60,178 nt of DNA, filler included, from Sphacelaria rigidula (GCA_964200075.2; 5 parts of 5 records of this genome joined end to end with filler, not necessarily neighbours in it); one strand, 5' to 3'; shown: positions 1 through 60,178, counted from the first letter of the whole stretch. Translations and numbers: made by a program. Notes: generated by a model not told the origin, from the letters alone.

Positions 1-933
1 CTGGTATCGCCACTTCCAGAGACAGCCACGGCTCATGCACTGCCCCATGGGTGTCTCACCAAAGATGGGGGGGCTCATGATCATGCATGCTATAGTCATA
101 AAAGAAAATCGGTAGCCTGGTTACCTAGCTTACGCAGTGAATGGCATGTTTTACAGCGTCATCGCCAACCGACGCCAACTTCATTGGGGGTCTGCCCCTA
201 CAAAGCCGAGACGGAGCACGCCGGGTTTTCGCCGGATCAAGCTGATGGATGCGAATGGGGGGGGGAGGGACTAACACAGAAATTGATACCCCAGCCTCAT
301 CCCGTCAGCTCTTGCTCTGTTTCCTTTAGGTGTAGCTCCAGCTCTTCTATCTAGGTCTGCTTTCTGGTGTATGTTCGACGTGTTCCTGGAATCCTCGTAC
401 CTTTCTCATCTATCCTTCTACTTGTTTCATCTTGTTTTTTCTTTCTCTTTTTTTCAACTCTTTCTACTCTTCTCTTCTCTCCATTTGTATTTTTTCCTTG
501 TCGTCATTTGGTTTTTTTGTTCTTTCTCCACTTCGCTTTCTTCCTCTTATGGTTTCTGTGAGTCTACCGGATTATTCTTCGGCGCATCTTCCTGCACAGC
601 TAGCGGCTGAGGGTTCATGCCTAATACTGCAATCTGCAGATATTCGAGTCGTAACCTGCTCCACCAGCCATATGAGTCTAAGACCCATTTATCTGAAGGT
701 CTGGAAACGACGCTTCGACAGTTTAATCTGGATCGACACTCGGTCTTAATATCTGAGTCTGACATCCATGGCAGTTTAGTTTCTTCTTTTTTCCATTTAT
801 CCGCTTTCCTCGAGTTTTTTTGTATCGAACCTTCCCGTTTACTTACAGTGCGTACGTCGATTTTCTGGACACGACCGCGTGTGTAGTGGGTCAGTCAATG
901 TGCGACAATGAATCGATCAATCAAAGCCCTCAC

Positions 934-3900
934 CTGTTGCCTTCGCCTCTTCTGTTAGCTTGTCATCATCCGCATCGTCTTCACCATCGCTGTCCGATTG
1001 CACATCTGCGTGATGTTCATCGGTCGGTGACCGCGGGTGTGTATCCGATGAAGTGACGACGCCGGGCCCGCCACCAGCAGCGTCGTCTCTGCTGTCCAAG
1101 AGCGCATAGGAATTGGCACGAGACAAGTGCTCCAATAACTGAAAGAGTAAGCAACACTTGCATGAAACTGCCGTAGAACGCAGTGTATACGACACGTACG
1201 TAGCACTGAACCCTCTGACGAAGACCCACAGGTCGTGACACTGGTGTGTAATTCTTTGCAACATATCGGTATGTACTATACCATCCCCTACATACTTTGA
1301 TACCACCCCTGCGTGACAATTCTTCGGGTCCCACAACGTTGTCGCGTGGAGATCGGCAACGATGCTAGCACACCCAATACGCCTTGAAACAGGATGAGAC
1401 GCAACAAGTTGCGTAGTGATTGGAATCAACGGCGTTTCGGGGAGAGATGACAATACATATGGTATTATCTGAACTGTGGAACATAGGAAGGTAGGCATAC
1501 CCCGCCAAATCATTTGAAACGACCCTGCAGTTTCATGCATTTTTCGTTGTGATGAAAGGTGAATTGCCGAGAAGGGGATCAACAGCTCTTCGCATGGAAA
1601 ATCGGTCGAGCCGTTCGCAAGATGCCGATTCTGTCTCGAAACGTAAAACATATGGCAGGTATTCCGTCGTGCTGCAGACGGCTTGCGTAGTGAACCAGCC
1701 CCCAATTATGCCGCCTTCAATCCTTGCACACTTGGCGCCTACATCGTAAATGATATGTAATAATCGTATATTGCAAGCGTTAGTGCTCACCCTGAATGGG
1801 CCTCGCGCCCTTTACTCGAGCGATCTTTGCTGCCACCGGCATTGAACAGCCATGGAGCATCATTTTTCATGCCCTTCATGTCTTTGCGAATTTGTCGTCG
1901 CTCTTCCTGTCGCACAAATGAGCAGAGATCACGTCAGAGAATAGTTATCTTCCCCGGCGTATTTCAAAGCAGTGCATGCGACGGATTAATGGCTGGTTGA
2001 TGGATTGTCCCGCGCCACTTTATCCTCTTTCAATCCTGTGGTGGTTGCAGGACAGACGTATCCGAGGTGAATACACGGGAACAGTAGGTGAATACAATAC
2101 TAGGGTTGAAGAGGGAATGGGGAGGGGAAAAACTGAAAGAAGAAAAGAAGAGAGGCAAAGAAAGATTAGTAGTTTGTAAGAGATACGTATATTCACGAGG
2201 TTCCAGTGTGTTCTTTAAACCTGGAAACACTTGCCAATATCGCGCAATGTGTACCACGACACGCTCTTGCGCGGTTGTTCATTGACCGGGGAGCCTCACT
2301 GGGTATTGTAGTCTGAAGCGTGCGTATACAGCACGCGATGTCCTGACAGAACGACAAAACATGCTGACGACAGCATTGATTCCTCGTGGGAAATTCGTGG
2401 GAGGCAGGGATGGCATATCCCCTACCATCGCACCATGAGCTTCTCGTTCTCATTCCTTTGTTCTTCCGTCTGCCGCTTCGCCTTTTCTAACCCCCGCATC
2501 GCTCTCTCCGCCTTCTTTTCGGCATCTTTTCTGCGATAAGAACGCCCGTGTCGGAACACGCACTTTCGGATAATTTTGAGTTCGTTGCCACCCAACTAGC
2601 CATCAAAATGTGCATTTTCCCTTCACGACACAGCTTTTCGTCTTCAATGAGTAGGATACTGTGGACTTGACTGTGAAGACGTACGTCTCGGCGAAATAAC
2701 CGTGGTTCGCGAGAGATGATACGGACGCAAGGGGGGACCGTTGTCCTAGAGCATTGCTGTGAACGATAGATGCCATATTTCTCTCTTGTCAGTCCGGAAA
2801 AATGTAGATACCTGGCCTGTTGGGTATGTTCCAGCTCTTCCATCATCGCCTTGCACTTTTCCTCGCTCTCGCGTTGCTCATTTTCCATCGCTGTGGCCTT
2901 CGGTTTGTGGTTTGATGGCATGGTATTCGGAAGAACACCCAATATACAGAATGCATCCGTTAAGACATCGTGTTGTCAATGCTCGAAGCGACGAACCTCC
3001 CTATAATTGTCGCCTGAGGTGTGGTAGATTTTTGCGCTCGTCGTTCTGTACCCTTATTTACAAACATCGGCGGAACACGACATCACGAGTCAATCTGAAA
3101 CCGTGATATGCCATAACCTTGCGGAAAAGCACACCACAAGTCCCATAGAGCGAGTAGCAAGGCTTCCCGAGTGCACCGTCGTTTGATGGTCTCCCGTTGC
3201 TCACAATGCTCATCGAGTACTCTCCGGTGCTGAGGCACTATATAGCGCGCGCCTTGCGCCTGTAGGTATGGTCAATCTGATTGTTTCCAAAATTACAACG
3301 GAAGAAGCGTCAAGAGGTGCAGCAGACTAGAGTGCAGGACGCTCCGTCGCAAGCCTGGTTTGATCTCCCATGCTCCCTTCGAATCAAGCAATACTAGGCG
3401 TGTTTTCACCTTGACCTCAAGGATGGTCTTCCAATTACGCTGAGTGCGACATGATTCTTAGTAGAGTGACATTCAACTGTCTCGGGGCGTTCTTTATGTT
3501 ATATGTCCCTCTAAATGATTTAACAATTCTTGGCCGAACAACTGACCACAAACACATATAGCAGAAACCAACACTCGAGCAAGAAATAGAAAGGGTGCTG
3601 AGAGTAGTTGTTCTCAGGTTCTCAAACGAAGAACCCCAAACTACTGCATAGCATTATCACACTCGCGTGCTTGTAAGGGGTGGGATAGAATTCATGAGGC
3701 ACCCAACGGTCAGCTTGAGTATCTACAGTCTCACTGTTATTCCTCGGGCAACCCGAATAGTTGGATCTGTCGACTGCAACCGCAACTCTGCCCCAATACC
3801 TTTCCCGCCAATGCTCTGATGTCTTTCATTCTCTCTTCCAGCTCTTCTTCCTTGATAGCCGTATTGTCAACAGCCTGTTTACGGGCGTCCTGCATGGATT

Positions 3901-6900
3901 GGAAGAGGAGAGGTTAGCACAATGAGGAATTGTAACCAGCTCGTTTTCTTCTTCATGGTCTGATGCACTGTCAACCACGCACAGGATAAGGGTCAGGTAA
4001 GAGAGCACTGAAAAGATCCAGGGTTGAAATCACAACCCGCAGAAGGGGTTGGTGAAGTCACGGTAGTGTTTGTGCGAGAAGATAGCGTGCGTCTCAAACT
4101 TCATGCACTGTGCACTGAACTATCGAAAAGCATGGGTATCATCTTCTCCGCTGTGCTCTGCAATCAACGTTGCATCACTCACATGGCAGGCAGTCGTACA
4201 GAGGGCATAGTAGCGATGCTATTGAGCAAAAACATCAGAACTCAAAACAGTTACCCATACTCTAAAGCCGTGTGTAAAGTCCGCAGCGGCAGCATTCCTC
4301 TCCTTCTCCCGTAGAAACGCACTTGTCCAGTCGAGGGAATCGTAGCTAGGACGTTACACTTGATACAAGAAAGTATAAGTCTTGAACTGAAGATCAGCAA
4401 CATTGTTCAACCCCTTTTCCTTCAGTTCAACCAGTTTCCCTTCTCGGGACGATTCCGTGGTCTCAAGGGATCAGTCAATCCTTCTTGCGAGTCCCTATCT
4501 GAGCAAAAGTAAGTTTACGTGAGTTGGAAAAAAAAAGACATATCGGACAACGTACTGTGCACCAGTGTACCAGGTTACGAGATATTTCAAGATTATCGCA
4601 TCCCGTGCGACATCATGCGACATGTGCTATCTCGATCGGGGTCAAACACACGGCAAAGTGTCGCGCCGCTGGATGTCCTCTCGTACAGCTGAACTTTCCC
4701 GGAACAAAGAGCGGAAGTCGCCGGGTTCTGTCTCAAGTCCTTCTTCCCACAACCATGGACGGTGGGGTAGTGAAAGTATCCACTTCGTGTTTCGTACCAC
4801 CACTTTCCTTTCCCCAGGATTCTGAAAACATCTCCGAGTTCGATCGTTCATTGTTCATAGTTTGGTGCAACTGGTCACGCTAAACCTACGTGCGCGCATC
4901 GCCTACCCCGGTTTCGGTAGCCGAAAAGATATGAGTAGCCGCCTTCGATCTTGTGATTGGGTGGCTCACCGCCGCAGGGGGCACGCACTCTTTCTTGTAC
5001 GACCCTCCGCTTGTGTCCGACTTCACTTACCTCGAGGTCAACGATTCTTTGCCGGATCTGCTGAGATTCCGGCAGTCCTTCGTACTTGGACAACCGGTCG
5101 AGGGCCTCCTTCAGCGAATTCTGCACATCTCTCACCGTTCGTTCTTGATTCTGACCACCAGCAGAGTTGTTTTGCATCCACCGTGTACCGCAACCGACGG
5201 AAGTTTGAAAATTAAACAAATCCAAGACTTCCGACACGGCCGGCGTCATGTATGCCTTCCTCACAAAGCCATGTTCCAGGCGGACTGGTTCCGTCAGGTG
5301 CATCTTTTCCTGGTGCTGGTTTGGCTGTTTCCGTAGGTTTTCTGGTCACGTGGGAACCTCTCAACCACACGCGGTTCTGCTCAGCACGTGCCCATACGGA
5401 CTACCTCTATTCCTAACACGTTTGGATGCTACTCGTTATGAAATTGACGACAAAACACACGATTTCACGTGCGAAAACTGAATTAGATTATGCTGCTGCT
5501 GTGAAACGTTACATAGCGTACAGACCATCGAGACTTCACAGGACACGACGGCACGCATGGCTGGCTTATCACACCTGAAACTCGGTGCACTTGGCCAAGA
5601 ACTCCTTTTGACACCGCAGCCTTTCCACCTTTTCCCCCTCCCAGCGGGAAATAGCCTGTGCTAGTCGTGACTCTGCCTCGCGTGTGGCGGCCACCTGTCC
5701 GGCTAGCTAGAAAAAATGCACCAACAATCATCACTGGATATCAGCTGGCCCACACACGCCACAAAGCGAAAAGTGCGACTAGTACCAGTTAACTTGATAC
5801 CTTGTACGAATCATGTGGAAAATATGGAGGGGAAAGCAGGCAAGCAGGTGAGTGAGCAGGACTAAGACGTGAGGAGCCCCTATGCATTGTGGCTCGGCGG
5901 TCGATCGCCCCCAAGGACGGGGAGACGAATAGCGCCAGGGAAGTGTTAGGGGTTCGGTAAGGCACGTTGATTTTGATGAAGGCAAGCGCCGGGAAGAGCT
6001 GAACCAAAGAAGGAGACAGCCGGCGCTGACCATTCTTCTGACTGACTAGTTTGGTCTCAAACAGTAGGTGCTCCTGGACTCCACGATGCAGAGAATTGCC
6101 TCAGGCACTAGATCGGCACCGAATTATTTCATCGTATATTTACATGTTTGCAGTACACTGAAGTTAATGGTTCATAAAGTTAAGGGGATAGGCACTCCGG
6201 GAAGTCACTGCGAGTACGAAATACCTGTGCTTCAGCCTGTGCTGCTCGGGTTTCGGCCTTCGCGCGTGCTTCCTCGGATTCCCTGGCGTTGCGGTTGGCC
6301 AACGTACTGTTGCCCTCAGCCAGAAACTGAAGACACGGTGTTCGAGGGGCAGCATGACAGCGGACGGAAAAGAACTGAAAAAAAAGTTGTTCTGTTCGTG
6401 CACCAAAGCGCGCCTCCAGGACCCGTGTGCGAGACCGGGCGGTTGACGTGCGCTGTATTCAAGAATGCGCCGCAAGCTGTCGTGGCTGCCCGCAGACATG
6501 TGTTACCTCTGAGAACATACGATTGAAAAAGATATAAAATATAATGAGAATAAAAGATGTAATGGGAACGACTTTCCTGTAGTAGTGCGGTGGAAGGGAA
6601 GCTATCAGCACCACCATCGCTTCTACTGCACCCCGTGACCTGGTACGAGAGGTGGTGATGCACAATTAACAGGAGTTTTGGCTGTGCCCCACGATCGCGC
6701 CACTTCTTGTGGTTTGTATCAAAATTCCTGCAACAAATGCCCATTGTAGGCGATTCGGAGCCGATTTTGGTCCGTCTGGCGGGTTGTACTACCTCGGAAA
6801 CACTATCTGTACTCTCGAAAAGGATTTCAACTCGCGTTTCCGATATTTCGTTTATCGAGCTTGACCGTCGGCCAGACTAGCAGTTTCTCACAAAAAAGTA

Positions 6901-7550
6901 AGTGTCTTATCATGTTTTATCAAGTTTTTCTGTTGATCTCGGAAAAGCTCGAAGACTGTTTTGACTCATGTGGGAAGTTGCTCTTAGCCTGGTCGGGAGT
7001 CGAACTGGGGGCACGGAAAGTCGGGAGTGTGCGCCTGATTCTCTCTTAAGAGTGCAGCAAGTCTTGCAGAGGTGACACAATTTTGGCCTGTGCTTCCCAC
7101 AGTAGTCAGCCTCAAAGCGTGAAAATACGCATACTATTGAGAGGTTCCGTTTCGAAGGTCAAAAAGGCGGTCCCAGAGCATAGGGCGGTCGTCATTATCG
7201 TTTGGGGCCAACGATGGTATTTGTTCGATTTACGAATCGAATGCCAAGCGACCAATGCGAAAGAGACCAAGATACAGTATGCTCTAGTACTTCGGGAAAA
7301 ATACCATGAGCAGCAGGAGCAGAACATACCATACACATTAGCTTCCGCGTAACCGTACAACCACGGCGGAGCGCGCCGTGCGCTGTGATGATTGATTGCT
7401 TTGGCAATTTCATTATTCGCACACACAGGCACATCTAGTGCGGCCTACTGGTGACAACTGAGGAATGACTCGACAAAAATGAGGATATTCCAGATATTTC
7501 AGTCCTTCGCTTGATTGCCCTAGAAGGTGGTGTACGTATGTGTGTGTGTG

Positions 7551-7599
<49 letters not shown>

Positions 7600-10500
7600 C
7601 TGCTGATACCGAAACCAGAACATCGTTCCATGCGACGAGACTAGTCCCGTCATCTTCTAAGAGTTTCGGCTAAATGAAATAGTGGGGGGAGCCTCCAAAG
7701 TTACGCACGAGATTTCCAGGCCCTTACTTGTTGATGTACAATCCTCGGCCCTTCACTCGATGTTTGAGATCTAATAGCTGAATCACGGGAGCGGTAAATT
7801 TCCCATTCGAAGGCCTTCATTACCTTGGCCTCGTCGCATTTCTTCTGAAGGTATGAACAGATTTGAATTTTGAAAAGCATACAAAAGAGCCAACGGCCGC
7901 TCCTCATTACATTGAAAGGCATAACTTGGACAGATGCCTTTCTGATCCCTCCACGATGTTTTTCACCCGAGATAGGGACTCTGCGGATTCCGCCACCTCG
8001 AAATGGCTTGCCCCACTATCCGACAGGACTTTGACACAATTTTGCGTTTTTTAATACATGCAGCTTGACCTTGGAGCTGATTCATGAGTTTCCATACCAC
8101 TCGAAACCAAAATAGGCGGAATGGTACTAACGTAATTGCAGTGTTTGTCCAAGAAATTGCAAGTCTGGTCAAAAATCAATCTGCGGTAACCGGGAAACGT
8201 GGAGGTGCCCCAGAACCATCTCAGAGAGTGTAGGCGTTACTTGCAAGGTATAAGAATCAGCCTGACCCAAAACGACGCGGAAGGGCCGAAAAGGCACTTT
8301 TCCGACAGATTTATATGGGGCCGTGAAAAGCGACCCAGTTGACGAAAAAGAGAAGAAGAATGAAAACCTTCAACAAAGTAATGTTTTCAACAGTTGATAC
8401 GCTCGTGTCCCAAACAATATCAGGCTTCGACTCTCGAACGTCGAGTGACTGATCACCGGACATGATTATTGATGTCGTTCGTCGGAACCAGCTCGTACAT
8501 TCACTGAATCTGTGACGGTCGGTTGCCTATAAGTCGTCACAAATCCCAAAATATCTAGCATTTCACTCGCGCAGCGTTTGAGAAGTAACTTAAAAGAGTT
8601 GCATCAAGACGGTCTCACCTGCAGAGTCTCCGCGGACTTCAGCGCCCGCTGGCTCCGAAGTAGTTCCTCAGAGATGCGGTCCACCTTCTCCTCGATCTTG
8701 TGGCTGTGCTTCTTCTCCTACGGGCGCAAGGGGACGTAAGCAACAGAGTTCAGAGCTGGACTATCAGCTGCGATGGAAGGTGTCAATATCCCTCGAGCAA
8801 TTGTAGAGTTGAGGCACACTGAAATGACAACACCATGCTAGTTCCTATCATTTCTACATTCGCCGAGTTCCAAAGACGAAAAAGCAATTCATTCCCCACG
8901 CCGCAAAAGAAATATTATCTAGAAAGAAGGAGTAGTAACGTCGCACACTTCTAAGAGTGGTGGAGTAGAACACAGCGTATTATTCCACAGTAGAAGGCAA
9001 AAATTTCATCAAATTGGCTTCGGTACGTCATACTCAACACCGTGCGAGGCTCATGGAGATGACGTGCGGAATGCCAATCATGGGCCCCCTGAAAAACTCT
9101 GGGGGGTGACAGATGTGCGCTGCTGGGATTCTGCTCCCGAACCTCGCCCACTATGGTACCTTGATTGATTGATTAATTTGTGTTGATTGCCGCACTTAAA
9201 CTGACCCCCCAGGGATCCAGCCATGGTCACATGATAGACGTACCCGCGACAAAACAATACCGAGACGCTCGCTGAAAAAAGAATGAGAAACAGAAAAAGG
9301 TAGACTAAAAAAATCAGTCAATCAATAAATCAATGAATGAATAAATAAAGAAAAAGAGACGGCCGGTCTCTGCTCCAGGGCCCCGGCACTATTGGTGACA
9401 TTTGCTGCAAGGGGTAGTCGATACAACCCTGCGCCCGTATACGTCAACCGACCCACACTCTCAGCGCGGTCTCCCGCACAACGCAAGGTAGTGTGCCCAT
9501 CTTCGTCTCGATCCATTCCATACCCGAACATATATCCGCATCGCTCTGCGGGAACATTCATCCCGCCAAAAAGGCGCATACACTACGTTAGAGAGAGAGG
9601 AGCAGCACAGAGCTAAGTGCATGGTAAGGCGAGGGTCGTCCTGGAAAAAATGTTGCTTCCTCACGCACTGTTTTTCGGTGCATTACGGGTTCATGCAGTG
9701 CGGTACCTTTTCCACTTGCGCCCTCGTCCTGCCGTGAGACGTTCTCTCGGTTTCTAGCGCACTCAGAGCGTTATCCAGGCTCTCTTCCAGCTCCTCTCGC
9801 CTTCAGCACAGATCAAACCAATGGAGATGGTATCGACTCAGTGCGCATACGTTTCACATCAATTGCCGTGTATGTACTGCGTTGTGACACCCTCCCCAAG
9901 TGTCTGGAGAGAGCAATGTACCAGATTGGGCAAAGCACTCCTATCTCGGCGTGCGCATGGTGTCAGATCTTCACCTTTCGATCAAACGCGGAGTTCATAA
10001 TCGCTTTTTTGGCGAGGTTTTCATCATGTCTCGTGTTTATGTTGGGCGCAAACACATCACGAAACAATAATACCGCAGTGTGCCTCGCATGCCCGCTTCG
10101 AACCCAGTGCTTGCTGCGACATATTTCTGATTACCTCCCAAGTTTTCAGGTTGGATGGGGAAGATTTTAGTTGAGCATTTCAAGTAGCGGTCGGTTGATA
10201 CTCCTCTTAGATCGAGCATTTTTCCTGTGCACGTTAGATCACTTCCTCCAATGTTTCGAGCGTTTTGTTGAGTGATTGAGTACAAAGGGAACAATGATGT
10301 TGTGAGTTGGCAACACCTCCCCGCGCAACCTCTTGATTGCAGCATCCCGCTCATTCTCCGCCGCCCCTATCCTGCCGGCGAGTGCGTCGGCCCGATCTGC
10401 TTCAGCCTGCCACCGCCCGAGTTCAGCCGACATGCGCCTCTCGTGCACGTGTATTCGCGCCTGCAGCTCCCTGCTAAGCTCTTTCTGCTCCGCCTGTGAC

Positions 10501-11254
10501 GGCATATAATTCGTAAAGTTCGGAACACCGCCATCTGGCCACCATCTAAGTCCTGCCCTTACGACTTTGCAGAGGAAATAGTGCACCTCTCACCATTTGG
10601 ATCAATTGCCTGTGTCTGAGCACTCGCCTCCCGTTAAGAATGCAAAGATAAATCTTGAAGAACGTACGGTATAACCCGCGGCGTGATTCCGCGACATTCC
10701 CTTGAATCCTCGAATGTCACGGCCGCATGCGACTTTGTATATTGGTCGCATGGACACAGTCACGTTCGCCTTTCCTCAACGTATTGGGCCCCAACACCTG
10801 CCGACCCCCCCTTCCTTACCCACCCTGCTCTCTCCCCGCGTCTCCTCACTCAGCGCCTGTGTCATGTCCGTGAGACTACCACGAATACAAGTACAAAACG
10901 TTCCCGCGCCCGACAATTCACCACCGAGTGTGCGCGCCGTAGAATGGATTGGGAACGGGATCCCTGGAAAATGGATAATGAAACAAAAATTAAGCATATG
11001 CATAGATACGACGTGGTCAAGTACAGAGTGGAATACATTGACCTCCAGTAACGTCCAAATACTCTCGCCTTAAACCACCGGTCCGCCAAAACCCCGGCGC
11101 CGTGTCCAGCCGGACGATATGCGCACGGATCTAAGCGGAGACCTTCTACTGCGCGTGCGGCGTCGGCAGCCGTGGGTCGGTCTTCGGCATGCAAGCAGAG
11201 ACAGCGCTCCAACAGGGCCTTTAGCAGGGGGCAGCGTCCGCTTGCTCTGGTCAC
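934..11254 (-). CDS. Partial multi-exon gene: C-terminal end of a protein kinase-like domain followed by a long coiled coil and an acidic low-complexity segment (5' part outside contig)
   Basis: Exons read by eye: 11069-11254 (LLERCLCLHAEDRPTAADA, resembles kinase subdomain XI), 10824-10856, 10330-10493 (AEQKELSRELQ...), 9707-9800 (REELEESLDNALSALE...), 8619-8717 (EKKHSHKIEEKVDRISEELL...), possibly 7824-7844, 6225-6282 (ESEEARAKAETRAAQAEAQ), 5031-5150, 3800-3874, 2812-2897, 2434-2530, 1791-1906, 934-1091. Most neighbouring junction phases match; at least one exon before 6282 and the 3' end were not resolved. Confidence 0.65.
7538..7595. repeat. (TG)n microsatellite
   Basis: Near-perfect TG run with one interruption, intronic in the contig 1 model. 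Confidence 0.95.
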
Positions 11255-11956
11255 CTGTCCCGCAAGCACGAAATGCGTGCTTTACTCAGCGTCATTTCTC
11301 GTGTCATGTTTTTGGCCGGACGAGCCATAAGTTTGTCTCGTATCTACTTGCATATTCTAGACCGGTTGTCCAACGATTTCGGACAGCGCGATTGCTATGA
11401 ATCATCCTGACTTCCAGCACACAAGTTTCACACACTACAACTTCACATCCGGCACGGTTTCATATTTACTTTTTCCCACTTAATGTATGGCTGCTAGGAG
11501 TGGTCCTTGGTGTTGACGGTGGCGGTCGTACATCTGTGTCGGGCATGCACCGTACAACTCGATAGACACTGATAGATGAACGGGAAGGCAGTTGATTGAT
11601 TGATCGGTTCATCGGTTGGTTGGTGGGTTGGTTGGTTGGTTGATAGATTGAATGATCGATTGATTTATGGAGATTGACTGATGCCCTCGGGATCCGGCCG
11701 CAGTCTCAAAACCGACAGCACAAAACTGAAAGACCGTTCAAGATCGTCTTCGCCCACCGTTGCATTCGCGAACACCCAATCGACATGAAGCTGCCCAGTT
11801 CGTGCGAGATGGGATAGCGGTGGTTTCACTTTCGGAATTCAAGCTGTGAAGACGCGTCCTTCAAAAGTACAACTCCGGCGGAGGTTTTCGCGGGGGACAC
11901 TTTTTACGATAGCCCCCCCCCAAAACCAGCTAAAAGTGTCACGAAAAAAATGGCCA

Positions 11957-12056
11957 NNNNNNNNNNNNNNNNNNNNNNNNNNNNNNNNNNNNNNNNNNNN
12001 TTAATTAATTAANNNNNNNNNNNNNNNNNNNNNNNNNNNNNNNNNNNNNNNNNNNN
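11957..12056. other. Artificial contig linker
   Basis: N44-TTAATTAATTAA-N44, stops in all six frames. Confidence 0.99.
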
Positions 12057-12790
12057 TCGAGAGACTCGCATCATCGATGTTACTAGCATGTACCCAATTT
12101 TCCATATATGTTGTCCCAGAACACCAAGAGCTGCGGAGAGATTTCGTCTCTTCATTTCTTGATGCGAAGATTGATTTCTGTCTACCTCTCTTTTTGGACA
12201 AGACGCACGTCTTTGCACTGAAGAACATGTTAAAAAACAGGGCAATGTTCCCGTCACCGCTACTACTGTACTGTCACACACATAACACAAGGGCGGTGCT
12301 GCGGCAATAACAGATCGATCCAATTTGAACTTGAGGGGTGTTGTTCACCCTTGATTCTCCCCAACCTCCCCCTCCCGCCACCGGGCGCTTGGCGACACGC
12401 CAGTTGGGGTGTGTGTGCGTGAGAGATCAAACACTTGTAGGGATCTTTTTGACATGCAAGACTGAAAAACGATAGCTATGGTGGTGACGTAACGGTTGCT
12501 AGCGTGGCGCATAGGCAATCTGCAGCACACATACGGTGGTCGCGTCGACAGCTCGGTACACCATGAGTACTTTCCCATAGGTAATAATTATTCCGATGTC
12601 AGGAGATCATGGATCATCACAACTCGAAGGGAGAGACGAGAGTGCTCTACGATCAACCGCATGTCGTTGCATTCGAGACCCACGCCATCAACCGCCGACA
12701 GCAAGGGTCTTGTTGCTTTCACGTGACGCTGTCGGCAGTACGCCAGGCAAACCGGATCATAGCTACCTCCCGTCTGCGCAGTGGTGGTCA
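12057..12790. repeat. Dispersed repeat, about 730 bp; reverse-complement homologue of 48702-49502
   Basis: gagactcgcatcatcgatgttactagcatgtaccc at ~12061 matches the reverse complement gagactggcatcatggatgttaccagcatgtaccc near 49465-49500; colinear similarity continues to ~12790/48702. Confidence 0.8.
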
Positions 12791-14364
12791 CGCTAACAGA
12801 CTGCACCGATTTCGGAAGACCTGAGAAAGCTAGAGAGTTTGGTTCTCATTAGCTACATGCACAAGATGAAAACGGTTGTGAAAACCTGAGGGAAGGTGCG
12901 CGGAATGTTATCTTCGGAATATCTCATTTCCACCGTCAGAAGCGCAAGAACATAACTGAACAAAACATAGTTGATCACATCGCATTTTACCACGCCACGC
13001 GTTCCAAACCCAGTCCATCTCCCGGCGGTGGTTTCAGATCATAATTTGTGCAATTGCTACAATACATCCTATGCATAAATCACGTACGACATCCATGCGA
13101 CCATGAAATGACACTATCACGGGTATTCATGCCATGCCCCCGCTATTGTACCCACGAAAATGATTCGTGGCTCCATCAATCGGCAAGAAGTGCTCCACAA
13201 AAACACCATGTACAACCAATCTAGCATCATCCGTGGTGGACATTCGTATATACTACTATTGACATCGTGCACATCGCTCGCATGATCACCTTCTTCCATC
13301 CACCACACGGACGTGCGAACAAATTGAAATTTGATCGGAACGATCAGCACACACACATCCCCACTACCATTGAGGCTTTTACAAAGGCGGAGTTCGAACG
13401 TACTTGGAAATGAAGGGGGGTGCACTCCCCCTACGTCACACACACAACCAATAACGGAAATGAGGATGCACTCGCTGTTGTGGATGTCATCCACAATGCC
13501 ATTGCGAACTTGCAACAAACGCAACGGTGCCGTCAATTTAGCCGCACCGCGTGATACAGTCACAAACCCGTACCTCTATTTACCACTAGCTCCCGGTTCA
13601 AGCTGCATAGCGTCATGAGATGGAACAGCACTCTTCGTTGTCAACAGTCGCTATGGTCTAATGCCGAACAAAAGAGTCGTGATAGTGTATCTTCCAGCAC
13701 GCGAACGTCTTGGAGGACTTTCAGCGCATCAGCGCATCGCCCCCGGCATACATATCGTATCATGCAGTCGTCCTTCCGGCTCCTGAACCCCATACGTCGT
13801 CTCCATTGTGCTCCATGGCCTATGTTTCACGACAGTTTTTCCACGCCGGTTTTGGCTCCTTCTTTGTAGCGTATCGTGACGGGGCGAGAGGGTGGGGCAG
13901 GAGGTGGGGGGTAGGGGGCAATAGCAAGTGAGGCATTTGTTGTGTGAGGTATGCTTGATAGTAGAGGATACGATTCCACAGCGGTGGGGACATGTGAAAG
14001 CGGAGATCAGGTGAGCAACGCGGCAGTGATTGGAGAAGAGCACGTGAGAAACAAAGACCGACAGTGACATCCGTCGTTTTCTGTCTTGCCTCTGTCGCGT
14101 GGCAAAAACACCAGCCGTCCCTTGCGAGAGTAGCCGTGAGTGATGCCACGGTAGGGATGCACTTTTCAGTCCGGACGTTTTCTGAGGCTGTTCACTAAGG
14201 CCCAGACATTTGTCATCGAGAGGCTCCAACAAAGAGCCCCAGAAAAAAAAGGTGCACCCTACAATACCACAGCCCTGCTCCCGCAAACCAGGAAACGGCT
14301 GAACTGAAGCTAGTCGCTACCGCACACAATCAAAACGCCCCATGCATACCAGAGTCAGACTTAC

Positions 14365-14583
14365 AGTCATCGCTCTCCTTATCGTCCTTGCTCTCCTTAT
14401 CGTCCTTGCTGTCCTTGTCGTCCTTGCTGTCCTTGTCGTCGTTATTCTTCTTGCCGCTCCCCCTCCTCTTGCCACCCCTCCTCTTGCAGCAGTCGCGCTT
14501 GTCGCAGTCACCGTCGCATGTGATATCACCACCGACATATTTCCACCCCTTGGGACAGCGGTAGTCGCGGCACTTCTCGTCCT
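14365..14583 (-). CDS. Last module exon: divergent six-Cys module plus K/R/G and DKDSK/DKESK tail
   Basis: CAG acceptor at 14584-14586; EDEKCRDYRCPKGWKYVGGDITCDGDCDKRDCCKRRGGKRRGSGKKNNDDKDSKDDKDSKDDKESKDDKESDD; GTAAGT donor at 14364, or an in-frame TGA shortly after if unspliced. Confidence 0.8.
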
Positions 14584-17500
14584 CTGCCGCGGCCAGACGG
14601 AATCACACGTACACCCGATGGGAGGACTTTCAATCTAGCAATGCTCCCGACTCAACAGTGTTTGCAACTAGTCTGCACTGTACAAACTCCCGACAACAGA
14701 TGTTACGTCCTGAGTCTAGCTTGTGGCGGCGCCAAACCCGGCCTGAGGGGTATTTAAACGGGGTCACGTGAATATCATGCTTGATTATATCGACGGCTTC
14801 TGCAGGCACTGGTTCTTCCAGACAGCTTGCCTTTCTCGCAGCATTCGCGCTTGTCGCACTTGCCGCGGCACTCCTTGTTACCGCGGTTCAGGAAGCCGCT
14901 GGGGCAGGTGAAGTTGTCCTTGCACGTCTTCACCTCTGCGACGGACACGGCAGGTAAAGCGCGAATGTGGTCGTCGCGTCAAGTAACAGCCTTACACTGC
15001 AGAGGAACAGGGCAAGCGGGAATTGAGTTTTATATTGTTTCACCTCTGCCTCAAGTGGAAACACCCAAACCGTGTTTATTCTTCATTTTCACTGGTAATA
15101 CCAGGCGCCCAAACATGCATGGCACGTGGTTGAACCGTTGTCCACGACATCTCTGGAGTTGTCAGTAGACCACGATGTGGCGGCGGGTTGCACGCTAGCG
15201 GCTTCAAATCTTGGATGTTTGGCTCAAGATACCTCAAGATATGAAATCGTGTAAAACATCATTCGCCGGACAGATGCATACATGTACATGTATATATATA
15301 TATATATACTGGCCCGATTTTTTTAAACGTCGGTCCTGAGATGTTTGATTTACGATGCGGTCCCCAAAGCTCGCCGTCCTCTCGCGCATTACAGGCTGGA
15401 GGAATCACATCCTCCATATACTCCTAGTGCTCCTCAGGTTGAAACGTTGAAATGTGTTGCTCAAACATTCGTTCACGTTGGTGACAGGCCGAGAACAGTC
15501 CGGGCGGGCCGAAATATGTCGTACTTCGCCCCTATTCTGGGCGGGATATCGACACAAATGGTTAATTTTGATTGTTCATCACCGGCAGCGTCGCGGCCTT
15601 TGCAGGAGTAAAGGACGACGGCTGCTCATTCCGATGTTTGAGAGGTCGAGCTCCCCGGTATCGTCGTCGGGTACGCAGGGCCAACCCCATAGCGCTCAGT
15701 AGGCGGGTCTAGAATTCCTTTTTTTTGCACCCTTGATTTTCCTGGCGCATGGTCAGCACCCTCTCCGCCGCCTTGGCGTAACGGCGGTCCATCGATACTC
15801 CGGCGTATCGATCACGACTTGGTGGGGTGTGCACCGAGACTCCATCGCGGTTGTGGTTGATAGTGATTCAACGTCGAGCATCTTACAAAAAGCGTCACGT
15901 AGGGTCCCCGCTCTTAGTTGCACGTGTTCCGTGAGTTCGACCCGAGCGACATCGCTGTCGCTGCACCCGACCTTTATTGGGAAAAACGAAAACTCAACAA
16001 GCCTTGAGTTTGGCCATTTTCGTCCTAGATATCGTCGGCATCAACGACTCTGTTATATTTTCGCTTTGAGTCTCTCCACTACTCCATATTTTCAACAAAC
16101 CGAACTTTCGCATTTTGGCCTCCTCCGTTAGGGAGGTACTCACAGGGCAGAGGAAGTATATCGTCGAAATCCACTCATGGTCTTTTAGGCCAGAGTGTGT
16201 TTGATGAGTCTCGAGATTGAGCGATGCGTCTGCACCGACGCGAGAGATGCACGAGTCGCCACGTCACGTACACACGGAGACGGGGCCCGAAGAAACCTCG
16301 ATCACAACTGCAGATTGTACGCCTTCAAGACACTCACCCTTCTCGCAACATTCACGTTGGTCGCACTTGCCGCGGCAATCCTTTTCACCGCGGTTCAGGA
16401 AGCCGCGGGGGCAGACGAAGTCATCCTTGCACGTCTTCACCTCTGCGGCGGACACGGCAGCCAACGTACGAGTTTCGTCGTCGCATTCGAGTAAAATGGC
16501 ATGCTACGCAGCATCTTCAATGATACGATGTTGATTGTTCCTCTTCACGGTGTACCGATACTGATCAGATTCACCTCATCACGCTATTTACTTCTACGCC
16601 ATTTTGTCACATGCAAAACCAGCACGTTGTACCGAGCTCTACTGTGCTCTAGACTAGAGTTATTGCTTCCTCCAAATACTTACCCTTCTCGCAGCATTCA
16701 CGTCTGTCACACTTGCCGCGGCACTCCTTATCACCGACGTTCAGGAATCCGCTGGGGCACGTAAAGTCGTCCTTGCATGTTTTCACCTCTGCGGAGGGCG
16801 TTGTAATGCGTGAGAGGACCGCGTGCTTAGAGGATCGCATCGGAATTAAAACACCCCTATGGTTAGGCTTAGGGGTAGGGTTAGGGCTAGTGTTGGGGTT
16901 GGGGTCAGGGGCGTGGTCCCTGCAGGGACTGGCCCGATTGTATTCGAACGAACGTCGATCCTGATGTGCTTTGGACCACGATGCGGTCCTCTAAGCACAC
17001 GGTTCTCTCACGCATTACAGCGTGGAAGCTTATGAATGAGTGTCGTCTTTGCATTCGGGCAACACACGACATGCTACGCAACACAAGGAGATGGTGTTGA
17101 TTAATCCACTTTTACCGTGACCCGATTTCATCTCTAAGAACACGGCAGCCGACGGATGGATGTCGCAATCGTGTTCGGGCAACAGTCAACATACATACTG
17201 TGCATGACTTTCAACTATAGGCGATGGATCGCAGTGAGTTGCGGAGTACCGATACGTTTGCCAGAGAGTATCGCACGTCATTATTGTTCCACACAACAGC
17301 TGCCGATCTTGTTGCACTTGCACCGCCCGAAGGGCTTACATCACCGTCACTGCAGCAAACGAGATCCTACGATAAGACAGGGAGCGTGACACAGTCTCAA
17401 CTCGTGGTGACGGACCTCCTGGTGGGTAAAAAGCATTGCAGAATGCATCGGAAGCGTGCGTCGCATGTTGATACCTAGAGCTTTCGCATGGATGTCTCTG

Positions 17501-20500
17501 GTTGCAGCGACGTAGTAACGAGCGACTGTACCGTCACGGTCATCGTGACCGTGAACGTTGATTGTCCTGGGTGTTGTTGCTTCTTATCTCAAGAACGTGT
17601 TGAGGCGATTGCCGAAATTTCAGACTTTCTCGTTCTTTTTATTTGTCGATAATGAAGGTCCTGACTCAAACTCCGTCATGTTTCGCACTACAGGCAGGTG
17701 TGATTGAGCTTGATGCGCTGTCGAACGCACCCAAAGCGAATGCCAGCCAAGCCTGCAGGCATTGCCTTCTCCAGGCACTCACCCTTTTCGCAACATTCAT
17801 CCTTGTCGCACTCATCACGGCACTCCTTGTCACCGAGGTTCAGGAAGCCGCTGGGGCACGTGTAGTCGTCCTTGCATGTTTTCACCTCTGCGCAGGACAC
17901 GGCAGCAGTGACGTGTTCTTTGAACGGCTTGCGGTAACTGGTTTGTCGCACGATGTATCAGTACGATTGTGACGGGCGATACGCACACGCTTCTTGGCTT
18001 GGGCGGCACCTGTTTGAGATGAGCTTGACTCTTCAACCGCCCGTGCGGATTGCTCTGACATTGCGGGCAACTCGAATCACTCTCTGAACGATGGCCATCA
18101 TGTTGGAAAAGCTCGAGTGGTGTGGCACTGTCTTTTGGGACAGACCGATTACTGCCGCACTGGACAGCAGTGTATGGCAAAGGTGCACAGTGGTCGGTAG
18201 ACACCCTTACTTCTGCAGCAAAAGATGAATACACGGTCTCTTTACAAAGCAAAGTTGAACGAAACGAAGGAAAGAAGCAGCATTGAGGACCGAGGTGACC
18301 GAGCCCAAGCATCCTCAATTCTGGAACGAAAAGCCAAGTCCGTACACGTACGAATATGAAACGGCACCACATGCTTCGTGTCTTCCTTGCATTGTCACAA
18401 GTTGTACCGCTATTTGCTGGAGAGCCGAAATCCAAAACATGGAACATACAGCCAGGCTACAGGAATTCCAAACACATCACGTGCTAGGACGGGAGCGCCG
18501 TGCTATGCCCCATTGTGACGGCTCACGTGCTGGCCACGGAGACTAATGCACGACTGTACACCAGAATAAGTTCAAAAAACAAATCCAACTTTTCAGCCAA
18601 CCTCTTCGATCGTATCGAAAGCGATTGTGCACTACAGCTGCAGGTATTTATTCCTCGTTCCAGACACTCACCCTTCTCGCAACATTCGCGCTTGTCGCAC
18701 TTGCCGCGGCACTCCTTGTTACCGCGGTTTAGGAAGCCGCTGGGGCAGGTGAAGTCATCCTTGCACGTCTTCACCTCTGCGACGGATGCGGCAGGTATCG
18801 AACGAGTGTGTTGTCACGGGTTTTGAGTAACAGCGACATATTTTCATGGATGTATGACAACTTGTGTTCCAATTTACTAGCAAAAAAGCTGAGGACAATG
18901 TTACACTCACGATGACCATCAATTGCCAGCTACAGAAGTTGCGGTGTGTACTAAGCTTACTGCACAGTCGGGCGTATCCAAAGCGAACACCGGCCAAGAC
19001 TGTATGTATTGCTTCCTCGAAGTACTCACCTTTCTCGCAACACTCGCGCTTGTCGCACTCGCCGCGGCACTCCTTGTCACCGACGTTCAGGAAGCCCCTG
19101 GGGCACGTGTAGTCGTCCTTGCACGTCTTCACCTCTGAGAATAAAATGGGAGGTAGCAAGAGAACGCCATCGTCGCGTCAAGTAACAGCCGCAAACTACG
19201 GAGGAACAGGCGAAGCAAGAATGAATCTTTTTCTTGCTTCACCTCTGCTTCTAGTGGGAACACGCAACACATGTTTTTTCTCATTGTTCACTGGTCATTA
19301 TAAAACGCGTACAAATCTGCATGACATATGATCATGGCAAAGTTACAGCGGGGCCCCAGGTAGTCTGGTAAAGCCTGGCTTTTTGTCGCCAAGTCGAGGT
19401 CGCGATCGGGACGAATGGGTCATCGGGATTAAGAGATACCTTGCACCGACGCAAGGGATGCACTACTCGCCATTCCACATCCGCAAAGAACGAATGATTC
19501 CCAGTTTTTCGTCCAACGTTTTCGGTTGCATTCAAATCAAATGTCGATTACGACAGCTGGCATCGGATCCTCCGAACACTCACCTTTCTCGCAACATTCG
19601 CGCTGGTCGCACTTGCCGCTACACTCCCTGTCGCCGCGGTTCAGATACCCGCGGGGGCAGGTGAAGTCGTCTTTGCATGTCTTCACCTCTGCGAAGAACA
19701 CGGCAGCCGACGGATGGATGTCACCATGGCGTTCGAGCTACAGTAACATATTGTGCATGAGTTCCACAGATGTACGGTGGATCGCTCCATTGTGCCTCTG
19801 TGCCGTGCACCGATACGTTCGACAGGGACTATCGCACGGCATTGTTGTTCCACGAGAGTACTGCCGTTGGTACTGCGCTTTAGCCCCCCCCGGGGTCTAC
19901 ACCACAGTCACAGCGTCAGACGCCTGATCCCACGGTTTGGCGGGGAGTTTTGCACGATCTCAATCCGTTATTTTGGTGTACCAGCAAAAACGCTCGGGAC
20001 AATCAACGGTTACACAGCCATGATGACAATAAACGACCTACAGAACCCGCAGTGAGTAGCGAGCGCCCTGTGCTGGCGTATCTATAGCGAAACCTTGCCA
20101 ATAGTTGGGGTATTGCGTTCACCATTTCCTCACCTTTCTCGCAACATTCGCGCTTGTCACATTCGTCGCGGCACTTCTTGTCACCGACGTTCAAAAAGCC
20201 GCTTGGGCACGTGTAGCCGTCCTTGCACGTCTTCACCTCTGCGGCGGACACGACGGTTATCACGAATATTATCTTGGCGTGAAGTATCAACTGTACACCA
20301 CGGGAGAAAAAGCCATGTCGGAGTAACGCTTCGTGTTGTTGTGCTTCTGATCTGTAGAGAACACCCAAAGGAATGTGCATACAGCCATGTTTTGATATAT
20401 AGTTCATAGCGGTATCGATGTTCAAGCCGAAGATCTCTGGCGATGCTCGGCTCTCCGTGTCCAAGTCAAGGTCGTGATCAGGGGGACTGATTCAAAGAGA

Positions 20501-23391
20501 ACACGGCTCCCGCAGTTGAGAATTGAAGTGTAGACCCGTTTACGCCGACCGCTCCGGAGGGCACGACTTTGAATCGAGAACCTGCAGTATATTGACTCCA
20601 TCGTGATCTAGAAATGCATGTCGGTATATATGTATATTTACTTCCTGTCCCACACGCGGGTTTCAACAAATGTCCGACTGTTCCGTGTTTCTCAGTTCGA
20701 AAGGTTTCCCTGTTTTCCTCACGCACGCCTTAACGTAGGCGAGGGGCCGAAATCAATATTGGGCCCCCGAAAATTGTCGTACTTCGCCCGATTCCGGGAG
20801 GAAAACGACACAACCGGCCCCTTCTACTTGTTGATCGTGAGCAGGACCGCGGCCGTTGTTGGAGTGAACAACGACGGCCGCTCAGTCCGATACTTGTATG
20901 GGAAGTCGAGCTCCCCGGTGTCGCCAATTTGAGATATGCATTTCTCCACCGTTTCGTCGGGTACTCGGGATCGATTGTGTAGCGCTCAGTGATCGTGCCT
21001 GGCATTCCGTGTGGCACCCTTGAGTTTCCTGGCGCAATGACCGGCGCTGTCTCCACCGCCATAGCGTATCGGCGGCCCATCGATACGCCGGCGCTCCGTT
21101 AGTAATTTTGGCAACAATACCTTCGTTTTATTTTTGCGGCGAGCACCTTCATGACTCCACATTTTCAACGAACCTATCTTCGATATGGTAACAACCTCCG
21201 CTCGGGGGGTACTGACGGAACAGAGGAAGTATCGCAATCTCCCATCTTCACTCATGGTCATTTTGCGCCAGAGTTAATGTTTGATGGATCTCGAGATTGA
21301 GCGATGCGCCGACACCGATGCAAGGGGTGTACGGGTTGCCATATCACTCACACAGCAGCGTACGGTGCAACCGATATCCTAGCCAACTTCTTCAATCGCA
21401 TTCCAATCTGACGTCAATCGCGACTGCAAATATCACTTCTTCAAGGCACTCACCTTTCTCACAACACTCGCGTTGGTCGCACTTTCCGCGGCACTCCTTG
21501 TCGCCGCGGTTCAGGAAGCCGCGGGGGCAGACGAAGTCATCCTTGCATATCTTCACCTCTGCATCACAAACGGTAGCCGATAGCTGAATGTCGTCGTGAC
21601 ATCCGAGCAAGAATTACATGCTATGCCAGACCTTCACAATGATGTGATGTTGACTGTTTCTCTTTCCGGTGTACCGATACGCGTCTCATGTCCTCCAACT
21701 GATCACGTTATTTACTCCACCACGCCGTTTCGGCACATGCATGACCTGCACGTTGTACCGAGCTCTACTGTCCCGTAGACTTTCTCATTCTCACTTCACA
21801 TGAAACTTGTAACAACTACGTGGGCCAGCTGCTTCGAACGTGTCAGTGCCGATGACAAACTTGGAGGTATTGTTTACCCTAGATACTCACCCTTCTCGCA
21901 ACATTCGCGCTTGTCGCACTTGCCGCTACACTCCTTGTCACCGAGGTTCAGGAAGCCGCTCGGGCAGGTGTAGTCGTCCTTGCATGTCTTCACCTCTGCG
22001 GCGGACACGGCAGCAGTGACATTTTTCAGATGACTTGCGGTAGCTGGTTTATGGCACGCGTGATCTGCAGTTTGCATAGAGCTTACTTCTTCGACCGCTC
22101 ATGCTGGATTACTCCGACTTCGCAGGCAACTCGACCCATTCTTCGATCGCCGGCGTGCTTCACCACACCGTGATGGCCAGCGTACTGGCTACGGTGACTA
22201 GTGCATGACAACTCGTGATGCGTGGCACTACAGCGTCGGCACAGCATTTTCAATGTATTTGTAGGGTGGCTGCGGCAGAAACACTCAAAGCGCGAAGTTC
22301 GCGTCCGGCCAGGGGCCAGGGCGGCGACAAGAGGGTCCCCGCTATCGTCATGGTCGTTGTGCTCCATGTAAACCTTCGAAATGATGGCGAACTATTCCGA
22401 AATGCTACCCAATCTATTCGACCGTATCCAACCCGATTGTACACTACAGCTATGCAGGTATCGCTCCTATCAGACACTCACCCTTTTCGCAGCATTCGCG
22501 CTGGTCGCACTTCCCACGGCACTCCTTTTCACCGAGGTTGAGGTAGCCGCGGGGGCACTTGAAGTCGTCCTTGCATGTCTCTTTCTCTGTAAGGGTCAGT
22601 TGACATCAATGAATCATCACACGCGTTGTTTCGTTTTGCCGAACCTTCCACAGACTGAAGTTCGGCCATTCACAACCACAATCGTGGTCGACGGCACAAA
22701 TGCGACTGCATTGTTGTACACGTCAGTTGGCGTGGGCGATACTTCTTCAACACGTCGTACCCCATCGACAACAGCGGGGCTACGTGTGCACTGTCTGTGC
22801 ACTGCAACTCTACGCAATACTTCCTGAAGACACTCACCCTTCTCGCAACATTCGCGCTTGTCGCACTTGCCGCGGCACTCCTTGTCACCGAGGTTCAGGA
22901 AGCCGCTGGGGCAGGTGAAGTCGTCCTTGCAAGTCTTCACCTCTGCGACGGACACGCCAACGGGTGGGTGTCGTCATCGCGCCGAAGCAACGTTCAAGGG
23001 TAATGGGCCACTTTAATCGCCGAGAATGCACCGGTGAAACTTAGGGTTCTTCACCTCGACACACTTATACGTCTACGCTCGCAGGCACTGGGATTGCCAT
23101 TTGGTGAAATCTTACCAATGCCATGTCATATTGCTCGTGTCGAACGTACTGCGCCATGTCCGCGGCCACCAACTTCTTGTCAACAGCGAAAACAATACTA
23201 CACCAGGTTTTCATACCACGTCTACATCAAGGGCAAATGATATCGACTACAGTCGAAGGTAGATATTGCTCCTTTCGGATACTCACCCTTCTCGCAACAT
23301 TCGCGCTGATCACACTTGCCGCTGCACTCCTTGTCACCCCGGTTGAGGTAGCCGTCAGGGCACTTGAAGTCGTCCTTGCACGTCTCTTTTT
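14365..23391 (-). CDS. Cysteine-rich tandem-module protein encoded by an array of 13 x 105-nt exons plus a divergent last module (5' end not found in contig)
   Basis: 13 exons, each bounded by CAG and GTRAG (one GC donor), all 105 nt, phase 1-1 and open in the same frame; consensus EVKTCKDDFTCPSGFLNRGDKECRGKCDKRECCEK. Spliced together they give at least 528 aa with 84 Cys. Confidence 0.9.
14831..14935 (-). CDS. Cys-module exon 13 of 13 (RGN loop)
   Basis: EVKTCKDNFTCPSGFLNRGNKECRGKCDKRECCEK; CAG acceptor; non-canonical GCAAGC donor. Confidence 0.8.
15308..15394. mobile_element. Partial (right-half) copy of the MITE at 16799-17022
   Basis: actggcccgatt...cgatgcggtcc...cgcattacag matches 16928-17020; preceded by a (TA)n run. 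Confidence 0.7.
16338..16442 (-). CDS. Cys-module exon 12 (RGE loop)
   Basis: EVKTCKDDFVCPRGFLNRGEKDCRGKCDQRECCEK; CAG/GTGAGT. Confidence 0.9.
16684..16788 (-). CDS. Cys-module exon 11 (VGD loop)
   Basis: EVKTCKDDFTCPSGFLNVGDKECRGKCDRRECCEK; CAG/GTAAGT. Confidence 0.85.
16799..17022. mobile_element. MITE with ~43-bp imperfect TIRs and an internal telomere-like G-rich tract
   Basis: Left cgttgtaatgcgtgagaggaccgcgtgcttagaggatcgcatcg is the near reverse complement of right cgatgcggtcctctaagcacacggttctctcacgcattacagcg; internal ggttaggcttaggggtagggttaggg. Confidence 0.85.
17783..17887 (-). CDS. Cys-module exon 10 (LGD loop)
   Basis: EVKTCKDDYTCPSGFLNLGDKECRDECDKDECCEK; CAG/GTGAGT. Confidence 0.9.
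18672..18776 (-). CDS. Cys-module exon 9 (RGN loop)
   Basis: EVKTCKDDFTCPSGFLNRGNKECRGKCDKRECCEK; CAG/GTGAGT. Confidence 0.9.
19030..19134 (-). CDS. Cys-module exon 8 (VGD loop)
   Basis: EVKTCKDDYTCPRGFLNVGDKECRGECDKRECCEK; CAG/GTGAGT. Confidence 0.9.
19584..19688 (-). CDS. Cys-module exon 7 (RGD loop)
   Basis: EVKTCKDDFTCPRGYLNRGDRECSGKCDQRECCEK; CAG/GTGAGT. Confidence 0.9.
20134..20238 (-). CDS. Cys-module exon 6 (VGD loop)
   Basis: EVKTCKDGYTCPSGFLNVGDKKCRDECDKRECCEK; CAG/GTGAGG. Confidence 0.9.
21454..21558 (-). CDS. Cys-module exon 5 (RGD loop)
   Basis: EVKICKDDFVCPRGFLNRGDKECRGKCDQRECCEK; CAG/GTGAGT. Confidence 0.9.
21891..21995 (-). CDS. Cys-module exon 4 (LGD loop)
   Basis: EVKTCKDDYTCPSGFLNLGDKECSGKCDKRECCEK; CAG/GTGAGT. 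Confidence 0.9.
22482..22586 (-). CDS. Cys-module exon 3 (LGE loop, EKET-type start)
   Basis: EKETCKDDFKCPRGYLNLGEKECRGKCDQRECCEK; CAG/GTGAGT. Confidence 0.9.
22838..22942 (-). CDS. Cys-module exon 2 (LGD loop)
   Basis: EVKTCKDDFTCPSGFLNLGDKECRGKCDKRECCEK; CAG/GTGAGT. Confidence 0.9.
23287..23391 (-). CDS. Cys-module exon 1 in this contig (RGD loop, KET-type start)
   Basis: xKETCKDDFKCPDGYLNRGDKECSGKCDQRECCEK; CAG/GTGAGT. Confidence 0.9.
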
Positions 23392-24012
23392 CTGTGACGA
23401 CCAAATAAGCGACATCAAATGAATCACGTCGGGAGAACAAGAAAGGGTTGGCGGGAGAGAGTGGGTTCCGGTTTGCAGATCTGTACACATCACCTGATTC
23501 CAGCGCGGATTCGCCAACAACTCGAGTCTAGTACGAATTCCACTCAAGCACAGCACGGTCAGATAGAAGCATCATGCGCGGAAGCGTTCGCGGGTCGAAT
23601 ACAAAATGTGTTTACTGGCACTGAACTTGTCCCATCTCTCCACCAACGGCCTCGTCTAAACGTTCCCAGGTGACATATACTCCCTCCAAAAAAGCGCGAC
23701 ACAAAAGAGGGTTGATCCCGGGGGAGATTCCACTCAACTTATCCTCACGTCCGCCTGGGTGGCTGAACAAAATTCAAAGCGGTACAAAACTCTGCAAGGG
23801 CCAGCGGGTGGCAAGACACCCCTCGGTCGGAGTCTCTGCTCTTGTGTAACCCAGGACATTTTATGTGATGGAAAAGGGGGACCGTTTTTTCAGAGGAACA
23901 CTCTATCCTATCAAAATCGCGGATCCGCCCACCAAGAGTATGGACATCGCCTTTTCAAAACGTTGCACGTAAATGTAAACAGCGGAAGAGTGATCCTACG
24001 ATAGGGGCGTAT

Positions 24013-24112
24013 NNNNNNNNNNNNNNNNNNNNNNNNNNNNNNNNNNNNNNNNNNNNTTAATTAATTAANNNNNNNNNNNNNNNNNNNNNNNNNNNNNNNN
24101 NNNNNNNNNNNN
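24013..24112. other. Artificial contig linker
   Basis: N44-TTAATTAATTAA-N44. Confidence 0.99.
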
Positions 24113-24769
24113 GCTTCTAACGTTGTAGTTAGATCGTTATCCGTAAATTGTTGTCATGTTGACATCAACTGTGCTTTCCTTCATCCACAGTCCTTCACAT
24201 TTCCGGCTCCGATGTGGTTCTCAATTCAACTCGAGACGTGAGTCTACATGAACTGAAGACCTTGGATTTCAAGATTTTAATCGAACGGCTTTCGATCGTC
24301 GCTCTTTCGTGCAGCTTTCAAGCAACCGCAACAACGTTGCACCCGTTTACACGACAGGTGTTCATCTACACGCCACAAACTTCTCCCACCAAATCTGTCC
24401 TCCTTCTTTCCAACATCACCGTCACTCTTCGTAACATTTCTCACCAGTCTCAACGTCATGAGACTACAGTACACCGAAGGACGAGGGGGCCGTAGGCCCC
24501 CGCGTCCGAAGCCCTTGTATATATATAAATATTGCCACACGAATAGGTGTTGTGACTGTTCGTTTCCGTCGTGTATTGTGCGTCCAATATATATTGGACA
24601 CATTGACGAACTCCGATATGTTGCCTGAAACGTTGTAGCGTGGACTTCTTGAGCCCGGGATCCAAACAATCCACATTCCCCCTTGCTGTTGGCTGCCTGC
24701 TGAGCGCACAAAATTGAAGATTGGTATACAGGCCCCACACGTGGGCTGAAGACTAGGTGCATCGCACGT

Positions 24770-26336
24770 ATGGCTGCCGGCACGGTGCAACTACAGGAGA
24801 CGTGGCGGTATCAGGGATGGCTAGCCTCAGCAGAAGGTGTCGCTGATGGTGCTGTGGATTCCGCTGGGAACCTGATTTTAGCGGGGTTTGGCAATTGGGC
24901 AACTGTTGATTTGGACGATGACACATTTGTAAGCGAACAATCGGGAGACTTCCAAGCGGTCAAACTGTCTGGCTTGACGGGTGCCGAGCTATGGACATGG
25001 AGCGATAGCTCTGCCCTTTCAGCTGTGGATGCAATCCATGCGGCGACCGTAGATAGCGAAGACAATGTCGTACTGGGTGGGTTTACAGAGGGGGATTGGG
25101 ACGGCGTTAACTCGAACGAAAAAAGAGATATGGCTGTGGTCAAGCTCGACGGGGACACGGGCGACGAAATCTGGACGTATCAGGATGCTGCCGACGACTT
25201 GGAGAGCTCCTCTGGGTACCTGTGGTACGGTAGTACGACTGTATGGGGAGTGGCCGTAGATGCCGACGACAACATTTTTGTTTTCGGGGATACGACCAAC
25301 GACTTGGTCCCCGGCGAGGGTGCCGCAAATGATTTCGACTGGTTTGTCAGAAAGCTGGACGGGGCGACTGCAGCCGTGCTCTGGACTGTGCAAGGAGGGT
25401 CTTCGGTTCTCCGAGACATTACCCGCGGAATAAAGGTGGATCCTGCCGGTGACGTGGTGACTGTGGGCTATACCGGGGATGACTATTTAGCCATTACGGT
25501 GAAGAAACTCAGGGGGGAGGACGGGGAGATTATTTGGGAGTTTGACCGATTTTCGTTCTCATCTGACATCCTAAACAGTGTTGATGTGGATGCCGACGGG
25601 AACGTGTACGTAGCTGGGGGTGCGGGTGCAGAAAACTTGCAGGGACACATCGCGGAACATCCAACCGTGTTGAAAATCGATGGTCAAACTGGAGCCGAGA
25701 TCTGGTACTACTCGGGGGCGTCCGCCTTTCCAGGAAGATCGGTTTTCAGTGCCGTAGCAGTTGACCCCGTAACGGGTTACGTCGTGGGCGCCGGTCGACT
25801 GGAGGGGATATTAGCATATGATATGGTCGCCGTTGTGCTCGACGGCCAGACCGGGGACGAACTATTGACATATCAGGATGGCACCATCTATACTGATACG
25901 GCTACGTTCGCCGGATTTGACCTACAAGGGCATCTGTTCTTCGGGGGCAACACTTATGGACAGTGGACTGAAGCTGCGGGAAGCCAGGATTTTCTCGCGG
26001 TCAAGTTCGAGACGCTGGAGAACTCCGAGACGCCGTCTCCCACAGTGAAGGCAACGCCCAGCCCTACTGCTCCTATTCCGTCTCCTGCTGTGTCCCCGAC
26101 CCGTAGTTTGTTTACCTTGCCTCCGTCGGGAAATGAAGACGGTCCTATTCCGCTGCTCACGCCGACTCCCACAGTGCAAGGAAGAGCCAGCCCTATTGCC
26201 CTTTCACGTGCTCCTGTTACATCCCCGACCCTGACACCTGCTTCTGACGATGACTCTGTGGTTCTCGAGACTTGGGAAATTGGCTCTATCGCGGGTGGTG
26301 GCGGTCTTTTCATCCTCCTGGCTCTTTTGGGGCTAT
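24770..26336 (+). CDS. Large exon of a predicted type I membrane protein: ~7-bladed PQQ-like/SBBP-like beta-propeller, Pro/Thr/Ser stalk, transmembrane helix
   Basis: 535-aa ORF with repeated D..GN....G and VKLDG.TG.E.W motifs (six copies plus FLAVKF), then PSPTVKATPSPTAP..., then IGSIAGGGGLFILLALLGL. GTGAGT donor at 26337; possible acceptor ctacag ending at 24796, so the true N- and C-termini may lie in other exons. Confidence 0.85.
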
Positions 26337-26392
26337 GTGAGTGTCGCGCGCTTACATGGGCATCCTGTATTGTGTAGTATATATTAATAACA

Positions 26393-27119
26393 GCCGATCG
26401 CCCCGGTGGTTCAGTTGGTAGACACGAAATCTTCTGATGGTTGGTTCGTGAGTTCGAATCTCGGAGCGATCTGGGACTTTTTCCCGCACAAAGTCAAACA
26501 CACGCGGCCATTCGGCTACTACCATAACGATCCTTCATTGCGATTTTCATCCCCTCTAGGGTAAAATACCATCCCCAAAGGATATTTCGTCTCCAGCTGC
26601 GGTGATGACCGAATCTTATGGAGAGCATCTGATGCTTCAGTGACTTTTGAGGTCTGAATCCCCAGAGACGAACAGAAACGATGGTGCCCTGGAGGGCCGC
26701 GCATCCTCCAAGTTCCTCCGGAGGGATGCGCGGCCCTCCAGAGGCAAACCAAGCCTCTGGAGGCCTTTGATCCCACCCCCTAAAGGGCCGCGCACCCTCT
26801 AGAGGTGTTTCAAATCTCTGGAGGCTCGAAAGGTTGAGCGAAATAGAGTATTTTTGGGGTTGACCGAACGGCCGCGTGTGAACAGCGGAGAGCGACAATG
26901 TCGTGGGTAGACAGAATACGACTTGATGGTCGACGAGGGAAAGGGACTGCTGAACCCCATGTCGCGATAAAACATAGGCAAGCACCGCAGAAGGCACGTT
27001 GAGAACTAAAACAAAAAAAAATACAATAAACTCCTGTGTTGACCTCCCTCCTGTGTGACCCCGGCTGGTGCGCCCACATGTACCGACAGGTGTAGGTAGA
27101 CCGGCGTCCAGAATACATG
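26393..27119 (+). mobile_element. tRNA-derived SINE-like element, interrupted by a MITE
   Basis: A box TGGTTCAGTTGG (26407-26418), B box GTTCGAATC (26452-26460); head and body (26881-27119) are colinear with an uninterrupted copy at 49926-50266. Confidence 0.75.
26499..26880. mobile_element. Non-autonomous DNA transposon nested in the SINE
   Basis: TIRs cacacgcggccattcgg / ccgaacggccgcgtgtg, AA on both flanks, internal cctcyrgagg-type repeats; absent from the second SINE copy. Confidence 0.8.
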
Positions 27120-28944
27120 GGACAGCACTATATTTTGCGCTGCTTTGTGTTTTGGTGTCGTAGAAATAAATACCTGAGCATTTGTTGATATTGCCGCACT
27201 TTTTCTGGTCCACGGTTGATGTGCCTGGAAGTACTTCGCGAAACGAAAGCTTTATTCTCTCCCGTGGGTCACGTTGATATTGCTTGCAGAGTAATTGAAC
27301 TCATCGTGTGTCTGACAAGAGGGAAAGCTTCATGAGATACTCGAATGGCGTCCACTGTTTCGTCCATTTTGGTTAAGGCATATGTACTGGTAGGCGGCGG
27401 CTGGCGGCCGCATATACAAACCCGGATGTTATCGCACGGGAGACTACAGTTGTGCAGCTCTGATGGGTCATTTCCGTCCTCTCTGTGGGTACTTGCCGAC
27501 AATTCTACTGACCGGGCTCTCCCATCTCGTGTGATGCAGGTCTGTACTGCAGAGGGCCATGGAACAGAAACGTTTCTCCCACTGCCCCGAAGGGTGGGAA
27601 AGGTACGTTCGTTTCCGCGGTGTGCCTATGTATGGTGTGGCGAAATCGTAGAATCTCATAAGTCACGCGATTAGACCGGTTGGTTCGGCTCCAGGGCTGC
27701 ACCACTAGCGACGTAAAAGCGCACACCTCGACTCAAACCGCCGCCACCAATTCCACTGTAGACATCATGATTTTTTACAGTACGAGTATATGCTGCTAAG
27801 GTTTGTACAGAAGAAGGCCTCGTCGAGTTACAACGTGGGAGCACACGTTTGTATAATTCGAGTGCTTTCTTACGCACCATCAAAGTCCGATATTGATCCT
27901 ACGCGTTCCGAATCCGTGTTTGGTGCGTCCACTTCTTCGCAATTATTCGCAGTGCCAGCAGCTGAGAGTTCTTGTGAACGACAAGTACCTTCCTACGAAA
28001 GTGAGTAACATACACGGTTCGTACGTCTCCGCGCTGCTTCTAAAAACACAGTGCTTAGTCCTCTAACTCTGAAGATTTTACATTCGATACAAGGTCAACG
28101 GCGTGTGTATTCGTACCGTCAGTCTGATACTGGTTTGTTTGTCGGATATTCGAGTTCCTTGACTCCTACCGGGCGAGAGACCGCGCTGTGCATCGTTTGA
28201 GAGTTCAGAGCCCCGTTTACTTGAGCTCAGGGTAGAATCAGTGTCCGACACGTTGTTTAATAGACCTGATGGTCGAATTTGTTAGCAGGAACAGCGATTA
28301 GCGGTCGATATGTGTGTGTGTTCATGCTGTTGGGCTGCACTCACCCCTAGCGTTACGTGCAGACCTCGTGTTTTGTTGACGTGTGGTGGAGGTGGCTTGC
28401 TTTGCATGAAATTCGCCTGCGAAGGTAAAAAACCTTGTAGGTAATGCTCTACCTCGTTCACGTGCCAATGAAGGACGAGCGAGATGTTGATCCCACGCCA
28501 TGTATAATGTCATGTGTTGAACCCCGCTCCCATTCCACCTCCTCCCGCCTGCCCGCCCTCCCCATACTGTAGGTGTAATGTCGACAAGGAATAAGCAGGC
28601 GTCCCAACAGAATCCAGAATCTTCAGTGGCGGCGACGATTGATCCCCCACCACCCGCCCACGACCATCATCACTTGCCAGCATACACCAGGCAGGAGCCA
28701 TCGGCCCCACCTGCATATCAAGTACCTTGTCACTTACGAGATGGTACATGAAATACCTACTACTGTTGCACCTCCGTGGCCGTACACCAGGAGAACCTCT
28801 CTGTTCGAGGAACAGGGCACTACTTTCAAAGGGTCATCGCCAAAATGGCACTGCATCCTGTCACGTCACACTTACTTCAAGCTTCCATAGTCGTGTTCCG
28901 TGTTCCTACTTTGTTGCGGGTCTGACCAACAAAACGTTCCACTT

Positions 28945-29053
28945 CACGGGTGGCCACTGGGGTGCCTGTAACCTCAAATTGGACGTTACAGACCTTGTGC
29001 AATGTCTGCAACTTCCAAATTTGAGGTCGCAGGCACCCCAGTGGCCACCCGTG
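28945..29053. mobile_element. 109-bp palindromic MITE (CACGGGTGGCCACTGGGG... family)
   Basis: ~40-bp inverted arms, TT on both flanks; second copy at 55669-55777. Confidence 0.85.
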
Positions 29054-29120
29054 TTCATGTTCTATATACATTGTACTATGTTTTTGGAAAGAGTACAGTT
29101 TGCTGTCGTTTTGGGACAAG

Positions 29121-29285
29121 AGCAGGTTTTCTAGTTGGTATCTCGTGACGATCGATGTTGTTCTTCGCCAGTCATCACCCGCGTCTATGGAGCGAGTGTT
29201 TTCGATTCTGAGGGTGTGCTTGAACTCGCGGCAGGTGAAGGCGTCAGGTGACCGGACAAAATCCGCGGTTATGATGAAGTACATT
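29121..29285 (+). pseudogene. Remnant of a hAT-like transposase C-terminal dimerisation region
   Basis: SWYLVTIDVVLRQSSPASMERVFSILRVCLNSRQVKASGDRTKSAVMMKY resembles the hATC signature (P)SSAxxERxFS; no upstream catalytic ORF. Confidence 0.55.
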
Positions 29286-30047
29286 CGATACCCTGGTAGT
29301 TCGATAAGGTATTCAGTGTCGATTGACGGTAGATGATGGGGGGGTGGTAGCTTGTTTTAGCCTGCCGGGCGAGAGGCCGAAGGCTACAAAGCCCTGTGAA
29401 TAGAGACTGCAATGCCCTATTACTGTATTATGTATCGTAAGTGTAGTGGCATTTATTGTTTCCGTACGTGGTTTGGGGTGTATTAGGTGTGCAGATTGTG
29501 GCCTGCAAACTCAAATGACTGAAGACAAGCTTAATTGTTTCATTTATAAAAAAATGAAAAATTCGAATGCCCAACTTGTGTTGTCCTCATGCTAGAAGTC
29601 GCGCCTCGTGAGGAAATACTCCCACAACGCCACAACAAGGACAGGGGATAAGGCGCATAAAGCGCGCCTAATATGCGCTAGAAAAGCTTTGAGCGGGGCT
29701 TGAAATAATTTCAAACGCCTAAAAGAACAAGAAGCTTAATTTCAAGAAGAAAACGCATACGAAACTAAAGCATGACCACAGCCTGTACCTCTGAATTTGA
29801 ATGTCGGCTTCTGGGGAAAGTTTGGTACAACTTGTGGCGGTTCGATAAACTATATACGAGCTGGGCCAGCCTACACATGGATTTAAGCTCTCAAAGCAAA
29901 ATCTCGTCGACACGGACGAGTTGGGCCATGATTCGCATCCTCTTTATTGATAACGTAATATCGCCCCGCTCGCACACTGCAATCAAGTGCCCGCTCTCCG
30001 AATTTCCCATACTGTAGCCAAGTCACAGATGATCCTTATCGGAACAG

Positions 30048-30352
30048 TATTTCATACACGCTTTCACTATCGAATTGTCGAACTGCGCCTCGATCATCCA
30101 CCACGGGATTATTTTCGTCGCTTACGACACCATACCGTGGGAACATATCAACAATTCCATTGTGGCCTGCGGCAGCATCACCTCTCGCGAAGCCCCATCC
30201 TGCTTGCCTCTCTCAAGAAATTGAAAAAACATACCCGCGATACAGTGGTGACCACGACACAGACTATAAACCAGCACCACCCAGGATCACCTATTTCATA
30301 CACGCTTTCACTATCGAATTGTTGGACTGCGCCTCGACCATCGACCACGGAA
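30048..30352. repeat. Direct repeat of ~60 bp (30048 and 30292), possibly inside a decayed retroelement
   Basis: tatttcatacacgctttcactatcgaattgt...ctgcgcctcga.catc.accacgg present twice, 244 bp apart. Confidence 0.75.
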
Positions 30353-31521
30353 TCATTTGCCTCTCATGGCTTGCGGCGGCCAAATAAAGTGGATGTGCAC
30401 CCGGGTGCACCATCTGCACCCTCGCATGGTGGCATAGCATGTGCGACTTGCCTGTGCTGCATAACGACCCCGACCGTGGCGACTTGGATCACACTATCAA
30501 TCGGAGCCAGCACAACCAACGCGAACTACAGTCAGTAGTACAACAGTAACATGATTTCGCACTCTCTCTCATCTCTCACTACCTGTCGAGAGGTCGAGTC
30601 TGTTTGACTTCCCACTGCCAGCTCGAACCAAAAAAAGTGCCCTGTCTTGATTATTTCAAAGCTCAAATTTCATGCTCGCTTACTTCCCACCCATGTATGT
30701 ATGATGCACACCTACCGAGTATAAAGGGAACAGAGCTGCCGCTATGTGTGCCAGAGAGGCACAGAAAACCCCAAGGTAAAGAGAGTGGCGTGTACCGGAA
30801 CAGACATGATGACGATTTTACAATGTGCTTCTGTTACAGATTTATCGGCTATGTTCCAGTCGACTGGGTTGCATTTGTCATACTTTGTCATGCTTGGTAC
30901 CTGACGGGTCATACCACATTGTTTGATTGAATTGACTTGGCCGCTTGGGTCACAGCGTTTTGGACTATGCATCTTAACTAGCAAAGCACAAGTTAGCCTG
31001 TACTCCAATAATACAAGAGCATCTACGCCATCATGGACTACTATCTCAGAGGATTCTCTGGTCTCCACAAATCCCCGGTGCCCACTGAACTGGCATCTTC
31101 CTACCCAGGTGGTAAGTATCGTACCATGACATGGTGTCCAACCCTTGTTCGTAGGATGGCCTGCGGTGTTCAGTAAGATACACCAAGTCAGGGTAAGGAA
31201 CAACAGTCTAGTGACATACCTGTTTGAGTTCCGGGTACTACGCGGAATGACTTTATATTGTGATGTTAGTGGCTGGACATACGTGAGTGGTGCTTGTCGC
31301 ATCTTGGTACATTGGCCCCCGTAGGGCCCACTCCCCTTCCTTCCCTCTTCATCAACAAAGCTTTATATACATTTCTACCTCATCTTGATCGGCAGTCAGC
31401 CGTGTCCATTGATCGACTCTCTGAGTCGAGTCTGCACCCCATCCTCTCACGGGGTCACGAAGCTACAAACACTCTAGAGCCAAACCCTACCCAACTTGGG
31501 AGCTTTGTGGCCAAGGGACCG

Positions 31522-32839
31522 ATGGCGGACTGGAGCACTGCGGAAAGACACTCGGCTGTCGTAGGAGACACATCGTCTCCAACGGAGATGCTGGAGGTGA
31601 AAGAGAATGTCGCCAGCTTGCAAGACTCGATGGCGGATATCACCGAGCAGTTGGCGGAGCTGAAGACGATGATGGTGTCCCAGTTAGTGCGCGGGACAAC
31701 GTCCACTGGCCACGGAGCAGCAGCGGACGAGGAGGAGGGAGGCAGGCGACGGAAGGCACACCGTCGCCGGTGCCGGAACAGGGAGGGTCCGGTCACCACG
31801 CGGAGGGATTGTATCAGGCCCTCTCCGAGGATCCACGGGCGATGGATCCGCCCATGTAAGTACGAACGAGGAGTCCACGGCTTACTACCCCCATATAGGC
31901 GTGAAGAATTATTTTCGTGTTGATGAAACTTTTGATGGTCAGGAGGGAAATTGGCCGTTGTTCCGTGATGATTTCCTGACACAAGTCAGTGCATTAGGTT
32001 TCATGAGCGCCCTACGAGACACACGAAACATTCAGGGTCACGGTGCGAGTAACGAGGATTTGGTTAGTCAGGGATTACCACCGCAGGAAATCCAGATGTA
32101 CAGACTCTTGTGGGCGGGATTGGTGAGTTCCATGAAGGATAAAAATGTGAAGCAAACCGTCTACTCCTGTAAGGGACCGTCTGTGGCGTGGCGAGCATTG
32201 AAAGAGTATTATGCGCCGTTGACTGGTGGTGAACAGATCTCGTTGGTTGGGAAGTTTTTCCATGACACAGGAAACTGGCCAGGACCCCCGCGAATACTGG
32301 CAAGAATATTAGAACGTTATTGTGTCACTGGAAACGGCTCTCGAACAACCGATACCAAAGAAATTAGTATTCGCACGTTTTCTAGACGGACTCACGGCTG
32401 ATTATGATCACCAGAAACAACACCTACTCTCACAGAAAGGCTTGGACGTGGAAAACTTGTTGGCGACGTTGAGAACTAGATTCGGGATGATCAGAGATAA
32501 CAAGGGAAAGGATAGCGAGGCTTTGATGTCAGTTGGGACGAATAGTGGCAAGGGCAGTCGGAAGAGAAAACTGCAAGGGACCTCGGGAAGTACGGGGGAT
32601 TCAAAACTAGACGGGCGTGAAAATGGTTCTGCGAAGGAGAGGAGATGTTGGATTTGCCGGAAGCTAACACACACTTCGCGCGTGACTGTCCGGAACGACA
32701 TTGTATGAGATGCGGAAAGAAGGGACACTCTTATCAGGATTGTACTGCAGGAGAAAACGAAGATACAGCGATGGCAGTAGGGTCGTCGGGTAGTACCGAT
32801 TCTTCAGTATGTTCGGAAGCAAACGCAGAAGCCTTTTGA
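31522..32839 (+). mobile_element. Frameshifted Ty1/copia-like gag (coiled N-terminus, UBN2/Retrotran_gag_2-like core, two CCHC zinc knuckles)
   Basis: Overlapping ORF pieces 31294-31923, 31901-32401, 32322-32708 and 32645-32839: FDGQEGNWPLFRDDF...AWRALKEYYAP...FLDGLTADYD; knuckles CWICRKLTH-FARDC (broken by an extra AC) and CMRCGKKGHSYQDC. Confidence 0.75.
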
Positions 32840-35244
32840 AAAATGATGGCATGAGACCTATGCATGACTCAAACACCCCTTTGTTTTTATGTTTTGAGTG
32901 TTCGTGACCGTCATGCAGATAGCGATTCATGTACCCAAGGAAAGGTTGTCGCCCAGGTGGATCGAGATGTTGGATATCTCTGGACAATGCTGAGATCATA
33001 TTTTTGATATGGACACCGAAACTCAGTGTTGATGTTTGACGAATTTCTGTATCGATGAGCGCAGACCTACTTTGCGCATTTGTTTGACTCGATTGATGAA
33101 CAGAAAATCGTCTGCCGTTTTTGTAAGTGTGAGGAGAGCGGGGCACCGTGACTTGACTTGACCGTGGAACGGTGTCGGTAAAATTTCACAGAGTGAAATG
33201 CGTGAAGAGTGTTGAGAACATGTTTTGACATGGTTGCCGAATCTCAACGTTTATGTGTAACATTGTTGCCACCCCGGTGAGCGCAGGACTGTGGGGCACC
33301 ACACCCTTACTCGATCGGTTGAGGTGGAACCTTGTTCGTCGCCTTGGTGAGTACAGGCACATGGGGCACTGCTGTCTGACTAGACTAGAGGGTGATGTCG
33401 GTAAAATGTTCCGCAGATGAGTATACGGATGAATGATGGTTGAGACCACAAAGTTTGAGGTGGGTTCCGAAACTCGACATCTAAGTGAAAAAGTTGTTAT
33501 CATTCCGAGAGGTGTAGGATTCGCTCGGCATCGGCTTCTTGACTGGATCGGTTGATGAAACTTTGTTATTATGGTAGGAGCAAGAACTGAGTATAGCGTA
33601 ATACTAGTAGCTTGGCCTGATCATGATAATATCGGAAGAGTGACTGCGGGCACAAACGAAATTCCTGTGCTACAGGTCAGCAAACGCATGTGACACATAT
33701 TTGATGGCTAATAGATGGAGCTGACGTTGTGAGCGAGATGCGGTTCATGTGCACAGCATGATAAAAGAAGAGTGCATTGTATCACCCATATGGGAGCTAG
33801 TCGTTGCTCGGTTGGTTGGCCAGGCGAATTCCATACAGGTTTACACATGTTGGCCCGGCATGTTAACGGCAAAGTGTACTGTTTCATGCAACCAGGATGG
33901 TAGCGGCCGAACTGCCGTTTGATCCATGTGTTGTATGTGATGGAGAAGTGAAGAGTTGAAATAATATTCCTAAATCTGGGTAAAATATGTGGGTGTGCGT
34001 TCGCGACTGCCGTAACGCGACATCACAGTACGTTACGTGTTAAAAGTATGTTCATCGGTTGGTGATTGACGCGCCTGAGTGACATGGATATTAATACTTT
34101 TCCTTTCTGTTGTCCCACTGCCCATTCCCCTCGGGTCTGCACGATATGTGAGACGCTGAGCCTCCAAAAACCATTTTTGTCCGACACAGGTGCTGTCTGT
34201 AAGGCTGAGACGAGCATGACGTGACGGTTGGTTTTGGAGGGTGGTGACCGGCCAGGATCAGGATCAACCCCTCGCTGCGAATCTCCCCGCTATGGGGGAA
34301 GGATGATGAATGCAGCACTCCTTCCCCGTGGCCTAGAAGCGGGGGGGGAAAAGACTTTGATTAGCAAGAATTGGGGGGGGGCTGATTCTGATCGTGTGTT
34401 TTGTCTGGAGGCGTTGAGCTGCTTTGCTCCGCCGGTCACCGAGGGGGAATAAGGGGTTAAGTAGATGTAGTGAGTGTCTAGTTTGACTTGATGACGTAGA
34501 CACTACTGTAGTATGGGTTGCAAAATTTGAATTTGAAATTTGATTCTTGTACTGTAGGCAGCTGACTGACTGTGAAGTGGATTTGGCAAGATGTGATCCG
34601 AGTTTCGAAAGTTGTCAACTGCACTGTGTTGTGTGGGTTCATATATGTTACCTAGGAGCTTGGTCTCGCGTGCGTAGTGCAGGTTACTCGAATGCGAAGT
34701 ACGATCACCCACGCTATTGTAAGGGGCATGGGCTTGTACAGTTGAAGAATTTGACTTGCGTTTCGCTTGGGTTGACCATCAGGAGCTGGAGTGTGGTAAA
34801 ACACACAGCTCATCCATCCCTGTTTTTGTCTTGGTGTGAAAAGAAATGTACCGATGTATTTGATTCTTGGCTGGCCCCATTAGGGTGAAGAGAGCGGGGT
34901 TCGGTTCCCGATGCATTTTTTTTTTTTTTTCGTGATGTATGATTTCCACCGTGAAAAGCATGAGAACGTGAGTAAACAATGTAGTCGACTGGGTTTGTGT
35001 GGCATGAGTTGACGCGGTGCGGGCGTGCTGACCCAATCCGCGAGCCCAAAATGAAAGGCACGTACCGGGGGAGAGATGGCTTGATCCCTTGAGACCACGG
35101 ACTCATCCCGATGAAGGGGAGGGGTTCAAAGTGCGAGGAAAAAGAAAAAAATGACTATTTTCCTTCTTTGGTGCCGGAAAGTAATGCATTGCGATGCGTA
35201 AAGCTTTGTGCCAAAGGGAAATATCTGGAATGATCCAGCTCAAA

Positions 35245-35688
35245 GTGTTCCATCTTTGTAGTCATTGTCGAACTCTGGTGATCAGGGGGCATCACTCAAC
35301 GTGCTCCATAGTACCTCAATCGTAACCCATGAACACCAAATTTTGGGAAATTCACGGTCGAAACATATTCCGATGGGAGAAGGAAGGAGAAAAAAAAACG
35401 TTTTCGTCGATTTTGGCGTTGCCAAACACAGACTTAATGGTCAAATTTGTTCCGAAAACTAGGGAATAGGCCATTTTCATCCCCGCATTATAATGATTTT
35501 TTGCAAAACGAACCGCGCTAATCTCATAATCATTTGTACCAAAGGAGAAGGTCTGAAACGTCCCAGGTGTTCCATTTTCGTACTCATTATCGATTTATGG
35601 TGAAAAGTGAGTGATTAGGGGGCATACCTCAACGTGCGTCATAGAGTACCTTAATCGTAACTGATGAACACCAAACTTTGGGAGATTA
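35245..35688. repeat. Diverged direct repeat of ~110-120 bp (35245-35352 and 35567-35688)
   Basis: gtgttccat...gggggcat..ctcaacgtgc..catag..tacct.aatcgtaac..atgaacaccaaa.tttggga present twice. Confidence 0.75.
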
Positions 35689-36068
35689 CTATCAAAATGT
35701 ATTTTCATGGGTTGAAAAAACAAGAAAAGCAAAAATACCATGTCGGTCGGTTACATGCCATTTGGAGTTGATTGCGAAGTCTTCCGACCCGTGCGACCTG
35801 TTCGTTTGTGTCTCCGCTAGATTCGGAATGATGGGGACCAGAAATACTCGGGGTGTTAAGCCATAAACAATTCCGAAAAAAGAAAGGGCCGCAAGGGACG
35901 GTTGATCTGTTTCTCCGTTCCTGGCGAGTGACAACTGATGCTGCAAGTAACCGCTTCCGCGGTCTCCTTAAAGCGCCCCGAGTCATTACCATATCTGTTC
36001 AGCTTGAGCCTTCTATTTTCCGGCTATGAAATGCCCCCATCCGAAGCCGCGATGCTTTTATAATAGCT

Positions 36069-36168
36069 NNNNNNNNNNNNNNNNNNNNNNNNNNNNNNNN
36101 NNNNNNNNNNNNTTAATTAATTAANNNNNNNNNNNNNNNNNNNNNNNNNNNNNNNNNNNNNNNNNNNN
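36069..36168. other. Artificial contig linker
   Basis: N44-TTAATTAATTAA-N44. Confidence 0.99.
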
Positions 36169-37199
36169 TCTTCCGTGCAAGACAGATATGCCACTTCAGC
36201 CCCATATTTTGTATGAACCCCAAAATATAAAATCGGCTGTTCATTGACGATTCTTCTTTTCGTGAATCGGCATCATTTTCAGTAATATTCAAGTCAAAAT
36301 GATGCCGATTCACGAAAAAAAAACCGTCAGTGGGTTCCAAAAGGGTTAATTAATCCCACTCTTAGCACCTACGCTACCCGCCTCCATCTCCTTCTACAGA
36401 CTTGTTCACGCTTATCACCGAAAACTCGATTTGCGTCGCTGGATCAGACCCCGTTTGGGACCGTCAGGAGGGATATTCAAACTACAGCTTATGCGGCTTC
36501 TAAATTTGAAGAAACCGCTCGGAGGTTTCAAGCGCGTTGCACTACTATAGTATTGCTCGACAGTCTCACCGCGAAACCGATTCTCAACACAGCCACGGCG
36601 AAAGTGGCCATACGAGGCGTGATAGCTGGTTCGGACTGGATGAAGCGCCTCGCATGGGCACTACTGGCGAAACAACCCCAAGCATGGGACTCACCCTTAC
36701 CCCCGTTGTGAGTGTCTGCAGCTTTATTATGGGGGATCCATTTTATCCAACTGACGACTGTACTGTAGTGATGCTGTACTCTGGTAATGGTATATCTCAG
36801 CAGACTGCTGAATGATGCTGCGTTTCAAAGATCGCTGGTGTCTGTCACCGCATTGGATCGTTTCGGTGACGGTGGTCGTCGCCGGCGCAGCAGTGTGAAG
36901 TCTCTCTCAGATATTCAACAAGAGGCTCGAAAATTCGATGACTAGTCCAAAGAAGTATGTTTTGAGCATGCCTTGTTACGTGTTCCGTAGCGCTTAGACG
37001 CAGGTCCTGCTCAAAAGATGCCGTACAATCGATGACGGCGGTTTTTCTGTTGGACTGCTCATCATCATGCTTGCCCTGCCGTGCAGAAACTTCTGGGTTA
37101 GGGTTATACATGGTCGAAATCGGTTGCGAATCCAGAGCCTTTTGGACAAAACACATGAAATTTCCATGGTCCGTTGAACCTCACCCAAATGTTGAACCT

Positions 37200-37590
37200 C
37201 AAAAACGAATCCAGGTTGTTTTTTACGTACGCGAAAGTCGGTTTCGATAATAACATCAAGTAGGTAGAAATTTGTACCTCTTGAGCTCACTTCATCGTAC
37301 AAAAGTGAAAACCTTCACGCCGCTTTTTAGAGTAAGACTATGGACCCTTGCATACACACACCATAGGTCAATAAAAATGTTTCTGGACGGGTCCTTTCGA
37401 TTTTGTTTTCTTTCGCCGGGTATAGGGCGTCTCAGAAGGGTACATGATCAACAGGAACCATGGTGCCCCCGACAATCGGTGAAAAATAAAAAATAACCGG
37501 ATGAAACCAATCTTCGAAAACTTCGCAATGACCCGTAGAATATGTGCGCGAACGTTCAGGGTCTAGCGCCAGAAAACGGCGAGAGGTTTT
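37200..37590. repeat. Dispersed repeat, diverged direct homologue of ~44630-44950
   Basis: Shared atcaagtag.tag.aa.tgt.cctcttgagc.cacttcatcg.aca.aag.gaaaa and cg.aatg.cccgta..atatg.g.gc blocks. Confidence 0.7.
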
Positions 37591-38740
37591 GCGAATGAGT
37601 CAATTTTGGGTGGAAAGCGAGAACAAACCAGTAACCCGAAGACAATGAGCAGCTGCGCTGGATCATGTGGTACATCATGCATGGAAGTAGATATCGCACA
37701 CACGTTCTCACTGCACGTGTAAATTGGTGTGTTGGCAGTGATCGCTTAGAATGAGTATACAAAAATGGTGAAAATTTGGATACTGTAACATTGAACGGGA
37801 AAGATCACACAAGTGTCGGTACATGACTCATCACCTTCTTCATATTGGCGACATCATAGGACGGCTCTGTGTGACTCATGGTCAGAAAGTCCTGGCTCGA
37901 ATCCCGGCTCCCATCAATTACATGTAACTTTACAGATTTCTCCACGTGAAACGGACAATAAAAGGTTATGATATTGGTGGGGGAACAAAACCTTGTGGGT
38001 GACTACGAGCAGGTAAATTTTCACAAACTCACGGAAACGTCTTCTGCAGGCATTCGTGATTTCGCAACCCCACACTCGTGCCGGAGACATGTGGAGAAAT
38101 ATACACGAAAATCCTCACCGCTAGCCGGAGGGAGAGGTCACCTCTGAAGAATTCTTCTCGCCAAAGAACGTATCATTCATGCAACGGTGAGGTTGCACAA
38201 AATAATTTCAGATTCAAATTGTTGGGTGCTCTTCATCTCATCCAAAAAACGACTTGCGAAATATAGGAGAGCACACCACGATTAGCAATACAATGGACTA
38301 GGGATCTCTCGAATAAACCTTTGAAACGTGAACGTCCTGACCCACATTCTTGTGCAACTCCTAACTTTAGGAGCTCCTCGATGAGCAACATCTGGGCCCC
38401 AATATGCAACCTCTACCGTGGCGTGTCTCGCATGAAGCCAATGAAAGAAGGCGGTGATGTGAATACTTCCACAGAAAAGGCAAATTTTCAAAAGTGCCCA
38501 TCGAGGGCTCATCACATTTTTCACAAAACCTGGGTCTTCCTTCGTTTGTGCCTCTGCGAACTTTGACTAGACTTCCCACTCCAGCTTGAACCAGCTGTGA
38601 CAATATCATTCCTCCTGGGACACCAGTGTGTGCGGCACATCAAGAGTTCACCAACCGAGCGAATCGCAACGATCTAGTGTTCGGCGTTGTCTGCATCAAT
38701 ACTTGAATATTGAAGAGGACCCGGGATTTTTTGCGGTACG

Positions 38741-41700
38741 CTAGGTCAAATCGTCTAAAAAATCAAACAAATCACCGTCGTCGGAGTCTTGTCTAATCTT
38801 CCCATCCTGCGGATCTCTCCCACCAGATAGCTCGTCGAGTGAAAATTCTCCATCTGATGGTGCAGGTCTAAATGATACGCTTATGTCCGACCGTTGGAGT
38901 TCCTTTGACTGTGCTGTAGGTAATTGATGGTGGGTGATATTCCCTACCCGTACTCGTGTTTCTGGAAGCTGCTCTTGGTCATCCTTGGCAACATCATGTA
39001 GGTCGATGAGCTGGTCGTCCGACAACTCATAGTCCAGGATCTCTGGGTCATTCACCGAGTGCCCATCAAATACTATGCTGTCGCTTCGCGTTTCTTCCTT
39101 GCCTGAATGCCCTTCAAGCAAAGAACCCCAAACTGACTCACTGTCGGATAGGTCGACGGAATATATGTTTACCTCCGAAGCTTCGTCGGGCACCTCGTGT
39201 AATTGATCGCTCTGCTCCTCGCTGTCACCCACTGGCTCGTCCAGCGATAGCTCGTCGAACGATGTCTTGTCCACAAAACGTCCATCGACTTTGTTCTTGT
39301 CGTCAAGTTGCACCTGCTCTCTTCCTGCCCGACTATCGATCGATGCTTCCCCGATCGTAACCTGCCCCACAAACTCCTCGGCCACCGATCGGATTTCGTC
39401 TAACGACTCCGCAGCGAGCAAGCTGTGCTCCGGCTGGTTCTCGTCGAAGTTGAAGTCATCTGCGGAATACCCATCGAGCGATTTGTCCATCTCCGGAGCT
39501 GCACCGAGTGTTTTCCCACCCTGACGTCGAAATTCCAGCTGTTGTTCGTCATCTGGATGCTGCTTGTCGAGCGACCGCTCGTCGAACGACCCTTTGTCCA
39601 GGGACGGTTCACGCATGCCGTTTTCTGCGTCAAACTGCACTCTCTCCCTGTCTGACCGGGTGTTAATCGATCCTCCCCCGAGCGGGATCTGCCCCACGAA
39701 CTCTTCAGCCACCGGTCGGATTTCGTCCAACGACTCTGCGACGAGCGAGCTGTGTTCCGGTTGGTCTTCGTCGAAGTTGAAGTCATCTGCGGAATACTGA
39801 TCCAGCGATTTGTACACCTCCGGAGCTGTACCAAGTGTTTTCCCATCCTGACCTTGAAATTCTGGGTGTTGTTCGTCATCTGGATGCTGTTTGTCGAGCG
39901 ACCGCTCGTCGAACGACCCTTTGTCCAGGGACGGTTCATTCATGCCATTTCCGGTGTCAAACTGCACTCTCTCCCTGTCTGACCGGGTGTTTATCGATCC
40001 TCCCCCGAGCGGGATCTGCCCTACAAACTCCTCGGCCACCGATCGGATTTCGTCCAACGACTCTGCGGCGAGCAGACTGTGTTTCCGTTGGTCCTCGTTG
40101 CAGTCATCTGCGGAATACTGATCCAGCGATCTACCCACCTCCGGGGCTGCACCGAGTGTTTTCTCATCCTGACCTTGAAATTCCAGCTGTTGTTCGTCAT
40201 CTGGATGCTGCTTGTCGAGCGACCGCTCGTCGAACGACCCTTTGTCCAGGGACGGTTCATGCATGCCATTTCCGGTGTCAAACTGCACTCTCTCCTGGTC
40301 TGACCGGGTGTTTATCGATCCTCCCCCGAGCGGGATCTGCCCCACGAACTCTTCAGCCACCGGTCGGATTTCGTCCAACGACTCTGCGGCGAGCAGACTA
40401 TGTTTCCGCTGGTCCTCGTCAAGGTTGAAGTCATCGTCGGAGTAGACTCGACGTGGACTGCCGTCATCGAAACCGCTGTCACGGACTCGATGTTGGCTTG
40501 TCCGTGCTTGGCCCTTTCTCAAAGATTTATCACGTTGTGTTTCTTCATGCATTTGAACTTCTGACTGCCTGTTGTCATCACACATATTTTCGTTGAGCGA
40601 CAGCTCGTCGAAAGACCCTTTGCGAGCAGACGTGTCCTCCATCCCATTTTTACCGAATATGATCCGCTCCCCCTTTGTTGCACCATCGATCGATCTCCAT
40701 CCAAATGAGGTCTGTCCCACCACGTCCTCCGCCATCGGCCGGATTTCACCGCAGGGTTCGACATTCAGTGACCCTGCGGTAGGTAAACTGTCCTCCGGTT
40801 GGTGGTCGTCGAAATGAAGGCCACGCGAGGAGTTGACATCGCGCGAGTCCTTATCGCCCACATCTTCCTGCCGAACTGTGGGCGCTTTGCCAAGGTTTTC
40901 TCGGGGCAGGGGTCTCTCGTCGAATTGACATCTTTCGTGGGTGTGAGGTCTTGCATCGAGGGCCTTCTCACTTAGTCGCGATGGTGAATCGTTGGTCGAT
41001 ATCTCATAAGCTGTCCGATTGTCTGCGGAGTTTTTGCAAACACTTGAGGGGCGGATGGCGAGTTGATCCGTGGGTATTCGGGAAATGGTTGGGTTGCCAG
41101 AAGCGGCAACTTTCCCGATAGACGGCTCTCGACTCAACTCGTCTACCAATATTTCGTCAAAAAAGCCTTCGCCGGATCCTGCCGTGTGCACACTACCAGT
41201 TTCAAGCTCGTGCGCTGTCGCGGATGCAGTGCCCGTTGAGCCACACTTGCCGTTGCCCGCTGTGACAACATTAGGCTCATCATTCGTGACAGTGATTCGC
41301 GTAGCGTCTACATCGCTGGATATTGCATCTCCGACGTCGTGTCTATCGACCCTAACCTTCAATACGTTTCGACGGGTGTCGTTCATGTCGAGCACCCCAG
41401 GACCGTGTGGGGCTTCCGCCGAACCTGTGCTGCTAACGAGGCTCATCCAGGACTTTCGCGACGAACTTGCGAAAGTGCTTTGAGTTTTATTGCTCTTTCC
41501 ACCAACTGTACCCGTGCGGCTGCTGCTTGAAGACGACAGCGCCATGTCAAACAGAGAAGACTCGCGGTCGGATGACCACGTGGCGGAAGATTTCCCGGCC
41601 CCTCGTAGATCTGAACATATCGCTGGCCGAGCACTTTGGGGCCTCGATTTTCGCCCGGAGGGCGGGCGAGACACGGGCACAACACGCTTCTCTGCTTCTG

Positions 41701-43413
41701 GCTTCAATGCCTCAATGGAATCCGTGGCGCTGTCACGCGAGGATATAGCTACGTCGAAGATAGAAGACCCACTTGCTGATGCAGGCTCAGAACGAGTTGC
41801 TGAGAACTGAGTATACTCCTCATCGAATGAAAGCGAGAGGCTGTTGCCTGTTGCCTTCGCCGAATCTTCACCCGCTGCGATAGCAGTCGTTTTTATTTGC
41901 TCTTCATTGCTCCTATCACTGGTGCGAGGATCGCCAGTGCCATCGGTGACACGATCATCTCCACTTCTTTCATGTGTAGGCCTTCCGAGTGGTGCGTCCC
42001 GACTCGCGATGCCGTCTAGATGCTGATCGCGATCTAGTACTGGAGCCTCTACTTGTGCGTTGTCGAATGCTGACCTCTTCTCTGATGATGACCGTTCTCC
42101 CTCCCACGCCTCAAAGTCCGACTCGTAGGAACCGTGCACGCTTTTCACGTCAAAATCGTCGCTGTATTCATTCTCATCGACGATTTTTTCAGTACTGCCG
42201 TCACCTGATGATTTCGACGGCGTCACTATCTTCGGGCGACGCCGGGTGAGCTTTCGTCGTTGTGCGTTTGACGCGCCTACTCGTTTTCGACGTTGCCGCA
42301 CCGGTGATGATGAGCCCTCATCTTCTGTTGACATACCGATCAAGATTGCCTCCGCCACATTTTCATGCACCCTACCTCTCTTGCTCCTCTCCACACTGCT
42401 CGCCGGTGAGAACGACTGCCCGTCGACCGTCACGCGACTGCATTTTCTCCGCGCCCCGAAAGCTGACGTAGGACGAATTCTCGTTCTGCCGTCTGCACAT
42501 TTACCGTTTCTCCTCTTTTCTCGCCGCCGGTTCGGCCTCTCGCCTATCTTCTTGGGTGCATAGCTCGCACGGCCCGCATCCCTTATATGTGTCTGGCAGT
42601 GCGGCGCAGACTTTGCCCTTGGTGTTCGCTCTACCGTAGCTTTCGAGTCCCCGCGCGAAGGAGGCCTCGAGAACAATGCGGCCCGGACACCAGCCGGCGA
42701 CCTTCCGCACTTTCCACGCATGCGTGTTACAGTACTCCTTGCCCTCGCGGTGACCGCTCGCCCCTCCACCCGAGCCGTTATTGCCACACGCTCTCCACCA
42801 TCCAAGGGAGTTTTAAGACCAGCCCGTGCACTACTAACCCCGGCATGCCTTGTGTCCTCTCGAGGCACATCGCTACTCCTCGCCAGGGGGGACATGTTCG
42901 GTTGATTGCGTCCCTGTCTGCGTTGACCACCGACATCGTGGGACTGCATAGCGCGATCCCTTTCAACAACTTGACGACTGTCGCCGCATGCGCGTTCAGT
43001 AGACGTTGCGGGGCGTCGACGTCTCTTTTTCTTTCGCCGACGCCGGTGAGCCTTGCTTCTGTTGTGCCCAACGTTGTCTCTAAGATCTGCAGCTAGCTGC
43101 GCAGTCACCGTCCAGCACGCCTTTCGGGAGGCCGTAGCCCGCATCAGCCGCTTCACTACCGAAAGTTGTGCCTCCAATTCTCTTCGTTCATCGGCAAGTC
43201 TTCTGAGTTCCATAACTCGGGCCCGCTGTGCCGACGATGTCTCCGTCTCAACCTGTCTGCGTCTAAATCCTGCCGTTGAGGGTCGGCGAGGAGTGGGCTC
43301 CTGCGGCATAGTACTAACTCTGGCCAGATTCCCTTCCGACATAATATGCTCCATGGATACACCCGATGCTCGGCCCTTGCGACCATCTGTACCGTTGGGA
43401 TGGGCTGCATTTT
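38741..43413 (-). CDS. Very large terminal exon of a disordered protein (Arg-rich N-terminal half, acidic repeat-containing C-terminal half)
   Basis: 1566-aa ORF; pyrimidine tract and CAG acceptor at 43414-43416; ends DLFDFLDDLT-stop; no recognisable globular domain. Confidence 0.85.
39340..40440 (-). repeat. Coding tandem repeat, periods 327/321/327 nt (109/107/109 aa)
   Basis: Anchor agtcatc at 39454, 39781, 40102 and 40429; unit ...HSLLAAESLDEIRxVAEEFVGQIPLGGGSINTRSD...PSLDKGSFDERSLDKQHPDDEQ...; a degenerate copy lies at ~40580-40760. Confidence 0.95.
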
Positions 43414-43894
43414 CTGCCGTGAGCGGAAAATGTGGGAGCATAGGAAAACACAGAAGCGCATGGCCGGTCGATTGCAGTGTTCAGCAGGCTTGAAAGCGAC
43501 AGGAGGGGCTCTTCAACAGGTAGCTGCGAAGAGTGCGTAGCGCGGTACGTGGGCTGAGGCTGCGGCGAGCCGGGAGAGAAGACGTTCAGGCACACGTGAA
43601 TGACAATGTCCCTCGACACCATTTCATCCGGCTTCCGCGCACTCTGTGGGATACCATTGAGCGAACGATGCCGGGTACCACAGTTCTGTGAGAAAGTTAC
43701 GATTTTGCCATGTTACATGTTCAGCACGCCCATGGTCCACAACCGATTTTGAAAAGCATATAACGGCGCTGAACTGTCGGCGGGGCCGTATTGCACTCCG
43801 ACCTATTTGCTCTCCTTGAAATATCTCGGAATCCGTGAGGGGGCAATTCAGCAAGCCATGTACTCAATGCTAAAAATATTCACAACGTCTCTAC

Positions 43895-44039
43895 CTTCGG
43901 CCCACCGCCATGTAAACGCGTTCGCAGGTCGAGAATATCGCTTCTCGTCCCTCGACGCGGGCCGACACGGTGTTTGCCGCCCATCCGCAAAGTCGTCCAC
44001 GGATCGCTCTCTGGTGTTCGTGAAGGAAAACGCAGAAAC
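43895..44039 (-). CDS. Candidate internal exon of the contig 4 gene
   Basis: TAG acceptor, GTAGAG donor, 145 nt, phase 0-1, open (VSAFSFTNTRERSVDDF...); phases link 45016 to 43413. Confidence 0.4.
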
Positions 44040-45015
44040 CTAGACTCAGAATTACATCGAAAATACCACGTGAAGGGGTTGGGGGTACAGTTTGGTACTC
44101 TCGAAATGCGTCTGCTGTATCAACTACCGAGGTGTGTCGATGACTCGCATCCTTGGAGTTTTGAAGAAGCGACACACATGTCCAGGATCTCTTCTGGAGG
44201 GATGGAAGCGCCCATACGATAGACGGGAAAATGGGGTGGTCGAAGTACTTGTGAACCCAACTGTTGGAATCGGCACGTCGTCGCTAAAGTAAAAGAAGCA
44301 AGTTGTATACAAGCTTGTTCACGCTCATCACCCAAAGCTCACTACTCAGCGAATGCCTTCCGCAATCCCTCCCCGATAGCCGCATACATGGTATCATACT
44401 GAGCAAACTTGGAAGTTTGGTAGGTATTGCTTCTCCAAATGGAAAAGAGCACTGTTGGGTAATATTTCAAGTTTTATTCGCTCTTGACCAGCTCCCGCGG
44501 GTCCCGGCGTGAAAACTAACAGGAGCGGATACAAGAAGAGGAAAGTATAGTGGATTCGCGTCCCGAGGTAGTCAAAGGGATACCTGTACAAAATCTCGTT
44601 ACTAAACTCGTAATACTGATGCAATGTGGACATTTTCATCCTCAATGTACCCGAAAGGTTGGTGTTTACATTAAAATCAAGTAGATAGGAATGTGTGCCT
44701 CTTGAGCGCACTTCATCGCACACAAGCGAAAAACATCACGCCGGGTCTTGGAGTTAGACTCTGAAACTCTGTCCACAAAAACTATGGGGGGGGGGGGGGT
44801 TTGTTCAATTTTGTTTCATTTCGTCGGCTATTGAGGATGCCACACATCAGTGGGGGAAAAAATCGACAGATCCCCAACATCAAAGTTTTCGTAATGCCCC
44901 GTACTATATGGGTGCACAGTTTCAGAGTCAAACTCCGGAAAACGACGTGAAGTTTTACGGGTGAGTAGATTCTGGGTGACGAGCGTGAACAAGCCTGTAC
45001 GCGTACGGATTAAAC

Positions 45016-45618
45016 CTTTTGTTCTCCTCTCCGCTCCGGTAAGTTTGGCGACCGACGATACCGTCGTCTTGGTGGAGGGGCAGTGGCTCGACGGCCTTCC
45101 ATCGAAAGCAGTCGCCTTACATTCCATATCGACCCACTCCCTCCCGCCGCCGCAGATTCTGCACGCCTTGGTGACCGCCGTCGGGGACTGCCGATCCCGC
45201 TGGCGCTGTATACGTCAATGGCGCGCTCGTTGGCTGCTTGGCGATTTTCTTTCGGGTGAGCACCCGTCGGTCTTTTCGGTGATCCGGGCAACTGCGTGCC
45301 GGCAACTCCATTCGCAACGTTAGAGCGTTGTCGAAACCTGGGGCTCCAGGCACGCGGAGAGGTCTGAGATGCCTGCACTACAGCTTGATTGGTGTCAGCT
45401 GGCAAGAGCGCATGTTTCTCGACCGCTACTACTTCAGAGTCTTGCGGTTCCAGGAGCAGATTGGAGAACGAGCTGGAGGCCGCGTTCTCTTCACTTGTGA
45501 CTGCTCTTTGCTTGTCTCGCTCGTCCAGCTCTGCGAGCAACGCGGCCCGTCGTCGCTGCACTTCTTTCAAGCGGGTGGCACGGTCGAGTGATGTATCCTC
45601 GTGGAATCTGCCCGCCAT
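45016..45618 (-). CDS. Probable first or upstream coding exon of the contig 4 gene (short coiled coil plus Ser/Arg/Pro-rich region)
   Basis: 202-aa ORF MAGRFHEDTSLDRATRLKEVQRRRAALLAELDERDKQR..., same strand and composition as the 1566-aa ORF; weak donor AAG/GTTTAA near its end. Confidence 0.6.
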
Positions 45619-46264
45619 CGCCCTGTCATGCGAAATGGATTCGGAGGAGCAAGTGGTATATTATTTACAGTTGCTGCCGCGTATACTTTATATTAATTGT
45701 GTAGCATGCATATTCATCTTGCGACGAGATACCAGTTACCGTTTGTACTTGGTATGACAATTGCCGGTGCTTGAGGCAACGACTGAAGCAACGCAATATG
45801 CTGGTATTCCCAGCCAGCCAAACCAATGGGTACATGGTTTCCTCTCCGTCATCCGTACAAACTGGATCAGCCTAAAAAGGGGTTTCAACTGTCACAGCCA
45901 TGTCTCATCGTCGTTGACGAACTGGGCCGTGATCCGCACATCCTGTTCGTCGTCTGATCAAGGGACAGATGCCCATCTACTCAACAGCCGGGTCAGATGT
46001 CTGCTGGTTGGTTAAACGCCATACCGAGTAAATCCCGTGGCGTATGGAGATATCTCGATACCAAAGGCTACACGAAACTCCGTCACGACATAACCAGCGA
46101 ATGATGCTAGTTATGATGTGAATATTCCTCGAGGCACAGAGGAACCATCGATACCGTCACCTCCACACAACTAGTCATTTATGGGGAAATATGGCACGTA
46201 AAATGCCCTATACTAAATTCAACGTATTGCGCTAGATGCACTAGATCTGAATTCGGTATCCCAA

Positions 46265-46965
46265 TGTTGAGGGGTGTGCTTTTTAACTTGATGTGGACAA
46301 CCGCAGGAGCGTTGAAAAAGAAGTTACGTCAAAACAACGAGGGTTCCCTTCAGATTCTCTTCATGAGTTGAGGCCGTTTTTGTGAAAAATTGTGCTTGAG
46401 ATCGTTTTTTACTGTCGCTGTTCTTCATTTTATTCTTCAGTTTTGAGACACTTGACCCAGTTCTTGTCCCTTCAAACTGGGAATATCGCCATCACATGTC
46501 TTAGGCGCTTTGCATCACCCTACCGAGAGGAGTCTAGCCCACTCTTCCGACTCGCTTGGCTCCGAGATTTCGAGATGGCCTCTGAACAAAAATCAATCTC
46601 GAGCACGATGTCATAATATTGACAAGTCACGACAGAAACCTGCAGACCCCGTACTTCTTAATGTGCAGTTGGGTTATGGTTCGGAGGACATTCTCGAACC
46701 TCGAAGTCAGGGGGATCGGAAAAGCGGGCTAGACTCCTCAATATGGTGATGCAAAGTGTCCGAGACAAGTGATGATCATATTTCCTCTTTGGGGGCCAAA
46801 AACTGGGTCAAGAGTCTCAGAACTGAAGAATAAAATAAACCTAACGACCGTAAGTAGCAGTCTAACCCATGAAAAAAGTTAGAATAGTTCTCAACGTTTT
46901 GGCGTAAATGTTCTTATTGTTCCCTTGTGATTCTCCGCACCGAATTTCAAGCACACTTCTCGAAA
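46265..46965. mobile_element. Foldback-type long inverted repeat
   Basis: 46427-46575 is the diverged reverse complement of 46693-46835 (tttattcttcagttttgagacacttgacccagtt / aactgggtcaagagtctcagaactgaagaataaa); weaker similarity extends outward, so the ends are approximate. Confidence 0.7.
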
Positions 46966-48124
46966 CTGAGCTGCTGAATCGCCTACAACCCACAGTTGCG
47001 TTTGTAGACTGGCTCAGCGTAGTGGGCAGTATCTCAAAGAAGCCCGGACAATTTCGTTGTCGCACTGACTGGCTGTAGCAATTCGATGCTCACAACTGTA
47101 CCAGTACGAAAAGCTCTGACATTTCCATATCAATTCATATAATCAAAACGGTTGTGACAAGCTGAGAGAAATTGCTCCCTTCGGTTCGGTCAGACGTGAA
47201 AAAAACGATGTCATAGTTTTGACAAACATCTCTGGAATTTGCATAGAGCGATTGATACAGAGCCTAAGTGAAATACGTCCGCTCATGTTCGGATTCCAAC
47301 TTCCTTCCTAAAAACCGCTTTCCAGGTTGAAAAATGCGGAATTCCATTCGAAGAAAACTCTCTGTGCTCGGCAAAGGTTTCTTAGAGCTCGCAAGAACTG
47401 TGGCATCGGTTTTTCTTACACCTGACGGGAGCCGGGGAAAGGGCATGTTCTCAGCTTTTGACAGCTGTTTTGATTCTATGGGATGAGATTGAAACATCAC
47501 AGCTTTTCGTGCTTTTACAATTGTATGCATCGAGTTGCTACATGCAGTTCGTGCGACAACGAAATTGTCCGGGCTTCTTTGAGCTGCTGCTGACTACGCT
47601 GCTTGAAGGCTAGCTCGACAAAGTACCTCGAGCAAGACGTTCCTAGTCAACGCTTGACGGTCTGGGACACAAACGAAACGGCAAGTGGTTAATAATAGAG
47701 CGCCGTTGTCCCTGTTGAGACTATTTTTTGCCTCAGCTTGTGATGACCTCCTCAGAGTCAAATTCGGAAGAAGCACAAACACACCCCTGCGCACCGACCG
47801 ACTGAGAATCAGATAGCTCATGGATTACAGTATGTCAGCCCCGGTATGGGTTGCGCCAGCAACAGCCAAGTCACCGCCATGAGTATTTTTTTTCATCCCG
47901 CATGCCAAGAAAGTTTTCACGAGTGTTTGATCCACCATACATCCCCCCAACTGGCATCTGCAAGACTCTTGTCCTTGTGCCAAACGTGAGGCAATATCAA
48001 CGATGATAATAACAACACCCCCCCCCCCGACAAGGTGGCATGAAATCGTTTGATACATTAGACAGTAGGGAGAAAACGATGGCTATACTAGGAGATATAT
48101 GGTGGCCACTTACGGCGAAACAGG

Positions 48125-48224
48125 NNNNNNNNNNNNNNNNNNNNNNNNNNNNNNNNNNNNNNNNNNNNTTAATTAATTAANNNNNNNNNNNNNNNNNNNN
48201 NNNNNNNNNNNNNNNNNNNNNNNN
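48125..48224. other. Artificial contig linker
   Basis: N44-TTAATTAATTAA-N44. Confidence 0.99.
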
Positions 48225-48701
48225 GACCTCGTGTCACCCCTGGCCTAGCATGTCCTTCGAGAGTGAAGCTAGTATCACCTCGTGATCAGACCACGACATG
48301 ACTCTTGGTACCTGAGGGAAATTGGCCACTTTAGGTTCGGCCAAACGTGCGAAGATACTGTCGAACGGCACTACCAAACTCTACCGGCATTGACATAGGC
48401 CAGATAGTACAGAATGGAACAGAAATCGACAGTTTAGGGTTCTTTTGAGAAAGCAACGGGCATGAAACGGTTTGCATGTGAGGCAACGCGGATTTTCATA
48501 CAGGAAAAACTCTGTTCTCGCGTGAGTGGTACATGCACTCGAAAAACCTCTGTCATTGTTCTTTCATACTTGGCGGGAGGACGGGGAAGCCACATTTCCT
48601 CAGGTACCAAGAGTCATTTCAATTATGTGGACGTTGTCCAGAAAATCGAAGTGTTTTGTTTCTGTAGCTGTTTCGAAATTCGGTACATGTCCTTACGGTG
48701 G

Positions 48702-49502
48702 GTGACCTCTCTGCAGACGGTAGTCAGTAGAGTAGAAGCTAGCTATGATCGCCGCACTGCCGCCAGCGTTGCTTGAAAGCCACAAGACCTTTGCGGTCGG
48801 CGGTTGATGGCGTGGGTGTCAAATGCAACGACAAGTGGTTGATCATAGAGCACTCTTGTTGCTCCTCGTGGGATCATATCTCGCTCCGGTTGGTAATGCA
48901 TGACCTCCTCACATCGGAATTTAATCTGGGAAGCTACTGTACCGAGGTGTTCACGCAGCCAGAGTGTGCTCGAGATTGCAGCATTGACGCACCCCTCTGC
49001 ACCACGCTACCAACAGTTAGGTCACCACCATAGATAGTTATCTTTTTTCACTCCGCGTGTCAAAAAGGTCTCCACAAGTGCTCTCTCACACACACACCCC
49101 AACTGGCCTGTGGCACGCTCTTGTGGCCGGGCACCTTGATGGTCACGTGTCGGTTAAAATCAACGATGAATAATACCCCAAGTTCAAATTGGATCTGTTG
49201 TTATTGCGTCAGCCCCGCCCTTGCTAGCATGTGTGTGACAGAGAACAGTAGTAGCGCTGACGGGAACGTTGCCCTGTTTTTTAACGACATGCTTTTCAGC
49301 GCACAGAGGCGAGTCCTGTCCAGAAAGAGAGGCAGAGAGAAATCGATCTTCGCATTGGTGAGCTCCACAGACAAGACGAGAAGAGATCTCTCCGCAGCTC
49401 GATGTTTTTTGGGGGAGCTGTGCGCAGCAGTATAATAACATGCCTACCGGCACATGAGAAATCGGGTACATGCTGGTAACATCCATGATGCCAGTCTCTC
49501 GA
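48702..49502. repeat. Dispersed repeat, reverse-complement homologue of 12057-12790
   Basis: Colinear similarity over ~750 bp; no conserved ORF evident. Confidence 0.8.
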
Positions 49503-49925
49503 GCGATTGGTAATCGCCGAACGAGGACACACGAAGAACATGGGCGAGGAGCTTCCTCTCTGTCGTTGCTCCTCTCTCTGGTGATATCGTCATCGACACG
49601 CGTGTACACCGCATTCGTTGGGTGCACCTCGCCATAACTGATTCACTGCTGCAGAGTTTCGGGGGGAAATATGGTTTCGCTCTGTGTAACTGTTTCGCGT
49701 CATCCCTGCGAAACAAAATGCCACTTGAACCTCATTTTAGATATCGATCCCGATTTTCCAGGATCCATTATATGATAGACCGTTTCACGTGTGAGTTTCG
49801 GGTACACACATCCCACCTACAGTTCGCAGGAAACGTATTGACATTTTGCTTGACCACGAGGTGCTCATTCCCAGTCCAAGCATGACGATATATATAATCT
49901 GCGTCTTGATTATTGCGCACCACTA

Positions 49926-50292
49926 GGCGGTCGCCCCGACGGCTCAGTTGGTAAACTCGGAACTCTCCGACGGTTGGGTCATGGATTTGAATCTCGGTGC
50001 AGTTACAAGTTCTAGGATTTTCGCTCACACCATGCCTAACAGGGGAGAGTGACGATGTGGTGGGTACACAAAAATTCGATATCATGGTCGACGAGGAAAA
50101 GGCACCGCCGAACCTCTCTCGTGATAAAAAATAAGGCAAGTACCGCAGAAGGACATTGGAGTCTGAAACAAAAAAAAAGAGCTCCTGTGCTGGCCTTCCT
50201 CCACTCTGACCGCAGATGATGCGCCCACATATACCGAAAGGTGTAGACTGGCGTCCAGAATAGATGTGATAACACACACACGCACACACACG
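49926..50292 (+). mobile_element. tRNA-derived SINE-like element, uninterrupted copy with (CA)n tail
   Basis: ggcggtcgccccgacggctcagttggta head, degenerate B box, body homologous to 26881-27119, followed by an (AC)n run. Confidence 0.75.
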
Positions 50293-52202
50293 CCCTACTG
50301 CCCCTGCAGTGAATATCTCTCTCAAACCCTTTGCGTCCGAAGGATAATACAGCCGCAGTTGCTGAGCGTCACCATGATGCCAATGTGCCGCCGAAGACTT
50401 GAAAATGTGGATCACGATAGGTCCTCTCACACAATGGAGTCCTGTTTTTCTATACGCGACCTATTTTATATTCCCGTGGTCATCACTCTTACATGCGCGC
50501 ACGTCATTCACCGTCGTGAGACGGCAAAAAAAAATCAGAGCGAGTAGAACCGCTTGGTAGCGAGGAAGAAGCACCCGTTGTGCAGTTGTTCAGTTTTCGA
50601 CCTGTATTTGGTAGACTGGACGCGGCTATCCCTCGACACCCTGCACCACTGCGGGAACGCTGCAGCGGCCAGTTTTCGGTTAAGAGCTTTTTTAAATTTT
50701 ACAGCTCGTGTCCGTTTTTCACCATTAAATCCTTGCAATATGTGAAGTAATCTATACACCAACCTTAATATCTCGGTGATACATGCATCTCACGAAACAA
50801 GAAATACGTCATGCGCGCCTCTCCGGACTCTCGGCTCGCCGGTGTCCCCCCACAATCATATGGTGAGTCACGGTCAAGCACTCTGAACAGACCCCAAACA
50901 CCACACATGACAACTTCACTGGCAGCAGAATCTCTCCACATCCCTTCCACTCCCACACCCAACCGTGCCCCCTTACTCGTTGAGCAGATAAGTCTCGATA
51001 GCCCGACAGTCTTTTCAAGAACTCAAGACAAAAATAGACCAAGGGGAAACCCCGAGATGAACAAATGAAACACCACAAATGAACGCCCTCTACATCAGCT
51101 TCCTCTCGATCTCCGGGTGTAAAAGTCTCTACAACACACGATAGATGTGAATACAAAACACGACATTGGTGTGACTACAACAAAAAGGTGACGACTCTTC
51201 CCGTTGTCTACCAGAAAACGCAGTACAGATGGTGCACGTTCGACGTATGCTCGCGTGTGCAAGCGTACGCAGGATCTACTTGGTATCGAGCAAGTAGAAT
51301 ATGGTCAATATTTCAACCTCTCGAAAGAGGGGGCCTAGCCGTTCAGACTGGGATCTCAAGGGCGACGCAGTTGGACACAAGACACGCAGCCACAAAGCAA
51401 ATCGAACAGAGATGATAATTTCCCGCTAATTCCAGTGCCACTAGCATGACCTCCCGCATCGCCACCACAATATCGAACACCACACATAGAACCCCACCCG
51501 AGACCTGACATCCAGCGTCACACCCCATGTACACTCTCCCCTATAAGATTATGCCTCATCCCGTGAGGTAAAACATACACTCTATCGCACGCCGTTCGCG
51601 CATCTTTCCGAAGCCGGCCGTAAAACCTCCTCAGACTACGTCCCATACGAACACGGCCCCATTGCAAAACAGTCGGCCTCGCGAAGTACACTGTACTGTA
51701 ACTTTCGAACCAGCACATACCACGCACCATGGAGCATGCGGCAATCGAAACGAGCACCTGGTGTTCCTTCTCGACGAATAACCGACGCAGGCACGATCTT
51801 CGCACATGAACCGTTATTGTAACGTGGTGGGTTGTTACGACCTCCCCTCCCGTCCTCAATGGTGCGCCCATACCCCCCCCCTACGGTCGGCCTACATGCG
51901 TCCGCATGGCAACGACTGCCGACACCGATCAAACAATAAGCACATCCTCTTTTTTCTCTTTTGATACTCATTAGTTTCAATGCATCCGCTCTCATCACCT
52001 CCGTCGACTCCAACGCACGCCCCCCTTCCCTAAGTATTACCAAACATGCTGTCTCAGCTGCGATGCTATGCTGCCGTCAACCGAAAACTGTGCTGCTCAT
52101 CATCACGTCTGCGCTCGGCCTTCTACCCAACCATGCAGAAAAGACAATTCTCACTCGACTTCAGATGCCGTCGTCGGCGCCGCCGCTCTCATCCTTAGTC
52201 GC

Positions 52203-55200
52203 CTATTCACTACCCTCGACTTCCCCCGCGCCTGCCGAAACAGATGCCGGCCCTGCGGACGCTTCCGCCCCGTCAGCGACAGGAGCGGGAGAGGTAGTGG
52301 CGGCAGTAGCCATAGGCGGCACGTTTTCAGTGCAATTGACTTTCTTCACCACCAGAGGAGGTGCCATGCCGTGTGTTGTGTCCTTATCTTCCATTCGTTC
52401 GGCGGAATCTGCTGCCTCCGCAGCTTGGGTCGATTGCTTGGCGGGATTGGACTGTTGTAGGATGGAGACGGGTTCGGGAGGTTGCAGAGGGGGGCGTCTG
52501 TGGCTGGGACGCGTCTCATCATGAGAAGTGTCCTAAAGTTTGTAAATACAAGAAATGGGATGGTTCGTTGATGTACCAACCTCACATGAACGTTTGGGCA
52601 TATTTCTCTTCGTACGATATTTCCTACATATCAGTTGTGGCTTGATCGGCGAGTTCTACGGTATGCATCCAAAGCTTACTCACAGTTACTCGATCGAACT
52701 AAACTGAGAGCATGCACAGCACGATCTACACTCGGACGCTCAGCAGAACGGGGGCACGCAACGCGGGCGAACCACGGCAGAAGTATCAACGCCACAGCAC
52801 TTCGAATGCGCGGCAGGCTTCCCGCACAGTATGCAAGGTGATACACACATGAGCCAGTGACCGTTTTTGCAACCCAAAGGACATGCTTGATAGTGAGCTA
52901 GGTCTGCAGCTGACCTCAGACGTTAGAGAGGGAGGCAAGAACGTACCCCAGTGGCCTTTTGAATTTGTTGGTGCACGGCGACGCCATCGAACATCATGTC
53001 CAGTTCCTCTAGCTTGCCGTCCTCAGCGAAACGAGCCCGCAGCATACCGCTAGCCTCAACCTCCAGTGCAGACCCATATCGCCTTGTGTAAGGACAAGAC
53101 GAAAGACATGGGAAGGGGTGTAACATACAAGCAAGACACACCGCCAGAAAAAGCGCGGAAATAGCTGACTCAAGGTGACAAACATTCACGATGCACGGTT
53201 GATGATGGCGAATTAAATGGGTTGTACAAGTACAGCGAGCACCAAAGCGGCCGTGAAAACAAAGCGAGACGTAAGGACACAGCATAAAATATTGGAACGG
53301 TAGAAGAGTAAGCAGAGACAGGACATGAACACAGAGAGACGGGGACGACGACGACGACGACGCTAAAACTCTCTAGAGAAAGGAACGAAAGTATATTCGC
53401 GCTAAGCTTCATAGTATTTCATCGGGAGGCGTTCCCACGCCCTGGATTGACCATTCCCACCTGGCATCTATTGTGCGCATGCTGAGCATAGACATGATCC
53501 CATCAGGGCCCGAAAACAGAAAGTCTCCAGTTCCCAAGAAGCACTTGAGGTGCACGCGGTCTTCCCCCTCTGCCCCAGCACCACCTTTCGTTTTTGTGGG
53601 AACGCCGGCCTTTGCGCGGCATTTCCTCGCCATATCCGTACACATGGCCTGCGCGTAAAGAAAAACACAGGCCAGTACAGAAACGCACAGCTTGGGTCAT
53701 GCCGGCACACCATGACTTGGGACACGTTTCCGCAGCACAGCTCAGACTATCTCCGATGGGAGTCACATCGTTTGTCTTGCCAAGCGGTGACGTGTGCCGG
53801 CCAGTAGAGACAGAGAGATACGGGGAACGTTTTGTTTCAGCGGGAAAACTATGAGCACTTGTTCCGACTTCGACGACAGCGGTCACGATAAGGATGGGAT
53901 ACAGTGCCTACATTGCATAGGCAAACAAATATGTTGAATTGAGCACATGGATGAACGCACACACCAATCATAATATTTGCAGTTAACAACATCATTGAAC
54001 CACCTTTCATGAAATCAAATCGCTCTAGACAGCAACTGTACCAAAACTCATGAGCCACATGAAGCATATATGCCACGATATCACAACACGCTTTGCACGC
54101 ACACAATGCAGTACAAAAACTGCCAAGGATCATGACGATAAGCCACACACCGAACATGGTGCTCCTAAGGACATTATCCATCAGATATGTTTCAACAACT
54201 GAGTGAGCCTGGCGGAGAAGCACGCGCCTTCAAGGACGAGACGTCTGATACCATGCCCTCCATCCCGAGGAGCACTCGGCGGTGCTCCACAATATCGGCG
54301 GGGTCGTATGGGCGATAGGGGGTGAGCGGCAGCGTGAAGCGGAAGCTCTCCGACAGCAACTGTGGAATGGCAACGTTGACGTACAGAGAGAAAACGAGGC
54401 AATGAAGGACAAAAATGCCAGTGGCCCATGCCACAAGGCGAGTGAGCATTCAGGGCGTATATGTCGAGTACTACATTGGTGACCATGGAGAAACTGAGTG
54501 GTACTTCTCCCGGCAAAGGCACATCTGTCGCCGCCGCAATAATATTCTTCGGTTAACAAGAACTGTTAACCGCGATGCACTCGCGGGTATATTACCCGCA
54601 GGAGGATGTATATCTGAATAATCTGTTCGAAGGGTGAAGCCGCTTTTCGGAACAATATCACCGGTAGCCTCGACGCTACAGCTGAGTAGATCCTCTTTGT
54701 CTGCAAGCACATCACTATTCCTAATGTCAACAGCACAGCGCGTGCACTCCGTGGCTCTCCATCTCCGAATGACGTAGTACTATCGTTGTCCAACCAAAAG
54801 CAGCTGTTTCTCACGTATTTCCAGTGGTGGGTACCGAGAGTTATGCGACGCGAATCAACTCGCAAAAAAAGTAAATCGTAGTGCCATGCAACGGACTAGA
54901 GAGGACTGCTTAATTTGACGTCAAGCGATGACAATGTTTTTCCTTGAATCTCTCACTTCCTTCTCGACAACGAAGGCACTGTGCGTAGGGGGGGGAGAAG
55001 GCAAGGTTGCTGCGCCCTGCTGCCCCCTGCTGGCAGGGTGCCTATTGTATGCTCCTCCAACCTTGCACAGGGCTGGCGCGTTCACGTCAGTACGGATTAC
55101 TTCCACGGTCTGGCCGGTGCCGAGCAATCCTATTCTTGATTCGATGCAAGCCACTATCTGTGCGACGCATACATGCTGTACGATTCACTCCGGGCCCGCG

Positions 55201-55472
55201 ACCGTCAGATCACTCTACCCTCCATCCTCGTATGTCGCAAGCTGTTGAAAGTCGTCACAGCGAAGTTTCCAATCGTGTGTTTCTTGCAATTTTATTTTAT
55301 GAGCTGTTCTCGCTGCTATTGTTGTTTGTGTTGGTGTCACCTCCTTCCACTTGTCCTCTTCGGTGACACCCTCACAGCGCAGGTCCATGACCTTGGTCAG
55401 TGTCCCTTCCCATTTAGCGACCTGAGCATCCTCCGCCTTCTCCGCGTCTTCCCTTAGCCGCTCGACGGCGGC
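52203..55472 (-). CDS. Partial spliced gene with a conserved-looking uncharacterised domain (LPxTPYR ... GMLRAxF ... FD ... QQ)
   Basis: Phase-compatible exons 54228-54359 (LLSESFRFTLPLTPYRPYDPADIVEHRRVLLGMEGMVSDVSSLK), 53461-53648, 52947-53082 (RYGSALEVEASGMLRARFAEDGKLEELDMMFDGVAVHQQIQKATG) and 52203-52451 (to stop); less certain coiled-coil exon starting at 55472 (AAVERLREDAEKAEDAQ). Confidence 0.7.
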
Positions 55473-55668
55473 CTGGATGGGCATTAGGATACAAACCGGA
55501 ATTGAGGGATCTTCCCACGCTACATACTGCACGCGAATAGGAGTCGTGCGAACTCCCTGCAAACGCCGCTCCAAGAGTAGTATGCATGCATGCACCAAGA
55601 GCAGCAGCACACACTACCGTGCACGTAGCACAGCACAGGCAGAGAGCCCTGCAGAATACGCGCAAGTA

Positions 55669-55777
55669 CACGGGTGGCCACTGGGGTGCCTGTAACCTCA
55701 AATTTGGACGTGAAAGACGTTGCATAAGGTCGTAACGTCCAAATTTGAGGTTACAGGCACCCCAGTGGCCACCAGTG
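55669..55777. mobile_element. 109-bp palindromic MITE, second copy
   Basis: Same arms as 28945-29053; TA on both flanks. Confidence 0.85.
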
Positions 55778-55780
55778 TAG

Positions 55781-56308
55781 AACACGGGATCTTACAAATT
55801 GGGGATGGGTCATTTATTGGGGATGGAAACCCGGAGGATTAAAATCTTCGTATCCGAACCAAATATTCGAAGTATGGTTTCATTTCTTCACCTACTGATA
55901 GCTATTGATAACTGCTACACGCCTTAGAAGTTTGGATTTTGAACACCGAAATGTTTGGGTCCTAGTTCAAAAAACAGTTTTGTGGAATTCCGGGTGTCCG
56001 AGCGGACGCCAAAATGGGTCCGAAATGTTTTTTTTCACCTAGGACCCCAACATTTCGGTGATCGAAATCCAAATTCCTATGGCGTGCATACCCTGGACAA
56101 TAGAATACACGGTCAAAAAATGTACTGCGTACAGTATGGAATCTATCGTCTATTAGGGTATGATGGCGTGTAGCAGTTGTCAATAGCTATCAGCAGGTGG
56201 AAAAATGAAACCATATTTCGAATATATGGTGCGGATACGAAGATTTTAATCCTCCGGGTTTCTCATCCCCAAAAGATGATCCATCCCCAATATGTAAGAT
56301 CCCGTGTT
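55781..56308. mobile_element. MITE with ~140-bp TIRs
   Basis: aacacgggatcttaca...ctgctacacgcc and ggcgtgtagcag...tgtaagatcccgtgtt; GTAG on both flanks (55777-55780, 56309-56312); second internal inverted repeat. Confidence 0.85.
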
Positions 56309-57533
56309 GTAGGGGAATGCTCATTACCCACAGTGAATTGCTTCGGCAACGGACATGACAACGACCAGTATTTCGCGCCAAATGTCCTACCGCCTCACTG
56401 CAGCCTCCACCTCTGGTACTCTCTAGTGAGAGCGTTGGGCTCTATTTCCATGAATCCGAATGGTCGCCGGCGGCATCGGATACAATGGGGTTGTCATTTT
56501 TTTTTTTTGGTATCACGTTTGTGTTGATTTATTTCTCTGGGACCTATTTTATTTTTCTTGGCCACACACATGCCACACCTTGCCACATGCGAGCAGTACC
56601 GGTAAACAGCGTAGCTCAACACGGAAGCAATCAAAATTAAGATGTAGTATTGCTCGCCCCGATTTGCAGACTGCAGGCATGCAAGAACTACACCAGGGGA
56701 CAAGCCATGTACGCGCGGTAAGTGTGTTTGCCCTTGAAATGCATAGCAAAACACCACTGAACATGCAGAGACAAGCAGCCAAAAGACAGGAATTTTCATG
56801 ACTTCCAAGTGTCACTAGACACCTGGATGATTGACAACACATACATTTCACACGGGACAGCGGACGGCGGAAGAGTGAGGGTAGCTCACATCCCTGAAGA
56901 AATCAAGCTTCAGAAGTTGTCGAGCTTGGGATATAGTTTGCACGTCATCACGGGAGGAATCGGCAAGCATAAGGCTCAATTTCGGGCACTCTGATGAGTT
57001 TACTTACCGCAGTTCTAGTAAGGGTCCAGAGTACAGTACTACAATTTTACGACTGGTGCATCTTGGTGCAACCATAACGCCTTGTTCCCTCACCAGCATG
57101 CGAGCAGCAACGTACCTTTGGCATTGGCCGCAACGCGTGCGGAAACGCAATGTGCGCAAGTATCGCTTGCGTGCTGCAGCTTCAATTCTGGTTTTCCCGC
57201 CCGACTTCGCTCGTCACGACCATGAACTGCGGCGATCAGGTTGTCAGATTTGTACTGTATCACCAGCATCCGAGGTCAAGCTACTACGACCACACGTCCG
57301 TGGAACTTCAACCAGTTGCTCTACAGTCAACATTGCACCGGCGCACGGCTCTCTCTGCCTCTGATGCATGTACGCATGACTTCTGTCATGATCTTGATCT
57401 TTGACCCAGTAGGAGGAGTCGACTTGCTTGTGCGGTCGGCTTTCAAATTTGTACATAAATATAGCCCTGCGCACAGGGCAGGTGTGAAGGGGGTAGCATT
57501 TTTCCTAAAAAGCCAACCACCCCAAACGTAAGA

Positions 57534-57979
57534 CCAACTCTAATGGGAGCCATTCAAAGCTCCTGTTGAAAACTGCCCTTTGAGCCTTTCTCCGTCGTTT
57601 TACGCCCAAAAAGAGAGCTTGGCAGATGTTGACGCCATGGAATGAATTGCTCTACTCGTTGAGACCATTCCAGGACAACCTTGCGATTCCTGCTGACCGC
57701 AGTTTTATTTTTGCCCCCAAACTTGCATTTCAGTGACAAACGGTCAGGTGATCAACATACTGGCAGTTTTCCCCTGCTTTTTCATTAATCAACCGTTTGC
57801 ATTTGAAAATGCAAGTTTGAGCAAAAACGCAAAGCTATTTCGGAGTGGTCTCGACGAATAGAGTAAGTCATTCCAAGGCGTGAACACCCGCCTAGCTCTC
57901 TCTTCGAACGTCAAACGAAGGAGAAGGGCCCAAAACGCGTTTTTCGATAGGAGTTTTGAACGGCTCCCGATAGAGTTGG
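57534..57979. mobile_element. Foldback-type element with ~190-bp diverged arms
   Basis: ccaactctaatgggagccattcaaagctcct... versus ...aggagttttgaacggctcccgatagagttgg; one arm also resembles ~8155-8325 in contig 1. Confidence 0.75.
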
Positions 57980-59745
57980 CCCAAGTGCTCACAAAAAAGT
58001 GGCAACGCCAACTGGCAGTACTCTCGGCCTCTGCCAGCCCATCTGTTGGCTACGTGCATTCCCTATTTCAGCACAACCTCTCCCTACACGGCATACTAAA
58101 TCCAATACATCGATACAAGCACAATACGCTGTTGATGGCACCTGTACATGACTTCGCTCTTATTTTTCGTGTCTCATGCTATCTTCAGGAGTTACCCTCA
58201 CATTGCGACGACTCCTTCGCATGGCGATGATATTTTTCAATTACTTCTTCTCCCGGATCGTTTGCAGTTTGAAAAATGACGCAACCTCCAAGGGATCTTT
58301 TTCCTCATGGATGAAACTATCACGACTCCACCTTGAAGTCGCCGAATCATTGTGAGCGAACCTGCAAGGGCATGTCAGACCTTCTTCGAGGCATCCGCGT
58401 GATCTCTTCCCACATAAATTATCCTGACCCCTCCTTGAATTCACTGAATAAGCTCTCCAGCGAACGCTTGACTGGGCATGTCAGAGTTATCTTCCAAAGT
58501 ATGAACCTCTCTTCTCATAGAGAGTACGTCCTTGTGACGAGAAGAGACTTGTACAGGTAACCTATTTTACCGGCTGACGGTGAGGATGTACATCATTTTT
58601 CACATATCTTGCACGTGCTTTGGGTCCCCAAGCCGACAATCTCCACAAAACTCCTTCCCGTGAGTCCGTCGACTCTACTCCGCAGTCACTCACCAGTTGT
58701 CTGGTCGCCCACCACTCTTACTATGATATTATAATCTTTACCAACAATATATCATCTTATTTTTTCAAATTATTGTTCTTGTTATTGTTATCATTACTGT
58801 CAATAGTATTACTATCATCATGTCCGTTACATTAGCTCGATCTCTCCAACCTGTGATCACAGTGCAAAGAGCATATCATCCACACCCATGAATCAAACAG
58901 CCAACAGAGGAAGACGAGAAACAAAACATTGAAAAGGCACCTGCACTACGAAATATCTGTTAAAGCTCAATTGAACTACAAGAGACCTACTGGAAGCTAA
59001 AAAGTCCCGGCGTGCGACCTTTCCGACTACGTTGCCACGTACTGGTGTCTACATAGTGTAGCAACAGCGAGTAAGCCAATGATCGAAATGTCACAGAACG
59101 GGGACCAATCCCAAAACAGATCTACTGTTCAGAGTGTTGTTCAAAGAGATCCTCTACAGAGCCTGCGCACTGGAGAGTGAACAAGGTCAGAGAGGAGGAT
59201 CCAAAAAAGACGAAAAGATCAGAGAACGGAGAGCCGATGGCAACGGGGAGGGAAAACGAGAAAATATGTTTTTCCTTGAGTTCTAGCCAAGTATCATCGT
59301 CATAAAAACACAACAGACAGAGCGTGTCTAGCCTACACACGACATGGCGTTATCAGCAGGAAACGGAATCTATTTTGAGTGTGTTACATTCCATCATGAC
59401 ATGGGATACCAACTGTACGTAGTGACCACAACAAAACAAATATCTCAAAATCCGACTGAAAAATAGTATCCCGCCCCCCAACGAAATTCGCCGCTTTGCT
59501 CTGCTCTTCTCCGCTGCAGGGTCCCCCTTCGTTGTGAGGTCAACCTCTTCACGCTACGATCAGTCTTCACCAGCGCCAATGGCTAAACGCAACCGCCCAC
59601 CCTTGCCAGTGTCCATGGCCCCGCATGTTCTCGTCGTCGCTCGTAGTCAGTGTTCCCTCTGCTTCCTTTCGTGCCAACACTTTCATGCATCGGACGAGTC
59701 TTTACTCGACGAAACGAATGCACTCGTGGATGTTTATCGGAAACA

Positions 59746-59979
59746 CAACGAGCATGACTCGTGTGCTCGAGTCAATCATTTTTCTTCACAACGAGCAATG
59801 ACTCATTTGCTCGAGTCATTCGCTTTTTCAACAACGAGCAATGACTCGTGTGCTCGAGTCACTCAATTTTTTCACAACGAGCAATGACTCGTGTGCTCGA
59901 GTCATTCATTTTGTCATCATGAACCAATGACTCGTGTGCTCGAGTCATTCGTTTTCCACAACGAGCAATGACTCGAGTC
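59746..59979. repeat. Tandem array of ~42-bp units with a palindromic core
   Basis: About 5.5 copies of caacgagcaATGACTCGtgtgctCGAGTCATtcatttttca. Confidence 0.9.
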
Positions 59980-60178
59980 CTCGCCCTGTCAATATACTAC
60001 TTGAGAGATACTCTCCGCCGCTTGAGGAGAACTTTTCAAGGGCACGTCGAGTAGAACTCTGATCCGTGTGTGTATGTGTGTGTGTGCGGGAGGGGGGGGG
60101 GGGGGGGCTTGGAAAAAGTAAAAACGGGTTTTTGGAGCTTGACGCTTGTACCAGTGCAGATTTGACTGTTTTGCCCGC

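Follow-up and report, generated by a model that had tools for sequence, protein, structure and literature searches.

On its minus strand, the window (the whole analysed stretch of 60,178 bases) carries 13 module exons followed by a last coding exon, and the limits of this array that the earlier note had given were both correct. According to spliced contigs, the last coding exon has its 3′ border at position 14365, and the 5′ border of module exon 1 lies at position 23391; the strand had been left unstated. Together with an untranslated exon further downstream, these exons would make up the 3′ part of a gene:

23287..23391, minus strand: module exon 1, 105 nt, phase 1-1, subtype A (CP-D-G...CDQ); one residue off the complete module of S. 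rigidula P0011
22838..22942, minus strand: module exon 2, subtype B (CPSG...CDK)
22482..22586, minus strand: module exon 3, subtype A; grouped with exon 1 (support 99/96)
21891..21995, minus strand: module exon 4, subtype B
21454..21558, minus strand: module exon 5, subtype A; 21454 is the precise end of a contig joint
20134..20238, minus strand: module exon 6, subtype B; 20134 is the precise end of a contig joint
19584..19688, minus strand: module exon 7, subtype A
19030..19134, minus strand: module exon 8, mixed residues (R12/K28), on the subtype B side of the tree
18672..18776, minus strand: module exon 9, subtype B
17783..17887, minus strand: module exon 10, subtype B
16684..16788, minus strand: module exon 11, subtype B
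16338..16442, minus strand: module exon 12, subtype A, sharing 90% identity with exon 5; 16442 is the precise start of a contig joint
14831..14935, minus strand: module exon 13, subtype B; the intron after it is putatively GC-AG, and 14935 is the precise start of a contig joint
14365..14583, minus strand: last coding exon, with the 14th module, a K/R cluster and about four 18-nt repeats; 3′ border from spliced contigs
13862..14364, minus strand: last intron, GT..AG, with the TGA stop codon split across it
12717..13861, minus strand: 3′ untranslated exon, its extent being the reach of the contigs (1292, 1289 and 1222 letters with 1, 1 and 0 other letters)

A six-frame scan of the entire window returned 13 matches to the motif C-x5-C-x11-C-x3-C-x4-CC, all of them on the minus strand within 14838-23380. 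Relaxing the motif added two matches: one, at 14486-14572, is the terminal module, and the other, at 7541-7603, is a (TG)n artefact. Together with inspection of the borders, the scan bore out the earlier description of 13 stop-free exons with this cysteine pattern, each exactly 105 nt long, in phase 1 at both ends and encoding one 35-residue module. The exons start at cag/AG and end at AA(A/G)G/gt, the reading frame is open in 13/13, and all splice sites are intact, with AG acceptors throughout and, after the module exons, 12 GT donors and one GC donor (intron 13) whose use is presumed. The 13 introns downstream of the module exons measured 241-1402 nt, close to the 250-1400 nt first estimated. 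As the earlier note had also claimed, the modules all differ in protein (13/13 distinct, at the nucleotide level as well), and the introns are far more diverged than the exons: module exons share 84% identity on average (range 73-95%), and only 7 of the 78 intron pairs gave a BLASTN match (E<=1e-5), patchy and at 66-80% identity. Rfam and tRNA scans of the window revealed no RNA genes.

From module exon 1 to the stop codon, the encoded product is at least 527 residues long. Over these 527 residues it contains 15.9% Cys, 49% charged residues, no His and a single N-glycosylation sequon. CxC and CxxC are absent, each module has one CC pair, and F/Y is conserved at two module positions. The linkers from the last Cys of one module to the first Cys of the next comprise six residues and are charged; all K/R pairs inside the repeated modules lie within the Cys framework, and none in the linkers. 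The 14th module, in the last coding exon, is divergent (C-x5-C-x12-C-x3-C-x4-CC, with CP-K-G-W and one additional loop residue) and is followed by a basic K/R cluster and then by about four six-residue K/D/S/E repeats. Its stop codon consists of a T at 14365 and GA at 13861-13860.

Transcription of the locus was examined in contigs from three RNA-like runs (X1, X2 and X3, the RNA nature of which is presumed) and one DNA run (X5). The joint 13861->14365 (CT..AC on the plus strand) was present in X1, X2 and X3 with a shorter side of 145-147 letters, and in each of these runs one contig crossed the last intron into the 3′ untranslated exon with 0-1 mismatches over 1222-1292 letters. The DNA run X5 yielded no contig with this joint, and had contigs that were colinear through the introns. 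Many module-exon contigs were found in the three RNA-like runs, and the joints 14935->21454 and 16442->20134, both with CT..AC ends, coincided to the base with predicted exon borders. The earlier note had made the existence of the gene depend on spliced transcripts, and these were thus found at the predicted borders. At the joints other than that of the last intron, among those listed (15/156), the shorter side covered 20-33 letters of exon ends that are near-identical among the copies, so that splicing is supported for the exon family and not specifically for this locus. Also among the joints listed were non-adjacent ones, such as from the terminal exon to exon 1, 2, 3, 8 or 11 (shorter side 20-33 letters), and one that runs backwards (22587->18679). 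Short contigs and near-identical exon ends keep such joints from being assigned to particular exons, and they are most simply explained as mis-assigned or paralogue-derived unitigs. Low-depth contigs with zero mismatches passed through intron 13, which fits pre-mRNA of this locus. The three runs also contain the 3′ end of a close paralogue (joint 13848->14403, 21 other letters). Contigs reaching the 5′ border of exon 1 continue with the end of a further module exon, of which there is none upstream in the window. We consider it nearly certain that gene and array are real. The gene is transcribed and spliced, and the brown alga that carries it is close to Sphacelaria.

The 13 module copies are held by purifying selection and not diversified: dN was 0.10, dS 0.82 and dN/dS 0.126, with none of the 78 pairs above 1. 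Half of the codon positions (17/34) are invariant in all 13 copies, including those of six Cys, one Pro and two Gly, and the substitutions among modules are conservative (F/Y, D/E/N, K/R/Q). Two module subtypes, A and B, alternate through most of the array; subtype B forms a clade (support 81/87), and residues 12 and 28 co-vary in 12/13 modules (Fisher p 0.005). Similarity links intron 11 to intron 4 and intron 12 to introns 5 and 7, so that exons 4-5-6 match exons 11-12-13. The array has accordingly grown as blocks of exon plus intron were duplicated, both in tandem and segmentally.

A profile search of 1,835,955,588 protein representatives, the route by which the earlier note had proposed to place the module, gave just 16 matches at E<=1e-3. 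Two were S. rigidula gene models, P0011 (7e-20) and P0005 (4.6e-51, itself part of the profile), 11 were unnamed single-exon ORFs (mostly from ENA contigs), and the remaining three were one terminal-module ORF, the protein P0017 and one weak match. P0011 and P0005 are partial spliced models in which modules are joined directly one to the next, and P0005 also ends in the same terminal module and basic stretch; the terminal module with its K/R cluster is common to the window gene, P0005 and P0016. Annotation thus captures this gene poorly, both named relatives being partial models. P0017, a marine metatranscriptome protein, belongs to the same six-Cys spacing class (E 1.7e-4), and a word search with it yielded no more relatives. 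Among relatives the second Cys loop counts 11, 12 or 14 residues. All 13 window modules carry C-x5-C-P-x-G ... C-x3-C-D-x3-CC head to tail, which places them in this unnamed six-Cys family. Scans of metagenome and viral contigs with the module profile gave no relative. P0018, a 439-residue four-Cys repeat protein, was rejected as a relative (15 matching columns only, hhalign probability 70%). We found no description of the module in the brown-algal literature, where the supplementary tables of genome papers, outside this search, could list the orthogroup.

The earlier note had not recognised the module as a named domain, and the database searches agreed with it. Three modules, the terminal exon, P0005, P0011, P0016 and P0017 had nothing at or above the Pfam cutoffs (hmmscan, E<=10); this search listed no EGF-like, LDLa or other named Cys-rich extracellular family, and no zinc finger or metallothionein matched even at E<=10. 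Shisa_N (PF13908) was rejected at 13.9-14.9 bits (E 0.03-0.06) where 22 bits are required, as was a metallothionein-like protein, given the missing CxC/CxxC, the F/Y conserved at two positions and the lack of a Pfam match. The best match among PDB sequences had an E-value of 1.5 (1fwo, 11 residues). Structure prediction, as had been proposed, succeeded for the module itself: with a 31-row alignment AlphaFold2 modelled a single module at a mean pLDDT of 84.9, so that the module is predicted to be a foldable unit, with a disulfide pairing not readable from the model. P0005 folded alone gave a poor model (pLDDT 54.9). The fold searches returned no match, neither with Foldseek on the PDB (0 matches with the module model) nor in a VIA-wide search (0/48,161 chains at Z>=2), and as Foldseek and VIA scores probably call for a model of more than 33 residues, this is no demonstration of a new fold. 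In the ESM Atlas the best feature score was 0.77 (P0005), with structural TM <=0.40, and P0018 had no usable match. Taken with the profile search, the domain is very probably unnamed and restricted to a lineage, seen so far almost only in this group of algae.

The 5′ flank, where the earlier note had hoped to find a signal peptide or other domains, could be searched up to the next gene. A divergently oriented gene starts about 1.4 kb upstream of the array, and the minus strand of 23392-24800 (88 bases N-masked) was screened for an ATG, a hydrophobic stretch and a phase-1 donor; no convincing 5′ exon, start codon or signal peptide was present. Upstream of exon 1 the sequence does not resemble the introns, no X1-X3 contigs cover 23628-24012, and the gene models of the relatives are N-terminally partial. 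As neither a 5′ exon nor a signal peptide was found, secretion of the protein is something we infer, and the locus could be 5′-truncated.

Our best explanation, to which we give about an even chance overall, is that the product, made of 13 modules, a divergent 14th, a K/R cluster and a K/D-rich hexapeptide tail, is secreted and serves in the cell wall or adhesive matrix as a protein of the beads-on-a-string type with very high charge. The six Cys of each module would form three disulfides in a compact mini-domain, and the basic C-terminal cluster might anchor the protein on anionic wall polysaccharides such as alginate and sulfated fucans. Class 1-1 exons that each encode one module typify animal extracellular modules. 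The extracellular reading draws on this exon layout, on the even number of invariant Cys around a loop of variable length, on the conserved CP-x-G and aromatic residue, and on a composition resembling that of barnacle cp20k; we rate an extracellular structural or adhesive role by itself at somewhat under an even chance. A further and doubtful possibility is that the module is a matrix or adhesive block specific to brown algae or Sphacelariales, that its gene follows the class 1-1 logic behind animal matrix proteins, arrived at independently in a third lineage with complex multicellularity, and that frame-neutral exon skipping and exon-number polymorphism tune the array length in a family of abundant bead-string proteins.

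The single sequon, the 49% charge and the K/R cluster would fit a nuclear or metal-binding protein as well. The modules might accordingly be an intracellular zinc-module array or metallothionein-like buffer with the K/R cluster as nuclear localisation signal, a reading that suits the high Cys content, the failure to find a signal peptide, the recurrence of the cluster after the last module in the window gene, P0005 and P0016, and the existence in brown algae of EsV-1-7, a further Cys-rich repeat for which a zinc-finger nature has been proposed (Phaeoexplorer preprint). However, a CxxC or CxC knuckle and His are missing from all 527 residues, the spacing (5/11/3/4/0) has a second loop that varies among relatives, the conserved Pro, Gly and aromatic core with adjacent CC is typical of disulfide mini-domains, and Pfam zinc fingers and metallothioneins did not match at E<=10, which leaves this reading unlikely. 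Another alternative concerns the locus itself, which could be a 5′-truncated copy in a multi-copy family, most module-exon RNA signal then coming from paralogues. The roughly 1.4 kb without a 5′ exon before the divergent gene, the contigs that run from exon 1 into a module exon absent upstream, and the paralogue's 3′ end all point that way, but 13 open exons with intact splice sites, the locus-specific contig joining terminal exon and 3′UTR in three runs, and the exact contigs through intron 13 speak against it, and the 5′ exon could lie in or beyond the masked or upstream region; we regard truncation, too, as having a low probability.

Plants have multi-repeat precursors of inhibitors and peptides with short charged linkers. 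A polyprotein cut between its modules into many 35-residue disulfide-rich peptides, for example defence peptides or protease inhibitors, would likewise suit fourteen near-identical modules under purifying selection, abundant module-exon contigs in the RNA-like runs and short, charged linkers of six residues. Yet these linkers have no dibasic or other recognisable processing sites, the modules show no similarity to inhibitor or defensin families and no signal peptide is known, so such a precursor seems distinctly improbable. The same holds for the combinatorial, variable-length recognition or adhesion protein that the earlier note favoured, in which many isoforms or alleles would arise as symmetric exons are skipped, duplicated or shuffled without loss of frame, a mechanism suggested for ROCO-LRR and NB-ARC-TPR genes in Ectocarpus. 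Any subset of 105-nt phase 1-1 exons stays in frame, the modules differ in 13/13, exons were clearly gained by block duplication and non-adjacent joints occur among those listed. The diversification itself, however, finds no support in the dN/dS of 0.13 with 0/78 pairs above 1 or in the conservative substitutions, in contrast to the LRR exons of Ectocarpus, for which PMC3341825 describes positive selection; the non-adjacent joints, for their part, have the short sides and the one backward direction described above.

In animals, EGF-like and LDL-receptor class A arrays place one module on each class 1-1 exon and have grown by exon duplication. The present array resembles them in its six-Cys modules (35-40 residues in this class), one per phase-1 symmetric exon, and in its length in tandem, but differs in a spacing of 5/11/3/4/0 that ends in CC, in having neither a Pfam match at E<=10 nor a fold match, in its lineage and in a secretion that is only presumed. 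The EsV-1-7 motif of brown algae and phaeoviruses, C-x4-C-x16-C-x2-H, contains His. EsV-1-7 (IMM family) is likewise a short Cys-rich repeat, but it was rejected as the present domain, with zero His in the 527-residue product, no Pfam match at E<=10 and no relative in viral contigs. The Phaeoexplorer preprint describes it as amplified in brown algae and as missing from both animals and plants. In Ectocarpus, the ROCO-LRR and NB-ARC-TPR genes are also brown-algal and have one exon of fixed length per repeat, so that gain, loss and shuffling are frame-neutral (PMC3341825, PMC11378527). Their exons of 72 nt (LRR) and 126 nt (TPR) encode cytoplasmic repeat types under positive selection (Zambounis et al. 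2012, PMC3341825), whereas here 105-nt exons encode a Cys-rich module with a dN/dS of 0.13. Barnacle cp20k is a secreted underwater adhesive cement protein with repeated Cys domains, about 14-17% Cys and abundant charge (PMC3661472); it is an animal protein, His-rich, with only 4-6 degenerate repeats and a signal peptide, and its likeness to the present product (15.9% Cys, 49% charged) is in composition alone, with no sequence relation. Granulin, and the granulin-like domain of plant cysteine proteases (1fwo), share the first hairpin C-x5-C-P-x-G over 11 residues. The E-value of 1.5 is not significant, however, and Granulin was rejected, as each module has one CC pair where the twelve-Cys ladder has four, and no Pfam Granulin match was obtained.

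In brown algae, complex multicellularity and a wall rich in polysaccharides arose independently of animals and plants, and the wall and adhesive proteins known from them are, to our knowledge, few. What is new here is an undescribed, apparently lineage-restricted Cys-rich domain with spliced transcripts in many contigs of three RNA-like runs. Its arrangement, one module per symmetric phase-1 exon enlarged through duplication of blocks, mirrors the assembly of animal extracellular proteins. If the protein is intracellular, it would represent a new type of metal- or redox-active repeat; if it is extracellular, it would be a candidate structural or adhesive component of the brown-algal wall and an example of convergent gene-building logic.

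A six-frame scan of the 60,178-base window for the pattern C-x5-C-x11-C-x3-C-x4-CC returned exactly 13 matches, all on the minus strand between 14838 and 23380, while a relaxed cysteine pattern added one divergent copy (14486-14572) and a (TG)n artefact. Every match sat in an exon of exactly 105 nt opening with ...cag/AG and closing with ...AA[AG]G/gt. All 13 exons were of phase 1-1, with the first two bases completing a codon and the last base opening a new one, and all modules were distinct in both protein and DNA, which fully confirms the one-exon-one-module array described in the earlier note. The 13 introns behind these exons measured 241-1402 nt and began with GT in 12 cases and with GC in intron 13, a donor that is presumably in use. 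The annotated features of the window were:

14365-14583, minus strand: last coding exon, with module 14, a K/R cluster, hexapeptide repeats and the first base of the stop codon
13862-14364, minus strand: 14th intron, behind the last coding exon
24770-26374, plus strand: adjoining gene, a divergently oriented single ORF
38741-43480, minus strand: 1579-residue open frame for a low-complexity, acidic/Ser-rich protein
7539-7596: (TG)29 microsatellite
59744-59983: 43-nt tandem repeat, 5.6 copies

Module 14 had one loop residue more, and the exon carrying it contained about four 18-nt repeats encoding hexapeptides of K, D, S and E. The remaining two bases of its split TGA stop open the next exon. 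The conceptual product within the window comprised 527 residues (15.9% Cys, 49% D+E+K+R, net charge -2) and lacked Ala, His and Met altogether. Three of the 13 modules (23287-23391, 21454-21558 and 19584-19688) showed an R-G-D tripeptide at variable residue 17 (R/L/V), which is probably incidental.

No run catalogued as RNA contains this stretch; four same-organism runs whose RNA nature is a guess carry about the share of words expected from exons alone. Transcription was examined by comparing mapped contigs (90% threshold) of three of these RNA-like runs with those of one DNA run. Each RNA-like run yielded one contig (1222-1292 letters, 0-1 mismatches) that started at 12717, 12719 or 12785, reached 13861 and continued at 14365, thereby omitting 503 bases bounded by GT..AG on the minus strand. 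This joint was absent from the DNA run, which had contigs colinear through introns. The locus is thus transcribed and its last intron removed. Two further joints, 14935 to 21454 and 16442 to 20134, fell exactly on predicted exon borders (CT..AC on the plus strand), showing that splicing joins module exons within this family at the predicted sites; module-exon contigs are short, exon ends are near-identical between copies and paralogue transcripts also map to the array at this threshold, so that joints are not assignable to particular exons or to an order. One joint ran backwards. Contigs of two RNA-like runs (X1 and X2) also joined 13848 to 14403 with 21 other letters in between, and appear to come from the 3′ end of a close paralogue whose stop context differs slightly; they were deeper than the locus's own contig, with depths being sums over all mapped contigs and unsuited to ranking expression. 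The evidence overall shows a transcribed gene in which compact, conserved six-Cys units form a long tandem array, followed by a conserved terminal variant and then a basic cluster.

Several repeats accompanied the gene. A very high-copy repeat with many variant letters and loose ends (12057-12854; summed DNA-contig depth of about 5e5) lay just past its 3′ end. Intron 10 contained a degenerate telomere-like tract of TTAGGG-like units (16860-16910), a bin in which the summed contig depth of the DNA run was about 1.8e5 versus about 50 in unique intron bins. Introns 12 and 10 had a common element of about 99 nt (15308-15400 and 16928-17026; 75% identical), in which 78 DNA contigs end at 16940, suggesting that it is a dispersed repeat or MITE that has inserted into introns. 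Elsewhere, the 1579-residue frame included a 327-nt (109-residue) tandem repeat in 3.4 copies (39339-40435), and its product had no Pfam match.

Searches for a named domain supported the earlier view of the module as undescribed. Pfam at E<=10 returned just Shisa_N, rejected at 13.9-14.9 bits (cutoff 22), and unrelated noise, and the best match among PDB sequences (E 1.5) was confined to 11 residues in a granulin-like domain, at its first hairpin. AlphaFold2 modelled a single module from a 31-row alignment as two short helices and a small bridge (mean pLDDT 84.9). This model found no match with Foldseek against PDB and none of 48,161 chains at Z>=2 in a VIA-wide search, although its 33 residues may be too small for fold scores; the best ESM Atlas score was 0.77. 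Nor was the module described in full-text searches or in passages, supplements aside, from brown-algal genome, life-cycle and transcriptome-atlas papers. Its layout resembles that of animal EGF/LDLa arrays, and brown-algal ROCO-LRR and NB-ARC-TPR genes likewise place one repeat per exon, but it belongs to none of these families, as the HMM tests failed and the Cys spacing differs.

A word-indexed profile search with the module retrieved 10 proteins, and an exhaustive one gave 16 matches at E<=1e-3 among 1,835,955,588 representatives. Only two of the 16 were named, and both are independent spliced, partial S. rigidula gene models of the same module family: in P0011 the end of one module runs directly into a complete module one residue off window exon 1, and P0005 comprises two and a half modules, one of them the same terminal module, plus a basic stretch. 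Eleven others were unnamed single-exon ORFs, mostly from ENA contigs, that retained intron-derived flanks, none being identical to any window exon. In P0016, a terminal-module exon, the K/R cluster was longer. The marine metatranscriptome protein P0017 (E 1.7e-4) carried three same-class modules (C-x4/5-C-P-x-G ... C-x3-C-D-E-H-x-CC) and was the sole sign in these searches of the module beyond this algal lineage; P0018, with a common stretch of just 15 columns, was dropped. No Ectocarpus or other annotated brown-algal protein was recovered by the module searches, nor any relative by metagenome and viral contig scans. We rate the module as an undescribed, lineage-restricted domain inside a familiar gene-building scheme.

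Mean identity among the exons was 84%, and similarity was detectable in just 7 of the 78 intron pairs. Since intron 11 resembled intron 4, and intron 12 resembled introns 5 and 7, exon block 4-5-6 is the counterpart of 11-12-13, indicating array growth by multi-exon block duplication. Modules fell into subtypes A (CP-[RD]-G ... CDQ) and B (CPSG ... CD[KR]), with residues 12 and 28 co-varying in 12 of the 13 (Fisher p 0.005). The tree grouped subtype B as a clade (support 81/87) and paired exons 1+3 (99/96) and 5+12 (90/87). Along the gene the subtypes read A B A B A B A B B B B A B, with the terminal module last, and P0011 also has a B-then-A junction.

The earlier note had regarded the array as a source of combinatorial isoform diversity. 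Across the 78 exon pairs, however, dN was 0.104 and dS 0.824 (ratio 0.126) and no pair exceeded 1, indicating old, conserved copies that are neither recent nor diversifying; this lends no support to such diversity, and we deem a combinatorial generator improbable. The selection regime reported for ROCO-LRR LRR exons (PMC3341825) is the opposite. The invariant Cys, even in number, together with the variable second loop, conserved Pro-x-Gly and aromatics, adjacent CC and lack of CxxC or His, argue for three disulfides per module, and we consider an intracellular metal-binding array unlikely. That the array is a polyprotein precursor releasing small peptides seems rather doubtful.

Modules of animal matrix proteins are encoded by class 1-1 exons, and by analogy the product is predicted to be extracellular. 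The weak point of the extracellular reading, however, is the 5′ end: no start exon or signal peptide was found in the 1.4 kb ahead of the adjoining gene, in which 88 bases are masked. Paired 44-base N blocks occurred at 11957-12056, 24013-24112, 36069-36168 and 48125-48224 (regular spacing of about 12,056 bases), and the pair at 24013-24112 is within the region where the 5′ exon might lie. The relatives' models are all partial at the N-terminus, and contigs reaching the 5′ edge of exon 1 extend into a further module exon missing from the window; there is a small chance that the locus is a 5′-truncated copy. The adjoining gene encodes a PQQ-like/SBBP-type beta-propeller repeat protein that has a stalk rich in Pro, Ser and Thr and, at the C-terminus, a hydrophobic segment. 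Its identity of 83% with an S. rigidula protein and about 45% with Ectocarpus proteins assigns the window to a brown alga near Sphacelaria; precomputed Pfam lists PF13360 for this copy, and our Pfam scan at E<=0.01 was empty.

For the predicted extracellular array, a structural or adhesive role may be envisaged from its Cys-rich, half-charged make-up, which is similar to the composition of the secreted barnacle cement protein cp20k (PMC3661472). The terminal K/R cluster could then bind alginate or sulfated fucans.
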